64,000 nucleotides of DNA, taken from the IMG/VR virus record IMGVR_UViG_3300036719_002413. One strand, written 5' to 3'. A program made the position numbers and the translations under genes. This document shows positions 1-64,000 of the stretch, one piece after another; positions within the stretch are counted from its first letter, which is position 1; the number at the start of each line of letters is the position of its first letter. The stretch comes from an uncultured virus (IMG/VR IMGVR_UViG_3300036719_002413). Its lineage: Duplodnaviria > Heunggongvirae > Uroviricota > Caudoviricetes. The notes beneath the pieces are model-generated. The model did no database searches. It had not been told where the DNA came from and was given only the letters and a program-made list of their open reading frames with translations.

Positions 1-2
1 AT

Positions 3-404
3 TTCACTGTACATAGGTCTCACTTAGAATGTAAGTACAATACATCAGCTATCTATTTAAATTTATCTGGTGGTGGTAAAGCTACTGTTGATGGTATCTA
101 TTCTCAATACGATAATACTTTAGTACATGTTGATGATAACTTAACTAATAGTAAAGTTACTATTAGTAATATAGAATCTGTGACATCTAATACAGTATTT
201 AGGGATGATAGGATAGGTTCAGGTGGTAGCGGTGAATCTAGTACATTCTGGTACTTCGATCGTGTAATGTCAATAGACCCTGCAGATTCTTCAAACTGGT
301 TTACTGGAGCATTACCTGGTGGCGTTGTATCAGTTATACAAGCTGCAGGATCATCCCCATCAAACCGCGCATACATATTTAGACCATTTAGCTCAGCTTC
401 ATAA
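3..404 (+). CDS. C-terminal part of a 5'-truncated tail fibre/spike-like protein
   Basis: Frame 3 is open from position 3 to TAA at 402-404, extending the 180..404 ORF. The product is rich in Ser/Thr/Gly/Asn with beta-strand character. A TAATG overlap joins it to the next gene. Confidence 0.5.
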   Translation, partial: FTVHRSHLECKYNTSAIYLNLSGGGKATVDGIYSQYDNTLVHVDDNLTNSKVTISNIESVTSNTVFRDDRIGSGGSGESSTFWYFDRVMSIDPADSSNWFTGALPGGVVSVIQAAGSSPSNRAYIFRPFSSAS

Positions 405-943
405 TGAATACTTATTATATTCCTGAAGGAGATCATTACTCCTCTTTAATTCCAGCAATACCTCAAATACCAACACCCCCAGGATTTCATAATGGGGCTA
501 CTTTAATGACTGGTAAATTTAATATAACCAGCTCGTGTAAATATGATTTCTCAAATGTTAAACCCTGTGTAAATGATACTAATAAACTATGTGGTATAGG
601 TTATGGTATATGGCCTAACTCACACCATATTTGGTCTATTAGGATTGGGTGGCGTGTAAATAGTACTGGTAAATTAATACTTAACTTATATGCCTACGTA
701 GATGGTAAAAGGGTAGTAGTTAATGTTGGTACTGGTAGAAGCTTTAACTTTGATACTGAGTACGAGTTCTCAATTAAAAACGACTTATTAAATAAGTTAG
801 CAGTTGTTACTATTAATGGTCTTACAGTTAGTATACCATTCTCTAAAAGCCCTACAGCGGGTTATGTCTTAAAACCATACTTTGGTGGTGATTGTGATGC
901 ACCACAAGATATGTATATTAAATTAGTTTATAATGTATCATGA
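404..943 (+). CDS. hypothetical beta-sandwich (ConA/LamG-like) protein
   Basis: 179-aa ORF coupled to both neighbours (TAATG, ATGA). It shows an alternating beta-strand pattern; the fold call is a guess. Confidence 0.5.
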   Translation: MNTYYIPEGDHYSSLIPAIPQIPTPPGFHNGATLMTGKFNITSSCKYDFSNVKPCVNDTNKLCGIGYGIWPNSHHIWSIRIGWRVNSTGKLILNLYAYVDGKRVVVNVGTGRSFNFDTEYEFSIKNDLLNKLAVVTINGLTVSIPFSKSPTAGYVLKPYFGGDCDAPQDMYIKLVYNVS

Positions 944-1191
944 GCCAAGTTAGTATAGATATGTCTTCATTTCAAGGATTAATATCAAGTGTAATATTTA
1001 TTACGCTAGCACAGGTTTTTGCTGTTATGTCTTTCTTATCTGTCCTTCAGGGGATATCATACTTCATGGCTATATTAATAGCTGTTGATACCTTAACTGG
1101 TAATCCCATTAAAAGTTGGGCTACTAAGTTAATTAAAAAGTTTAAACATGCACGTAACAAAAGTAAGTCAACAGGGCCTAAATCTAATTAA
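940..1191 (+). CDS. small membrane protein, holin/antiholin candidate
   Basis: About 40 hydrophobic residues followed by a basic C-terminal tail; lies directly upstream of the endolysin. Confidence 0.5.
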   Translation: MSQVSIDMSSFQGLISSVIFITLAQVFAVMSFLSVLQGISYFMAILIAVDTLTGNPIKSWATKLIKKFKHARNKSKSTGPKSN

Positions 1192-1603
1192 ATATTTAGA
1201 AGGCTTTAGATCTAAACCATACTTATGTGAGGCAGGTGTGCCTACTATTGGTTATGGCTTTACTAGGTACCCTAATGGTAAAAGAGTTACTTTACAAGAT
1301 ACTCCTATAACAGAGGAGTGGGCTGAGGTAATGCTTTTAAAACTATTAGATCATTATGAAAGTGGTGTAGACTCTTTAACTGTAGATACATTAACTCAGA
1401 ATCAATTTGATGCTTTAGTATCATTTGCTTTTAATGTTGGTTTAACTAACTATAAGAACTCTACGCTAGCTAGAATGGTTAATAAGAATCCAAATGATCC
1501 AGCTATAGCTGCGCAGTTTGGTAGGTGGAAATATGCTGATGGTAAGGTCAGTAGAGTATTATTAAGAAGAAGAAAATTAGAAACAGAATTATATTTTAGG
1601 TAA
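1148..1603 (+). CDS. endolysin, GH24 (T4/P22-like) lysozyme
   Basis: Motifs LIKYLEG...Y.C.AGVPTIGYG (catalytic E...T), QNQFDALVSFAFNVG, STL and L.RRR..E..LY. Confidence 0.92.
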   Translation: MHVTKVSQQGLNLIKYLEGFRSKPYLCEAGVPTIGYGFTRYPNGKRVTLQDTPITEEWAEVMLLKLLDHYESGVDSLTVDTLTQNQFDALVSFAFNVGLTNYKNSTLARMVNKNPNDPAIAAQFGRWKYADGKVSRVLLRRRKLETELYFR

Positions 1604-1950
1604 TGAAATTAATAAGGTGGTTTAAGAAAACTTTTGAATATCGCGGAAAACCTTCCGCTAGGAAAGTTACTGTCTTTACCGCCTTTGTACAATTTAATGT
1701 TGGGTATATCGTCCACCTCTATACTGGGGTAGCCATACAAGAGATCTTCTTGTATATCCTAGCAACTATAATATTATTAGGTTTAGGGTTCTTAACTGCA
1801 GAGAACCTAGTAGATATAATTAAAGGTAGATTTGGTGCAGGAGCTACATTTTTTGGAGATTATGAACAAGACATTGATATTAATAAGCGCAATAGGATTA
1901 ACAATCCTGACCTCATGCAGGACGATCCCAACAAGATGGGAGAAGGTTAA
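1603..1950 (+). CDS. holin-like membrane protein
   Basis: Two hydrophobic segments with charged termini, located between the endolysin and the spanin; TAATG coupling. Confidence 0.55.
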   Translation: MKLIRWFKKTFEYRGKPSARKVTVFTAFVQFNVGYIVHLYTGVAIQEIFLYILATIILLGLGFLTAENLVDIIKGRFGAGATFFGDYEQDIDINKRNRINNPDLMQDDPNKMGEG

Positions 1951-2350
1951 TTACGTAAGTAAGGATACTGTAATCTATAATACTTCGTACAAGGATACAA
2001 CTATCTATATACCAGAGGTTATAGCCTCTATAGATGGTGTAGCGGTTAGTGTGGATTCCTTAGGTAAAGCACAATTAGATGAAGTACAAGTACGTAATGA
2101 TCGTTCTAAGGTTGAGGTTAAGATAGTTGATGGTAAGCTTACAGCTAAGAGTATATGTGCTGAAGATAGCTTAAAGCTATTATTACAACAAAGGGATACT
2201 TACATAACATCTCTAAAGAATAATGATAAAGAGAAAGTAGAAGTTAAGACTGAGAAACCTGTTAAATCTTGGTATAATATATTAGCTTTACTCGGTGCTT
2301 TCACTGTTGGATTTGTTGTTTCAAGACTCATGAAAATTTTTTCTAACTGA
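1862..2350 (+). CDS. unimolecular spanin (N-terminal lipoprotein signal plus C-terminal TM helix)
   Basis: Starting at ATG 1862 the protein reads MNKTLILISAIGLTILTS-C (lipobox) and ends in a TM segment WYNILALLGAFTVGFVV. It sits in the lysis cassette. Confidence 0.75.
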   Translation: MNKTLILISAIGLTILTSCRTIPTRWEKVNYVSKDTVIYNTSYKDTTIYIPEVIASIDGVAVSVDSLGKAQLDEVQVRNDRSKVEVKIVDGKLTAKSICAEDSLKLLLQQRDTYITSLKNNDKEKVEVKTEKPVKSWYNILALLGAFTVGFVVSRLMKIFSN

Positions 2351-2374
2351 CAATCAACTAATTAGAAAAAAACA

Positions 2375-2406
2375 TTTGGATTTTCAATAATTAGTTATTA
2401 TCTTTG
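2375..2406 (+). promoter_or_regulatory. Bacteroidetes primary-sigma promoter (-33 TTTG / -7 TAnnTTTG)
   Basis: TTTG at 2375-2378, a 20-nt spacer, then TATCTTTG at 2399-2406, in the intergenic gap 20 nt upstream of ATG 2427. Confidence 0.75.
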
Positions 2407-2426
2407 TAGTAAACAAAATTAAAACC

Positions 2427-3503
2427 ATGAGAAATAGAGAAACAAAACAACAAGTATTGAGGGATTGGCTAATCAGCCACCCAGGACATTTAAAGACTTC
2501 TTACGCTAAACTAGCTGATAGATTTAGCTTATCATACGAAGATGTTCGAGATATTATTAAAGAAGTAAAGGACTACTTTAAAAGAGGAGAACTCTTAGAT
2601 AGAGGTAGTTCAAATTATAATAACTTTATTAGCAGCAACAGAAAAGTTGTAAAAGTAAGATTAGATTCAAATACACCAATACCAGTAGTTAAGTTTAGAA
2701 CTGGTAATGCTCAAGAGGATAGAGAGTTGAACTTACAACTCCTCAATCAACTACTTCAGATGGGTGTATTTGATGAGCAAAATGATGCTATTAAAGTTGA
2801 TCTGCAGGAAGAGAAGATTGAACCATTTCTAACGGGCGATAAGAATAACGTATTGGTCATTGGAGATACCCACATACCTTTTGAAAGGAAAGGGTATTTA
2901 AAGTTCTGCAGAGAAGTTCAAGAAAGATTTAATTGTGGTACAGTAGTACATATTGGTGATGTAGTTGATAATAACTACTCATCATATCATGAGACTAATC
3001 CTGATGGTCATTCAGCTGGTGATGAACTAGCTTTAGCTATCAGTAAATTAAAGTCTTGGTACTATACATTCCCTGAAGCACATGTTTGCTTAGGAAACCA
3101 CGATCAGATAATTCAACGTAAGGCATTTACCTCAGGTATGTCTAAGCGTTGGATCAAAGGATTAGCAGAGGTACTTGAAGTACCTAATTGGAAATTCGAT
3201 CTCGAACACCAGATTCAAGGTGTTATCTATACTCATGGTACTGGGACTTCAGGTGATAGGGCCGCTTTTAATAGAGCTTTAAATCGCAGATTATCTGTGG
3301 TTAGTGGGCACTTACATACTACAGCGTCTATCACCTGGAACGTCTCTGAGATAGATCGGATATTCGCAATGCAAGTAGGATGTGGTATTGATGATGCGCA
3401 ATACAGTTTTGATTACGCTAAAGCTTTTAGTAAAAAATCAATTGTATCATGCGGAGTAGTATTAAATGGAAAATTACCTATAGTAGTTCCAATGGAACTA
3501 TAA
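2427..3503 (+). CDS. calcineurin-like metallophosphoesterase with N-terminal HTH-like region
   Basis: Motifs GDTHIP, HIGDVVD, LGNHD, THG and SGHLH in the canonical order. Confidence 0.88.
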   Translation: MRNRETKQQVLRDWLISHPGHLKTSYAKLADRFSLSYEDVRDIIKEVKDYFKRGELLDRGSSNYNNFISSNRKVVKVRLDSNTPIPVVKFRTGNAQEDRELNLQLLNQLLQMGVFDEQNDAIKVDLQEEKIEPFLTGDKNNVLVIGDTHIPFERKGYLKFCREVQERFNCGTVVHIGDVVDNNYSSYHETNPDGHSAGDELALAISKLKSWYYTFPEAHVCLGNHDQIIQRKAFTSGMSKRWIKGLAEVLEVPNWKFDLEHQIQGVIYTHGTGTSGDRAAFNRALNRRLSVVSGHLHTTASITWNVSEIDRIFAMQVGCGIDDAQYSFDYAKAFSKKSIVSCGVVLNGKLPIVVPMEL

Positions 3504-3572
3504 ATCATTGGATAGGAGATCCCTTTGAATGGGATGATGATCTTTTTTCAGATCCTTATTATAAAAATATAA

Positions 3573-4265
3573 ATGACTACATTAAATCAAATAATATACG
3601 ACTTAAGAAATATACTAAGAGGAGGGGCTTTAGTAAGTGACGATGATCCAATCAGCGATAGACAGTTGGAATTCTGGGTGCACTCTACTAGAGCCACTCT
3701 CATTCGTAGGCAGATCGATAAAGGTCAAACCTTAAGTGAGAATATAATACAATCACTACCATGTGTAGAGGTTGAGCAAGTAGATGCATCTGAGAACCCT
3801 GAACTTATATCAGGGTGTTACTTGGTTAAAACTAAGTTACGTGTACCTAAGTTTATTGAATCTGCTGAAGAGGATATGTTACTTAAGGTTAGTACACCTA
3901 AATTAGGTTCTATACCTTATTCAATATTTCCTGTAGCAGCTATGCCTTATGTGAACTATAATAAGTTTGGTAAGCATACTGTTAAGGCCTTTTTAAAGGA
4001 GGGTTATTTATACTTAATGAATACCCCATTTATTGAACATATAAATATTACTGGAGTATTTGAAGACCCTAAGGAGCTAGCACAATTTAATGATTGTTCT
4101 AATGCTCCTTGCTTCACTTCTGATAGTCCCTATCCTATATCTAATCAAATGTTAGATACATTAAAAAGGTTAATCATAGATACTCACTTTAAGTTCTTAC
4201 AGAAACCTCTTAGTGATAATACTAACAATGCGCAGAATAATTTAGAGGAGCAACAGGCTAAGTAA
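3573..4265 (+). CDS. tail ring/tubular protein (crAss-like)
   Basis: Position ahead of the IHF-like and muzzle genes, plus resemblance to crAss-type ring proteins (GVFEDP, YPIS..M). Confidence 0.55.
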   Translation: MTTLNQIIYDLRNILRGGALVSDDDPISDRQLEFWVHSTRATLIRRQIDKGQTLSENIIQSLPCVEVEQVDASENPELISGCYLVKTKLRVPKFIESAEEDMLLKVSTPKLGSIPYSIFPVAAMPYVNYNKFGKHTVKAFLKEGYLYLMNTPFIEHINITGVFEDPKELAQFNDCSNAPCFTSDSPYPISNQMLDTLKRLIIDTHFKFLQKPLSDNTNNAQNNLEEQQAK

Positions 4266-4774
4266 TGAAAGTATTAAGTAGGAAAGGTAAACCAAACAAA
4301 GTAGTTTCAGACTACACACTAAATGATGTGTATAAGAACTATATTAAACTTTTTGATTTCCCTAAGACAAGTGGAAAATATTTAGGTAACTCAGAAGTAC
4401 AACCAGTTAGTAAATCTGTTTTTAGAGCTGTTAACATGCGTTTGTACTCCTTAATGTTTGAAGCTATACTGCTTAAATCTTATACTGTTGTACTCCCATT
4501 TAAACTAGGAGAGCTTAGAGTACAGAAGAAGGAAATGCCTATTAGCTTACTTAAGACTAAGGGAAAACTTAAGATGGACTACAAATACTGGAGAGAAACT
4601 GGTAAGCTTAAATATCATTTAAATGAGCATAGGAACTATTTTAGATATAAGTTATATTGGGCATTTGCTGATGTATCTAATATCAGATCTTACAGGCTTG
4701 AGCCAATTAGACATTGGCATAGAAAACTAGCCAATATATTACAAACAAATCATTCTATAGACTATTTCGAATAA
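4265..4774 (+). CDS. IHF/HU-like basic protein of the crAss tail module
   Basis: Basic 169-aa protein with an IHF-like LPFKLGELRVQK segment; synteny matches crAss-like tail modules. Confidence 0.55.
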   Translation: MKVLSRKGKPNKVVSDYTLNDVYKNYIKLFDFPKTSGKYLGNSEVQPVSKSVFRAVNMRLYSLMFEAILLKSYTVVLPFKLGELRVQKKEMPISLLKTKGKLKMDYKYWRETGKLKYHLNEHRNYFRYKLYWAFADVSNIRSYRLEPIRHWHRKLANILQTNHSIDYFE

Positions 4775-5583
4775 TGCAGTTATACAAATACACTTCTTTA
4801 AAAGAAGTAATATTAAAAATATATAGGGACTCAGGTGCCGATCGTGATTTAAATATTGATGATCTAGCATACTGGGCCTATGAAGCTTTAGAGGGTGTAG
4901 CTTCCCCGCTAGTATATGAGTCTAAGATATACGGTCATAAGGAAGATGAGACATGGGACTTTGATGGGTTTAAAATTAAATTACCTAGTGACTTCCATAA
5001 GCTAAGAGCATTATCAGTAGATGGTATTACAGCTATTCCTTCAACTAATACTTACCATGAAATGTTAGATGGTACTTGTTGTGGTTGGGATAGTGTTAGT
5101 AGCTCAGCTATAGAAACATACTATGATAACTTTGGTAATGCGTTCTCGCCTTCAGCTGAACCTATTACCCCACCAACAAAGCAAGGATTAGAACCTATCA
5201 CATTTAACATAACTAATAATCATATTACATTCAATGTTAAGTCTGGTAAAGCTTGTATGGCTTACTGGGCTTTCCCTATTGATGATGAGGGTTTCCCTAA
5301 AGTACCAGATGAGTATGTAATCAAACAAGCTGTGTCAGCATACATTTTAGAGCGCTTAGACTGGAGATTATTTAGAAAAGGTATTATCAGTGGTGATGTT
5401 TATAAAGTATCATTACGTGAACGTAATTGGGCTATGGCTGCAGCTTACGCTTTAGCTAGAACTCCAGATGAACATCAGATGGAGACTATGAAGAATATAT
5501 CATTGAAGATGGTTGTCCGTAAGGATGAGTATCTATCAGCATTTAGAAATTTAGGTAAACAAGGACAGAGAGGTAGATATTAA
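4774..5583 (+). CDS. tail tubular/ring protein (crAss-like)
   Basis: Motif Y.AFPID.EGFP.VPD; lies directly upstream of the muzzle protein. Confidence 0.6.
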   Translation: MQLYKYTSLKEVILKIYRDSGADRDLNIDDLAYWAYEALEGVASPLVYESKIYGHKEDETWDFDGFKIKLPSDFHKLRALSVDGITAIPSTNTYHEMLDGTCCGWDSVSSSAIETYYDNFGNAFSPSAEPITPPTKQGLEPITFNITNNHITFNVKSGKACMAYWAFPIDDEGFPKVPDEYVIKQAVSAYILERLDWRLFRKGIISGDVYKVSLRERNWAMAAAYALARTPDEHQMETMKNISLKMVVRKDEYLSAFRNLGKQGQRGRY

Positions 5584-8500
5584 TGTTAATACCATTAAAA
5601 AATAATTTAGGTGGGAATATGAATCAGGATATTTCTAAGGCTCTGTTAAAACCAGACTTAGTATATAATTCTGAGAATTTCCGTGTAGTTACTACTAATG
5701 GTGCTACAACATTATCACGTACTAACATTCGTGGTAATAAGTTTGATTCAGTTATTCCAGATATTAATTCTGTTTCTAAGATAGAAATTAACACTGAGTA
5801 CTTATCACACTTATCACTTGGTAGTATATATTCTATCGTAGTAAATATTGATGGTACAAATTTACCTGCTTATCAATTTACTTATACTTCCCTAGCTGAC
5901 TTATTAACTGGATTAACCTCTCATATAAACTCAAGCTTTGGTACTACTGTAGCTACTAGCTATACTGATAGTATTCATATATCCTCATCTGCTGTAACTA
6001 ATGTATCTATAACTAGCTTTACATTTGTTAGTGGTGGTACTGGTTTAGTTAACTACAATCAGTACTTAACATTACCTAGAGTTGCTGGTGCTAATACTTT
6101 AAATTCATGGGTTGCTACTGATAGTGGTGGTGCTGGTATTGCTTATAGTAATCACCCTACATTTGTTAACATAGGGGGTCTAATGCAGTGGGTAGCTAAT
6201 ACTGAAATAAGTAATGGTCCTGCTTCATGGCATGAGGTTACACAAACAATACCTAAGACATTACCAACTGGTAATTACACTATAAATTTAAAGTACAAGA
6301 CTGGGGCTATACAAAACACTACAGCTTATATATCATTAGATTTAGGTGGGGTTACTCCAATGTCTTATGCTCTTAGTGGTGGTCAAGATTATAGTGGTGT
6401 AGCTGGTGCCTCAGTTAGAACAATAACAACACCTATCACCCCTACTAATAATGATATAACTATTAGATTAGATTTCACACCTACTTCAATTACTCCTCCA
6501 CCTACTACAGCTGCTGTAGTTTGGATTGTTGGTGTAGACTTGTACGGTCCTGGGATGTATAGTCAAATCTTTAATGTTACTAATAACTACATTTCTGGTG
6601 TAGCTAGTGCGCAGATAATTGGTTGGGTTACATTAAGAGATGATATTTATTTATTTACAACCTCATGTACAGATCCTGATCCAGGTGGTGTAGATCCAAT
6701 TAGTAATGGTCAGATATGGAAGTTTACTTATGATAGAACTGCTGACCCCAATGTAAATATAAATTCAACATTAACTCTAATATACAATAGTGAGTTAAAT
6801 TTTAGTACACAACATCCAATATTAAATCTTGGTAGAGTTGAAGCCAGGTATGAGAATGAAAACATTCAAAAGATATACTGGACGGATAATTTTAATCCTC
6901 CTAGATATATTAATGTCGCAGATCCCAATGTAGCTAGTTTAGCTCCCTCACAATTACTTTTAACACCAGCAATTGACTTTGATGTGTTAAACTTAACAGG
7001 TATCGTTAAAGGCGGTAATTTGAAGTCAGGGATGTATCAGTATGCATATAGGTTAAAGCGTAACAATGGTGCAGAGACTAGGTTCTCTATGCCATCAATA
7101 TTAGTACCATTAACAGTACAGGATGAGTCTACCACAAATTGGATAGACTATTATGCTGTAGATGCTGGGGTAACTGTTGATAAATCTATTCAATTAGAAG
7201 TATCTAATATAGATACAAACTTTGATAGAATTGAGATAGCCTTCATTTACTATGGTACTAAGAATACAGCACCTGAGATTAAAGTAATTTCAGATAATGT
7301 TATTACAGGATCTACAATGACTTTCCTACATACTGGGGAAGAAGATTCTGATTACCCAATTAGTATAGATGAGCTTACAGCTTTCTCAACTAATATTGTT
7401 AGAGCTAAAGCTATGGCTACTAAGAACAATATATTATTCCTATCTAATGTTAGGACTAATACTTTTGATGTAGACTATGATTCAAGAGCTTATAGGTTTC
7501 CTTTAAACTCTACTACCACTACCTTATATGATGCACAAGGTACACCATACACTTTAACTAAGTCTGGTAATACTTGGCAGATCACTGCTATAAATGGTTC
7601 AGCTGTAACACCTTATGATGTACCTGAGACATTTGATGCTATACAAGACTATGGTAATCAATCACCATTAAGTACTAATAACTTATTATACAAACCAGGT
7701 TCTGTATCAGCTAGTACCCTAACTAACCTAGGAGGTCAAGGACCAAATGTTAGTTATGAGTTTTCTAGCTTTCCTATATTAGCAGATGAGAAACAAATAG
7801 GTAATAGCTTTTCACCAGGATCATATAATGGAGCTCCTTATAGGAATATAATTACAAAGACTAATACTATTATATCATTAGGTGATAGAGATCATACTAA
7901 TGGTAATTTTTATGATTGTTTTGTTTCACCATTCTATGCACCATTAATGGCTGGCTATCAGCGTGATGAGATGTATAGATTTGCTGTTGTATTCTTTGAT
8001 GATCTTGGTAATCCTAGCTTCCCTAAATGGATAGCTGATATACGTGTACCACATGTGTACATGCCTAATGGTACAGCTAAACATCAAAGATTCTTAGCAT
8101 ACCCATTAGCTACTTATGATTCTACTAATGTGAAAGCTTATACAAATCAAATGTATTTGAAGTTTTCATTAAGTAATATACCAACTGAAGCTACTGGGTT
8201 TCAGATAGTAGTAGTACCTAGGACTGATAATGATAAACATATTGTTGGTCAAGGTGTATTTAACTTTGCTCAGAAAGATTACTCATCAGTAATAAGTGGT
8301 ACAGCATTTTACTTATCACATGACTCTGCTACAGGTTTAGGTGGTAGTAATTATTACCCAGTTAACCTTAGGTCCGATTCTTTATTATGGCATAATGTAG
8401 GATCAATTAAATCTCCAGACTTTGACTTTAGAGGATTCCCAGGATTTCAAACTGGTGATTCAATAGACTTCGTTGGTATCTTGGGTACCAATCAAAATAG

Positions 8501-10649
8501 CTTTGTTTATGGGCAAGATTGTGGTAATGCTTTAGATGGTAATAACATACCATGTGAAGATGTAGCTTGGATTATAAGTAAATACTACTCACATATAGAT
8601 ACAGCTAATTCTCCTTATTGTATTAAGGATAGTGCAGCTGATGGTCCTATATACCCAGTCCACGAATCATTTCTAGCAGGACATAGTTCAACATTTGGTG
8701 CTTATAACCCATCAACATTATTAGTTTATAATACTAATGCTAGAGTAGGTAATTTCTCACCAAGCAATAGTAATACAGGATTTGTAACAAGATATTCAAC
8801 AGGCTCTAATAGAGCTGCTATTATATTTGGTGGTAATAAACCTACTTCAGGTAACCTTAATGGCTCAGTTGATTTCTTAACAACAACATTCGGTGGTAGA
8901 GGATATGCTGACTTAGATAGTTGGACTTCTCAAGGTGGTAGTTCTTTATATAAATATATTGTAAACTACAATAGAACATTGAATGCTCAATACAATGGTA
9001 GTTCATATGCTCAGCGTAGTACTAACACATACATACCAGTATCTAACTACTTTAAAGTAACAGGCGTTAATATGCCTAACTTACTTATAGCTGGTGGTGA
9101 TACTTACACACAAGTCTACGATACTATCATGGATTTTCCAGATTGGAAACGTAGGGTTGGTGATAGTGCAATATCAGTTATGGACCCTAGTGGTGCTGGA
9201 GGTGGTGATAATAGTATATTGATTGGAGAAGCTGGTGGTATAACTTTATGTGTACCACTTGAAAGTACTATTAATACTGAACTACGTGGTAAAGATATTT
9301 TACCAGCAGCTATACCTAATTACTCTGATCCTTTTGGTCAAGGTAGTAGTGGTGCAGTTGATACTGTAGAATCATTTGAAGCAACAACCTGTGACTTGTT
9401 TAGTTGGAATCCCTACTATATGGTTCACGTTGCTAAACCATTAAACTATCAAAACATTAACGAGTATGATACACGGACCTATAAGTCGGAGACTAAAACT
9501 AACAGCGAAGATATTGATTCATGGACTACATTCTTACCTGAAGCTTACAAAGACGTGGATAGCAAGTATGGGCCTATTAACAATCTTATTGTATTTAAGG
9601 ATAAGTTATTCTATTTCCAAGATAGAGGATTTGGTTTATTCCAGGTTAATGCACAACAACTTATACAAGACGCTACCAGTACTTCTGAACTTGTTCTAGG
9701 AACTAGTGGTGTACTTGAAAGATATGATTATATATCAACTATTGTAGGCTCTAAGAATCAATCAGGGTTTGCTGTAAGTGATGATTCAATAGTATTCATT
9801 GATGTCTTGGGTAGGAAAATATTTAAGTTTAGTGCTCAGGGTACTGAACCATTAAGTGATATCAAAGGACTTAATGCTTTCTTATACAGGAAGCTAGATG
9901 GTTTAATACAATCAACTGATAACCCTATAACTGATAATGGTTTTGTTTGTACATACGATCACAGATATAATGAGTTCTTAATATCAATGCTTGATAAGAA
10001 TGAAGAGGTTGGTACAGGTGATTACTTTACTATAGCTTACAGTGCACTCACAGATGGCTTTACATCCTTCTATTCTTATTACCCAAGATTATACATTAAC
10101 GATAGATTAAATATCTTTACTGTCCCTGGTAATACTAATAGTGATGGTGGTTATATTTACTTACAAGACTATGGTCAATATGGTAAGTTCTATAACAAGC
10201 CAGTTGTAGATAGTAAGGTTAGCTTTATAGTTAATCAGGAATCAGATAAAGAAAAGATACTAACTAACTTTGAATTTGTTACTGAGTCTTATCAGGATAT
10301 AGGTATATATGATATATATAATCCTATGTCAGTACCAGTACCTTATGATTTCTTTAAATCAATTAGGGTTAGTAATACTTATCAGAATACAGACTACATA
10401 CTATGTTCTGAAACTGCTAAGCGTAGAAAAACATTATGGAATGTACTAGTACCTGGTAACAGGGTACTTTATAACAATAAGGATATTGTTGATATCTTTG
10501 ATACATCTAATATCTCTCAAACCAGGTTAGCTTTAACTCAACGTATGAAAGATCGTTGGTTCTTAGTTGATGCTGTATACGATAATAGTAATAACTATAG
10601 GTTTGTGGTTACTAACTCAAACTCTTTAGTTATGTTAAATACCAGATAA
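5583..10649 (+). CDS. tail stabilization/muzzle protein (crAss-like, P22 gp10-analogous)
   Basis: 1688-aa beta-rich protein with motifs IYWTD..NPPRYIN, G.YQYAYRL, GYQRDEMYRF..VF and DVDS.YGPIN; synteny agrees. Confidence 0.7.
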   Translation: MLIPLKNNLGGNMNQDISKALLKPDLVYNSENFRVVTTNGATTLSRTNIRGNKFDSVIPDINSVSKIEINTEYLSHLSLGSIYSIVVNIDGTNLPAYQFTYTSLADLLTGLTSHINSSFGTTVATSYTDSIHISSSAVTNVSITSFTFVSGGTGLVNYNQYLTLPRVAGANTLNSWVATDSGGAGIAYSNHPTFVNIGGLMQWVANTEISNGPASWHEVTQTIPKTLPTGNYTINLKYKTGAIQNTTAYISLDLGGVTPMSYALSGGQDYSGVAGASVRTITTPITPTNNDITIRLDFTPTSITPPPTTAAVVWIVGVDLYGPGMYSQIFNVTNNYISGVASAQIIGWVTLRDDIYLFTTSCTDPDPGGVDPISNGQIWKFTYDRTADPNVNINSTLTLIYNSELNFSTQHPILNLGRVEARYENENIQKIYWTDNFNPPRYINVADPNVASLAPSQLLLTPAIDFDVLNLTGIVKGGNLKSGMYQYAYRLKRNNGAETRFSMPSILVPLTVQDESTTNWIDYYAVDAGVTVDKSIQLEVSNIDTNFDRIEIAFIYYGTKNTAPEIKVISDNVITGSTMTFLHTGEEDSDYPISIDELTAFSTNIVRAKAMATKNNILFLSNVRTNTFDVDYDSRAYRFPLNSTTTTLYDAQGTPYTLTKSGNTWQITAINGSAVTPYDVPETFDAIQDYGNQSPLSTNNLLYKPGSVSASTLTNLGGQGPNVSYEFSSFPILADEKQIGNSFSPGSYNGAPYRNIITKTNTIISLGDRDHTNGNFYDCFVSPFYAPLMAGYQRDEMYRFAVVFFDDLGNPSFPKWIADIRVPHVYMPNGTAKHQRFLAYPLATYDSTNVKAYTNQMYLKFSLSNIPTEATGFQIVVVPRTDNDKHIVGQGVFNFAQKDYSSVISGTAFYLSHDSATGLGGSNYYPVNLRSDSLLWHNVGSIKSPDFDFRGFPGFQTGDSIDFVGILGTNQNSFVYGQDCGNALDGNNIPCEDVAWIISKYYSHIDTANSPYCIKDSAADGPIYPVHESFLAGHSSTFGAYNPSTLLVYNTNARVGNFSPSNSNTGFVTRYSTGSNRAAIIFGGNKPTSGNLNGSVDFLTTTFGGRGYADLDSWTSQGGSSLYKYIVNYNRTLNAQYNGSSYAQRSTNTYIPVSNYFKVTGVNMPNLLIAGGDTYTQVYDTIMDFPDWKRRVGDSAISVMDPSGAGGGDNSILIGEAGGITLCVPLESTINTELRGKDILPAAIPNYSDPFGQGSSGAVDTVESFEATTCDLFSWNPYYMVHVAKPLNYQNINEYDTRTYKSETKTNSEDIDSWTTFLPEAYKDVDSKYGPINNLIVFKDKLFYFQDRGFGLFQVNAQQLIQDATSTSELVLGTSGVLERYDYISTIVGSKNQSGFAVSDDSIVFIDVLGRKIFKFSAQGTEPLSDIKGLNAFLYRKLDGLIQSTDNPITDNGFVCTYDHRYNEFLISMLDKNEEVGTGDYFTIAYSALTDGFTSFYSYYPRLYINDRLNIFTVPGNTNSDGGYIYLQDYGQYGKFYNKPVVDSKVSFIVNQESDKEKILTNFEFVTESYQDIGIYDIYNPMSVPVPYDFFKSIRVSNTYQNTDYILCSETAKRRKTLWNVLVPGNRVLYNNKDIVDIFDTSNISQTRLALTQRMKDRWFLVDAVYDNSNNYRFVVTNSNSLVMLNTR

Positions 10650-10650
10650 T

Positions 10651-13113
10651 ATGCCAAGAACAAATAGAGCGCGTGTCAGTGGTGACACTTCAAAACCAGT
10701 AGAACCTATATATACTAGTGACCCTAATGATCCTAGACTTAAAGCTTATCAGGATAGTTTAAATGTGTATAACGATTTTGTAAAAATAAAAAATTTATTA
10801 GATAAAAAATATTCATCTAATGATTTTATTAAAAATAAAGAAGACTATCCTAGAAATCCTGATGGTAGTATTTGTTATGCTTGTATAAAAAAAGAAGCTG
10901 AAAGAAAAAAAGCTAAAGAACAATTTCGTACTGGGGATTTAAATCAACTTGTAGATCCTAATATAAACCCCAGCGGTTATATAAATTATTTAAAAGATAA
11001 TATAGTTTTTGATGAGAGTGTCGCTAAAATACAAGATTATTCCAATGCAAAACCAGTACAACCAGTAGTATACAGAAAACCTGAAACAGGTAATACTAAT
11101 ATAATGGGTGATGCTGTGTTAGGTAGTGGTAATGATTTTAGACATCAACCAGGTGGAGTATTTTACGATCCAGAACCATCTACACCTAAACACCCAACTA
11201 CACCAACTATGAAAAAAATGCCTATGCGTGGTATGCCTAATACTAATGTTAGTGCTGAACCTATTGGGACTACTCCTAAGAGTACTAAAGGTATGTTACT
11301 ACCATTATACTTAGATAGTCGTGGTGAATGGGTAGATGCTCCACAAACAGGTCAGAACTATAGCCCAGAACAATTACGTAAGATGGGTTATAGATTTAAT
11401 GATGGTGTAAAGAATAGGGCTACAATTAATAAGTATGGTGGTGGAGGAATTGTTAAAGAAAAAAGCATGCTTGCTAATCCTGTAGAAAGCATATATGATA
11501 AGAAAGGAAATCTTATAGGTATTCAAAATACTGAACAAGGCACATCTGATTATGGCACTATGGAAGATTTAGATGTTAATAATTTGGATAATATAAAAGC
11601 TAGATTACAAAAAGAAATATATGCACGTAGATCTTCTTATTTAAGAAATAGTGCAGGACCTACAAATTATCAGTTTATAGAAAATGAGGGATTAGATCGC
11701 CAGTTCTTGAATAGACTTAACACTCAGTCTATTTATCCTAAAAAATATGACTTTGGTGGTTTAGTTGACTACTCAACTACTAGAGATGCTAGAGCTAACT
11801 CTTTAGCTAGTATGGGTGCAAGAGCATCAAGAGAAAGAAATAGTTCAAAAAATTATAAAACAGGTTTTGGTAATTATTTAGCTGACACTGGTTTAGGTCT
11901 GGCAGATACTGCTTTAGCTGTGGTTGGTTTAGACAATGTAATAAATTCTGATACATACTCAACTAAACTTGGTGCTAATCAATTTAATAAGGCAGCACAA
12001 TTAAGTAGTAAAGTATCTGAGATAGTAGCCCCGCTAGTTCTTAGTGCTGTAGGTGGACCATTAGCTGGTGCTGCATATAGCGCTGGTAGATCTGCTCTTG
12101 AGGGAAATGTTAACCCAAACACATTTAAACATGGTGGACAAGCAATGAAAACACAAATTAATATAGAAGGTTCTAGGAAACAAATTGGAACCATACAAGA
12201 CATGAAGAAGGGAGAACTTAGAGTTGATCTCTTAGGTAATGTATTACAGAATTACGCACCATTTAATCCACACCCAACTAACGGTATGGACCCATCAAGT
12301 ACAGTTACTGTAAATGAAGGTGATGCTATTATACCTAAAAAGAAATCAGTTGATTTCAAAAACTCTAATAGGAGAGATCGTCAAATGATGATTATGTCTT
12401 TGATATCTAAGCAGAAAGCTAAGGAGAGAAAATCAGGTATACCTATGGCTGAAGATGGTTGGGCTAGTACCTCATTAAAAAATTGGACTAGTATATTATC
12501 ACCAGATCAAATGCAAGCTGATATGGCTAAGGGTACAGGTGGTGGTAATGGATTTAAGTGGAGTTCTTTAGCTTCTAAAGCTCCAGAGATCTTAGGGTTA
12601 CTTAGTCCTGCAGCTAAGGTTGGTAGAGGGTTGTTTGATAGGGTAGAGAATATAAATGCCTCTGACTATACTGTACCTACTAACTTAAAGCCTAGCTTAA
12701 TAGATGATAAGGCTAGTCAGATGATGATTAACGATGCTACTAATGCTGGGTTAGCTTCACTTCGTAGAATCAACTCTTCACCAGCTTCGATGGTTAACAT
12801 GACAGTTAACTCAATGAAACAGAAGTGGGGAGCTAGACAAGAAACAGATAGAGCTAATGCTACATCTATAATGAACACAGATCAGTTTAATCAACAGTCT
12901 AGAATATTTAATTCTCAAACAGGATTAAAGATTAGAGATATGAATGATATGAATAAGTCTGCTAAACGTAACATGCTTATGGAAGGTATTAATGACTTTA
13001 GTAAGTATGGTAATCAAAAGAGATATGATAATGCTTTCTTTGAAGCCTTACCAATGATGGGTGATAACCCACAGTTTCAGGCATGGTTGAAGAAGAATGG
13101 TTATTCAAAATAA
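10651..13113 (+). CDS. virion cargo/ejection protein with modular N-terminus
   Basis: Follows the muzzle gene. Has a Gly/Ala-rich hydrophobic segment (VAPLVLSAVGGPLAGAAY), repeated [F/Y]xxGG-type motifs and a Q/N/M-rich helical C-terminus. Confidence 0.55.
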   Translation: MPRTNRARVSGDTSKPVEPIYTSDPNDPRLKAYQDSLNVYNDFVKIKNLLDKKYSSNDFIKNKEDYPRNPDGSICYACIKKEAERKKAKEQFRTGDLNQLVDPNINPSGYINYLKDNIVFDESVAKIQDYSNAKPVQPVVYRKPETGNTNIMGDAVLGSGNDFRHQPGGVFYDPEPSTPKHPTTPTMKKMPMRGMPNTNVSAEPIGTTPKSTKGMLLPLYLDSRGEWVDAPQTGQNYSPEQLRKMGYRFNDGVKNRATINKYGGGGIVKEKSMLANPVESIYDKKGNLIGIQNTEQGTSDYGTMEDLDVNNLDNIKARLQKEIYARRSSYLRNSAGPTNYQFIENEGLDRQFLNRLNTQSIYPKKYDFGGLVDYSTTRDARANSLASMGARASRERNSSKNYKTGFGNYLADTGLGLADTALAVVGLDNVINSDTYSTKLGANQFNKAAQLSSKVSEIVAPLVLSAVGGPLAGAAYSAGRSALEGNVNPNTFKHGGQAMKTQINIEGSRKQIGTIQDMKKGELRVDLLGNVLQNYAPFNPHPTNGMDPSSTVTVNEGDAIIPKKKSVDFKNSNRRDRQMMIMSLISKQKAKERKSGIPMAEDGWASTSLKNWTSILSPDQMQADMAKGTGGGNGFKWSSLASKAPEILGLLSPAAKVGRGLFDRVENINASDYTVPTNLKPSLIDDKASQMMINDATNAGLASLRRINSSPASMVNMTVNSMKQKWGARQETDRANATSIMNTDQFNQQSRIFNSQTGLKIRDMNDMNKSAKRNMLMEGINDFSKYGNQKRYDNAFFEALPMMGDNPQFQAWLKKNGYSK

Positions 13114-13122
13114 GAAGAAGAT

Positions 13123-15411
13123 ATGGGAATAAATAGATACGATAAAGCACCAGAATGGAACCCAGGTGTATTACCATATGAGCTGATATTAAAAGCAGCT
13201 GATATGACACAACAACGTTGGGATAAAGCTAGGGCAGAATCAGATCAGGAAGTATCTGACATATTTAAGAATGTTAGAACTGTACCTCAAAGTCAAGATG
13301 AGTTAGGTAATTTACCAGCTATTAGATCTAAGTATAAGGAGTTACAGAATCAGTTAATTACTGATCCTGATATGAATCCTACTAAATACTCTATGGCTAT
13401 AAATAACTTTGTATCAGAGAGTAAACCTCTGTTAGATCGTATGACTAGCTTAGCTGATTTATACAAAGCTAACAATACAGCTTTAGCATCTAAGATGATG
13501 GACCCTGACTTCAGGGCTGATAATAAGTTGTTACCTTGGTTACAATTTAATCCACAAGATGTAGACTCACGTAGTCAAGATCCTTGGGAAGCTAATATGA
13601 ATTATAAGTTTACTCAAAACTGGGGTACACATATAGAAGGTAAGTTATTAAACAAATGGGTTGGTAGCGCTATTAATCCACAAGCTATGATAGACCCAAC
13701 AACTGGAGCATTCACTACAGAGTTCGGTAAGACTATAGCTGACTTAGAAGAGAAAGCTAATACTGGTGCTGTAAACTATATGCAGTCTGAAAACTTTAAT
13801 GATTTTATCAGTGGTGATAGGGAACTATTAGGTACTGTACCTGATGATGTACTATCGCAATTAGGTGGTAAGACTTACTTTGATGGTAAAGCTATGTATG
13901 AGTTAACTCCCTACGAACAAGCTAAAGCTATGATTATGCTTACAGGTGCTGAGCAAATAAATAGTAAGGTTAACATAGCTAAAGGATTAGCTAGTTCTAG
14001 TGATGGTAAAACTGATAAACCACAAATGCAAGCTCCTGTTAATGCTTATGTTGCTTCTGACCAAGTTACTCCTAAAGACTTTGCTGCATTCAATGGGTTA
14101 CAATTACAAGCTAATGGTACAGTAATTGTTGATGCTACAGATCAAGGTATAACACAATTTGGTAATAGGGGATTAACTAATGAGCAAGAAGTTAAAGAAG
14201 CTAATTACAATACTGTACAAGAAGAGAATATGGCTAAGCTTGGTTTAAGTGCCCCTATAAAAACTATGTATACTTTAAGTGAGAAACTTAAACAAGCTAG
14301 AATACAAAATAGAGCATTCCACTTATTCGATGATAATAACTATAGTGTAGAGAAGCGTAACTTCTTTAGTTCTATATTAGACTTACCTTCTGGTATGACT
14401 GATAAAAACTTTACAGAATTCTATGTAAACATGACTAAGGAATATAAAGCTGCTACAGATGAGTTAGCTGCTAGTGTAGCTAATCTTGATACATCATCGC
14501 CTGAATGGTTAGCTATACAAAATGCTGCATTAGAGATGGGTGAAGTTATTACTAAGCCTAGTGATGTTGTAGCTTTAAATAATAAGTTATTAAAAGCTCA
14601 ATTAGATAAATCTGCTAAGATGACTGAAGAAGAAATGATTCAGGAAGTTAGAAGCAAGATGGGTTATAAGATAATGAATTCTGGTGAAGCTCCATTTAGA
14701 GTAGCTACAGGAGAAAAGAATGTAGTTAGTGTAGATGATAAGAGATTCATTAAGGGTTATATTACATTCGGACCAACAGTTACAGATGATGGTAAAGAAG
14801 TATTATCTGCAGAAGAAAACTTTGTAAACTACATGGAAAGAGTAGCTCCAGATATGTTTGATATGTCACCATTAGATAGTGGTACTTACGGTTCCTTTGG
14901 AGAATTCTGGGAAGATATAGGTAGTAAGATAATGAAAGTTAATCCTGGAACTAGGGGTGGTAGTTCATTTAGTTTACAATACTATTTACCTGAACAGATT
15001 AATACTCCTATAAAAGCTCAAAGCTTTAATAGGCAAGCTGCTGGTGTTGGTTCTACATATGATGCTAATCAGGATGCTTGGAATAGTCAATACCCAGAAG
15101 TACTTATGCAGTTAAATGAGACTAGGGTAGCTGACAACATAGCTAAAACTAAAGGTGCTGCTACAGCAATTAGTTTAACTATGCAGAATGTATTGAATAA
15201 CAAGCGTACTCCTAAAGCAGTATCTAATGTATTGTTACCTTTGTTAAAGCAATACAAAGAGTCTAATGATTACAAAGGACTTGCTAGATTGAATATATTA
15301 ATACGTGAGGGTATAGCCTCTGGATGGCCTGCAGAAATTGTAGATGGTATATCTGGAAACCCCACTCAACCTCAGGGACAGCAGGGCAATCCACTGGGGG
15401 GAATACGATAA
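13123..15411 (+). CDS. virion cargo/ejection protein (possibly extended by a -1 frameshift)
   Basis: 762-aa helical protein between the first cargo gene and the RNAP polyprotein; ends CTG GGG GGA ATA CGA TAA. Confidence 0.6.
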   Translation: MGINRYDKAPEWNPGVLPYELILKAADMTQQRWDKARAESDQEVSDIFKNVRTVPQSQDELGNLPAIRSKYKELQNQLITDPDMNPTKYSMAINNFVSESKPLLDRMTSLADLYKANNTALASKMMDPDFRADNKLLPWLQFNPQDVDSRSQDPWEANMNYKFTQNWGTHIEGKLLNKWVGSAINPQAMIDPTTGAFTTEFGKTIADLEEKANTGAVNYMQSENFNDFISGDRELLGTVPDDVLSQLGGKTYFDGKAMYELTPYEQAKAMIMLTGAEQINSKVNIAKGLASSSDGKTDKPQMQAPVNAYVASDQVTPKDFAAFNGLQLQANGTVIVDATDQGITQFGNRGLTNEQEVKEANYNTVQEENMAKLGLSAPIKTMYTLSEKLKQARIQNRAFHLFDDNNYSVEKRNFFSSILDLPSGMTDKNFTEFYVNMTKEYKAATDELAASVANLDTSSPEWLAIQNAALEMGEVITKPSDVVALNNKLLKAQLDKSAKMTEEEMIQEVRSKMGYKIMNSGEAPFRVATGEKNVVSVDDKRFIKGYITFGPTVTDDGKEVLSAEENFVNYMERVAPDMFDMSPLDSGTYGSFGEFWEDIGSKIMKVNPGTRGGSSFSLQYYLPEQINTPIKAQSFNRQAAGVGSTYDANQDAWNSQYPEVLMQLNETRVADNIAKTKGAATAISLTMQNVLNNKRTPKAVSNVLLPLLKQYKESNDYKGLARLNILIREGIASGWPAEIVDGISGNPTQPQGQQGNPLGGIR

Positions 15412-15896
15412 GAGATAAGTTCAAGTCTGCCCTAACAGTTCCAGAAGGAACTAATAATAACTATGCTGCAGTTAATCCTAACAGTAGTGCTCGTGGAAAA
15501 TACCAAGTATTATGGAAAGCGCATTCTGATGCTATAGCTAAAATAACTGGTGTAAAGAAGGAGGAAGATTATTTGAAAAATAATGTAGCTCAGGAACAAT
15601 ATATGGATTACTTATTCGATTCATATAGTAAGAATGTACCAACATTAAAATCTAAGTTTCCTGGAGCTAGTGATGAAGTCTATATGGCTATGGAACACTT
15701 CTTAGGATTACCTGATACTAACTTATACCTACAAGCTTATCAAAGCGCTAAGCGTAATAACTTAGGAGACATTGAAGCACATAGTACAGCACAACAAGCT
15801 TTAAATCAAGCTTATTTAAAACGGTATGGTAAAGTTTATAAGAACTCTACTGTATTAGATTACCTAACACAATTCGCAAACACATTCAATAAATGA
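15324..15896 (+). CDS. lysozyme/transglycosylase-like domain, probably expressed by frameshift from 13123..15411
   Basis: PEGTNNNYAAVNPNSSARGKYQ resembles the SLT-like E-S..NY.A.N..S.A.G.YQ motif. It lies in the -1 frame relative to the upstream ORF, and the annotated N-terminus (MACRNCRWYIW) looks like off-frame sequence. Confidence 0.6.
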   Translation: MACRNCRWYIWKPHSTSGTAGQSTGGNTIRDKFKSALTVPEGTNNNYAAVNPNSSARGKYQVLWKAHSDAIAKITGVKKEEDYLKNNVAQEQYMDYLFDSYSKNVPTLKSKFPGASDEVYMAMEHFLGLPDTNLYLQAYQSAKRNNLGDIEAHSTAQQALNQAYLKRYGKVYKNSTVLDYLTQFANTFNK

Positions 15897-18800
15897 GACC
15901 AGAAGTATTAAAATACTTATTAACAGGACAAACGCAGACAGGTGTAAATAATACACTTGATGCAATGCAAGCAACTAACAATGTACCGTATTATTCAGGA
16001 CCTTCACCTGAAGGATTTACTACAGACCCAGGTTTAATTCAAGATAGCTGGTCACAGGATAATACTCTCAATACATTCTTAAATGCTATGGCTAGTATAA
16101 ATACTGGATCATCAAAAACTCAACTGCGTAATCTTAACTACAACAAGATGAAGCAGATGGAGGAGATTTATGATTTACAGGATCGTATGCAGAAGGCTTC
16201 TGAGAATAATGATTTAGTAACAGCTGCTTCATTACAAGATGAGTTAAGTAGAGCTAAACAAAAAGCTCAAGAGTTTGACCAGGAAACTGCTACGAAAACT
16301 ATGGAGCTAGAAGAGGATATTAAATACGGTTCTGGTTTAACTGGTTTAATTGCTGGGGGTGAAGAAGATATAGCTCGTAGAAATAAGGATATAGATTTAG
16401 AGTTTAAATTACTCTCTGATATGTTCCAGCGTGATGCTAACACTTCAGCATTCAATGCTTTTAAGTATGAGTTTGGTAAAGACTTTGGTAGCTCCTTTGG
16501 TACTTTAGGTGCTACAGTTGCTGCTGCATTTACTCCTAAACTTATTAAGGCTGCTATAGCTAGATTAGTTACAGCTGAAGCTGCTGGTTCTATGGCTCCT
16601 GGTATAGGTAATGCTGTAGCTGCTGGTGCTACGTTAGCTGTGTTAGCTGGTGATCTGGCTGTACAATGGAAAGCTCGTGTACAAGAGACTGAGGCTGAAG
16701 AGAATGATGCATACGAGGAAGCTGTTTCTTTACTTACCCAAGATTACATGCTCAAGAATAATATCCAGGATATGGCTGAGCTTGAAGATCCTAAACACCA
16801 AAGAGAGTTAAATAAACTTTCAATGAAAGCCCATGAAGAATTAGAAGGTTTGCGAACTAAGAACATGGGATTAATGTTTGGTGATGTATTACAATCTATA
16901 CTTGCTGTTACACCTTTTACTAAGGTAGGTAACATAGCTTTGGGTACTAATCGTTGGATGCGTACTGGATTAAAGATTGGTGCCTTGACCTTGAATACCA
17001 ATATGGAAATGAACGAGGAGGGTAGTCAATGGTTATTCACTAGACAATATTTAGATAAGGTATTAGGTAAGGACACAACAGGATTAAAGGATACTACTAA
17101 CTATAAAGATGATAGCTTCTTAGGTTTACTTAGTCAAGCTTCCCAGTTAGCAAGTGATAGATTTGAAGTAGAGAAGGCTATCTTTGGTAATGGTAACTCT
17201 TCATTGTATACTAACAGCGAGTTTATATCAGCTGTAAATGCTGGTGCTCTTGCTGCTGGTCCTATGATGACTTTACCACAAGCTGCTAGTATTATTAGCG
17301 ATCACTATGGATATGCTAAAGCTAAATCGTATTTAGGTAGAGCTGCTAAAGAGCAAGCTAATGGTGAGTACTTAAGATTTAAGTATGACACTTATGCTAA
17401 GTATATTGATAATGATAAAGAGGATTACTTCATAGATTCTATTAGATCATTATCTAAAATCGAAGGTAGTAATATTACCCCAGCAGATGCTGAGAAAGAA
17501 GTATTAAGATTTAAGAAAGCTAAGGCAGAGTTTAATAAGATAGATGATACACAATATATTTTCAATCTTATTGAGAAGTATGACTTTAGAGGTATTAGTA
17601 AAGATGATCGTAAGAGAGCTATTAAGAATAGCTTAATGATTGGTGAGTATACTGAGCAGATAGCTGATTTATTCTCACTTAAGAATGATGAGATTAATCC
17701 TTACAGAGCTATCATAGATGAGCCTACTGATAATGAGGCTAGAACTAAATTACTAAGTAAAAGAAAAAAGTTATTTGATTCATTATTAGATCCTGAAAAG
17801 GCTAAGAATTTAAATCTTAATGAGATCTATGATGATCTTGATATTCCAATTATACTTAAAGAGAGAGCTATAGCTAGACTCTTAAAAGAGAATGAGCGTA
17901 TAGCTTCAGGAGAATTCAGTAAAGAAACTAGAGAGAATAATAAGCTAGCTAGATTAGGTACTGAAGCTCAGAAGTCTGGTTTGTCTTATAAGTATGGAGA
18001 CCAATATGTTAAGAATTCTAACATGGTTGGTATGGATAATAGTGTTAAAGGTGAGAAGGAATATATCGAGTTCTTAGAAGATCTCGAAGAAACCTCATTG
18101 CTTAGAGACACTGATAAAAGAAGTAACGTACAACGTATGTTAGATCTTGAGGTACTACCTCAGGAGATATTAGCATATGCTGAACAAGTTAAAGCTCCTA
18201 TAACTAAAGAGCAGAATGATGAGATAGTAAAACGTATAGGATTAAAAGCTTCAGAAGTATTTAATAAAGCTTCAGAGGTTGAAGATTCTCTTGGGGATAA
18301 GAATAAGATAACTACCATTGATGAGTTAAACGATTTAATGGATAGTGCTTATATTGAAGATCCTGATTACTATCAGAAGCTTAAAGCTTTACGTGAAGAG
18401 TATACTGATGCGTTAAAGCTACAAGATAGGTTACAAGAAGCTAATTTAATTAGAGAACCTAAAGGTATATCCACTTCAAAGGTAGATAAAGAAATCACAT
18501 TCGTATGGGATCGTTTCTTAAAAGAAATGGTTGGTGAAGTTGATAAAGCTAATACTGATAGTGATTACTTAGATGATTCTGTAATAGCTGCTTTAGAAAA
18601 GAAACTTAAATGGCTTAAGGAAGTATTAATAGAAGAGAAACAATTATATACTAATCCTGATAAAAAGATATCAGTGGAGTTAAAGAATGCTATTGAGCAA
18701 CTTGAACAAGACTTAGCTAACGCTAGAAAAGCTATTAGAGCTAGACTTGCTGATAAGGAATTAGCTCAAGAAGAATCTTATACCATAGCTACTACGAATA

Positions 18801-21800
18801 CATTAATACCTATGGGTATTACGTATACACCTAGTACTGATAAAGATGCGGTTGTAAAATTCAATTTACCTTTAACTGATGCTATTAAAGACGCTTTAAA
18901 AATATTCATTGATAGTGTATTAGTACAAGATGCTACTGGTAAATATTACTTACATCACAGCTATGCTATAGCTATGAATGAGTTTGTTTATAGCTCAATG
19001 ACAGATCCTAATGACCCAGTTAAATATTGGAATCAGCTAATTGATTTTAGAAATGCTAAGATTGATGATCTGTATTTATATTGTAAAACTAAGTTTGAGG
19101 ATTTAAATTTATATGGTACTCCTTTTCATTTAGATAAAGCATTACTAGCTAAAGATCCTGAAACATTCTTAACTCAATATTTACTTTCTGTTTATAGAAG
19201 TACCTTCTTGGATATATCACATCCAATTAGTCAGTATATAAACACTAAGGATATAACTATTATAAATAAAGCTTCTGATGATTCTTTAATCAATCCTGAA
19301 GATGGTACTGAGAGTACACAACAGATAGCTGACTTACGTAATCTTTTCTACATGTTAAATGTAGTTAAGAACATACCTGGTAATTATAATAATCCTGCAG
19401 TTAATACTAAGGATATGTTATTGAGTGAGGTAAACTTATTCTCTACTATCACAGAATATATACCAACCAAACAACAACTTGTAACATTACGAGAGTTAGT
19501 TAATTGGTATAAAGGTAATCCATTAACTGGTCCTGTAGCTGTTGTACTTGGTTATGCTGGTAGTGGTAAGACACAAGTTGTTACTAAGTTATTACTTAAG
19601 CTATTAAATATTGATAGTACTAAGATAGTATCATTAGCTCCAACTAAATCTTCTAATAAGAACTTAGCAATAGCTTTAGGTAAATCAGACCCTAATGATG
19701 CTAATCCGCTTGAGACATTCTTAAATACGGATTCACAAGTACTAGCTGACTCACCTATCATTATAATTGATGAGGCTGGGTTGTTATCTGATGAACAATT
19801 AGACAAGATTAATAGAAAGATACTTGAAGCTCAAGCAATAAACCCAGCAGTAAAGGTTGTAATGATGGGCGATCCAACACAGTTATCTACTTTAACTATA
19901 CCACCATTTATCGCACAACCTATTGGTGAATATCCTTCTAAAGAGTTTATGTCACCATTAACGATTACATATCGTACTGATGATATTGATATAATTAGAA
20001 CACAGAAAGAATACCGTAATAAGGTAAGTGTTGTTGATAAGGTAACTACTGCATTAACTTCAGATAAAGCTAATGGTAGCTTTGGAGTTAATAGTAAAGT
20101 TGACTTATACAATATGCTTATCGCTAATCGTGGTAAAGGTAGACATCAATTAGTTATTGTTAACTCAGCTAAAGAAGTACAAGAAGTAACTAAAGAGTTA
20201 GCTGACTTGGGTGTAACTAATGTTGATGTGCTTGAGATACATGAAGCTCAAAGCCATACTGTAGATGAAGTATATGTTATGCTAACACCTACTGGTAAGT
20301 TAGCTCCTAGACATGATGGTACCGTAGCTATGTTTAACAAAGCTATGTATGTAGCTACATCTAGAGCTAAGAACTTAGTAGTTATACATTCACCTACAAC
20401 TAAGTTTACTAATGATAATAAAACTTTAATAGCTGCTGAACAACGTAAGGCACCTACTAAGGATGAGATTAGTAACTTTGTTGGTGAGCTACAAAAACAA
20501 TATGATAATATATCTAACAGTAATCTAAATGCTAATTTAAAAGCTGCTGTAGTTAAACCAGCTGCTAATGATCCAGCACAAACTAATTCTGCTAATCCAA
20601 CTAATCCTAAGCCTGCAGATCCTGATAATGAGGGTATTGTAGCTGATGATGATATGGATCAGGATAATGATACTGTTGATTTAGCTAGGGAAGAATTAAA
20701 TAAGCCTGAAGATTTTCCTATAGAAAATACGCAGGAACCACAAGTTATAATTAATACTCATAACTTGAAGTATCCACAATACTTCTCTATTAAAGATAAG
20801 GATAAAAAGATTACAACAGGCTCTCAAGTACAATATGTAAAGTACTGGGATAAGGCTAACAACAGAGCTGGTCTAGCTATCATTGCTCAGGGAGCTGATG
20901 GTTCATGGTATCTGATTGGTGTAATAGGTAAGGATGATATAAATGAAATAGGTAAGTATAAATTACCTAAGGAAGTTGTAGATGCTATTACTAGCCCTGA
21001 GTTTCAAACTAGGGATGCTGATGATATTGAGTGGTCTGAATTCAAGGGTAAGGAAGGAAAATTAACTACAGATCTGGGTGATAAGAATCCTCCATTGCTT
21101 GTAGGACAAATTGGTAATGCTACACCTAAGTTCTTTAAGTGGGGTCCTTTAAAAGACTTTAGAGAGTTCTTAGATACTATGTATGTAAAGATTATGAGTA
21201 CATACTATAGTGATAGTGGTAACTTAGAATCATTTAATCCTATTGACGATAAATACAATTGGGAATTAAAGATATATAATAATGCTGAGATAATTAAACA
21301 AGGATTAAATCCTCGTGTAGTTAGACCTGGTGTACCTTACCAAGTAATTAAAATTACTCATAAGAGTGGTAAAGAAGAAGTATTGTATGTACCATTAACT
21401 ACTAGAAGATTAAACTTAAATTTAGATTCTTCTGTTAATGAGTTACGTGGCTTCTTAAATAACATAAAAGATATTCATAAGATACTATCTGTATTAGATG
21501 GTGATACTAAGATACGTTGGGGTGGACTAAAGGTTGTACCTGGTTATGACTATGTTAATAAGTCAACTGGTAAGACTATTGGTAGAACTCAAGCAGAGAT
21601 ATTCTCTAAGTTACTTAATCCTAAGTCTGAGATTTCTAAGAAGGTAATAGAAGAGCTTACACGTAAAGGTGTTGATATAGCTACCTATAATAATCTTATT
21701 AAGAGTATTCGTACTGGATTATTTAACCCATTAGCTTTACACGAGTATGGTTATGATCCTAACAATGCTGTTATAAATGATGAGGGTACTGATGAGGATT

Positions 21801-24800
21801 TCATGTCTAAGTATTTTATTACTGGAGACAAAGGTTCTAGAAGAGCAGTTGAAGGTCCAGTAAAACTTGGTGAGAATAGTTATACAGCACACCCTACATT
21901 AAAAGGATTCTATTTAATAGAGAAGGGTAATAAAGGATTAAAGGTTTGGCGTAAAGTTTATAACTTTAAAGGCTTACATATTAAGATTGATATACCTGTA
22001 GATAAAGATCTTGCTACTGGTAAAGAGCGTATGCCTGTATATGAAATACACTCACAAGAGTTTATAGATCAGAATGGTGGTAAACGTAATTACAAACGTA
22101 TACTAGATGGTGGTACTAAAGTTGAATCTGGTATTATCCATAATATGGATATTGATCCTTCACAATATGTTGAAGAGTTAGTTATTGATGGTTTAATTAA
22201 TGAGCGTGGTAATCATGGTCCTGCAGCTAAAGCATTTGATTCTATAGCTAGGGCTAACTCATCTGTGTTCATTGGTGATAAAAGAATATACTTAAGACAG
22301 ACTAAACAAGAATATAAAGATGGTGTAGCTACTGGTCATAAGTATTTCTCAGGATTAAACTTATTATATAACCCTGGTAATGGCACTAAGGCTCATTACA
22401 TACACAGCCATAGACCTACTAAAGGCGAACCATCTGCAGTAACTGTAGTTGAGGAATTAGATCCTATCACTGAAGAAGTATTAGATGCTTTAGTGGGAGA
22501 TAATGCTTTTGATAATAATGGTGATAGTATGGTTAATAGTGGCTTTGGTTTAAGATTACCAATGCATACTAAAACTGTAAATAGGTTTCCTACTGAAACT
22601 GAACAAGGATATAAACAAAGAATTCAAGATGATCTGATAGATGATTTTGAAACTTCATTAATGGGTATTGAACCTACTAGTATTACTATTAACAATGTTA
22701 AGCCACCAATTAAAGAAACTCAACCTATAGAATCTAAAAAAGCTGATATAGAAAGAAGAAGACAAGAGGAGTTAATTAAAGAAGTGAGGGGATATGATTA
22801 TGAAATAAAGTATAGACCTGATGTAGCAGCAAGATATGATAAAGCTTTACAAAACTGGATTGATATTGCTGATATAACTATTGAAGGGAGAAAAAAAGGT
22901 TTGTATTCAAATCCAGAAGCTAATAAAGGTTATGTAGATAGTAGAGAAGAAAATATTGAAGCAAAAAGAAAATATTTAGAAATTAATGCTAAATATGATG
23001 CAGAATTAGCTGCTTTAGAAGGTGGTGTTTCTACAGATGCTAAAGCTGATATAGAAAAAAGAAGACAAGAAATATCTTCATTTTTTAATAAAAATGATTA
23101 TACAACAGAAGTTACTCTTGAAAATGATGAGTATACATTAAAAGTATATGATAAAAAAAGTACTTTCTCAAATGTTCCGATATTCAAGTTTCAAGGAAAT
23201 ATAATAGACATAGATGGTAAAAAATATATTAACGTTTATGAAGTAAGTACTAAAAAGGAATATCAAAATAAAAAAATAGCTACTAATTCATATAAGTATA
23301 TATTAGAAAATTTACCTTCTGGCGTAAAAGGTTTATACTCTTTTTCAGAAATGAGAAAAGGTGTAATGGTACCTAATATATATAAAACTTTAAGTAAAGA
23401 TTATACTGTTACTACGGACTCTAAAGGAAATATTCTTGTTAACTATGATGCAGAACTAGCTGCTTTAGAACAATCTATCCCTAATGATGTAGCTCATGTA
23501 CCACAAGATCCTAGACCTGCTAATGATTTCGCTGCTGATGGTAATGATATTGATTTAAGCTGGGATGATGATACTGATAGTTTTGATTGGACAGTACGTG
23601 ATACTACAACTCCTACTAATTGGGTTACACCTAGTTTAGTTAGACAAGCAGCATCAGAAATATTTGGTAAGGACTTTGCTTCAGATCCTGATAAATTATT
23701 ATTCTTATCTAAAGCTGAAATGATTAGACGCTTTGGTAAGGATGTGTGGGGTAGATATGAGAAGGGAGTTATTTACTTAATGACTAATGCTCAAGGTGAA
23801 GCTTCAATAGATGTATTGAGACACGAGGCTTTCCATAGAGTAACACATGCTTACTTTAATGCTGAGCAACGTAAAGAGATATATAAGTTAGCTATACAAG
23901 CTAACCCATTATTAAAGGATAAGACTAACCGTGATATTGAAGAGTGGTTAGCAGACTCCTTTATGTCTTACCTAAGACAGCCAAACTTTGTTAGTAGGCT
24001 ATTACATAGTTTCTTCAGGAAGATAAAGAGTATATTTAATATTCAATTATCTGCTCAAGATAAGATTGAAAGTTTCTTTGATCGTATACAGAAAGGTAAC
24101 TTTACTTATGAGACTGCTAATGAAGCTGTTGAAGGTACTGGTTTAAATAAATTACTTATACATGCTTGGTTTGGTACTCCAGAAAGACAGTACAAGGATT
24201 CAGCTGATAATTATAACTTAGCTCAAGTAGCTATATTAAAATCATTAGCTAGTAAAATATCCCCAGACTCTCCTAGGAACGATCAGTCTAATGGTATAGC
24301 AATGTCTATTAGAACTGGGGCTAATGGTAAGGTATATTACAATGGAGCTACTATGACTCCAGAGGATGCTAAGTTTGCTGTATATGCGGATTTGAAAGAT
24401 CAGTTTAATAACTTAAAAGATAAAGCTCCAATATGGTTAAAGATATTGGTTGGCGGTATAACTGAGAAGGAAGTTAAACGTGCTAATATGATATACAATA
24501 ATGTATATGATTACTTAGTACAAAGTACTGATAGTATTAACTTAGATAATTCTGACGAGACATTTGGTGATGATCCTTCTTTAAAGGATGAGATCGAAGA
24601 GTCTTGGCGTATAAATTACGAGTCACAGTTACTTGCTTCTGTTAAAAACTTAATGTCGGCATTGTTTATTAAACAATATGATGCTGAAGGTAATGTACTT
24701 TTAAAAGAATATATTCCTAGAAGAACAGTATTCTATATAAGTTTAAAACTCCTTAAAGGTATTGAAAACTTTGATATGAATGCTATTCAAGCTATGTCTT

Positions 24801-27800
24801 TGAATGCTACTAAGCTTGGTTGGAAAGATGACTCTGGAGATCCTAAAGTAGGTAGAGTGTATGACTTCTTAGTTGATATAATTAGAAGAGCTGAGAATGA
24901 TAAATATACTAGTGAGGTTACTACTGAGGTAAAGAATGGTGTATCAAGATTAAGATACAAAAAAGCCTTCTTACCAAGTAACCTTAAAATAACTCAACGT
25001 GGTTTTAAAGATGGTGGTTTATATTATAACAATAACTTAGTTGTTGGTACTATCAAAGGTGTAGACTATAAGTTTACTCGTAGGGATGCTAATGGTGTTA
25101 AGGATGCTAATGCTAATAATTATATTAAGAGATTAGTAGCTATGACATTAGCTTTAGATGAGCCATTGTTATTTGATATACAAGGACAGTTAGTTCCTTC
25201 TAATAAATTTACTGAACAACAGTTGGCTAATATGTATGCTACATTATTAGCTAGAGAAGAAGCTAGAAACTTAAGTGCTGGTATACAAGCTGGGATATCC
25301 TCGTTAGTAGAACGTCACCCATACATGGGATTGACAGATGTTATATTAGAAGAAGCAGAAGATCCTAACTCTAGAGAAAAGCCTATAGTTACATTAAAGA
25401 CTAGATATATTCCTAATTCTGTATTAGGTGGTGAACAAGCTGTTAAATTATCTATTGAGGATGGTATTCTATCTGTATTGAGAGATGATCCCCAAGGAGC
25501 TATAATTAGACAAGCCCAAAGCTTATTAGAACTTGTAAACAAGTCTACTGATGTAAAGGCTAATAAGATTAGTACTAATAGAGAAACTGTTTCTAAAGTA
25601 TTTAATATGTTAGGATTAGGTAAGTTTAAAATCTTTAACTTAACTCCTATACAGAATGAGATAATTATTAATGCTTTAAATGGTATATTAAATAATATAA
25701 TAGGCTTTGTAGATAAGAAAGAATCTTTAGAAGCTATTGAGGATGCATTAGCTAACGATAACAATAATCGTATTAAAGAGATTATGGATACTTTAGCTAT
25801 CTCTCAAGGCTTTGGTGAGAACAGTAGATATTTAGATTCTAAGAACAGAAGTAGTTATAAATTTGTTAAGGGTAGTTTCTTAACTAGAATGTTTGAGAAG
25901 TTCAGAAGGAATCTTGATGAGACTGGTGAGACTGGATTTAAAAGACCAGATCATATTGATCCTGAATCTATTGGATATAAGTTGTATTATAAATACAATC
26001 CTTTCCTTAGATCTAAAGGTAGAGTCATTAGAGAACTGATTACACAAGAAGCTTTAAAACAACGTTATAAGAATAACGTTATGTTTGAAGATGCTGATAC
26101 TGCTACACCTTACAAGAATGAGGGTATTAGTGGTTGGGTAGTTAGAACATTAGTGTTTGGTTTCTACAGTACTATGTTAAAGTCTGATAAGAACCCAACA
26201 TATATACAATCACCATATACACCATCTAACAAACCTCAGAATATGTCATTTAGAATTCCTGCTAGTAATATTAAAACTATGAGGGAAGATATAAAGAGTG
26301 CCATATTACAACAGGTTGAAAGATATAGATGGTATGAAACCTTAGCTAAAGATCATAACATATTTATAAAAGGTATACCTTTGAAAGTACAAGTACTTGA
26401 AAATGGTACATATAAGTATGTGTGGACTGGTAAGTTAAAGGGTGGATTTACTTACTTAGCTGATAATAAAGTACTAGATCAGGAGTCTTTAGAAAGAGTA
26501 GTTGATAAAGTAATTGATGATCTTGATACTAGAGCTTATAAATTTTATGAGCGTATTGTAAACAATAATGCTTTAGTAGCTAAGTTAAAGCGTGGTCTTG
26601 GTGATAAGAATTATATTGAACCTTACGAGGCTAAGAGCTTTATAAGTTACTTAGAAAGAGTAGGTTTATTAGATGATGCTAAGATTGATAGTCTAACTAA
26701 GATATTCAATAAGAACTATAAGTATAATGCTAGTTCTAAATACTCTCCTGAAATTGATAGAGAATATAATTTGAATTTATATATCATTATAGCTGAGGCA
26801 TTTAAACAGAACTATGTTAATGGTCACTTCTTGAATCAGTTTCAAATGTCTGATAGATCTTTGTATGCTAATCCTACTACACAAGTTAAGAGAGCTAGTG
26901 GAGGAATATCTCCTGGTGATTCACCAAAGGTAGATACTTCTAAATCTGGTAATGGTATGGTTGATAACTTTAATATCATTGTAGCATCAGATCAGCATGC
27001 TGTATTTAATATTTATACAGATGTAGCTAAAGCTTATAATGGTTTATATGGCTTACAGATAGATAAGACTGATGCTCAGATGTACTACTTACCTAAGTGG
27101 AAAGAGGAGCTTGAGAAAGGATATGGATATGAGTATGGTATTAAGGGAGTTTTAAAACCTGTACTGTACTTTATTGATAAGTATGGTGTTACTAGATTTA
27201 GTAAAAACTCTGGTATTGAGTTATCAGATAGTTTATGTGCTAGGTTTCCTGAGTTAGCTGATCTCCGTAAAGATATGGAAGACAATAACATTATGGAGTT
27301 TCATCATAGTTCAGCATTCAAAGTAGGAGCTCCTGCTCGTTTATTAAAGAATGGCGAGTCTATATCAGATCACATAGCTACAACTACTAGACAAAATGGT
27401 AATGGTATTATAAATGTACCTTCTAAATATTATAGTATACAATCTAACCCAGCAAGTTCTGAGGGTGATGTAACTAACTTTAGTCAGTTAACTTATTTCT
27501 TAAACGTTAATAAGTTAAATACTGAAGCTACTAAGATGGTATATGATATTGATGCCTTGATAATGCGTACTAACTTTAATGCTTACTTAAGAAAGTTAGG
27601 TAAGTATGTAGGTAATAAGTTTGAGATTAACGAAGATAAAGTTAGAAATGTATTAGCTGAAGCTGTATCAGGTATGGCTGGTTATGAAAGGTTTGAGGAG
27701 TTTATTCGTGCTAAAGATGGCAGAGGTAATTACTTGATTAGCTTAAACTTCCCAGCATTACGTAATAGGGTTGAGATAAGCTTAATGAGTGGTGCTGCTA

Positions 27801-30800
27801 ATAACTCTGTAAAGTCTATTGTAGGTAGTGGTAATAAATTAGTATTACAAGCTGATCGTGGAGTTTCAGTATTTAGAATTGGTGGTCAGGTTAAGTTATT
27901 TAATGATTTAACAGAAAGTGAGAAGAAATCTTTTGATGCTTTTAAATTATTACCCTATCATGTTAAGGAAGTTTTAAAGTTAAAAGTAAATTCTTATTAC
28001 TTAAATAATAACTCATATACTCACTGGGAAAGTCATAAAGATATGACTATGGAGTATACCGCATTATCTGATAGTGAGAAAGAACTTATTGATACTCTTA
28101 ATACAGATAGGATGTTAATTCCTACTAGATTAAATATGGTATCAGATAACTCTACTATGGATGGTCGTATAGCTGAAGTTATAGCGCCTGCTTGGTGGAA
28201 ACAATATATGAAAGCTAAGGGTAGTGAAGTTGATACTGGTGATATTGTTCTAGTAGATGACTTCTTAACTAGGTTTGCTTTTGGTGTACGTATCCCTACT
28301 ACTGGTATTCACTCTGCAGTACCATTTAAAATTGTAGGATTTACTGACAGTAAGAGTAACATCTTAGTAGCCCCAATGGAACTTGTAGCTTTACACGGAT
28401 CTGACTTCGACGTCGATTCATTGTTTGCTATTCACGTTGAGGTATTAGTTGATCCTAAATCAAGTTTGAAGAAGACTGGTGTTAGGAAAATGATTGAGTT
28501 AAAAGATCTGAATGGTAACGTTATAATTAAAGAAGGACAAAGACTTGGTTGGGATGCTGACATAAACTTTGATAGCTTTAGTATGATGATGGCTTCTCAA
28601 AAAGCTACAGAAAGTACTTTTAATTCTGTTGAGTTTGATCGTCAGATAGGTCTTATTAAATCTTTAATAGATTCTATTAACCGTAACATTTCTGATAATG
28701 AAGATGCTGAGGCGTTAAAAGAACTTAAATCTCATTTAAAATTAGCTGAAAGTGCTTATGTAAAAACATTACAGAACAAACGTAACTTCTTAATATCTTG
28801 GATATTACTGCGTAAACAGAATAGGTATGACATGATGCAGCCTATTACCTTTAATGCTGTTAAAGAAGACTTCTTCGATCCTAATGAAACTTTATATCAC
28901 CCAACATCTCCAATAGATATTTTCGGTGATGATGGTAAGTTAACTCCTGAGTTTTTAGTAGAGTTAGAAAAGGGAACATCAACTGAAAGAGTTATTAGTA
29001 AGTTTAAAGAGTGGGGTGTTACTGCAGATAATATACAATTAGATGTAGATAATAATAGATTAAATCTATCTGATGAGTTACGTAATACTATATTAGCTGA
29101 TAAAGATATATCAGTTAAAATGTTATTGAAAGTTATTAATAATAAGATAGACTTTGATGTACTCAAAGATCTAAATGATATGAATGATAACTTACAATAT
29201 TATTTAGATAACTTCTCTGGAGTATCATTAACTGGTGCTTTCGCTAACTTCGTAAAAGCTTTATCTTACATATACTTCTCAACACCAGTTGGTGCTAAGT
29301 TTGTATATAATAAGAATTCAGAGAATGCTAAACCATTAGATATATCATTTAATGATAAAGTATATGGTAGTATTGCTGAGAGAGAAGATAGACCTAATGG
29401 ACGTAAGATCTGGGAGTTATTAGATACATTGATTAACGGTGCTATTGATAACGTTAAAGAACAAGTATTAGCTATACTTAATGCTACTAATAATACTGGA
29501 GCTACATTAGCTACGATGGTATCATTAGGTATACCAATGACAGACATTGTATCTTTCCTAAGACAACCAGTTATTATGAAAGATACTGCTAGATTAGGAA
29601 CCTTTGATGTTAATTATACATTAGGTGAGCTTCAAAATATTAAAAAGAGTATTGAAGCTAAGTTACAGGGTTTAGGAGTTGATACTAAAACAATCAAAGA
29701 TGATACTATCACATCTAAAGAATTACAAGATGTATTAGCATTAGTAGGTTATGACTCTATGGTAAGCTGGGAAGGGTTACCTAAAGAAGCTATTATAACA
29801 CAATATAAAGTTTTAATAGCTTATACTAAACTATTCCCAATAGCTCAGAAGATTAGTAAGACAGCTGATGCTACTAATATCATTAGAGATTTCCCTGTTA
29901 CAGAGGAAGAAATTGCTAAGGTACAAGATAACTTAGAAACAATATCTAAAGATAGTGGTATTGAAGGTGGTTCTATATTTGATATTACCCACATTAAAGA
30001 GTCTAAACAAATCTTTGAAGAGACTTTAGAAGTTAGAGAACAAGTATTACCACAGCGTAGTAAAGCTTGGAAAGAAAGATTAGCTGGATTTGTTAACAAG
30101 TACTTAAACAGTAATAGAACTTCTAATGAAGATCTTATACATGTATCTAGAGAATTTGAATTGTACTCATTATCATCTTTAACTAGTTATGATGAGCAAG
30201 ATTTAAAATGGAAAGAGCCTGTAAAGATAACTAATAAAGTTAATCCTGATAGATCTTTTTACTTATATGGAGTTGATGCTTGGATACAAAACTTTGCTGA
30301 GACTTTAAAAGAGTATAAAGCTAAGTATCCTGATAATGAATTCTTGAAGCTCTTAGAACCTAAGATAAATAACATAGGTACTTATAAAGGTGCTAATGGT
30401 GAGATTCGTATCTATTGGGTATTAGGATCAGTTCAACAAGAACCTGGTCGTATTGCTACTATACAAGTATCTTTCATGGAGTTACCTGAAGAGTTTCAAT
30501 TAGCTTTACTTAAGTTTTCAACATTGTCTACAGGATTGGAGTTTGGTTTTAGAGGATTCTCTACATTAATACTTCCATCTTTGTTAGGTAAGGCTAATGC
30601 AGTATACAATCAATTCAATACTGCGATGTTTAATGATGAGGCTTTTAATAACCTAAGCGATCACTTTATACTACCATTTCTACTTAGAAACCAAGATTAT
30701 GTTAGATCTGCTTCTGCAGTATTTAAGAATAGTGGTCATATCTATACTAGAAACAATGCTAAGTTTAATGGCTTACTAGGTGGAAGAGAAAGAAAGAATA

Positions 30801-33800
30801 TTGATGCTATAGTATATTTTGGAGATGATCGTGAAACAGTTGTAAATAAAGAAACTGGTGAGGAGATGAAAGTTAAAAGCTCTACACCACCATTGTTCTT
30901 TAAGTTTTCTAACTACCCAGCATCTTTATTGTATCGTGTTGATATGGATGAGACTGCTAAAACAGCTTACTATGTCAAGGTAGCTAATCTTAAAGATAAC
31001 CAACTATATAAGTTCTATTCAGCTAGACCAGACTTATTAGCTGGTAAAGCTTATAGTTTAAAAGAAGCTTTCTCTAATAAAGGTAATGTGTTTAGTGTTA
31101 CACCATTAGACTTCAATAATGATACTATAGAAACTACTTTAAAGTTTGTTACTGATGAGAAGTTACCTGCAGTAGGTGATGTTATTCAAGTGAAGTCAAT
31201 GCTTGATATTCATAATGAAGTGTTGATACCTTATCAGGTTAATAGTGTAAAAACTAGTGATGCTTCAGAACAAATTATATCTACTGGTTCTGGTGAGAAT
31301 ACTGTAAACAATAACTTTAAAGTATATGGTTCTGTAGAAGTTAATTTAACTAAACAGAAAGCTTCAGAACAAAGAAATGTTAAAGATAGTAATAAGGTAG
31401 TTGGTTCTAGAGTAGTTAATAAACTTCTTAGTAAATTAGCTTCTAAACTGAAGTTTGAGTATGAGGTATTAGACTTTACTAATAGTGAGTTAGTTAAGTC
31501 GTTAGGTTTAAATCCTGATATATATGGATTCTTCCATAATGGTAAGGTATACATAAACTCTAATAAGTATAGTTTAGAAACTCCTATACACGAGTTTGGT
31601 CACGGACTATTAATAATGATTAAGTCTAAGAACAAGCTTCTATATGATAACTTAAAACGTAATATACTGGATAGTCCTATCTTAGCTGAGATTAAACTTA
31701 GCTATCCTGACCTCTCATTAGAAGATCAGATAGACGAGGCTATAGTAACCGCTATAGGACGATATGGCGTAGGATTAACCTCTGGTTGGACTAATACCCT
31801 TATAAGTGCTGTAAAGCGCGTATATCAAGCTATAATGCGTGTAATAGGATTATATAAACCTACCAATATTACTGAGTTAGATCCTCAAACAAGTATCTCT
31901 AAATTAGCTGAACTGATGTTAAATGGTCCTGAGTTCTCGGATACCATTAGTAATGTTCAAGGGACATCTGAGTTAAGGTACTTAAATAATAACTACACTA
32001 TTACTAAACAGACTGGTATTGAAGGAGATACAGGATATACTGTAGTATCTTCTACTGGTAGATCTGTAGTATTAGATCGTGTGAGTACTTTCTTAGGTAA
32101 CTTTTTAAGTTACAATAGGAAGTTAACTCAAGCTGAGGTAATGGCTAAGAAGTACTATGGTAAGGTAAATACCTTATTAGGTAGGCCTGTACAACATCCA
32201 GATGGGACTGGTACACTAGTTACTTATGAAGAGTTATTAGACTACTTTACTAAGATTGGTGAGCGTAGTAGAATAACTGGTAAAATTATACATAAGATTA
32301 TACAGATGTATACTGTAGGTAATAGTGATCCACAGTTTCAAAAGTTTGGTCAAGAGAAAGCTGATTTACTACAACAATATATAACTTTAGGTGGTAAAGA
32401 TTCTGACTTCAATTGGATTGAGGGTAATGATACTTATTTAACTGCCCTTATGGAAAGGTTGAATATACAACCTACTGATAAGATACATTCTGAGTTCTTA
32501 GTATACAATGAACAGTTAAACTTGGGTGGAACAATAGATATGTTAATAGAGCATGCTGATGGTACCTTCTCAATTATTGACTTTAAGACAGGTAAATCAT
32601 TTAACCCTAATGAAGATTTCGGTGAAATGAAGTATGCTGAGCGTACTGGTATGTTATTTAATTCTACTAATAACTATCAAATGCAGTTAGGTACTTATGC
32701 TTTACTTGTTAAATCATTATATCCTAATGCTAGATTTAGAAATATAACATTAGTTAATTTAAATAAACATACTACTACACCAGCTTTATTAGAAGTTGAT
32801 AGGTCCTCTGTATTATTAAACTTAGCTAGTTACTTTACACATAATCCTAATGACTTTATTAAGACTAATAGTTATCTGTTAAATCATAAGGAATATGTAG
32901 CTATATCTACTAATGTATCTGATCGTATTAATGAAGAGTTAAAGAAAGGAGCAGCTTCAGTATTCGCAGCTAAAGAAATTGTATTACAAAGATTATATGA
33001 GCAATTAGATACTCTACAAAGATCTGGAGGTAAGGATAAGCAACCATTAACTGATGCTTATATTAATTCTAACCCACTAGTTAAAAAGCAGTTAGAGTCA
33101 TTAATATTACAGATATCTGAATTAGAAGGTGCTGAATTTGGATCTATGACAGATGTTAATTCTGATATAGATATAAAAGAAACCTATACTTCAGTAGGAT
33201 TTAATGTTAAGAATCCGCTCTTGAAGACTTTCATGAAGCTTCGGACTAGGGCATTACAACTTATATCAGAAACTAGAAGTAAGTTATTTAGAGAGTCTGA
33301 CTCTTTACTTAAAGATGTATTAAAAGAATACTATGGTAATAACTTCTTATCTATGATTGGTGGTAAGATAGGTTTAAATATGCTTAACTATGAGAAAGCA
33401 TTTAAATTTATGTGGGATACATCTGAAGGGGATGGTATGACTATTAAAACTGAAACTAGTACTGATTGGGCTTTATTATCTACTGCTCAGAAGAAGTATA
33501 ATGTATTCTATAGAGATAGTATTAGAGATATGTTATTCTCCACATTATCAACTACTAGAGGTTTAAAGTATTATAAGAATAAGTTAGATAATGTTGATTC
33601 AGACTTATTGATAGGACTATTCACTAAACAAGAACTTGCTGCTAAGTACCAAGCTAAAATAGATATGTATTTAGATATGGAACCTGTTGAGAAGTGGGAA
33701 GCTGAGCTTGGTAAGTATTTTGTTTACACTGAAGACTTCACACCAAGATTACCTAAGCTTACAGGAGAGTATAGTATTACTGAAACTAAGGAGATTATTA

Positions 33801-35545
33801 ATACTTTAGGAAACTGGGCTTTACATAAAGTAACAGCTTACAGTGCTAAGCCTGCTGATACCTTTGGTTTACGTAGAGCTGGTGTACCATTAAAGTATAT
33901 TAATAACTATAATGCACATAGTCCTAATCAAACTATGCATACAGAATTAATCATGAAACTGTTTGCTAAGAACATGATAAATAAAAGATTCTATGATAAT
34001 GTATCTGCTTATGGTTTAAGTTTAGCTACTATATTTGAATCAGGTGGTTCTAAGATAGGTGCTATGAAAAACTCTGCTAATTTCTTAAGATCTTATATTG
34101 ATAATAACTTACATGAAGTTTATAATGAAGAAGAAAATAACTTAGCTTCAAACATACATAAACGTAAGAAAGTATTAGGTATAGAAGTATCTGGAGAAAG
34201 GGCATTAAGAAGCCTTATGGGATTAGCTACAATGGCTAAGCTCTCATTCTCTACATTAGGTGCTACTGTTAACTTAGTATTAAACCAGTTAAATACTGTT
34301 AAAGATGCTGTTAAAGGTAGTTTAGCTAAACGTATAGATGGTATAGAAGAGGATGACATCAACTGGTCTTTATCTACACTTACCCAAGCTTATGGTATAT
34401 ACTTCCAACACTTATATAATAAACTTACAGGTAAAGTTGATAAGCTTACCTTATTTGATGATATATATAATATAAAGCAACAGCAGTTCATTAGTGCTAA
34501 TAGTAAACAAATGTTAACTATGGCTAGAAATAAAGCTGTTGATGATAGATGGCTTTATATGACTTATGGTTTAGGTGATTCTTTAGCTAACTCATTAATC
34601 TTTATTAGTATATTAAAGAATAAGAAAATTAAAACTGCTAATGGTGAAACCAATATGTGGGATGCTTACAATGTAAAAGATGGTCAGTTGGTTTGGGAAG
34701 GTGGTACTAGAGGTGTAACTGAAAACGGTGAAGTTATTAGTGGAATGACAGCTCAAGAGCTTTTAAAATTCAAGAAGATTATGGCTAGAATTGTAGGTGA
34801 ATATGATCCTGAAATGAAACGTAAGATGGAATCTAATGCCTTCACAGCTATGTTCTTACAGTTTAAGAAGTTTATACCTAATAAGTTTGAGATGGCTTTC
34901 CAAGGAGAGTTTGAAAATGCCTCACTTGGTAAGTATATAGAAGTATTAGATCATGACAGTGGTAAGCCTATAGAAGTTGATGGTAATCCAGTATTAAGAT
35001 GGGAAGCTCAATTAGATAAAGGTATGTCCTTGTTAGCTGCTAGTGTTGCTTATAATGATGTTATCTTAAGAGGTTATAAGATGATGATGAGAGGACTTTA
35101 CTTAAATAAAGCTATGCTAAACGATTCTAAAGAGGCTGTTACTGTATGGTCTACATTATCACCAGAACAAAAACAATTAGTTTTAAATCAGTATTTAAAC
35201 TTATTTGTTTGGGTAGCTGGTACTATGGGTATTATATATGCTTATGGTGATGCTGATGATGACGACAAAGATGTTCTTAAACGTAGAAGTATAGACTTGT
35301 TAAGAGACTTAACTATTGAATTTAATATCTTAGAGATGTTGAACTTAGTTAATAAACCAACTGTAATATTACCAGCTTTATTAGAGACTGGTGAAGGTGT
35401 TGATAAATTATTCTTTAGTGGTTTATTAGAAGGAAATACTAATAGAGATGGGGACTTAGTGGGTATGAAAGGTGCTACAACTTTAATGCCTTTCTCTGTT
35501 GCTTATAACCAGTTAATTAAAGATCCTTGGTATAATAATTATTAA
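15893..35545 (+). CDS. giant virion polyprotein: SF1 helicase, two zincin motifs, crAss-type virion RNA polymerase, PD-(D/E)XK nuclease
   Basis: 6550 aa. Helicase: GYAGSGKT (19550), IIDEAG, GDPTQL, YVATSRAK. Zincins: HEAFH (23822) and HEFGH (31589). RNAP: RIPTTG, GSDFDVD (DFDVD at 28403) and AIDNVKE. Nuclease: GGTID...IIDFKTG...YQMQL (32525-32690). Confidence 0.88.
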   Translation: MRPEVLKYLLTGQTQTGVNNTLDAMQATNNVPYYSGPSPEGFTTDPGLIQDSWSQDNTLNTFLNAMASINTGSSKTQLRNLNYNKMKQMEEIYDLQDRMQKASENNDLVTAASLQDELSRAKQKAQEFDQETATKTMELEEDIKYGSGLTGLIAGGEEDIARRNKDIDLEFKLLSDMFQRDANTSAFNAFKYEFGKDFGSSFGTLGATVAAAFTPKLIKAAIARLVTAEAAGSMAPGIGNAVAAGATLAVLAGDLAVQWKARVQETEAEENDAYEEAVSLLTQDYMLKNNIQDMAELEDPKHQRELNKLSMKAHEELEGLRTKNMGLMFGDVLQSILAVTPFTKVGNIALGTNRWMRTGLKIGALTLNTNMEMNEEGSQWLFTRQYLDKVLGKDTTGLKDTTNYKDDSFLGLLSQASQLASDRFEVEKAIFGNGNSSLYTNSEFISAVNAGALAAGPMMTLPQAASIISDHYGYAKAKSYLGRAAKEQANGEYLRFKYDTYAKYIDNDKEDYFIDSIRSLSKIEGSNITPADAEKEVLRFKKAKAEFNKIDDTQYIFNLIEKYDFRGISKDDRKRAIKNSLMIGEYTEQIADLFSLKNDEINPYRAIIDEPTDNEARTKLLSKRKKLFDSLLDPEKAKNLNLNEIYDDLDIPIILKERAIARLLKENERIASGEFSKETRENNKLARLGTEAQKSGLSYKYGDQYVKNSNMVGMDNSVKGEKEYIEFLEDLEETSLLRDTDKRSNVQRMLDLEVLPQEILAYAEQVKAPITKEQNDEIVKRIGLKASEVFNKASEVEDSLGDKNKITTIDELNDLMDSAYIEDPDYYQKLKALREEYTDALKLQDRLQEANLIREPKGISTSKVDKEITFVWDRFLKEMVGEVDKANTDSDYLDDSVIAALEKKLKWLKEVLIEEKQLYTNPDKKISVELKNAIEQLEQDLANARKAIRARLADKELAQEESYTIATTNTLIPMGITYTPSTDKDAVVKFNLPLTDAIKDALKIFIDSVLVQDATGKYYLHHSYAIAMNEFVYSSMTDPNDPVKYWNQLIDFRNAKIDDLYLYCKTKFEDLNLYGTPFHLDKALLAKDPETFLTQYLLSVYRSTFLDISHPISQYINTKDITIINKASDDSLINPEDGTESTQQIADLRNLFYMLNVVKNIPGNYNNPAVNTKDMLLSEVNLFSTITEYIPTKQQLVTLRELVNWYKGNPLTGPVAVVLGYAGSGKTQVVTKLLLKLLNIDSTKIVSLAPTKSSNKNLAIALGKSDPNDANPLETFLNTDSQVLADSPIIIIDEAGLLSDEQLDKINRKILEAQAINPAVKVVMMGDPTQLSTLTIPPFIAQPIGEYPSKEFMSPLTITYRTDDIDIIRTQKEYRNKVSVVDKVTTALTSDKANGSFGVNSKVDLYNMLIANRGKGRHQLVIVNSAKEVQEVTKELADLGVTNVDVLEIHEAQSHTVDEVYVMLTPTGKLAPRHDGTVAMFNKAMYVATSRAKNLVVIHSPTTKFTNDNKTLIAAEQRKAPTKDEISNFVGELQKQYDNISNSNLNANLKAAVVKPAANDPAQTNSANPTNPKPADPDNEGIVADDDMDQDNDTVDLAREELNKPEDFPIENTQEPQVIINTHNLKYPQYFSIKDKDKKITTGSQVQYVKYWDKANNRAGLAIIAQGADGSWYLIGVIGKDDINEIGKYKLPKEVVDAITSPEFQTRDADDIEWSEFKGKEGKLTTDLGDKNPPLLVGQIGNATPKFFKWGPLKDFREFLDTMYVKIMSTYYSDSGNLESFNPIDDKYNWELKIYNNAEIIKQGLNPRVVRPGVPYQVIKITHKSGKEEVLYVPLTTRRLNLNLDSSVNELRGFLNNIKDIHKILSVLDGDTKIRWGGLKVVPGYDYVNKSTGKTIGRTQAEIFSKLLNPKSEISKKVIEELTRKGVDIATYNNLIKSIRTGLFNPLALHEYGYDPNNAVINDEGTDEDFMSKYFITGDKGSRRAVEGPVKLGENSYTAHPTLKGFYLIEKGNKGLKVWRKVYNFKGLHIKIDIPVDKDLATGKERMPVYEIHSQEFIDQNGGKRNYKRILDGGTKVESGIIHNMDIDPSQYVEELVIDGLINERGNHGPAAKAFDSIARANSSVFIGDKRIYLRQTKQEYKDGVATGHKYFSGLNLLYNPGNGTKAHYIHSHRPTKGEPSAVTVVEELDPITEEVLDALVGDNAFDNNGDSMVNSGFGLRLPMHTKTVNRFPTETEQGYKQRIQDDLIDDFETSLMGIEPTSITINNVKPPIKETQPIESKKADIERRRQEELIKEVRGYDYEIKYRPDVAARYDKALQNWIDIADITIEGRKKGLYSNPEANKGYVDSREENIEAKRKYLEINAKYDAELAALEGGVSTDAKADIEKRRQEISSFFNKNDYTTEVTLENDEYTLKVYDKKSTFSNVPIFKFQGNIIDIDGKKYINVYEVSTKKEYQNKKIATNSYKYILENLPSGVKGLYSFSEMRKGVMVPNIYKTLSKDYTVTTDSKGNILVNYDAELAALEQSIPNDVAHVPQDPRPANDFAADGNDIDLSWDDDTDSFDWTVRDTTTPTNWVTPSLVRQAASEIFGKDFASDPDKLLFLSKAEMIRRFGKDVWGRYEKGVIYLMTNAQGEASIDVLRHEAFHRVTHAYFNAEQRKEIYKLAIQANPLLKDKTNRDIEEWLADSFMSYLRQPNFVSRLLHSFFRKIKSIFNIQLSAQDKIESFFDRIQKGNFTYETANEAVEGTGLNKLLIHAWFGTPERQYKDSADNYNLAQVAILKSLASKISPDSPRNDQSNGIAMSIRTGANGKVYYNGATMTPEDAKFAVYADLKDQFNNLKDKAPIWLKILVGGITEKEVKRANMIYNNVYDYLVQSTDSINLDNSDETFGDDPSLKDEIEESWRINYESQLLASVKNLMSALFIKQYDAEGNVLLKEYIPRRTVFYISLKLLKGIENFDMNAIQAMSLNATKLGWKDDSGDPKVGRVYDFLVDIIRRAENDKYTSEVTTEVKNGVSRLRYKKAFLPSNLKITQRGFKDGGLYYNNNLVVGTIKGVDYKFTRRDANGVKDANANNYIKRLVAMTLALDEPLLFDIQGQLVPSNKFTEQQLANMYATLLAREEARNLSAGIQAGISSLVERHPYMGLTDVILEEAEDPNSREKPIVTLKTRYIPNSVLGGEQAVKLSIEDGILSVLRDDPQGAIIRQAQSLLELVNKSTDVKANKISTNRETVSKVFNMLGLGKFKIFNLTPIQNEIIINALNGILNNIIGFVDKKESLEAIEDALANDNNNRIKEIMDTLAISQGFGENSRYLDSKNRSSYKFVKGSFLTRMFEKFRRNLDETGETGFKRPDHIDPESIGYKLYYKYNPFLRSKGRVIRELITQEALKQRYKNNVMFEDADTATPYKNEGISGWVVRTLVFGFYSTMLKSDKNPTYIQSPYTPSNKPQNMSFRIPASNIKTMREDIKSAILQQVERYRWYETLAKDHNIFIKGIPLKVQVLENGTYKYVWTGKLKGGFTYLADNKVLDQESLERVVDKVIDDLDTRAYKFYERIVNNNALVAKLKRGLGDKNYIEPYEAKSFISYLERVGLLDDAKIDSLTKIFNKNYKYNASSKYSPEIDREYNLNLYIIIAEAFKQNYVNGHFLNQFQMSDRSLYANPTTQVKRASGGISPGDSPKVDTSKSGNGMVDNFNIIVASDQHAVFNIYTDVAKAYNGLYGLQIDKTDAQMYYLPKWKEELEKGYGYEYGIKGVLKPVLYFIDKYGVTRFSKNSGIELSDSLCARFPELADLRKDMEDNNIMEFHHSSAFKVGAPARLLKNGESISDHIATTTRQNGNGIINVPSKYYSIQSNPASSEGDVTNFSQLTYFLNVNKLNTEATKMVYDIDALIMRTNFNAYLRKLGKYVGNKFEINEDKVRNVLAEAVSGMAGYERFEEFIRAKDGRGNYLISLNFPALRNRVEISLMSGAANNSVKSIVGSGNKLVLQADRGVSVFRIGGQVKLFNDLTESEKKSFDAFKLLPYHVKEVLKLKVNSYYLNNNSYTHWESHKDMTMEYTALSDSEKELIDTLNTDRMLIPTRLNMVSDNSTMDGRIAEVIAPAWWKQYMKAKGSEVDTGDIVLVDDFLTRFAFGVRIPTTGIHSAVPFKIVGFTDSKSNILVAPMELVALHGSDFDVDSLFAIHVEVLVDPKSSLKKTGVRKMIELKDLNGNVIIKEGQRLGWDADINFDSFSMMMASQKATESTFNSVEFDRQIGLIKSLIDSINRNISDNEDAEALKELKSHLKLAESAYVKTLQNKRNFLISWILLRKQNRYDMMQPITFNAVKEDFFDPNETLYHPTSPIDIFGDDGKLTPEFLVELEKGTSTERVISKFKEWGVTADNIQLDVDNNRLNLSDELRNTILADKDISVKMLLKVINNKIDFDVLKDLNDMNDNLQYYLDNFSGVSLTGAFANFVKALSYIYFSTPVGAKFVYNKNSENAKPLDISFNDKVYGSIAEREDRPNGRKIWELLDTLINGAIDNVKEQVLAILNATNNTGATLATMVSLGIPMTDIVSFLRQPVIMKDTARLGTFDVNYTLGELQNIKKSIEAKLQGLGVDTKTIKDDTITSKELQDVLALVGYDSMVSWEGLPKEAIITQYKVLIAYTKLFPIAQKISKTADATNIIRDFPVTEEEIAKVQDNLETISKDSGIEGGSIFDITHIKESKQIFEETLEVREQVLPQRSKAWKERLAGFVNKYLNSNRTSNEDLIHVSREFELYSLSSLTSYDEQDLKWKEPVKITNKVNPDRSFYLYGVDAWIQNFAETLKEYKAKYPDNEFLKLLEPKINNIGTYKGANGEIRIYWVLGSVQQEPGRIATIQVSFMELPEEFQLALLKFSTLSTGLEFGFRGFSTLILPSLLGKANAVYNQFNTAMFNDEAFNNLSDHFILPFLLRNQDYVRSASAVFKNSGHIYTRNNAKFNGLLGGRERKNIDAIVYFGDDRETVVNKETGEEMKVKSSTPPLFFKFSNYPASLLYRVDMDETAKTAYYVKVANLKDNQLYKFYSARPDLLAGKAYSLKEAFSNKGNVFSVTPLDFNNDTIETTLKFVTDEKLPAVGDVIQVKSMLDIHNEVLIPYQVNSVKTSDASEQIISTGSGENTVNNNFKVYGSVEVNLTKQKASEQRNVKDSNKVVGSRVVNKLLSKLASKLKFEYEVLDFTNSELVKSLGLNPDIYGFFHNGKVYINSNKYSLETPIHEFGHGLLIMIKSKNKLLYDNLKRNILDSPILAEIKLSYPDLSLEDQIDEAIVTAIGRYGVGLTSGWTNTLISAVKRVYQAIMRVIGLYKPTNITELDPQTSISKLAELMLNGPEFSDTISNVQGTSELRYLNNNYTITKQTGIEGDTGYTVVSSTGRSVVLDRVSTFLGNFLSYNRKLTQAEVMAKKYYGKVNTLLGRPVQHPDGTGTLVTYEELLDYFTKIGERSRITGKIIHKIIQMYTVGNSDPQFQKFGQEKADLLQQYITLGGKDSDFNWIEGNDTYLTALMERLNIQPTDKIHSEFLVYNEQLNLGGTIDMLIEHADGTFSIIDFKTGKSFNPNEDFGEMKYAERTGMLFNSTNNYQMQLGTYALLVKSLYPNARFRNITLVNLNKHTTTPALLEVDRSSVLLNLASYFTHNPNDFIKTNSYLLNHKEYVAISTNVSDRINEELKKGAASVFAAKEIVLQRLYEQLDTLQRSGGKDKQPLTDAYINSNPLVKKQLESLILQISELEGAEFGSMTDVNSDIDIKETYTSVGFNVKNPLLKTFMKLRTRALQLISETRSKLFRESDSLLKDVLKEYYGNNFLSMIGGKIGLNMLNYEKAFKFMWDTSEGDGMTIKTETSTDWALLSTAQKKYNVFYRDSIRDMLFSTLSTTRGLKYYKNKLDNVDSDLLIGLFTKQELAAKYQAKIDMYLDMEPVEKWEAELGKYFVYTEDFTPRLPKLTGEYSITETKEIINTLGNWALHKVTAYSAKPADTFGLRRAGVPLKYINNYNAHSPNQTMHTELIMKLFAKNMINKRFYDNVSAYGLSLATIFESGGSKIGAMKNSANFLRSYIDNNLHEVYNEEENNLASNIHKRKKVLGIEVSGERALRSLMGLATMAKLSFSTLGATVNLVLNQLNTVKDAVKGSLAKRIDGIEEDDINWSLSTLTQAYGIYFQHLYNKLTGKVDKLTLFDDIYNIKQQQFISANSKQMLTMARNKAVDDRWLYMTYGLGDSLANSLIFISILKNKKIKTANGETNMWDAYNVKDGQLVWEGGTRGVTENGEVISGMTAQELLKFKKIMARIVGEYDPEMKRKMESNAFTAMFLQFKKFIPNKFEMAFQGEFENASLGKYIEVLDHDSGKPIEVDGNPVLRWEAQLDKGMSLLAASVAYNDVILRGYKMMMRGLYLNKAMLNDSKEAVTVWSTLSPEQKQLVLNQYLNLFVWVAGTMGIIYAYGDADDDDKDVLKRRSIDLLRDLTIEFNILEMLNLVNKPTVILPALLETGEGVDKLFFSGLLEGNTNRDGDLVGMKGATTLMPFSVAYNQLIKDPWYNNY
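22739..22767 (+). repeat. cassette left repeat A, copy 1 (KADIERRRQE)
   Basis: aaagctgatatagaaagaagaagacaaga, 28/29 identical to 23042-23070. Confidence 0.9.
22994..23020 (+). repeat. cassette right repeat B, copy 1 (YDAELAALE)
   Basis: tatgatgcagaattagctgctttagaa, 26/27 identical to 23444-23470. Confidence 0.9.
23042..23070 (+). repeat. cassette left repeat A, copy 2 (KADIEKRRQE)
   Basis: aaagctgatatagaaaaaagaagacaaga, second copy of repeat A. Confidence 0.9.
23444..23470 (+). repeat. cassette right repeat B, copy 2 (YDAELAALE)
   Basis: tatgatgcagaactagctgctttagaa, second copy of repeat B. Confidence 0.9.
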
Positions 35546-35559
35546 TAATAACAGCTTAC

Positions 35560-35601
35560 AAAAAAATAGGGGAAGTAGAATTAATCTACCTCCCCTTTTT
35601 T
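35560..35601. terminator. bidirectional intrinsic terminator between the convergent gene blocks
   Basis: A-tract, stem AGGGGAAGTAGA / TCTACCTCCCCT with one mismatch, then a T-tract, located between converging stop codons. Confidence 0.85.
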
Positions 35602-35635
35602 GTGTGTGTATTATTTGAACTAACTATTTTATTAT

Positions 35636-36859
35636 TTACATTTGAATATTATTACCTGCTTCTGCAGCTTGTTGTGCAATCATATTATTAAGCGCTTCCT
35701 CGTCTAATAAAGCTTGGTGGTGTGCATTCTCTGCTGCAGCGAGTTCAGCTTCATGGTCCCATATTACATTTATATGATTACCCATACCATGACCAAAATG
35801 AATATTAGGTTCTTGCGGTACAGGTATATCTTGTATAAACCCAGGTTCACCATTTAAAGTAGTACCCTTTCTTCTAGATTTAGCTACTTTAATCTCCTCT
35901 TTAGTAGGTTCTTTAGTTTTAATAAATATTCTTGATTGATATCCTTTTAAATAATAAGGATTTCGATCAGTCATTTGTTTATAAGTACTTTCAACCTTAC
36001 TTAAAAATGAAGCTTTATTATCAATCTTATTGTATAAGTTTAGTAATTCTTCTTGAGTTAGATTTTTATCTTCCTGATAAATTAAAAAGTCAGCATATCT
36101 TACAGGATTGTTTACTTTAAAAGTATTTAAACAATATACATTATAAGATTTATTTATGTAAGAACTTGTAATAAGATCGAAATAACCTAAAGCCTCATTA
36201 TGGTAAGACTTTAAAGGAACGTGTAACTTTAAATTACAATATGGGTTCTCTACAAAGATACTAGAACAACTAGTCTCAAAATAATTACCATCATACATAT
36301 GCTTATATGGATTATTATTATTAAGCATTACTGGCATTGTTTCTAAATCTTCTACTTGAGGTAATTTTTTATTAATTGGTATCTTTTGTAATGAGTCTAA
36401 CTTATAACTTATTCTAAACATATTACATATATGATCTATAAAAGACTTATCAAGGATAACTAACTTATAATTTTTTAAGTCATTTCCTCCTATATTATTT
36501 ACATATGTAGTTTCTTTCCTACTAGGATCTACTATACCAAACTTATTTAAGTAAAAAGCATAAAATATCTTATTTAAATAAGAATGAAACATATTTTCAT
36601 AACATTTTACTATGGTAGTATAATTATTCATATGTTCTCCTAAAGTAGATCCACTACCTTTAACTAAATCATATGACGGGAATTTAACAAAATACTTTGT
36701 GAAATCACATAAATATTCTATCTCAAAATTATCATATAAAAGGTCTAAAAAGTCTTGGTAAATATTCTCTATAATATTAGATAAATTAATTAGGTTAGCA
36801 GCATTATGCTCTTCACTTTTTATGCCTTCTGATAATAATAAATCATGATTTTTTAACAT
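35636..36859 (-). CDS. hypothetical protein
   Basis: Long ORF; the likely start is MLKNH at 36859, overlapping the RNR stop. Confidence 0.65.
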   Translation of the reverse strand: MLKNHDLLLSEGIKSEEHNAANLINLSNIIENIYQDFLDLLYDNFEIEYLCDFTKYFVKFPSYDLVKGSGSTLGEHMNNYTTIVKCYENMFHSYLNKIFYAFYLNKFGIVDPSRKETTYVNNIGGNDLKNYKLVILDKSFIDHICNMFRISYKLDSLQKIPINKKLPQVEDLETMPVMLNNNNPYKHMYDGNYFETSCSSIFVENPYCNLKLHVPLKSYHNEALGYFDLITSSYINKSYNVYCLNTFKVNNPVRYADFLIYQEDKNLTQEELLNLYNKIDNKASFLSKVESTYKQMTDRNPYYLKGYQSRIFIKTKEPTKEEIKVAKSRRKGTTLNGEPGFIQDIPVPQEPNIHFGHGMGNHINVIWDHEAELAAAENAHHQALLDEEALNNMIAQQAAEAGNNIQM

Positions 36860-38700
36860 ACTCCTCCAGCACAAGCTATTTCTTGTGCAAATTTTGTTTC
36901 ATCTTCTTCCTCTACTAATAATGTAAAATCTATATCTTCTGGTATTTTAGATAACATTTCATGATATGTCTTTTCATCTATATCTTCAAATGGTGTTTCT
37001 TTATAAGTACCACCATCAAAAGGTAAGATAGCCATACCATTAAATATATCTCTATTTTCCCACATCCAAGATTTTACTTCATCCCATTCACCATCTTTTA
37101 CTGTAATAGTTGTGCTAACATTATGAGTATTGGCACCATTAATATGACCAGGTTTAACCCAGTTCATAGTAAAATGTTTAACTCTTTCAAGTAATGATGT
37201 TGCGGTTTCATTATGTCTAGTAACAGCACCTGTTGGAGCTTTACATGGTATTTCAACACAATAAGAACCTGGTAATCTAACTAATGGTTTAATTAGTTGA
37301 GGATAATTTTTTGATAAGAATTCAACTAATGGGTTGTTACCCGATAGTTCCATTCTTCTAATATAATAATCACTATGCCACGCATGTATGCCTGAACTAG
37401 TACCTAATACACATGATGTAGTACCACTAGGTTTAACGCATGTTAATCTAGCTGCTTGGTTTATACCTATTATGGTTGAAACCTCTAGATTAACTTCTTT
37501 AGCTAAATTAGCTAAACTTTCTAAGTTATACTTCTCAGCTTCTTTAGATGCTATACCAGTTTGTCCTAAACCTAGCAAAGCGTCCTTTTCAGTAGTTCTC
37601 TGCCATATAGGTCTAAGGTAATGGAAGTTAGTGAAGCCTGCTTGTAAGGTACCTAAGAATGCAGCAGCTCTAACTCTAGCTTGAAAGTCTTCTAAATCTA
37701 CTATATCACTAACATTTATCTCACAAAGATTACAGAATTGATATGGTCTAAGACCTATTTCAACACATGGGTTAGTTCCCCATCTTGAATCATTTGTAAG
37801 ATAAATACCAGGTTCACCAGATTTATTAGTTTCTATTAGAGACCAGTATTCATCAAACTCACTCTTTTGAATTCTGTTCCTAATAATAATAGCTGAGTTA
37901 TTAGCTCTACCTCTTTGCGGGTTTAACTCCCACCAGTTTCCTGACTTACAGGTCTTCATCTTCATATCATCGAAACTAAACAGAGCAATCATAGCTGCTC
38001 TTCTAATTCCACCTGCTAATACAGCATCTGCTATGTAGCATAATATATCATGTGCTTCTATAGGTTCTAATTTAGAACCATTCTCTTTAGAGTTTAGTAC
38101 TTCTTGAATAAGAAATAAACATCTCTTTAAGGGATCTGGTCCTGGAGCTTTACCTCCTGAGGTTACTAGCCTAGTACCTTTTTTTCTAATATCACTAAAA
38201 TCAAAGATGGGTAAAGAGTTTGAGTATCCTGTATAAGATTTTAATAAAACCTTTACAGCATCAGCCCAACCCTCTATACTATCTTGTACTAAATACCTTC
38301 TTTTTAAAGTAGGCTTTATTATGTTTGGTAATTTTTCGATGTCACTATATTGTACACTATATCCTACCCCAGTTCCTCCTAAAAGTAAGAACATGGTTTC
38401 TGAGAAGGAATAGATAGAGTCAATAGGTAAGTAAGCACAGTTGTAAATTCTACTAGGATTACGTGTAGCAGCATCTCCAGCGAACTGAAGTGCTCTCATT
38501 GATGGTAATACCTTTTTAGCTCTTACTAAGTGCATATGATGTACTATTTCCCTACTGAGCATAGGGTATTTTTCTATCATCATATTTTCATACCTATTAC
38601 ATATTTCTTCCCAAGTTTCCCTACGCTTGAGGGATGGTATATACTTAGAGTACTTATCAAAAATGTTTAATTGAGAAAGTAGTTTTAATCCTTTATCCAT
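36853..38700 (-). CDS. nrdJ: class II (adenosylcobalamin-dependent) monomeric-type ribonucleotide reductase
   Basis: Motifs LPSMRAL, YNCAY, GGTGVG, GGIRRAA, TNPCVEI, FCNLCE, CVKPSGT and C-terminal CAGGVC; no small subunit gene nearby. Confidence 0.9.
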   Translation of the reverse strand: MDKGLKLLSQLNIFDKYSKYIPSLKRRETWEEICNRYENMMIEKYPMLSREIVHHMHLVRAKKVLPSMRALQFAGDAATRNPSRIYNCAYLPIDSIYSFSETMFLLLGGTGVGYSVQYSDIEKLPNIIKPTLKRRYLVQDSIEGWADAVKVLLKSYTGYSNSLPIFDFSDIRKKGTRLVTSGGKAPGPDPLKRCLFLIQEVLNSKENGSKLEPIEAHDILCYIADAVLAGGIRRAAMIALFSFDDMKMKTCKSGNWWELNPQRGRANNSAIIIRNRIQKSEFDEYWSLIETNKSGEPGIYLTNDSRWGTNPCVEIGLRPYQFCNLCEINVSDIVDLEDFQARVRAAAFLGTLQAGFTNFHYLRPIWQRTTEKDALLGLGQTGIASKEAEKYNLESLANLAKEVNLEVSTIIGINQAARLTCVKPSGTTSCVLGTSSGIHAWHSDYYIRRMELSGNNPLVEFLSKNYPQLIKPLVRLPGSYCVEIPCKAPTGAVTRHNETATSLLERVKHFTMNWVKPGHINGANTHNVSTTITVKDGEWDEVKSWMWENRDIFNGMAILPFDGGTYKETPFEDIDEKTYHEMLSKIPEDIDFTLLVEEEDETKFAQEIACAGGVC

Positions 38701-38736
38701 AAAGAAAAGCAGGGGAGATTAAATTTTCTCCCCTGT
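38701..38736 (-). terminator. intrinsic terminator-like hairpin directly upstream of nrdJ
   Basis: The minus strand reads CAGGGGAGA-AAATTTAA-TCTCCCCTG-CTTTTCTTT-ATG. Confidence 0.65.
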
Positions 38737-39321
38737 TAAAGTTAAATTTAAATTGAAATCTGTTTGAAACCTAAGTGGGTCGAATATCTCTTGGTTTAAA
38801 TCTAGCGCATCATCATACTCATTATCAACTGGTACAGTTACTTGTCCAAGTGGAGTACCATCGTCATGAGTACTGAGATACTGTTCTAACCATTGTCTCC
38901 TACCCTCTGTTTTATATAATATACCATGTGTTTTAGATCTTACATCTAAATGGTGATAAGCTTTAATTGTTTTCTTTGCTTCTTCTGATAGTTTAGAATA
39001 CTTAGAATCTTTAAATTGTAAATAATCTTTCTCCCACTTCTCTCCAACTTTAAATATGAACATCACATAGTTCTTATCTACGTGATAACGGTTGTAAAAA
39101 TCTGGGGAAGATGAAAATTCTCTCTGTAATTTCTCATCTATAGGGTCAGCATGAAACTCAAATAATAAAAAAATATGATTGTTTAATTCAGGCATAGTTG
39201 CTTCTCCACAAAAAGCATCAATACAGTATTCCTTTACTAACTTTTGAGAAATGTTAAGTAATGGAAGCATGTAAATAAACGTTTTAGATACATTTGTATT
39301 TGATGAAAGACTCTTTCGCAT
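38719..39321 (-). CDS. hypothetical phage protein
   Basis: 200-aa ORF within the operon. Confidence 0.7.
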   Translation of the reverse strand: MRKSLSSNTNVSKTFIYMLPLLNISQKLVKEYCIDAFCGEATMPELNNHIFLLFEFHADPIDEKLQREFSSSPDFYNRYHVDKNYVMFIFKVGEKWEKDYLQFKDSKYSKLSEEAKKTIKAYHHLDVRSKTHGILYKTEGRRQWLEQYLSTHDDGTPLGQVTVPVDNEYDDALDLNQEIFDPLRFQTDFNLNLTLTGEKI

Positions 39322-39324
39322 ATA

Positions 39325-39681
39325 CTATTCTTTTATAAAAATTTGCATTTCAGTATCTTTATCTGGGGAAATAGCTCTTTCCGAATCAAACTTTTCAGGA
39401 AATCTGATCTTTAGCTTGTCACAATTCTTCTGTAATATTACACTGATATCCATCTTATTAAATCTTATAAATTCACTAAGATAGAATAGTAAATCACCTG
39501 TCTCATCCATAAGTTGTTCTTGTGAGAATAATTTCCCATAAGCCATTTTCTTTTTGAACAGGTCTGTAATCTCTCCTAATTCTGTTACCATACCAAATAG
39601 GGTGTGGTTTATATTTTTTTCTGTATCATGTAGATCAGCCATAGTACGGCTGGTCTTAGTACTAAATTCTTCAAAAGTCAT
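39325..39681 (-). CDS. MazG-like nucleotide pyrophosphohydrolase
   Basis: Motifs GMVTELGEITD, DETGDLLFY and N..KL..RFP. Confidence 0.85.
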   Translation of the reverse strand: MTFEEFSTKTSRTMADLHDTEKNINHTLFGMVTELGEITDLFKKKMAYGKLFSQEQLMDETGDLLFYLSEFIRFNKMDISVILQKNCDKLKIRFPEKFDSERAISPDKDTEMQIFIKE

Positions 39682-40391
39682 AATTGTATTGGTTCTAAAT
39701 ATTGAAAATTAGAATCCGTTTCTAAGGGCTTTTCTAGAATTTTAAGTAAATTATAGTTTGTGTTAAATTTGTTTATACCTGAATATTCGCCATAGTATTT
39801 GATATACTCTCCTAGAATTAATGCTGGTAGACTTAACTCTAACCTAACATTATTTACTAATAAAGCTTCTACATATCTAATACCTCTACCTGGTAATCCT
39901 TTTATATTATCAGACCTATCTCCTGTTATCATGCTAGACCAGAAAGCTTTTTCAGCATCTTCTGGTGTAGTACTTATAAATGTTTTTTTAACTGGGTTAT
40001 AATGTAGTCCTGGTAATAGTAAAAGGTCTTTATCAGTAGATACTATAATAGTATTATCATTCTTATACATGTTCAATAAGTCATCAGCTTCATATGGAGC
40101 TTTATAAGTAAAGTTCCAATTATCTACTAGATGATTACGAACATCTCTGAAAAATTCAGGTAATTCTTTTTTCACTCTATTAGCTTTATAATCAGGCGAA
40201 ATTTCTTTTCTGAAATTGGGGGAACCTGTTAAAAATCCTAAATAGTGTGTTGCTTCTGTTACTTTAAAAATCTCTTGTAAAAAAGTATCCGTAGAATTTA
40301 TAACGGACTCAAGAGTGTTTTGAGGGGTATTTGCTTTTTGATATGAGCAAATATACATTAAGAAATCACCGTCAATTAGGGCGGTAATCAT
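39678..40391 (-). CDS. 5'-3' exonuclease (T7 gp6 / PolI 5'-nuclease family)
   Basis: Motifs LIDGD, NFRK...YKANR, EADD, STDKDL and GDRSDNIKGLPG.G. Confidence 0.9.
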   Translation of the reverse strand: MITALIDGDFLMYICSYQKANTPQNTLESVINSTDTFLQEIFKVTEATHYLGFLTGSPNFRKEISPDYKANRVKKELPEFFRDVRNHLVDNWNFTYKAPYEADDLLNMYKNDNTIIVSTDKDLLLLPGLHYNPVKKTFISTTPEDAEKAFWSSMITGDRSDNIKGLPGRGIRYVEALLVNNVRLELSLPALILGEYIKYYGEYSGINKFNTNYNLLKILEKPLETDSNFQYLEPIQL

Positions 40392-40412
40392 AATTGATAA
40401 AAAATTGTTTCA

Positions 40413-40877
40413 TTAAGTTTCTTTGTTTACTATCTTCTCAATAGCTTCCCTTACATCTTTTTGGTTTCTTGGTAAGAATAGTTTATATTTCTTTTCTGAA
40501 GTTGATAAAATATATTTAAATAACTTCCATCTGATTTTAAAGGCATCTGTTTCAAATCCTTTAACTTCTATTATCCAGTCCTGATCTATACCGACAAAAT
40601 CAGGTTTATAAGTTGCTCCACGTATTTTTTTACCATCATATTCGAATGGGGGAATAAGTTCGAATGATGTGGGTTCGTAAGCAAATTTTAAACCTGATTC
40701 TAACAGTAGCTTATAGGTAAAAGCTTCTAATGCAGAGTGAAACTTTATACCATCTATTACAGTTATTCTAGCATTCTTGACTTTCCTATTATCAACCTTA
40801 GTTGCCTTAGGAGCCTTTGGTGGTTTTTTAACCATTGTATCGTTTCTAATTTTTGGTTTTTTGTGTCTTCTTCTCAT
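40413..40877 (-). CDS. PD-(D/E)XK endonuclease (DUF1064 / T7 endonuclease I-like)
   Basis: Motifs DGIKFHS.LE, YEP and TYKPDF...IIEVKG. Confidence 0.8.
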   Translation of the reverse strand: MRRRHKKPKIRNDTMVKKPPKAPKATKVDNRKVKNARITVIDGIKFHSALEAFTYKLLLESGLKFAYEPTSFELIPPFEYDGKKIRGATYKPDFVGIDQDWIIEVKGFETDAFKIRWKLFKYILSTSEKKYKLFLPRNQKDVREAIEKIVNKET

Positions 40878-40881
40878 GGTT

Positions 40882-42627
40882 TTAGTTTAAAAGAATTGGT
40901 ACTTCTTTTGGATTGTACTCCTTAGGATTAGCCTTACTTGAATTTCTAGTAAAATCTAAATTACTAGTTTCTACATTATAAGGAGTATAGAACATGAAGT
41001 CAGATTTAATAAGCTGATTTAAGAAAGCAAAAGAGCTAATAGCTTCTTTAATACTTTCTTCTTGGAACTTAGTTAAATTTGTAGATCTTTCTAAAAGAAA
41101 TAATGCTAAAGCTAGTGGTGATACATCATATAATAATACATTAGTATTACTTGTTATCTTCTTTATAAGATTCTCTCCTAACATAAATAAGGACCTACAA
41201 TTATTCTTAATAATCACACCTTTTCTATTAGAATGTGATTTTGAATTAAAGGCTCTTATAAATTCCTCATCTTTACAAATATAAATATTATCCTCTACAA
41301 TATTATAGAGCTTTTTAGTGTAACTTAAACTAATAGTACCATCCTTATTAAATAATGAGAGTCTACGTAAGGCATTATAAGAAACTATAAAATTACTTAA
41401 AGCCATATTACTTACACTATCAGTAATAATTTCACCAGTTAATTGATCTACTCTGCTACGTTTAGCCCATTTAGGTTCTATAATAAATACGCTCTCTAAT
41501 AATCTAATTGGTGTTTCGATAAATACATTTTTATCGACATTAGAAACGTTAACTCTGTTTACATTTAACATATTATTGGTAGAGTCATACTTTATAAAAC
41601 AATCCTCATCTGAGAATGACATTATTTTATAATTTACAAAGAATAATAAACTATTCAATAGTTTTAAATCAGAAGTTGTAACACCATAAGATTTACGATA
41701 ATTATTATTAGCTATCATTTTATTATAAATAACCTTATCTACCCTAAAGTTAAGAAACGGATAATTATATACGTTAACCCTAAAAGTAGAATTACTGAAA
41801 GTAGAACAGACCCCATAAGAGTCGTAGCGAAAAAAGATCTCATCGTTAGAATCCTCCTCATTCCTATTTATTTCAGTTTGAGGCCCTACAAGACTTTTAT
41901 TAGTAACACCACATATGTTGTTGTTCACTCCACTCTTTGAAGTCGATTGCAGAGCCAGATGGGGGTTTGATGAAGATCCTCCAAAATCATAAACTTTTCT
42001 AGAGTATCCTTCATTAGAAAATACTCCTAAGTTATCTACAGTTTTCCAACCTGTACCAATATAAACTGGTTCAGTATCAGCTATTGGGTATAAGAATACT
42101 ACCTTACTCCAACTTAAAATATTATAAGGAGCTGAGTCTAATAGCCTCTCTACTTTTTTAGGATTTCTAAACAGGGCTGTTTGAAATAACTTAGAACCAG
42201 CTATTTTATGAGCAAAGTCTGAAGTGTCTGAATTATTAGCTAGTAATCCCCTATCACCTAAACCTCTAAATACTCCATTATGAGCTAATATTGGTTTAGT
42301 AACTTTACCTTCAGTTGTTAAAACTTCATCTAAATCTTCAGAACATACAAATGGGTGAGCTAATTCCGCAGTATTACCACCATGAGTAGCTATACGACCA
42401 TGTACAATAAGTACATCATCAATACCAGGTTTTAGTCCCATAATATCTTTGTAAATATCAGTTACTTTACGTACGTAACCTTTTTTAATATAAATTTCAG
42501 ATTCACCAGCACGACGTAAAGCAAAACCTGCGCTATGATCGTTAGTACTTAAACCACTTTCTATAGCTTGTTTTACTTCGGCTGTTGTTTTATCTATCCC
42601 TTTTGGGAATACACATACTATGCACAT
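40882..42627 (-). CDS. class II glutamine amidotransferase (Ntn) with long C-terminal extension
   Basis: Starts Met-Cys; motifs HGRIATHG, AHPF, AHNGV and SDT. Confidence 0.82.
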   Translation of the reverse strand: MCIVCVFPKGIDKTTAEVKQAIESGLSTNDHSAGFALRRAGESEIYIKKGYVRKVTDIYKDIMGLKPGIDDVLIVHGRIATHGGNTAELAHPFVCSEDLDEVLTTEGKVTKPILAHNGVFRGLGDRGLLANNSDTSDFAHKIAGSKLFQTALFRNPKKVERLLDSAPYNILSWSKVVFLYPIADTEPVYIGTGWKTVDNLGVFSNEGYSRKVYDFGGSSSNPHLALQSTSKSGVNNNICGVTNKSLVGPQTEINRNEEDSNDEIFFRYDSYGVCSTFSNSTFRVNVYNYPFLNFRVDKVIYNKMIANNNYRKSYGVTTSDLKLLNSLLFFVNYKIMSFSDEDCFIKYDSTNNMLNVNRVNVSNVDKNVFIETPIRLLESVFIIEPKWAKRSRVDQLTGEIITDSVSNMALSNFIVSYNALRRLSLFNKDGTISLSYTKKLYNIVEDNIYICKDEEFIRAFNSKSHSNRKGVIIKNNCRSLFMLGENLIKKITSNTNVLLYDVSPLALALFLLERSTNLTKFQEESIKEAISSFAFLNQLIKSDFMFYTPYNVETSNLDFTRNSSKANPKEYNPKEVPILLN

Positions 42628-44339
42628 ATTTCCTTCAATTTTAGGTCTTTAACTACAGTTAATGATTCAGATTCGTACTCTTTAATTTCTTCCTTCTCTA
42701 AGTTTTTCGAACTAGAGTCAAACTTATTCTTACGCTCATTGAAGTATTTAGATAGTGATGCGCTTTCAATTTTTAAAGGGCAGATATCTTCTAATACTTG
42801 TTCGATTGTAAGAGGTTTTAAGTTACCAGATAAGAAATTTGATATAATTCTACTAGCATAAGTTTCAGCATATTTAGTAATAAACATACATAACAATATC
42901 CAGTTTTTAATTTTAATAAAGTTTAATGATGCTGGGTGAGGTCTAAACTCAATAGTAAAGACATCCTTACCTTTCTCATTAAATAGTAATGGTACAAGAT
43001 TTATCCACTCATACCTTGGTGTTTTATGATTGTAATTAGCTTTCTTACCCATTGGGTGATTACAATTCTTATTTAAGTATTTACCTAAAGGAGCATTTTT
43101 GTCCTTAGCTTTACTTAACAAGAATTGTTCTTTACCACCTAACAAGTCTAGAGCACCAACATATTCAACAATATCATCGTAAATTCTGTTTACAACGAAT
43201 TTATCAATAGTATTAGTTTTATGTTGTGCTGCTAATTTTTTAATAATACTGTTTGGTATAAGTCTACAATATTCATTAGATCTACGAGTAATAGGTAGAG
43301 TTAAGAATATGTCATCTTGAAGGGCATGACAAAGTAAGAATATAGCTACACTAAACTCTTGACTAGGTACAAATCCACCAACATGTACGTGTATACCACA
43401 ATACTTATCAATAGTAGATCTTGCTGATAAATAGTTTACTATTTTCTGTAAGTGCATAAGACCAGCATCACCAGTTAAGACACCAGTAACATATTCAGGT
43501 CCGCCCTTACCACCATTTAGAGAACCGTCTCTAACGCAAGACATATTAAAGATATTCTTTACATTATTAGCTACAAAAGATGTAGCACATTCTACTTCAA
43601 CACCAAAGGTGTATGTTAGACCAAATGTAGATCTGAAAGAGGGGCTTTGAAGACCAAATCTATAAGCACTCTCCTTATCTCTTACCTCTTTGAAAGAAAT
43701 CTTCTCATCAAACTTATTATAATCCCTATAGCTAACAAGGTCTTTATCTATAGTATTAACACCAAAAGCTCCTATACCAGGAAATTCTACAATAGTATCT
43801 GCTGGAGTCTCTGATATTAAAGTTTCTAAAGCTGGTATTGTAACTTTATAGATATGACCTGTTTTATGATCTATATAGGAAGGTAATCCTTCCATAAATA
43901 CATCTAAAGCTTTCTCAAAATGAGGTGTAATAATATTTTTATTTACATCAAATTTCGTTATTACATTCTTAGGAGCAAAGTGGTCAGCAGGCACTTTTAA
44001 CTTAGTTAATGAGCAAGTAAAGGTATTATTTTTACTCATCTCATTAAATGTTTCTTGTAAAACATCTAATGTGGGCTCCTTGATTTCAGCCTTATTAGAC
44101 CCTAATAAACCAGCACCAATTCTTCTAGAATAATTAGACAGTAAGTATAGTATAGAAGATTTTACTCTTAAATCATATGCCTCTGTTATAATATCCCAGG
44201 TATTACTTGAGAAGGCTGAGCTCTTTAAAGACTTCCCAATATCAAGTTTTCTAACCGTTTTATCTTTTGGTTTGTTGTTTGGTTTTTTAGGCCCAGACCC
44301 ATACGTTCCAGGTTTTCTTAATATTTCTTCTAATGACAT
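42618..44339 (-). CDS. putative amidoligase (COOH-NH2 ligase, GCS-like fold)
   Basis: Motifs TFGVEVE, RDGSL, EYVT, CGIHVHVG and TIEFR. Confidence 0.82.
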   Translation of the reverse strand: MSLEEILRKPGTYGSGPKKPNNKPKDKTVRKLDIGKSLKSSAFSSNTWDIITEAYDLRVKSSILYLLSNYSRRIGAGLLGSNKAEIKEPTLDVLQETFNEMSKNNTFTCSLTKLKVPADHFAPKNVITKFDVNKNIITPHFEKALDVFMEGLPSYIDHKTGHIYKVTIPALETLISETPADTIVEFPGIGAFGVNTIDKDLVSYRDYNKFDEKISFKEVRDKESAYRFGLQSPSFRSTFGLTYTFGVEVECATSFVANNVKNIFNMSCVRDGSLNGGKGGPEYVTGVLTGDAGLMHLQKIVNYLSARSTIDKYCGIHVHVGGFVPSQEFSVAIFLLCHALQDDIFLTLPITRRSNEYCRLIPNSIIKKLAAQHKTNTIDKFVVNRIYDDIVEYVGALDLLGGKEQFLLSKAKDKNAPLGKYLNKNCNHPMGKKANYNHKTPRYEWINLVPLLFNEKGKDVFTIEFRPHPASLNFIKIKNWILLCMFITKYAETYASRIISNFLSGNLKPLTIEQVLEDICPLKIESASLSKYFNERKNKFDSSSKNLEKEEIKEYESESLTVVKDLKLKEICA

Positions 44340-44344
44340 ATTTT

Positions 44345-45988
44345 TTAACTTAAGGCATGTTCACTATTTTCGACAGAATGATTATCATAAATGGATATTA
44401 CATCCATAGAAATTTGTTCTAATTCATCTAAAAGGGTAGCTAAGGCTAAATCACCTATTTTGAAGTCATCACCTAACAAATTTAAACTATTAGCAATTTG
44501 CTCTTTTAATTTTGTTATATTTTGGTAAGTTCTTTCTAGACTTTTAGTTAAATTATTATTATCAAGCTCATCAAAGTTTAAGTTTAATTGATTTTCAATA
44601 ATACTTCTAAATTGATTATTATCTAAAGCTTTAGACTCTAAATTAAGTACTTTACGTAATTTAGTATCTAATACTGAATAGATTTTCTCTTCAGTAATAC
44701 CTTTAAACTTATTAATCTCTTCTGGAGATACACTGTCAATAAGTGTTTCCACTCTTTTTACCTCATCTTCAAGTTTAAAGCCTATCTCATCAGCAGTTTC
44801 TGTTAACAGTTTCTGAGTTGTTATAGCTTCTAAATGAGATACATCCATTAATAAGTCCTTGTTAGAGTCTAGTAAGGATGTGACAGTTACACTTCTTTGA
44901 GTTCTTGATGTAAGTGGTTTAACTATAATAAATAATTCATGTTTAATACAAGCTCTTACTTTCTTTTTATTCTTCTTAGTAGTTTGATAATCAAAGTCTC
45001 GTACAGCTCTTACAATATTACCTTTTTTAAAGAAAGCATTATAAGAATTTATATCTAACTCTGATGTATAAACTGAACCTGAATTATCCTTATCTTCAAA
45101 GTTTTGAGCAGCTTGTACTTGAAAAGAACTATTACCTGGACCATGACTAGCTTTAATATAACCTTTTATATAAGTGTAGTCTGAATCATTCAGAATACCC
45201 TTATTATAATAACTTGATGTTTGTTTAACTAATAAATTAAATCCAAATAAATCTTTAAGCTCTTTAATTTCAGAGAAATTAGAAACTAAAAGACTATCTG
45301 GATCAGAAGCTCTTGCTACCTTGAAACTGGTTTTTATTTTACCATTCTCAAATTTATACAATATATTTTCTTTAATTTCTTTGATATTAGTACAATCAAT
45401 TACTTTTAAAGATTCTTCTGTAGAACCAAAGTAAATACCCTCACCCTCAATAAACCCATAACATAAGGGCCTATCACTATTTCTATAAGCATAAAGAATT
45501 GTAGGTTCCTTATAATTATAGAATAATATTGCTGCAGCACCTATCATTTCAGATAGTACTTTGTAATTATTATCTTTATGTAATCTGGCGAATATAACCA
45601 TACTATCTACAGGATAGTCAATAGGAAATTGACCCTCAGGTATTAATTTGGTATGATTGTTTATTACACCATTATGAGCACCTACGATATTCTCATATCT
45701 GAAAGGATGAGCATTTGTAGCTTTCTTTTCACCATGAGTTTTTTGTCGTACGTGACCTATAAATATTTTAGAGTCATTTAGTTTACTAAAGTCAATATCT
45801 TTAGTATCATACATACCTTCAAGAAATTTAGAGGCAGAATCTGCATTTTTTACTACACCAATTTCTGGTGAAAAGATTCCAGTAGAATCTTTACCTCTAG
45901 ATTCTGAAAGATATTGTAATAACATTTTTGCTCTGAGTATATTTAGTTTACCAGAATCTATCGATTGAAATCCAACTAATCCACACAT
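44345..45988 (-). CDS. class II glutamine amidotransferase (GlmS-N-like) with C-terminal extension
   Basis: Motifs MCGLVG, RGKDSTG, GHVR..THG, NAHPF, AHNGVI and VDS. Confidence 0.87.
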   Translation of the reverse strand: MCGLVGFQSIDSGKLNILRAKMLLQYLSESRGKDSTGIFSPEIGVVKNADSASKFLEGMYDTKDIDFSKLNDSKIFIGHVRQKTHGEKKATNAHPFRYENIVGAHNGVINNHTKLIPEGQFPIDYPVDSMVIFARLHKDNNYKVLSEMIGAAAILFYNYKEPTILYAYRNSDRPLCYGFIEGEGIYFGSTEESLKVIDCTNIKEIKENILYKFENGKIKTSFKVARASDPDSLLVSNFSEIKELKDLFGFNLLVKQTSSYYNKGILNDSDYTYIKGYIKASHGPGNSSFQVQAAQNFEDKDNSGSVYTSELDINSYNAFFKKGNIVRAVRDFDYQTTKKNKKKVRACIKHELFIIVKPLTSRTQRSVTVTSLLDSNKDLLMDVSHLEAITTQKLLTETADEIGFKLEDEVKRVETLIDSVSPEEINKFKGITEEKIYSVLDTKLRKVLNLESKALDNNQFRSIIENQLNLNFDELDNNNLTKSLERTYQNITKLKEQIANSLNLLGDDFKIGDLALATLLDELEQISMDVISIYDNHSVENSEHALS

Positions 45989-46000
45989 ATCTTTTTTTGA

Positions 46001-46951
46001 TTATACTTTTTCTTTAATTAACGGTTTGATTTCTAAGAAGCTACAGATTTCTCCAGCAACCTTAGTGTTGTTATTAATAATAATATCGTCAAGATCTTCA
46101 ATAGTATTGATGTTAAATTTATTTAATATACTATTAATATGACTATTTAACTCATTATATCCATAAATTGTACCTCCAGATATACTAGTTATTCTTGAAT
46201 TTAATGCTTTTTCTATTAGCTTAATCCTCTCAAAGATAGCAGTAATCATATCTAAAGACTCTAACCAATAATTAGAAAGGACTCTATATTCTAAACCATA
46301 ACTTTTAGGACGGTGAGATCCTGGTTTACCATATAATAATCTTCTGTTAGTATCAGGGTCTTCTAATACAGAAGGGATACCTAAATACAAATCACATAAC
46401 AAGATTATAATAGAAGTAAGTCTTTGTAAAGTAGTAGGATCTTTAATAATACAAATAGAATCAAAGTAATCTAAATGGATATGACCACCACAAGATCTTA
46501 AATTTTTATCTGCACAATTTGGTTTTGGGTTAACTCTCATACTACCACTAAAAAGATCAGTAATTCTATTTGAAACATTATTTTTTAATGTACCCTTAGG
46601 ATAATATGGTGTAAAATCTGGTTCACAACCAAAAACCTGAGCAATTGGGTTATCTAGTAGTTTATCAGGATATACAGCACTTGCTATAGTAGCAAATGAA
46701 TATCCTGCTGGTAAAAATTGTAGGGCTGCTTGTTTAGCATACTGTAAAGCATCCCATAATTCTTTAGGCGAATTTGTAGGAGGAACACAAAATTCAGCCA
46801 TAACGTTATCAACTTGTACGTAAGTACCATTACCCAAATCAAATGGGGTTTCTTTAGTACCAGGTAAGAAATCTATAGATGAGGCTAAATTACCTTCAGC
46901 ATCTAATACTACAAATTCTGGATCGGTTCCAATATGAGCAATTTTAATCAT
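46001..46951 (-). CDS. phiEco32-like COOH-NH2 ligase type 2
   Basis: Motifs IGTDPEF, DNVMAEF, FGCEPDF, RSCGGHIH and RRLLYGKPG..RPKSYGLEYRVLSNYW. Confidence 0.85.
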   Translation of the reverse strand: MIKIAHIGTDPEFVVLDAEGNLASSIDFLPGTKETPFDLGNGTYVQVDNVMAEFCVPPTNSPKELWDALQYAKQAALQFLPAGYSFATIASAVYPDKLLDNPIAQVFGCEPDFTPYYPKGTLKNNVSNRITDLFSGSMRVNPKPNCADKNLRSCGGHIHLDYFDSICIIKDPTTLQRLTSIIILLCDLYLGIPSVLEDPDTNRRLLYGKPGSHRPKSYGLEYRVLSNYWLESLDMITAIFERIKLIEKALNSRITSISGGTIYGYNELNSHINSILNKFNINTIEDLDDIIINNNTKVAGEICSFLEIKPLIKEKV

Positions 46952-47852
46952 TGAATTTACTTTTTATAAGTTTTGGTAATTCTTGTTGATACTTTTTAAG
47001 TGTACCTTCACCAAATGAAGGTGCTGAGTTAATCTCAATAATAATGAAATCTACAACCTCACGATTCTTAATTTTAGTTTTACCTGTAGTATTCTTTTGT
47101 ACGCGTACATCTACAGCACCAAAGTCCAATCCTACAGCTTTTAGAGCTTTAACAGACTCTTCTACAATTTTATTCCAGCATGTAGGTTTATCAAATAACG
47201 GATTTTCCTCTAAAATCCATACACAGTTATTATCATTTTTATACCAGCGTTGATCCTCTGGTGTATCTTTCTTAAGCATTTTACGATTAGTATAGAATAC
47301 ACCGTCTTTAGTTACGTGTAATCTGTACTCTTTATCGTAGTTATAATATTTCTCAAAGATATAATTAGAACCAGTTTTGTCCTTCATATCTTTTAAGAAT
47401 ACTTCCATATCCTCAGCAGATTCGATAAGATAATTACCATTACCTCGTGAACCGAAGTGTGATTTAGCTACCATTGGGTAAGGTAATTGTAGTAAGCTAA
47501 CTTTATTATCGTTACTAACAAATTCCTTACCATTTAAAACAAACCATTCTGCAGTTTTAACATTATGTTCTAAAAAAGCTTTCTTCATAGCTAATTTATT
47601 AGCTGATGTCTGACAAGCTTTAATACTATTAATTTCAATAGGGTTACCTAGTGTAGGCGTAGAACTACCAAAGCGAACAATTACTCTTTTAGGATACATT
47701 CCTAAAGTACCTCTAATAGCATCATGTGATGGATGTCTTGATCTTACTTGAGCTCTAAATTTAGTATACTCCTTCTTACCTACAGTGGTAGTTGTAGTAG
47801 TTTTTTTAATAGTCTTTTTTGTTACTTTAAGTGGAATTGGTTTGTGTTCCAT
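46944..47852 (-). CDS. ATP-grasp ligase (RimK/YheC-like)
   Basis: Motifs YP.VAK...GSRG.G, EYRLHV, GLDFGAVDV and IEINSAPS. Confidence 0.85.
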   Translation of the reverse strand: MEHKPIPLKVTKKTIKKTTTTTTVGKKEYTKFRAQVRSRHPSHDAIRGTLGMYPKRVIVRFGSSTPTLGNPIEINSIKACQTSANKLAMKKAFLEHNVKTAEWFVLNGKEFVSNDNKVSLLQLPYPMVAKSHFGSRGNGNYLIESAEDMEVFLKDMKDKTGSNYIFEKYYNYDKEYRLHVTKDGVFYTNRKMLKKDTPEDQRWYKNDNNCVWILEENPLFDKPTCWNKIVEESVKALKAVGLDFGAVDVRVQKNTTGKTKIKNREVVDFIIIEINSAPSFGEGTLKKYQQELPKLIKSKFND

Positions 47853-48826
47853 TATAATTTCTTTAAATTATTGATGTGAATTAATGCTTGAAACCCATCT
47901 TTTGTTCTCTCGCATAATGCAGAGTGTTTTTGTGGGGTTTTGGAGTTATGAAATATTTGTAATACTACTAACTTATCTCCATATAAGAATTGACTATATT
48001 TGAAATCAGTTTTAATAACTTTAGTTAAGTCACCAATTCTTATAGTCTTATCTTTTGGTGGGTTATACCCATTAAAGGAATTAGAATGGATATTACACAA
48101 CTCAGCATAGAATTTTAATGTGGTAGTTAAACCTTCTAACTTTGTTGTTAATATAACATCTAATGAGTTAGTATGAAAGATACTTTTATGAGTTTTAGTA
48201 TCTTCTAATACAAGATAAGAACTATCTAATGATTTTAAATCTAAGGCAATATCATAAGTAGGAACAATTCTCATAGCTCTAATAGGCAAGTTATTTAATA
48301 ATCCCTTATCAAATAAATTAGCTTTAATTTTAGGGTAGCTTAAGAATTTATTATTAACAAGTTCTTTAACTGAGAATTTAAATTTAAATAAAACGAATAG
48401 CTTAGATAATACTAATGATAAATGACTAATATTAATACCACCATTATTTAGTAATTTACCCTCTTCTGTTAACTCCTTAAAGTAATTTAATAATGATACA
48501 GGCACATGATCGTGAGACAAAGATTGAATATCTAAATGCTTTAGCTTAACATTTTTAGGATTAATCTTTGTTAATAATGAGTTTAAATTACTACATTCTA
48601 TATAAATAATATCATTCTTATCTGGTCTGTATATACCAATACCATAAATAGAATTTCTAGTTGACTTAGGATTTGTTATTTTTAATACATAAAAATTAAA
48701 GGAGTTAATGAAGTCAGAAAATTCATTGAAAGATCTGAATCTTCCTAAACTTAAATCCTTATTCGGTTCTGGCGTATAAGGCAAAATTTTCTCTACCATA
48801 TCTTTTAAAAGTTTCTTTAAACCCAT
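47852..48826 (-). CDS. hypothetical protein
   Basis: 324-aa ORF coupled by TAATG to the ATP-grasp gene. Confidence 0.65.
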   Translation of the reverse strand: MGLKKLLKDMVEKILPYTPEPNKDLSLGRFRSFNEFSDFINSFNFYVLKITNPKSTRNSIYGIGIYRPDKNDIIYIECSNLNSLLTKINPKNVKLKHLDIQSLSHDHVPVSLLNYFKELTEEGKLLNNGGINISHLSLVLSKLFVLFKFKFSVKELVNNKFLSYPKIKANLFDKGLLNNLPIRAMRIVPTYDIALDLKSLDSSYLVLEDTKTHKSIFHTNSLDVILTTKLEGLTTTLKFYAELCNIHSNSFNGYNPPKDKTIRIGDLTKVIKTDFKYSQFLYGDKLVVLQIFHNSKTPQKHSALCERTKDGFQALIHINNLKKL

Positions 48827-50084
48827 AGGTTTTTGTGTAATCGCTTATATCTTTATTATTGGAGTCTCCAACAAATAATAAATTTAAAACTGACGATCTA
48901 GTTAGATCCTTTATAAAATGCCCTGAATTTCTTTGTAGTTCTAAAGCATTATTATATCCTGCAGTATCATTATCATAATTTATGATTACCTTTTCAAATG
49001 GTTTTAAGATATCCTTGCTAACAACCCTATTGAATAGTTTACCATATTCTGCTTGTTGTGAGAAACTTAAATAACCTAATTCTAACCAAGCCATATTATC
49101 TTTCAATGATGATGACTGAATTATATTTTTAAATATACCGTAATACTCTTCTTGAACTATATCTGTAGTTTCATAAGTTTTATTTATTTCTACAAAGATA
49201 GGCAGTCTATCAAATAGTGGGCTATATTTGAAATCTGTAAGGAATATCCCTTCTGGTAGGTCTTGTAAACTATCCCAATTGGAATTATAGAATAAGAAAT
49301 TGAAATAATCTATTACTGTAGAGATTTGTTTACTAAAATTTATTACAAATTTAGTAGTATTAGTAATCCATTTATTACTAGAATGGGGAGCATAGATTTT
49401 AATAGAAGCAAGTTCTTTATATCTAGTACTAGGATCAAAGAATATATAAGCAAATAATAACTCATTATTCTTTGCTGTATATTTCATCTCCTTCATTTCT
49501 CTAGTATCTGTATCATATTTTTTTATAGTATATCCTGTTATTTGTACAACATCTGAAAATATTAAGGTATCTTCTGATATACCATGACTTTTCCAATATG
49601 CTAATGCTTCTGGAGTAAACTTATCCATCATAGTAGTAGATATGTCTATATCTACAGCTGTAGAATAACTACTTACAGTATCATCATTTTTTTGTCTTTC
49701 TAAATATGTTGCTTGTTGAAGCATTGGTTTTTTTATAATTTTTGATGTACCTATTCCTAAGTTAAAATCCTCATTAATCATAATTAATATATCATTAAAT
49801 GACTTACTAGGATATTGTTTTCTTAGGAAAGAAAATATATTATATGTTTGATGGTAAGCATGATCGTATAATAATATCTCAAGAGTAGCACTTAGTAAAA
49901 ATGATCCTGAGGGATTATTATCTTCCTTATTACTTTCCCTAAGAAAATGAGGAATCCTTATCTTCTTATTTAATTCAAATTTACCATAATACCTGAACCA
50001 TAATTCCTCGTGAGTTACTCTTTTTAAGATTTCTTCAGGAGTTAATGGTGCTAGTAGATTGTTTAGATCAAATAGTGCTGTCAT
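48759..50084 (-). CDS. DNA primase (TOPRIM, crAss-like)
   Basis: Motifs R...D.NPS.SF, KIYAP, SSLKD.M, INYDNDTAG (DxD) and KDISDY; the likely start is ATG 50084 (MTALFD). Confidence 0.75.
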   Translation of the reverse strand: MTALFDLNNLLAPLTPEEILKRVTHEELWFRYYGKFELNKKIRIPHFLRESNKEDNNPSGSFLLSATLEILLYDHAYHQTYNIFSFLRKQYPSKSFNDILIMINEDFNLGIGTSKIIKKPMLQQATYLERQKNDDTVSSYSTAVDIDISTTMMDKFTPEALAYWKSHGISEDTLIFSDVVQITGYTIKKYDTDTREMKEMKYTAKNNELLFAYIFFDPSTRYKELASIKIYAPHSSNKWITNTTKFVINFSKQISTVIDYFNFLFYNSNWDSLQDLPEGIFLTDFKYSPLFDRLPIFVEINKTYETTDIVQEEYYGIFKNIIQSSSLKDNMAWLELGYLSFSQQAEYGKLFNRVVSKDILKPFEKVIINYDNDTAGYNNALELQRNSGHFIKDLTRSSVLNLLFVGDSNNKDISDYTKTYGFKETFKRYGRENFALYARTE

Positions 50085-50097
50085 AGTGAGTAATGCA

Positions 50098-50120
50098 GTG
50101 GGGAGCATTACACTCCCCAC
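50098..50120 (-). promoter_or_regulatory. GC-rich hairpin between the SSB and primase genes
   Basis: Perfect 8-bp stem GTGGGGAG / CTCCCCAC with a 7-nt loop; no clear U-tract. Confidence 0.5.
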
Positions 50121-50134
50121 CAACATTAAATGTT

Positions 50135-50698
50135 TTAGAATGGTAAACCATCTGATTTCTCTTTAGCTGTACTACCTACTGTAGCACTAGTGTCAAGACG
50201 CTTATAGTCATGAGACTTGGTTTCATCCCATTTCAATGGGCATGTCTCTTTCTGTGAAGCAAATCGTGGTAAACCGATAGTTAATCTATCTCTTATTTTA
50301 CCTTCAGCATTAATATACTGTTCAGCGCAAAGCTTAAACCATTTAATAGTAGCTCCTTTCAAAGCTGCTGAAAGATGTGAGGCAAACTCTTCTAATGTCT
50401 TAGAGTTATTATTAATATTTCTAATATCTTCCTTACTAATCACTTCTTTAGCTAAGTGGATTAGCTTTTCAAGTGATTTACCCTGAGCTTTCTCAGACAT
50501 GTAGAATTTGAAGACTCTACTATCTGTTTCAGGGTTAGATTCTTTCTTAAATAAGGCTACAGAGATATAAGGAGCACCAGTCTCAGGAATTACACCTTCG
50601 ATTGCTCCAATCATAACATCAGAATTAATACCTTTAGAGAGATACAATGAATCTCCACTAGGGGAGCTGTCTAAAATTGATTCGTTAAATAAACTCAT
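50135..50698 (-). CDS. single-stranded DNA-binding protein (putative)
   Basis: C-terminal tail ...SDGLPF typical of SSBs; sits next to the AAA ATPase and primase. Confidence 0.6.
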   Translation of the reverse strand: MSLFNESILDSSPSGDSLYLSKGINSDVMIGAIEGVIPETGAPYISVALFKKESNPETDSRVFKFYMSEKAQGKSLEKLIHLAKEVISKEDIRNINNNSKTLEEFASHLSAALKGATIKWFKLCAEQYINAEGKIRDRLTIGLPRFASQKETCPLKWDETKSHDYKRLDTSATVGSTAKEKSDGLPF

Positions 50699-50739
50699 GT
50701 TTAAAAATGTTTTTGTTAAAGTTATTTTTGTTGATTTAC

Positions 50740-51042
50740 TTAGGATACTTTTTTACGGGTAGGCAGTATCGTACCTTTAGTAGTACGTGGGCGCATAGAC
50801 ATTCGTACCTGTCTAGAAATCTCAATTACTGATCGGAAGCTAGGATAGCTCTTGTAGTCAGAGAAGAACTTACTGATAGTAGTCTTAGTTACAGGAATTT
50901 TGTTTTGCTTTAATATATGCATGTAAACTTCAGAATCTGAAGCATTACGATTAGTACGTAGGTAATCCGAAACCATTGAAGTTGTTGTGGTCTTTGATGA
51001 AGTTGAGGTAGTTTTTCTAGGTGTGTTGTTTGTTTTTCGCAT
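50740..51042 (-). CDS. small basic hypothetical protein
   Basis: 100-aa K/R/T/S-rich ORF filling the gap between neighbours. Confidence 0.6.
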   Translation of the reverse strand: MRKTNNTPRKTTSTSSKTTTTSMVSDYLRTNRNASDSEVYMHILKQNKIPVTKTTISKFFSDYKSYPSFRSVIEISRQVRMSMRPRTTKGTILPTRKKVS

Positions 51043-51046
51043 TTCT

Positions 51047-51784
51047 TTAGTTTATAAATATTTTATTCCAATGGGTTGAAATTAAGTTACCTTGAGCATC
51101 ACCTTCACCTAAAAGGATGTTTTGTCCTTTTAAATGGTCTGGTCTTGCTCCACAAGTAACAGTATCTGATGAGTTGAAGTTAAGGTAGGTATTATTACCA
51201 TCCCTGTACAAAAAGCCTATAGCATCAGCATCCTGACAGGCAATTCGTTTTAATTTACCAGTTAAATCTATATCAGAAGCATTTACTTCTTTACCTTTAA
51301 CTTCTACAACTTTATCAAGTACGTGACCTAACATAATAATTGTAGGAGCTAAAGTTTCCAAGTAATTTAGTACTTTACTAAAAGCTTCTCTTAACCAATA
51401 ATAACCAGCCCCATTTGGTAAGGACAGAACATTATCCCCCGAAAATGCTCTACCCATAGGGGTTTGTTTATAAAGGTCAAGTGCTAGTGGTAAGCACAGT
51501 TCTTCTAATTTAGTAACGGTATCTATTACAAAGTAACTATAAGGGTAATCAGCTTCTTTTATAGCCTTCCCTATAGTCTTAATATCTTCAATATTATCTG
51601 CTGGTAGAGAGATACATTCTAAGAATTCAGAACCTCTCTCTAAGTCTAATATAAAACAGTTTTCTAGTTTAGAAACTAATGTGGTTTTACCCGTTTTCGG
51701 TTTGCTGTAAATCAGCAACCTCTTGGGGTTCTGCCTCAATGGTTTCCTCGGTTTCAGTGGCAGCTGTAATTTGTCTAGGCTCAA
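51047..51784 (-). CDS. AAA_24/Sak4-like ATPase (recombination or ssDNA annealing)
   Basis: Walker A YSKPKTGKTT, LDLERG, Walker B FVIDT and LGH. Confidence 0.8.
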   Translation of the reverse strand: MSLDKLQLPLKPRKPLRQNPKRLLIYSKPKTGKTTLVSKLENCFILDLERGSEFLECISLPADNIEDIKTIGKAIKEADYPYSYFVIDTVTKLEELCLPLALDLYKQTPMGRAFSGDNVLSLPNGAGYYWLREAFSKVLNYLETLAPTIIMLGHVLDKVVEVKGKEVNASDIDLTGKLKRIACQDADAIGFLYRDGNNTYLNFNSSDTVTCGARPDHLKGQNILLGEGDAQGNLISTHWNKIFIN

Positions 51785-52043
51785 AAGCTGAAATTAAAGA
51801 GTTAAATTGATTTTGTTTACCTTCCACAAACTCTTTAATACCCATTTCCTGACCCATATTCTCCCTGAAGAATATCTGATCTGAAATAAAGCCAAGAGCA
51901 TGTGAAATTTCATGTACACGAACATGATTAATTACTTTAGTAAGTTTACCATGTTTGTCTTCTACATTCTCCTTAATCATTATACCTGATTTGTCTACTT
52001 CTAAGAAGAATGGTTCTAGTGCTGGATCTATAATTTTTATCAT
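51687..52043 (-). CDS. hypothetical protein
   Basis: 118-aa ORF overlapping the stop of the upstream gene; acidic tail overlaps the AAA ATPase start. Confidence 0.55.
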   Translation of the reverse strand: MIKIIDPALEPFFLEVDKSGIMIKENVEDKHGKLTKVINHVRVHEISHALGFISDQIFFRENMGQEMGIKEFVEGKQNQFNSLISAFEPRQITAATETEETIEAEPQEVADLQQTENG

Positions 52044-52333
52044 AATGCTATTTTTAGTCTTATGAGATATCCTATAATATCATCTATGGTATCCATAGTG
52101 TCTTTAGTAATACCTCCGTTTTTTAACCTAGCTAACTTATCATCTAATCTACAACAAATAGCGAATTGTTGTACATTTAAGTTATCTTTGTTTTGTTGGA
52201 TACCAAATACAAGTATAGGGTTATTAATAGAATCTCCATACGAACGGTTTTTTCTAATTAATAACTTCTCTATCTGTTTTAGTTCTTGTTTAATTTGTTT
52301 TTCAATCTTTGGTTCTTTTCCTAAGTTCTTCAT
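52040..52333 (-). CDS. DUF1599 / nucleotide-modification-associated domain 1 protein
   Basis: Motifs KNRSYGDS, RLDDKLARL and DT..DIIGYL. Confidence 0.75.
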   Translation of the reverse strand: MKNLGKEPKIEKQIKQELKQIEKLLIRKNRSYGDSINNPILVFGIQQNKDNLNVQQFAICCRLDDKLARLKNGGITKDTMDTIDDIIGYLIRLKIAL

Positions 52334-53363
52334 AAAAAGCTGTTGTCATTTCTGTACCTCGTGGTAATTCTTCAAAGTAATTTGTAGCACCATCGAAGTA
52401 AAGTCCAGTGTGAACATTTGAGACACCATTCCTATTCTTTAATATAGATAAAGATCTGAAGTTATCTTGTAAAGCTTTAATATTATATCCCCTATATTCT
52501 GGGATTTCAAACCTATTAGGCGCAAATAGTCCTAATACTATGTTTGCTTTCCGTTGAGTTAATTTACTCTCTCCCAGACCATGTAAACTTGGTTCCAGTT
52601 TGGTTATTATACTAAGCCCTTGGTAAAACTCTTGATCTTCTTTAGCAGCCATTTGCTGCTGTACATCTATGAAAGTAAATCCATATTTATTTCTGTTCTT
52701 TCTATTATTGTCACTGTGACGTTCAATTGTTCCTTTTAGATCTAAACCTCTTTCAAGGTCTAATTCAGCAAGGTGGTCAGTAATAAAAATAACAAATTTA
52801 TTAGGATTATTAGGAATGTATTTATCAAAGTAGACATGCCCATCTACCGTTCTAGTTACCTCTTTACCATTTTCTTTGGCGTATTTTTGTACGATGTCAT
52901 TTATATGAGTTGGAGTCATTTGATCGTCATAAAATTTTACTTTCGATGACAGTAATTCAAAATATTCTCTAGTTTTATATACGGCATCAAAGATATGAGC
53001 TGGTAATTTGTTACGGTTAAAAGATAATAATTGTGTAGGTGATACTCTTAATCTATGTTCTTCGTATAGGCGTTTAGCCATACCAGCAATAATCTTGCTT
53101 TCACGATCCATTTCTAAGGAGAAATAGTGTATCTCTATATCAAATTTATCTTTATGTTGTAACCAGTAATTGAATGGTTGATATAAGAACATAAAGTCAG
53201 TTATCTGACTCTTACCTACTCCAGCGTTAGCTGTTAAGATATAATAATGCTTTTTTAGAATTCCAGGTAAGTACTGTTCAAATTTTTTAAAACCGAATGG
53301 TATGGCATTAATTTCATTGTTTCTATTACTTTGAAGTTTATGCCACGCGTCATCAAAAAGCAT
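52302..53363 (-). CDS. DnaB-like replicative helicase
   Basis: Motifs LTANAGVGKS, FSLEM, ITDHL, QQ and ILKNRNG. Confidence 0.85.
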   Translation of the reverse strand: MLFDDAWHKLQSNRNNEINAIPFGFKKFEQYLPGILKKHYYILTANAGVGKSQITDFMFLYQPFNYWLQHKDKFDIEIHYFSLEMDRESKIIAGMAKRLYEEHRLRVSPTQLLSFNRNKLPAHIFDAVYKTREYFELLSSKVKFYDDQMTPTHINDIVQKYAKENGKEVTRTVDGHVYFDKYIPNNPNKFVIFITDHLAELDLERGLDLKGTIERHSDNNRKNRNKYGFTFIDVQQQMAAKEDQEFYQGLSIITKLEPSLHGLGESKLTQRKANIVLGLFAPNRFEIPEYRGYNIKALQDNFRSLSILKNRNGVSNVHTGLYFDGATNYFEELPRGTEMTTAFYEELRKRTKD

Positions 53364-53384
53364 TCGTTTTGGTTATTAAGTTAA

Positions 53385-53954
53385 TTAAGCAGATATCCCA
53401 TTGAAGTCATCTATAATTCTAGACTCGTGATCTTCAACACGAGTAACTTCTCTACAATAAGTTTCAAGGGTACTACTTTTATTTTTTTCGATAAAGTACT
53501 GTGCTAGCTGCATACCTTTCCACCCCTTATGTCTCATCTCTTCGATGTACTTACTGGTGGCAGTCATAATTACATTTTTGTTATAATCATGCTTATGGAT
53601 GAAAGCCTCCATTTTGGTTTCAACACTTTCCACATTACTTTTAACATAATATCCCATAGATTTAACACCCTCAGGCCATAAGTCTAACCACTCACGAACC
53701 CAAACTATGTTATCTATAGATAGTAATTTCTTAGCTTCCGCTATATTTTCAGGTCTAATAGAAAACGTTAATTTTGTAATATCCTTTATCTCTAATACTT
53801 TTAGAGATTGTAATGTATATAGATCCAGATCATTAAATAGAACATATTTTAACATATTATCTAATTTATCATGCGTAATAGCTAATAGTAAAAGGTATTG
53901 AGTGGCATTAATTTTCAGCTCAATCAATTTTTTCAAGTTCAATGTTACCTTCAT
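53385..53954 (-). CDS. hypothetical replication-associated protein
   Basis: 189-aa ORF directly upstream of the helicase; function inferred only from position. Confidence 0.5.
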   Translation of the reverse strand: MKVTLNLKKLIELKINATQYLLLLAITHDKLDNMLKYVLFNDLDLYTLQSLKVLEIKDITKLTFSIRPENIAEAKKLLSIDNIVWVREWLDLWPEGVKSMGYYVKSNVESVETKMEAFIHKHDYNKNVIMTATSKYIEEMRHKGWKGMQLAQYFIEKNKSSTLETYCREVTRVEDHESRIIDDFNGISA

Positions 53955-54120
53955 CTTTTAAGTTTTCATCTAATATTTTCTTTTTTATAGTTTGATAATC
54001 TTGACTCTTAAAAGAAGAGTCAGTACAATCTGGGCATGGTATCATTTCTTTCCCATTCCAAATTTCTCTAGTATTAAAGCAATTAGTACATTCTTTTACT
54101 AGTTTTGGTTCTCCGCTCAT
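53920..54120 (-). CDS. small zinc-finger protein
   Basis: Two CxxC pairs, CTNC and CPDC. Confidence 0.55.
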   Translation of the reverse strand: MSGEPKLVKECTNCFNTREIWNGKEMIPCPDCTDSSFKSQDYQTIKKKILDENLKDEGNIELEKID

Positions 54121-54122
54121 AG

Positions 54123-54317
54123 TTAAATGAATATGTTTTTGTATAAGAAATAAGCATCTAATTCTTCAATTCTAGCCTTAGACCTTAATTTATTTTTAAA
54201 TTTTAGTCTTCCAGATTGATGCCCAAGCTGGGGTTGGTGTAAATTGCGTTCCATCGTATCTGGACACAGGTGGCGAGATAATTTGCTTACTAGTTTTGGA
54301 TTTTGTATTTTTCTCAT
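54123..54317 (-). CDS. small basic hypothetical protein
   Basis: 64-aa ORF bridging 54123-54195; overlaps the tail of the upstream ORF. Confidence 0.4.
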   Translation of the reverse strand: MRKIQNPKLVSKLSRHLCPDTMERNLHQPQLGHQSGRLKFKNKLRSKARIEELDAYFLYKNIFI

Positions 54318-55161
54318 TATTAGCGCTTAATAATTTTTGTTCTTCTAATATAACCCTTTTTAAGGTATCTAAAATTGTACTTTCTAAAGGACAAGCATCG
54401 AAGTTTCTATAAGCAATATTTCTTAAACTATCTATCATAGTATTATGTGTAGTAAATACTTCTCTTAAAGTATTTGTAGGTGATATTCTATCAAGAAATT
54501 GTCTTTTTATATAATAAATAGTACCAAACATATTCTTTATCTTCTCCTCTAAATCATCTAACCCAATATAGAAATTTGTAGTAAGGTTATCTATATAGTT
54601 TCCCTTCAAACAATATTCATGGTATCCAGATGATAGAATCTCTTTACTATTAGATATATTTTTAATATAATCTAGCAACACATTTAAATAACCTTTATCA
54701 CCTATCCTATGATAATGCATCCACTTATTAAAAAAGTCTCTATTATAAACTTCTGAATTTTCTATTGAAAATTTAACAGTTATTGGTTGAAACATACCAT
54801 ATATAATGTTTTTTATTTCTACCTCTCTAGGTATTAATTCTTTTATACGATTTAGTAAATGAAATTGACTCGTTATATATGGTGATTCTTTATCTGATAT
54901 TGAGAATAAAGCATCATCACGTAATAGTATAGGGAGTTTAGCTGCTGTAGCGTCTTCTAATACAGAATTAGATTCTATTAAAAGATTTATATCTCCCGCC
55001 ATAGAGTGTACAAATCCTGTACATTCTATATAATAAGCTTCTCCAAATTTATATACCTTAATATATTTAATAGGTATATTAGGATATTTTTTCTCTAAAG
55101 CTTTTAATTCTTCTTGAGTTGGTTCTATTCTATTTATGTATGAATCTAATTCTATACTCAT
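54196..55161 (-). CDS. hypothetical protein
   Basis: 321-aa ORF downstream of polA. Confidence 0.65.
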   Translation of the reverse strand: MSIELDSYINRIEPTQEELKALEKKYPNIPIKYIKVYKFGEAYYIECTGFVHSMAGDINLLIESNSVLEDATAAKLPILLRDDALFSISDKESPYITSQFHLLNRIKELIPREVEIKNIIYGMFQPITVKFSIENSEVYNRDFFNKWMHYHRIGDKGYLNVLLDYIKNISNSKEILSSGYHEYCLKGNYIDNLTTNFYIGLDDLEEKIKNMFGTIYYIKRQFLDRISPTNTLREVFTTHNTMIDSLRNIAYRNFDACPLESTILDTLKRVILEEQKLLSANNEKNTKSKTSKQIISPPVSRYDGTQFTPTPAWASIWKTKI

Positions 55162-55172
55162 AAGTGTTTAAG

Positions 55173-57077
55173 TTATTTGGTCCAATTTCTGGTGATCGTA
55201 GGATCTACATCCATTTTTACGTTTTTAACATATTTATTTCCTACCTCAATCATTAAAGTAGACATTTCTTTACAGAATATTTCAGCTAGATCTTCTCTAA
55301 CTTCAACATCAACCGCATCATGAACAGTACATATTAAATATGCTACCTCTTCATTATACTTGTTATTATATTCCTTTACTAAGTTTCTAACTTCTACTAA
55401 AGCTTCTTTACATATATCTGCGCCACTACCCTGAATTGGCATGTTCATACCATTACGTAGTATCTGACCTTTAATCTTACCCATCTCTTTCCACTCTTCT
55501 TTATCAAGAGTTTGTTTAGACTTTAATTCTAGATAAGTTTTAATCTCAGGGTACCATCTCCTACGCAATGCTGGGGCAAATGTTAGTGAATAACCATTAG
55601 TTAAAGCAAAATTAGCTTGTGAATCAAGCCATTTATTAAGTTTAGGGAATGATTCAGCATATACTCTAAATAGATCCTCAGCTTCCTGAATTGATATACT
55701 TAATGTATCTGCTAGTTTAAATGGTCCCATACCATACGGTTTACCAAAGTTAATAGTCTTAGCTTTATTTCTAAGATCTTTATCAGCCTTGGTTATGGGC
55801 CTTTTAAACATTATTGATCCAGCATAACAGTGTAAATCCTCACCCCTATTGATACAATCAATAAAAGCATCTTCATTACTACCATCAGCCATTAATCTTA
55901 ATTCTTGAGAAGAATAATCTACTGATACCCACATAAATCCAGGTCTAGCTTTAAAGCAATTCCTATATCTATTAGATGCTGGTATATTCTGTAGATTAGG
56001 AGCATTCATCTCATCATTCCCAGATGAAATACGTCCTGTATTAAGTACCTGCCAAAAATCTGTATGTACACGATTAGTATACTTATTAATATTATTAAGA
56101 AAGAGCCTACCATATCTCTCCACAGCAGTCTTAACCTCACGGTATTCTTGTAGCTTAGGGATAAATAAGTGACTCTTTTGAAGCTTCGATAAGCTCCTAT
56201 CACTAGTATCTTCAAAGGTTAAGTTTAATAGGTTAAGTACTTTAGTTATTTGAAGTGGAGAGCCATAATTTATTTTAGTCTTTCTAAGATTAGTCTCAAA
56301 TAAATCAAGCTGTTCATTACGAACTATTTTGTTCTTAAGATTAGGATCATTAAGTAGTATATCATCTAGCTCTATTTCGATATGTATAAGTTTACCCTCA
56401 TTTTCTTCAGCTATTTCTAACCAATCTTTACTATCTAAGTACATACCATTGTACTCTATATCAGCTAGAGCTTTAACTACACTATTCTCTAAAGCTACTA
56501 CATAGTTTAAAGAATACTTATTAATGAAATCCTCTTGTTTTGCTTTTATCTCGTGGAGATATGTTACATCTCGTGCGGCATATAATATTTGATTTAACGT
56601 AAAAGGATTACTCTTAGTAAGAAAGAATTCTCCTCTTATCGTCTTATCTAATGTTACATTACAGTAACGAGTAGTTAATGCACTAAGACCATATCCCCAC
56701 TTAGGATAACCACAATATATTACACATTCAGCTAGCATAGTATCGTATATATTTTCTATATTGATACCAGCAGCTTTAAAGAATTTATAATCAAATTTAC
56801 TATTATGTAAGATAAGCTTATTTTTCTCAAGTATATCTTTAAATAATAGGATATTATAATGCCTACAATCAATTACAAATTGATTTTCAGCATCTCCTAA
56901 TTGTAAGGTTAGTATCTTTTTATAATGATAATCCTTACCTTCAGTTTCAGTATCTACACCAATATAATCTTTATAATCTTTAAAATATTCAAGAATATCT
57001 TCTAGAGTACATTCTTCTATTAATGGTGTAGTATTAGAATCTGGAATTTTAGTTTGTTTTGATAAAAAGTAGATCAT
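55173..57077 (-). CDS. polA: DNA polymerase family A with 3'-5' exonuclease
   Basis: Exonuclease motifs GVDTETEG, HNSKFD and YAARDV; polymerase motifs PNLQNIP, DYSSQELR, R.KAKTINFG..YG and TVHD. Confidence 0.93.
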   Translation of the reverse strand: MIYFLSKQTKIPDSNTTPLIEECTLEDILEYFKDYKDYIGVDTETEGKDYHYKKILTLQLGDAENQFVIDCRHYNILLFKDILEKNKLILHNSKFDYKFFKAAGINIENIYDTMLAECVIYCGYPKWGYGLSALTTRYCNVTLDKTIRGEFFLTKSNPFTLNQILYAARDVTYLHEIKAKQEDFINKYSLNYVVALENSVVKALADIEYNGMYLDSKDWLEIAEENEGKLIHIEIELDDILLNDPNLKNKIVRNEQLDLFETNLRKTKINYGSPLQITKVLNLLNLTFEDTSDRSLSKLQKSHLFIPKLQEYREVKTAVERYGRLFLNNINKYTNRVHTDFWQVLNTGRISSGNDEMNAPNLQNIPASNRYRNCFKARPGFMWVSVDYSSQELRLMADGSNEDAFIDCINRGEDLHCYAGSIMFKRPITKADKDLRNKAKTINFGKPYGMGPFKLADTLSISIQEAEDLFRVYAESFPKLNKWLDSQANFALTNGYSLTFAPALRRRWYPEIKTYLELKSKQTLDKEEWKEMGKIKGQILRNGMNMPIQGSGADICKEALVEVRNLVKEYNNKYNEEVAYLICTVHDAVDVEVREDLAEIFCKEMSTLMIEVGNKYVKNVKMDVDPTITRNWTK

Positions 57078-57113
57078 TGAAAAGGGTTTTTATAAAAAAT
57101 ACTGTAAATATTA

Positions 57114-57512
57114 TTACAGCGCTATTACCATTTTAGGAGTATTACTATGGTTAGTAGCTCCTATTTTATTAAAGATATTTTCCCAGCTTGGGGACGTAGC
57201 AAAGAATTGTTTCCATAAGAATCTACGTTCTTCTTTAGTGAATACCTTCTTCACATTTAAGTCAAACATAAGCTTTTTGAAAGCCCTATATCTTCCTAAC
57301 CTCTTATTGAAAGTATCTTTATGAAATAGTCTACCTGATGTAGCACTATAATGAGTTTCCTTACCAGTAATTTTATCTACGACATGAGTTGTAACAACTG
57401 TAGTACGAATTTTAAAAGGTTCGAATTGGTTAGTTTTCTTATTAAATTCACCGTTTAGGTGTTTAAAGTTAATTCTTACAGATGTATTTCCGTTATTGAG
57501 CAAGATATTCAT
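57114..57512 (-). CDS. hypothetical protein
   Basis: 132-aa ORF with a D.FNK.LGR..A motif typical of small phage proteins. Confidence 0.65.
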   Translation of the reverse strand: MNILLNNGNTSVRINFKHLNGEFNKKTNQFEPFKIRTTVVTTHVVDKITGKETHYSATSGRLFHKDTFNKRLGRYRAFKKLMFDLNVKKVFTKEERRFLWKQFFATSPSWENIFNKIGATNHSNTPKMVIAL

Positions 57513-58533
57513 TAGCTTTTGATTTAATTTTGTTAAATAATGCTTGGGTAGGTTTTGATTCAGGTAATTTACTTATATTCTGTTTTGCTACTTGAAGATC
57601 ACTAATAGTATTTTCAATTTGGCTATAAGGATATTGTTCTTTTAAAGCAACCCCATCGATTACAATGTTATTAACTTTTTCAATAATAATATCTTCTATT
57701 TTTGGTTTTTTATACTGACTTGTAGAAAATTTATTAAAACTATTTAATATCGTATCTAAGAAGTCTTTATTTTCACTTTGTTGTAGCTTATTTATAATAT
57801 CGTGAGTATTAAAGAAATACTTACGCAAATTATTACCAGTATTAGAATTAGTATAATCAACAGTTAGGAAAGTTAACTTGTTTAATATGTAAGAATCTTT
57901 GATAAAATTATAGCCATCATTATTAAGAACTATAGTTAAATCAATAATATTAGCAGCACTCCCCATTTTATTTACTATACCTCTAGATAATAGGAAAGAA
58001 ATTACTGTAAGTTCTTTAAATAAAGGACCATTATTAATTTCACTTCCTCTAGTATTCAATCTCATCTTATTAAATTTTGGATTTAAATCAAATAACATTG
58101 AAGTTAAAATATCATTAGACATAACGTCAAGACTTATATACTCAAATGTACCAAGACTATTCTCACCACAAGATATTGGAGAGTAGTTAAATTTAGTAAA
58201 AGTCTCTAAATTACTTAATAATGAAGTTGTTAAATCTCTATAAGCTTTATGATAATTAGAGGCAGCCCTATCACTATCTACAAAATATAAATTGTATAAG
58301 TGGTTTAATAAAGTTATTCCTGTTAGAGTAGCCTTTTTATCTACTGCTAAATAATTTATATCGTAAAGATTATTTTTATCGATTAAATTGTATTTTACGA
58401 CATAATGAAAGTTTAACATCACTTTAGTTAGATTTATAGCTAACTTATAAAACTGACTATTTAAAGTACCCCTCTCACTATCCTTATTATAAATAAATTC
58501 AGCTTTTAATACTTTATCATACATAACTTTCAA
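57493..58533 (-). CDS. hypothetical protein
   Basis: 346-aa ORF within the operon. Confidence 0.6.
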   Translation of the reverse strand: MKVMYDKVLKAEFIYNKDSERGTLNSQFYKLAINLTKVMLNFHYVVKYNLIDKNNLYDINYLAVDKKATLTGITLLNHLYNLYFVDSDRAASNYHKAYRDLTTSLLSNLETFTKFNYSPISCGENSLGTFEYISLDVMSNDILTSMLFDLNPKFNKMRLNTRGSEINNGPLFKELTVISFLLSRGIVNKMGSAANIIDLTIVLNNDGYNFIKDSYILNKLTFLTVDYTNSNTGNNLRKYFFNTHDIINKLQQSENKDFLDTILNSFNKFSTSQYKKPKIEDIIIEKVNNIVIDGVALKEQYPYSQIENTISDLQVAKQNISKLPESKPTQALFNKIKSKANEYLAQ

Positions 58534-58717
58534 CTTTAATTAATTTACCTTTAGGTATTTTGTTTTTATTTTCAAAATACTTTACATAGTAGTCTCTATG
58601 TATAGCATACATTTGATCTTCATACTCATTAAAATGAAATACATACTCGTATAAGTTATGTATTATTTTATTAGGTATGTTTATTTTTAGTTTAGTTTTT
58701 GGTTGTATCGTGCTCAT
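58517..58717 (-). CDS. small hypothetical protein
   Basis: ORF bridging its neighbours; the start is uncertain. Confidence 0.45.
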   Translation of the reverse strand: MSTIQPKTKLKINIPNKIIHNLYEYVFHFNEYEDQMYAIHRDYYVKYFENKNKIPKGKLIKVESYV

Positions 58718-59261
58718 CTAAATCTAATATAAATATTGTTTGGTTATAACCTTTACCATGTTGTTTATTATTATAAGTTTTTAGAGTTGGTGTTTTAAGA
58801 TATTCTTGAGCTATTTTTCTATAAATATCGTAAGTATCACCTAAAGTAAACATAAATGCAGAACATAACATACCCTTTAAACTTAAGTATTTAGATAGAT
58901 TATCTAAAAAGTCTTTTACTATAACTTTTCTACCATCCTCTGTACCACACTTATGTATTGCGTTAAGTAATGGTGTAATATTATACAACTGCATTAATCC
59001 ACAACCTGTAGCACATCCTACAATAGATACTTTAATATTATTAGATAGAGTTATAGTGTGATTACCATACCAATTTCTAGTAGTTTCAATTTCCTGTTCC
59101 TTAGTTAATTCTCTAAAATTATCTACTGGTAATTCTACCTTTTTTACTACAGGTTTAGGTGCAGGAGCAGGTGCAGGAGTTGGTAATTTAACTTGAGTGG
59201 TTTTAGTAGTTAATACTTTTTTAACACCACCTATTATTCCTTTTTTTCCGATTATAGCCAT
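58692..59261 (-). CDS. hypothetical protein with PAPAPAP linker
   Basis: 189-aa ORF with a low-complexity N-terminus and a C..GCG motif. Confidence 0.6.
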   Translation of the reverse strand: MAIIGKKGIIGGVKKVLTTKTTQVKLPTPAPAPAPKPVVKKVELPVDNFRELTKEQEIETTRNWYGNHTITLSNNIKVSIVGCATGCGLMQLYNITPLLNAIHKCGTEDGRKVIVKDFLDNLSKYLSLKGMLCSAFMFTLGDTYDIYRKIAQEYLKTPTLKTYNNKQHGKGYNQTIFILDLDEHDTTKN

Positions 59262-59264
59262 AAT

Positions 59265-60050
59265 TTAAAATACGCTTTGAAATCCTAATGAATGATATTG
59301 GGATGGATTACTTTTATATTGTTCGTAATCTTGATGTTCCATATAAATGAATGGTTGTACGGATACAATACTTAATTCTATAAATTTGATTAGTTTTAAT
59401 ATTTTTACCATCAAACCTATATCAGTATTATGATTTTTAGACTCTTCCATACAAAAATCTTTTATATTGGTATTATCATTGTACTGCATACCAAGTCTTA
59501 ATAACCCAGAAGCTAATGAAATTAATACACCACTTTTACCCCAATAACTAGATAGTTTAACTATGTAATATTCTGATTTATCATCAGAACATTTAGCTGA
59601 GTAAATTGTACTTAATTCTAAATCACCTAAACGTTCAATCTCATTTAAAGGTTTTATTACAGTTTGTAAGTTTTCTCTTAAAAACTTTAAGTCTTGAGTA
59701 CGATTACGTCTGAGTTTATTGTTGTAAATTAAGTTATATTCACTATAAGGACTATCCTTCGTATACAAGCAGGTTAATCCCATATAAATATAATCTTCCT
59801 CTAAGATACCAGTTTTAGGTAATGTTTTAAGACCACAGGCATTCATAGTTACACCTGTATTTTCAGTGTAAATAACATCATTTAGATAATCTTTACAGCA
59901 AGAAAATGGGCTAATAGTTTCAAACGTATTATCATCAATTTTCTTTAGTAGGGCATAAGCTAATCCTGTACTTCTACCCTCATGTAGAGGATTTCTACTA
60001 CAAGTTATATTAATCTTTGGTAAGTCTTTTGATAAGTCTTCTTTACTCAT
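59265..60050 (-). CDS. hypothetical protein
   Basis: 261-aa ORF with a CCKDYLND motif; ATGA-coupled. Confidence 0.65.
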   Translation of the reverse strand: MSKEDLSKDLPKINITCSRNPLHEGRSTGLAYALLKKIDDNTFETISPFSCCKDYLNDVIYTENTGVTMNACGLKTLPKTGILEEDYIYMGLTCLYTKDSPYSEYNLIYNNKLRRNRTQDLKFLRENLQTVIKPLNEIERLGDLELSTIYSAKCSDDKSEYYIVKLSSYWGKSGVLISLASGLLRLGMQYNDNTNIKDFCMEESKNHNTDIGLMVKILKLIKFIELSIVSVQPFIYMEHQDYEQYKSNPSQYHSLGFQSVF

Positions 60051-60349
60051 ATTTGTTCAAATCTTTTTGTTTTAGACCACTCTGCAAATTTAGATAACTT
60101 TTCATAAACCCTATGATTTATTAAAGTACTATCATACTTTTTACATAGTATATTTAATCTAATAATAGCATCACCAATCTCATCAATAATTTCTTGATCT
60201 TTGACCTTATTAGGCTTTAAGTGCTTCTGCATTAAAGCTAATGATAGTTCTTGAAACTCCTCAGCAGCTTTAAGGTTATTATACTCTGGCGACTGCCTTT
60301 TTAGTAAATCTTCTATTATTTCTTCTTGTTGTAAATCTATTTTTACCAT
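60047..60349 (-). CDS. MazG-like (all-alpha NTP pyrophosphatase) protein
   Basis: EExxEL...EIGD pattern (AAEEFQELS, IIDEIGDAII). Confidence 0.7.
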   Translation of the reverse strand: MVKIDLQQEEIIEDLLKRQSPEYNNLKAAEEFQELSLALMQKHLKPNKVKDQEIIDEIGDAIIRLNILCKKYDSTLINHRVYEKLSKFAEWSKTKRFEQI

Positions 60350-60365
60350 AGTTTTGTTTTAATTG

Positions 60366-60439
60366 TGGGCCTTCTTGGGATTGAACCAAGGACCTAATGA
60401 TTATGAGTCATTTGCTCTGACCAACTGAGCTAAAGGCCC
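60366..60439 (-). tRNA. tRNA with CAT anticodon, most likely tRNA-Ile2 (lysidine-modified)
   Basis: Reverse complement GGGCCTTTAGCTCAGTTGGTCAGAGCAAATGACTCATAATCATTAGGTCCTTGGTTCAATCCCAAGAAGGCCCA folds as a cloverleaf with anticodon loop CTCATAA. The body resembles ileX-type tRNAs. CCA is not encoded. Confidence 0.9.
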
Positions 60440-60443
60440 TTAA

Positions 60444-60461
60444 GGGGATATTTCTATCCCC
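60444..60461 (-). promoter_or_regulatory. GNRA hairpin just 5' of the tRNA
   Basis: The minus strand reads GGGGATA-GAAA-TATCCCC, ending 4 nt before the tRNA 5' end. Confidence 0.55.
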
Positions 60462-60484
60462 CTAGAACTTGATTCCTTTTACTA

Positions 60485-60970
60485 TCAATGGTGATAGCTA
60501 TGTGGTATGTGTGATCGGCTAGTCCTAATAGGAGTTGTTGTTGGTCTAACAGTATTCCTACTAGTAACAGCATTGGATTTTGGTTGATAACTATTTGAGA
60601 CTGTTACAGATTTAAGTAATCTATACTGTCCGTTTATTTTACCATTATAAGCTACATTATTTGGTCTATCGTATATTTTTGTATAAGTTACATCAGAATG
60701 ATTTTGGCTATACTTAATAACTGCAGAACTTCCACCACTATTGTACAAATTACGCATCAATTGCTGATTCATAATAATGATATACATTGATGATGTTTCC
60801 ATATTCTCATTTGGTACAGTGTATACACCACATAAGAGTGTATCTTCATTCTTAGTGTCATACACCAAGTAATGATCGTCTTGAGACGCTGGAGATGGTG
60901 TACATGATTGAGTTAATGTTGCTGTAAGCATTACTAATGACATTAGAAGCAATTTTGTGAATCGTTTCAT
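60485..60970 (-). CDS. lipoprotein
   Basis: MKRFTKLLLMSLVMLTATLTQS-C fits a signal peptidase II signal. Confidence 0.7.
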   Translation of the reverse strand: MKRFTKLLLMSLVMLTATLTQSCTPSPASQDDHYLVYDTKNEDTLLCGVYTVPNENMETSSMYIIIMNQQLMRNLYNSGGSSAVIKYSQNHSDVTYTKIYDRPNNVAYNGKINGQYRLLKSVTVSNSYQPKSNAVTSRNTVRPTTTPIRTSRSHIPHSYHH

Positions 60971-60989
60971 TTTGTTTGTTTTTAATTAG

Positions 60990-61439
60990 TTAAATTGGGA
61001 TGAATAAGAACATCCAGAAATCTTCTACCTTTTTACAGTAGATTTGATAGTCTGGAAAGACATAGATTTCATAATCTTTGTCTAATACTTTAGATACGAG
61101 ATCGTACCTATTTTTAATTTTGTTTAGGAAGATATTATATATCTCTTTATCCTTACACCATAAGGAATAGTTTTTTACATTGTTGTAATACATTTCCCAC
61201 AATCTTACTGTGCCTAATGTATCAATGTAAAAGTAAGTAATACCTGAAATAATTTCTTTTTCTAATATTTCAGGTTGGGTTATAGTCACTAAATCTTTAT
61301 GATCGCAACCTAAGCAAGGTTGTGCATTACAAGAGCTAGTAAGTGCTATTAATAACCACATTATAAAGATTATAATTAGCAGTGAATACCAATTATCATC
61401 TGGGGTTTTTTGAATGGTAGCCATGTTGATTAGGGCCAA
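60990..61439 (-). CDS. membrane protein / putative lipoprotein
   Basis: Hydrophobic LLIIIFIMWLLIALTSS-C segment ending in a lipobox-like motif. Confidence 0.55.
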   Translation of the reverse strand: MALINMATIQKTPDDNWYSLLIIIFIMWLLIALTSSCNAQPCLGCDHKDLVTITQPEILEKEIISGITYFYIDTLGTVRLWEMYYNNVKNYSLWCKDKEIYNIFLNKIKNRYDLVSKVLDKDYEIYVFPDYQIYCKKVEDFWMFLFIPI

Positions 61440-61455
61440 ACTACAATAATTTTCA

Positions 61456-61872
61456 TTATTCAGCTTGTTCGTTAGTGATTGATTCAGTTATTTTATGTGC
61501 TCTGTATAGATAAGTAGCTTGTCTTAAGATATTTAAAGCCTCTGTTAATCCAGCTCTATCATCTATATAAACATTACAATAGATTTTCCTATTATCACCA
61601 AATGGTATAATAATATTCTCATTGATAGCAGTTATTTTTATACCAATTTTATCACAATAAGATTTAATAAAGTCATATCTATCAGGAGCAGATCCTGTAT
61701 AGATAATAACACGAGCTCCAGTACTAACAGCTAATTTTACAGTAGCTATAACTTCTTCATGATCTGTTATATCTTCTCTATAAGGGAAGATAGTATCATC
61801 AAAGTCTAGTCCTATAATAATATTACCATGTTCCTTCCACTCATTAAATAGCCTTTCAATGTATTTTTTCAT
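61456..61872 (-). CDS. HAD-superfamily phosphatase (small, capless)
   Basis: Motif I GLDFDDT, motif II IIYT, and KIY.NVYIDDR. Confidence 0.8.
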   Translation of the reverse strand: MKKYIERLFNEWKEHGNIIIGLDFDDTIFPYREDITDHEEVIATVKLAVSTGARVIIYTGSAPDRYDFIKSYCDKIGIKITAINENIIIPFGDNRKIYCNVYIDDRAGLTEALNILRQATYLYRAHKITESITNEQAE

Positions 61873-61876
61873 GATA

Positions 61877-63652
61877 CTAAATTTTTAATAATCTATCCCT
61901 AACTTCCTTAAAGGTAGTTTGGTTATAGAATTTACCATTCTCATAGATTACTTGGAGTAAGCCTACTTCTTCTTGTTTAGGAGTACATTCTGTAAAAACT
62001 TTTATATCAGCATATTGATAATCTCCAGCCGAAGAAACATCTTGTACTTGTAATAACCCCTTCAAAGATTTCTTAGTACCATCATCAGTTACTGGATCTT
62101 TGTAGATGTTGTATGATTTTTTAACATTGTGAATATTTCCATCATCATCTGTCCAAGAATCTCCATTTTTAACTTCAAACCAAGCTCCTTTAGCAGCAAA
62201 TCCTAATGTATCTCTAGTAATGTATTGGTAAGTAAATGATCCTACACCTAATACAATGTTAGTAGAAGCAAAGCCTTTAGCAGCTAATCTCTCATATATT
62301 TGTCGTTGTCTATCAGGTGTAATACTATCACCATAGATTGCTCCAATATGAGGGTCTAATACTTTATAGCCCTGCTCATTAACAGTACCACCAAATATAT
62401 CCCAAAGAAGTTCAATTACGCCTTTATCAGAAGGTTTCCAATCTAATTCTTCAACAGTAATTTTAGCTTCTTCATACATTTCTATAAAATAGTATTGTTT
62501 ATCATATCTATTCCATTGAATATTATGTATAGTAGCTTTATATAGCTTACCTCTTACTAAATAAATTTGTGTATATTCTGTTACTCCATATTCTCCGTGA
62601 GGTGTATTTTCTTTTACTTCTTCTAATAATGAATCTTTGAAATATTTAGGTAAAACATCTCCTTCTGGAAACCATTTAGTTAAGTCTTCATATTTAGTAG
62701 AAACACCACAAATAATATCAACAGGATCACCTGAATCAGGTCTAATTACTAATTTACCATCTCTAGCCATAATAGCTTCCTTGTTAGCTGGTAAATATTC
62801 AGTAATAAGTTTCCACAAATCAAATGTATCAGATACAATTGATAATATACCTTTAGGGAATAGTTTAATCCAATCAGCAATCATTTGATTCTCACCAACA
62901 GTAAATATCTTAGTAGTACTTACAGAGTGTTCTGATGCATTTACAGAATTAATAATAACTTCATCGTTAGGTTCATTATAGTAATATCTAGCAGCAGGTA
63001 TAGCTGCTAATGTATCACTACCTCTGAATGATGTAGCATGACCTAATCCTACACTTATCATATCATATGGACCACTCAATCCTCTAGCAGAGAAATCATG
63101 ACACATATAATCTACTAACCATAAGTTTTTAGGATCAGTCTTAGTTACCCACTCTTCAGCTTGTCTTCGATATAACTTAGCAATAGTAGCTGCTGTAGAA
63201 GCTTTCCATGCTAAATTAGATACCATAGTTTCCATATAAAGAGTTAACCAAGCAAATCCATCAACTGTATTAATGAAGGTCATATGAGGAATATTAGGAT
63301 CAGTTTCAATACCTTCAGGTAATGCTTTTACTTTTAAAGGTAAGTAACCTAAATGATGAAGTTCTAAAAAATGTCTATCATTATATTCCATTCCAAGATA
63401 TTTATTCATATCCTCTCCAAATTTTAAAGCACCTGATAAATTGAGATTAAAGAAATGTTCTTCAAACACATCATGAATATATTTCCAAGCTAATTGCTGA
63501 CCAAATGATACTATCTTAGTAATACCTTTAGGTGCATGTTTGGTACTTCTTGGAATCCACGTACCATATAATCTAGTAGTTCCAGGAGCTAACATAGCTT
63601 TGTGACCTACTTTATAACCATCTGTTAAATATAATGGGTTAATTGTAAACAT
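61877..63652 (-). CDS. nadV: nicotinamide phosphoribosyltransferase (NAMPT/NadV family)
   Basis: Motifs TDGYKVGH, HDFSARG, ASEHS, SIVSDTFD, VIRPDSGDP, IYGDSIT, GVGS and KDP.TD.G.KKS.KG. Confidence 0.9.
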   Translation of the reverse strand: MFTINPLYLTDGYKVGHKAMLAPGTTRLYGTWIPRSTKHAPKGITKIVSFGQQLAWKYIHDVFEEHFFNLNLSGALKFGEDMNKYLGMEYNDRHFLELHHLGYLPLKVKALPEGIETDPNIPHMTFINTVDGFAWLTLYMETMVSNLAWKASTAATIAKLYRRQAEEWVTKTDPKNLWLVDYMCHDFSARGLSGPYDMISVGLGHATSFRGSDTLAAIPAARYYYNEPNDEVIINSVNASEHSVSTTKIFTVGENQMIADWIKLFPKGILSIVSDTFDLWKLITEYLPANKEAIMARDGKLVIRPDSGDPVDIICGVSTKYEDLTKWFPEGDVLPKYFKDSLLEEVKENTPHGEYGVTEYTQIYLVRGKLYKATIHNIQWNRYDKQYYFIEMYEEAKITVEELDWKPSDKGVIELLWDIFGGTVNEQGYKVLDPHIGAIYGDSITPDRQRQIYERLAAKGFASTNIVLGVGSFTYQYITRDTLGFAAKGAWFEVKNGDSWTDDDGNIHNVKKSYNIYKDPVTDDGTKKSLKGLLQVQDVSSAGDYQYADIKVFTECTPKQEEVGLLQVIYENGKFYNQTTFKEVRDRLLKI

Positions 63653-63981
63653 CAGATTAAATTTATTTGTGCGACTAATATAGAACCCTCTTCTTTAAAT
63701 AAGAAGTGTTTGTACTTATCATGGAATTTTGATTCTTTAGCATTGAATACACAAACTTTATAACCAGCCTCTTCAAGTTGTTGAATCTCTTTACGTGAAA
63801 ACCAATTAAATAAGTTATCTAATGTATCTGTACAGGATAAGAATCCTCCAGTACACTCATTATTAAAATCCATTTCTAGATCTTTACAAGAAAGTTCAAA
63901 TTTACTAACTTCTTTAGTAAACTCTCCTTTACTATTATACCATAAACCTAAATTGTCTGGGTGATGAACTCTAAAGAACAT
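63652..63981 (-). CDS. hypothetical phage protein
   Basis: 109-aa ORF, TGATG-coupled to NAMPT; FFRV....GLWY motif. Confidence 0.65.
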   Translation of the reverse strand: MFFRVHHPDNLGLWYNSKGEFTKEVSKFELSCKDLEMDFNNECTGGFLSCTDTLDNLFNWFSRKEIQQLEEAGYKVCVFNAKESKFHDKYKHFLFKEEGSILVAQINLI

Positions 63982-64000
63982 ATTTTTAATTTCTATCTTC

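Follow-up and report, generated by a model that had tools for sequence, protein, structure and literature searches.

In polymorphic toxins, a conserved motif (VENN in CdiA, PxxxxDPxGL in Rhs) marks the start of a C-terminal domain that can be swapped. In phages, short motifs within genes serve as crossover points, as in recombination at the 'His box' of T-even tail fibres and in modular exchange at linker sequences of phage genomes. We know of no explanation so far for how the domains of the giant phage proteins called polyvalent are reshuffled without wrecking a reading frame of 20 kb. Such proteins, encoded by phages and conjugative elements, are giant, multi-domain and highly mosaic, and they combine helicases, nucleases and small enzymes with HExxH peptidase-like domains. 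The peptidases are proposed to cut them into units, at sites that are left unknown (Iyer, Burroughs, Anand, de Souza and Aravind, 2017; PMC5512222).

The 6550-aa phage ORF described here resembles this class in combining unrelated enzymatic domains (an SF1 helicase, a PD-(D/E)XK nuclease and a predicted GNAT-like fold), and a few of the proteins that share its repeats contain hallmark families of the class. It differs in that its domain boundaries consist of a bipartite, codon-fixed motif to which exchange breakpoints map, whereas the passages searched in PMC5512222 mention no conserved joint between domains (the word 'linker' is found nowhere in them). What it has in common with polymorphic toxins is a short motif, conserved both as peptide and as DNA, at variable domains exchanged by recombination, and a common pool of modules. 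However, toxins have one junction, a C-terminal module and an immunity gene alongside, whereas here the cassettes are internal, have joints on two sides, remain in frame with what lies downstream, lack a partner gene and reside in giant proteins of lytic phages. As with the T-even 'His box', short conserved motifs inside the gene would be the places where phages cross over and trade protein segments, but the segments are unrelated folds of very different lengths and not homologous parts of an adhesin. Finally, integrons also hold arrays drawn from a pool of many unrelated payloads, and each payload has a conserved recombination element (attC) at its boundary; there, however, the cassettes are whole genes that an integrase moves at attC sites folded into hairpins, whereas here the element lies inside an ORF and is translated, its hairpins do not exceed those of shuffled sequence, and there is no integrase among the window ORFs of at least 150 aa.

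Two in-frame units in a giant phage ORF

The window, i.e. the whole stretch of 64,000 nucleotides that was analysed, comes from an uncultured virus (IMG/VR IMGVR_UViG_3300036719_002413). The original prediction had placed two in-frame units of the form [repeat A]-payload-[repeat B] in its 6550-aa ORF, and we confirmed their coordinates, lengths and identities. The two copies of repeat A (22739-22767 and 23042-23070) are identical at 28/29 nt (97%), and those of repeat B (22994-23020 and 23444-23470) at 26/27 nt, with one mismatch, a similarity that can be extended to 39 nt at 87%. Unit 1 (282 nt), the linker (21 nt) and unit 2 (429 nt) are all in frame. Degenerate codon patterns for A and B match twice each in the window and never in 100 shuffles, and no further copies are present in any of the window's six frames. 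The features are as follows.

15893..35545, + strand: cassette-bearing giant ORF, 6550 aa
22700..23485, + strand: cassette tract, 262 aa (KPPIKETQPIESK, unit 1, linker, unit 2, QSIPN)
22727..22774, + strand: joint A copy 1, IESKKADIERRRQEEL; 37/39 positions match the family consensus DNA
22775..22981, + strand: payload 1, 69 aa, helical
22982..23020, + strand: joint B copy 1, INAKYDAELAALE; 37/39 positions equal the family consensus DNA
23021..23041, + strand: B-to-A linker GGVSTDA, 21 nt
23042..23071, + strand: joint A copy 2, KADIEKRRQE
23072..23431, + strand: payload 2, 120 aa, predicted GNAT-like alpha/beta domain
23432..23470, + strand: joint B copy 2, ILVNYDAELAALE
23822..23836, + strand: HEAFH zincin-like motif (motif only) at aa 2644, 118 aa past B copy 2
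39678-40391, - strand: exonuclease
40413-40877, - strand: Holliday-junction resolvase
51047..51784, - strand: Sak4-like ssDNA-annealing protein

The phage context of the window is supported by PHROGs, and the upstream neighbours of the giant gene are virion structural genes (phrog_28748 and phrog_9863). Within the ORF, Pfam identifies an SF1 helicase at aa ~1215-1500 (PF13604, 1.1e-12; PF01443, 2.2e-11) and a PD-(D/E)XK nuclease in the C-terminal part (PF12705, 4e-9). The label of virion RNAP originally given to this protein gains no support from sequence searches: no RNAP family is detected in the ORF by Pfam or PHROGs, and aa 2527-6550 have no PHROG match of any kind and no match among all PDB chains at E <= 1e-3 (phmmer). 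A DFDVD at aa 4171 resembles the catalytic DxDxD at the level of the motif, and the related proteins P0002-P0004 have D[FY]D[IV]D at comparable spacing downstream of HExxH. A zincin had also been predicted about 120 aa downstream of the units. The HEAFH motif is indeed there, and HE[AT]FH is conserved across P0001-P0004 by motif comparison, but aa 2170-2836 match no Pfam peptidase family at E <= 0.1. The exonuclease, the resolvase and the Sak4-like protein represent the phage's own recombination kit, and PHROGs identified no integrase or homing nuclease among the window ORFs of at least 150 aa.

In structural models, A and B are the predicted opening and closing helices of each unit. The model of unit 1 (A, payload 1 and B) is a three-helix bundle, for which Foldseek returned no PDB match at E <= 1e-3, the hits being generic helical bundles or coiled coils with TM <= 0.47. 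The suggestion that the two helices pair as a stalk or mark cleavage sites for the zincin gained nothing from these models, which give just a first and a last helix per unit. A complex prediction of an A segment with a B segment scored 0.11 against a mark of 0.32, which speaks neither for nor against pairing. Homologues of payload 1 are located between A and B in two further proteins (P0003 and P0007) and one further locus (L023). As a lead only, PHROG 1223 ('Lsr2-like') matches unit 1 weakly (E = 0.0019), the one such match among 24 units.

The AF2 model of unit 2, built from a two-row alignment (pLDDT 76.7, pTM 0.73), has 31 Foldseek matches in the PDB at E <= 1e-3 (TM 0.37-0.58). Most of the matches listed bear N-acetyltransferase names, and the top ranks are Rv1916 and ICL2 entries, which presumably hold a GNAT-like domain. 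The closest ESM Atlas clusters to payload 2 include viral GNAT families (scores 0.92-0.95). A GNAT alpha/beta fold is thus predicted for unit 2. Payload 2 itself matches no Pfam GNAT family at E <= 1, and its homologue in P0004 reaches 17 bits against cut-offs of 20.7-27. The acetyl-CoA loop of GNAT enzymes has the motif Q/R-x-x-G-x-G/A; it is missing in payload 2, where the aligned position reads QNKKIA, against QGQGIG in P0004. Judging from these residues, the window's GNAT-like copy may be inactive or divergent. The homologous region of P0004 (aa 1723-1816) is not surrounded by A and B, and a word-based search returned no free-standing relatives of payload 2 of 66-210 aa.

The payloads had been proposed to be variable effectors. 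We found no support for this in Pfam, since none of 30 payload types examined attains the gathering threshold; the ART-like, NADAR-like and zincin payloads suggested by eye in other loci are thus putative.

The two payloads had been described as unrelated to each other, which agrees with their comparison: the best local alignment covers 12 residues (KGLYS..E..KG), and its score is reached by 85/2000 shuffles. They had further been described as richer in A runs and AAA codons than the flanking gene, and this also holds. The units have a GC content of 0.269, while the ORF averages 0.323 (sd 0.021); 5/8 of all A6-or-longer runs of the ORF fall inside them; and AAA:AAG is 25:4, compared to 274:251 in the remaining ORF (Fisher p = 3.7e-4). 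GC3 is ~0.10 in the units and 0.214 in the host ORF. It is 0.119 in the background of an ORF from another uncultured phage (locus L004, see below), whose AAA:AAG of 170:30 resembles that of the units. Both units are therefore foreign in composition, and their codon usage is donor-like.

A family of joints with fixed codons

The A motif, searched as a degenerate pattern, occurs in more than 121 IMG/VR stretches. In 74 of 82 A sites a B-like motif follows 21-256 aa later, and in 46 of these 74 it is exactly YDAELAAL; among the eight A sites without B, three are cut by contig ends and two have a split B. The 74 payloads fall into 49 mutually unrelated BLASTP clusters, so that the motif pair does bracket other domains. 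Searching 1.84 billion proteins with a profile gave 659 representative clusters (E <= 1e-3), among which lengths of 1000-6000 aa predominate. The A/B pair is thus a widespread module boundary and not a local oddity. In tandem arrays the B-to-A gap measures 9-21 aa in 23/35 cases, with residues that vary in sequence and length, and an HExxH module often lies directly downstream of the cassettes. A few of the A/B-bearing proteins have PF18760 ART-PolyVal, PF08719, NUDIX or SF1 helicase domains.

No family spanning the A/B module exists in Pfam, PHROG or NCBIfam. Megablast and tblastn against 50,697 GenBank phage records gave no match, tblastn being blind to 15-aa motifs at such a size, so that isolates may still carry the joints. 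Prokaryote genome contigs yielded 28 pattern matches, only 4 of them with a B; the credible matches lie on MAG contigs of low GC and the others are unrelated GC-rich proteins, which lends no support to a prophage or cellular home of A/B among these contigs. Four motif strings retrieved 0 papers from a literature whose searchable part excludes subscription journals and bioRxiv supplements, and topic searches retrieved nothing relevant by title or abstract.

At the peptide level, A, D, I, E, R, R, Q and E of joint A are invariant in 50/50 sequences, and Y, D, A, E and L of joint B are each conserved in at least 90%. The conservation extends to the choice of codons. In joint A, Ile is ATA at 69/76 sites, against 39% expected from the usage of each site's own ORF, and Ala is GCT in 96% (58% expected). 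In joint B, Ile is ATC at 39/60 sites (8% expected), Leu is CTA at 38/66 (10% expected), Ala2 is GCA in 77% (35% expected), and Ala5 and Ala6 are GCT in ~90%. This DNA consensus is held across phages with a GC content of 0.21-0.47. Recent common descent of all A/B copies could also produce such fixation, with no role in recombination.

Exchange of payloads between relatives

A block of the window that includes unit 2 (23026-23470, + strand) is identical at 445/445 nt to positions 3132-3576 of L004/L005, where it lies in a large, otherwise unrelated ORF of another uncultured phage. Outside the block there is no DNA similarity between the window and L004/L005 over 3.5 kb, and unit 2 sits in two different proteins. 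The last 16 nt of the linker already belong to the identical block.

One relative, P0002, is 97.6-98.2% identical over 6303 aa and lacks the 262-aa tract with both units. A 15-aa Pro/Thr-rich linker takes its place, and the two proteins therefore represent a filled and an empty site. The empty site contains neither A nor B, so the gain or loss that separates P0001 from P0002 did not proceed via A/B; it looks like the replacement of a slightly larger tract through flanking homology. JGI metagenome contigs gave 190 pattern matches for P0002-like empty-site DNA, of which 0 were confirmed. P0003 matches the window at 64% over 137 aa in the region of unit 1, and elsewhere in two short stretches at 29-31%. 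Payload content thus varies among relatives, with none in P0002, the unit-1 type only in P0003 and unit 2 only in L004.

Similar variation is found across the family. Several of the following pair counts contain near-duplicate contigs: in 24 pairs of loci the payload is similar and both flanks are dissimilar, and in 36 pairs a flank is in common and the payloads are dissimilar. L015 and L016 have both flanks in common (81% and 86% DNA identity), and their similarity ends at nt 1533, just past A, to restart 17 nt ahead of the B core. The swap thus lies where each joint meets the payload; the ends were kept and the payload alone changed. On loci that were selected for containing A, 26/44 internal HSP ends fall in the A/B zones, to which 4.9% of positions belong, and 10 pairs have the A-to-B segment alone in common. 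The breakpoints scatter from a few to tens of bases around the joints, with no one fixed position. Between unrelated cassettes, the longest exact run has a median of 19 nt in A and 14 nt in B, lengths near the lower limit for homologous recombination. All these sequences are metagenome assemblies, in which short common repeats can be points of assembler mis-joining. The conditions that the original prediction had set for its own refutation all came out in its favour (payloads that vary between relatives, 49 payload clusters, no homology between the two payloads, and a composition unlike that of the flanks). This supports its central proposal, namely in-frame modules that are exchangeable and shuffled at conserved ends.

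In four lake-water runs, mapped as contigs, contig depth peaks at the A and B bins (in run X17, 1383, 1923 and 960 at these bins against 0-147 elsewhere). Lake-run contigs terminate at 22768, 23020 and 23026, and those of other phages diverge upstream of 22727. We rejected a reading of the 'joints' from this mapping as deletion variants of the window phage: they are other cassettes of other organisms.

A short-homology model and its alternatives

We propose, with a probability of roughly two in three, that these are in-frame domain cassettes of giant uncultured-phage proteins, exchanged by short-homology recombination at A/B. A cassette consists of joint A (xIExKKADIE[RK]RRQEEL), any payload domain of 21-256 aa and joint B ((K)INAKYDAELAALE); in the protein, the joints are the helices with which a unit is predicted to open and close, and as DNA they are near-constant. 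A and B are in the same codon phase and vary little, and therefore crossovers in both change the payload while the frame stays intact. Such crossovers, between co-infecting phages, would replace, insert or delete a payload, and would probably fall within A and B and not merely beside them. Single-strand-annealing recombination encoded by the phages themselves is the likely agent, for which this genome has a Sak4-like protein, an exonuclease and a resolvase. Both cassettes of the window may have been imported from lineages of lower GC3, with the flexible linker, rich in Pro and Thr, that precedes the HExxH module as a probable landing site, and their payloads may be accessory functions carried on a packaged and ejected protein.

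More tentatively, A/B might constitute a community-wide, codon-fixed 'in-frame cassette standard', whose constant DNA would serve as portable homology arms, with which unrelated phages of freshwater and other waters would load a shared pool of at least 49 domains in frame onto giant, probably ejected proteins, in a manner reminiscent of integrons but within reading frames; we consider this possible, though doubtful. The present results provide a concrete, searchable bipartite joint, together with natural filled, empty and swapped alleles with exact coordinates. With the joint as a marker of boundaries, phage domains that lack annotation could be mined by the hundreds, and the joint suggests a natural design rule for in-frame insertion of domains into phage proteins.

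The near-invariance of the two peptides, together with the tight B-to-A gap expected of a defined junction and the frequent position of cassettes directly upstream of an HExxH module, would also fit a purely protein-level role. A and B would then be recognition or cleavage sites of the HExxH peptidase or of a head protease, or capping or docking helices; whole cassettes would move together with their ends, through homologous recombination in the flanks or illegitimate recombination, and sameness of the DNA would be a by-product of recent spread. The peptidase cutting of polyvalent proteins proposed by Iyer et al., 2017 (PMC5512222) and the filled/empty polymorphism of P0001/P0002, which made no use of A/B, point in the same direction. 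However, constraint on a peptide leaves the fixation of rare codons such as ATC and CTA unexplained, the L015/L016 swap lies at the inner edges of the joints, and the residues between B and A vary, which makes this reading rather unlikely in our opinion. The constancy of the DNA across such a range of GC could instead reflect a dedicated enzyme recognising A/B in an integron-like manner inside the reading frame, be it a site-specific recombinase, a homing-type nuclease or a reverse-transcriptase-based system. The energy of A-B duplexes is in fact slightly below that of shuffles (2-3% of 300 reach it), but a control duplex of B1 with A2 scores the same, hairpins of A1, A2, B1 and B2 are no better than shuffles (9-100% of which fold equally well or better), the window ORFs of at least 150 aa include no integrase or homing nuclease by PHROGs, and breakpoints vary around the joints. 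We regard such an enzyme as very improbable.

Local tandem duplication of one unit followed by divergence of the middles would account for adjacent units with common ends and for the 12-residue match. It had been judged a poor fit from the outset and appears even less credible now: the payloads measure 69 and 120 aa, their interiors are non-homologous with predicted folds that differ (a helical bundle and a GNAT-like alpha/beta domain), the similarity is within the range of shuffles, and each unit has its own relatives elsewhere. An intein identity was also considered and rejected; inteins have Cys, Ser or Thr as first residue, a terminal His-Asn, and Cys, Ser or Thr after the element, whereas the units start with K or V and end in ALE followed by G or Q. 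Finally, assemblers could have joined different phages at common repeats of 30-50 nt. A/B is high-copy in the same samples and has to be flagged as a repeat class that breaks k=31 contigs, and a chimera formed at A/B would likewise be in frame. Nevertheless, an artefact of this kind is highly unlikely to underlie the pattern: the arrangement of the window is identical in L001-L003, three contigs that IMG/VR has from different metagenomes, as is that of L016 in L016, L044 and L053; P0002 and P0003 were obtained from other sources of data; the block in common with L004 has its left edge at 23026, outside any repeat that is also present in the upstream sequence; and one X3 contig runs from 22991 to 23794 and contains B1, the linker, A2, payload 2 and B2 together with 324 nt of the window's own flank.

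The two units of the host gene and their probable sources

Both A-B units lie within one giant gene of the window, each with a payload bounded by repeat A (coding for KADIE[RK]RRQE) and repeat B (coding for YDAELAALE):

15893..35545, + strand: host ORF of 6550 aa (P0001), a single ORF enclosing both units
22739 and 23042, + strand: repeat A, 29 nt (A1 and A2), copies 97% identical
22994 and 23444, + strand: repeat B, 27 nt (B1 and B2), one mismatch between copies

This layout, and units of 282 and 429 nt that are both in frame and separated by 21 nt, are exactly as the original prediction described. Codon-degenerate patterns recovered A twice and B twice, with no match in 100 shuffles, and no additional copy in any reading frame of the window. 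The payloads (69 and 120 aa) had been regarded as mutually unrelated, and we agree, as the score of their best local alignment was equalled by 85 of 2000 shuffles and is not significant. This marginal match, KGLYS..E..KG, lies at 22894-22930 and 23326-23362, and a homologue of unit 1 at another IMG/VR locus (L023) lacks the segment of ~17 aa that carries it.

The suspicion that the units differ in composition from their flanks also held: their GC is 0.269, where the ORF averages 0.323 (sd 0.021), they contain five of the ORF's eight runs of A6 or longer, their GC3 is ~0.10 versus 0.214 in the remaining ORF, and their AAA:AAG ratio is 25:4 versus 274:251 (p = 3.7e-4). Since GC3 and AAA:AAG match the ORF background of another IMG/VR contig, L004 (0.119 and 170:30), and not that of the host ORF, these data suggest that the units were imported from lineages whose GC3 is lower. 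L004 and L005, two contigs coding for a different large protein, are in fact identical to the window at 445/445 nt from 23026 to 23470, a block comprising VSTDA plus A, payload 2, and B up to its final base, with no further DNA similarity to the window over 3.5 kb. Similarly, the related protein P0003 shows 64% identity over 137 aa in the unit-1 region, and only two short aligned stretches (29-31% identity) outside it. The close relative P0002 is 97.6-98.2% identical to the window protein across 6303 aa and has a 15-aa Pro/Thr-rich linker in place of 262 aa (22700-23485). Because this empty site has neither A nor B, the difference did not involve their use, and looks like the replacement of a slightly larger tract via flanking gene homology.

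The window stretch also occurs in lake-water metagenome runs, four of which were compared with it through contigs built at k=31, which show presence and not absence. Contig depth peaks in the A and B bins (in run X17 at 1383, 1923 and 960, versus 0-147 elsewhere), and the positions 22768, 23020 and 23026 are contig ends. X17 also contains unit 2, at a depth of ~140 and without the window's flanks, and one contig of run X3 covers B1 and unit 2 and continues into the downstream flank as found in the window. The A/B stretches (22710-23114) behave as high-copy repeats in these metagenomes, raising depth 10- to 1000-fold; repeats of this class will break up or mis-join phage assemblies.

A family of A-B units with conserved joints and changing payloads

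At least 121 IMG/VR stretches match the pattern ADIE[KR]RRQE, degenerate at synonymous sites. Taken with flanks of 1.5 kb, 80 loci contain 82 A sites. A B-like motif follows 74 of these in frame at a distance of 21-256 aa, and is an exact YDAELAAL in 46; of the remaining eight, three are at contig ends, two have B interrupted by an insertion of ~31 aa, and three have none. BLASTP sorts the 74 payloads into 49 clusters, and none of 30 payload types of at least 60 aa reached a Pfam threshold. Searched against 1.84 billion proteins, a profile of 24 units matched 659 representative clusters at E <= 1e-3, of which 121 also pass E <= 1e-10; the matches are mostly proteins of 1000-6000 aa with as many as six matched stretches apiece. 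A word-based search gave 656 proteins, nearly all unnamed and without Pfam domains. By regular expression, 122 of 220 proteins from both searches carry a single unit, and in arrays 23 of 35 B-to-A gaps span 9-21 aa. Neither PHROGs nor NCBIfam holds a family for the A-B unit. The module looks confined to phages, because just four of 28 pattern matches in 596 Gb of prokaryote contigs have B, and the convincing ones are low-GC MAG contigs. In four contexts (P0003 aa ~1341-1385, L064, L077 and L124), the B downstream of A is split into YDAE and LAAL by Y[VI]DAVKKG..EQA..GRK.S.AYA[EK], a recurrent small insertion of ~31 aa within the joint.

Among the 74 units, with some near-duplicate contigs counted, 24 pairs have similar payloads and dissimilar flanks on both sides, and 36 pairs have a flank in common and different payloads. 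Loci L015 and L016 share both flanks (81% and 86% DNA identity) around unrelated payloads, similarity stopping just past A (nt 1533) and restarting 17 nt ahead of the B core, while in ten pairs the A-to-B segment is the sole similarity. Internal DNA-match ends fall in the A/B zones in 26 of 44 cases, these zones making up 4.9% of positions in loci that were chosen via A.

Codon choice in the joints is fixed relative to each ORF's own usage. In 76 distinct A sites, Ile is ATA in 91% (39% expected), Ala is GCT in 96% (58%) and Leu is TTA in 85% (53%). The 68 distinct B sites were picked at the protein level, so that codon choice had no influence on which were taken; among them, the rare ATC occurs in 39/60 (8% expected), CTA in 38/66 (10%), GCA for Ala2 in 77% (35%), and GCT for Ala5 and Ala6 in ~90%. 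Compared pairwise over 39 nt between the 49 payload classes, the DNA of A is on average 86% identical and that of B 82%, with a median longest exact run of 19 and 14 nt, respectively. The sameness of A and B is conservation of the DNA itself rather than codon bias. A-B DNA duplex energy (22718-23075 for A1, B1 and A2; 23429-23473 for B2) is slightly below shuffles, 2-3% of 300 reaching it, but a B1-A2 control behaves alike, and this is probably a composition effect.

Predicted folds and the host protein

Unit 1 was modelled (pLDDT 84.6, pTM 0.71; 24-row alignment) as three predicted helices, A forming the first and B the end of the third, with no specific PDB match. The unit 2 model (pLDDT 76.7, pTM 0.73; 2-row alignment) has helix A at the start, an alpha/beta core and helix B at the end. 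Unit 2 reached no Pfam threshold; its model has 31 PDB matches at E <= 1e-3 in Foldseek, mostly named N-acetyltransferases, with Rv1916 and ICL2 entries ranked top, and the ESM Atlas agrees with the N-acetyltransferase direction. At the CoA-loop position unit 2 has QNKKIA, versus QGQGIG in P0004, another giant protein. There, a payload 2 homologue with this intact-looking loop lies directly after the helicase (aa 1723-1816), in another position and without A or B; the domain therefore occurs outside the cassette format too. At locus L070, the payload downstream of A contains a stretch, ..EIQGIGLASAIY.., resembling a GNAT CoA loop, and B is absent from the next 500 aa; this could be a further payload of GNAT type, in a unit of variant form.

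Virion structural genes precede the host ORF, in which Pfam identifies an SF1 helicase (~aa 1215-1500) and, towards the C-terminus, a PD-(D/E)XK nuclease, with no match within aa 2170-2836. A HEAFH motif 118 aa after B2 and a DFDVD motif at aa 4171 have counterparts at similar spacing in three relatives. The label of virion RNA polymerase found no confirmation: phmmer with aa 2527-6550 had no hit among all PDB chains at E <= 1e-3, nor did PHROGs match this part. The architecture agrees with the 'polyvalent protein' class of Iyer et al., 2017 (PMC5512222), a paper in which the word 'linker' is absent. The four motif strings are absent from searchable papers, and topic-level literature searches listed nothing relevant. 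Mosaic proteins of the polyvalent class, and the exchange of modules guided by motifs, are kinds already known.

Proposed mechanism of exchange

The exchange pattern has unusually clean support; how the exchange works is inferred. In the simplest account, co-infecting phages would recombine by short homology at the DNA coding for A and B, every product being in frame because both joints hold one codon phase. Recombination systems of the following type cope with short, imperfect homology, and these three genes form a phage-encoded recombination kit:

51047-51784, - strand: Sak4-like ssDNA-annealing protein (phrog_124, 1.1e-25)
39678-40391, - strand: exonuclease (phrog_107, 7e-49)
40413-40877, - strand: Holliday-junction resolvase (phrog_190, 1.5e-19)

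Recurrent crossovers inside the joints would make their DNA uniform, a homogenisation that would thereby explain the fixed rare codons. The main rival gives A and B a role at the protein level, for instance as capping helices or sites of processing, the DNA sameness being a by-product; we consider this unlikely, yet well ahead of the other alternatives. It is improbable that a dedicated recombinase shifts the cassettes, given that no hairpins stand out in the DNA of A1, B1, A2 and B2 and that no integrase was found among the window's ORFs of at least 150 aa scanned with PHROGs, and marginally more so that the apparent swaps are assembly chimeras, since replicate contigs show the arrangements. 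Least credible of all is local duplication as the origin of the two units, whose predicted folds are unrelated.

Besides these recombination genes, the window carries auxiliary metabolism genes at 42618-48826, 61877-63652 and 36853-38700 (all - strand), which include an amidoligase, a glutamine amidotransferase, a COOH-NH2 ligase, a RimK-like 'S6 glutaminyl transferase', a nicotinamide phosphoribosyltransferase (6e-156) and a ribonucleotide reductase.
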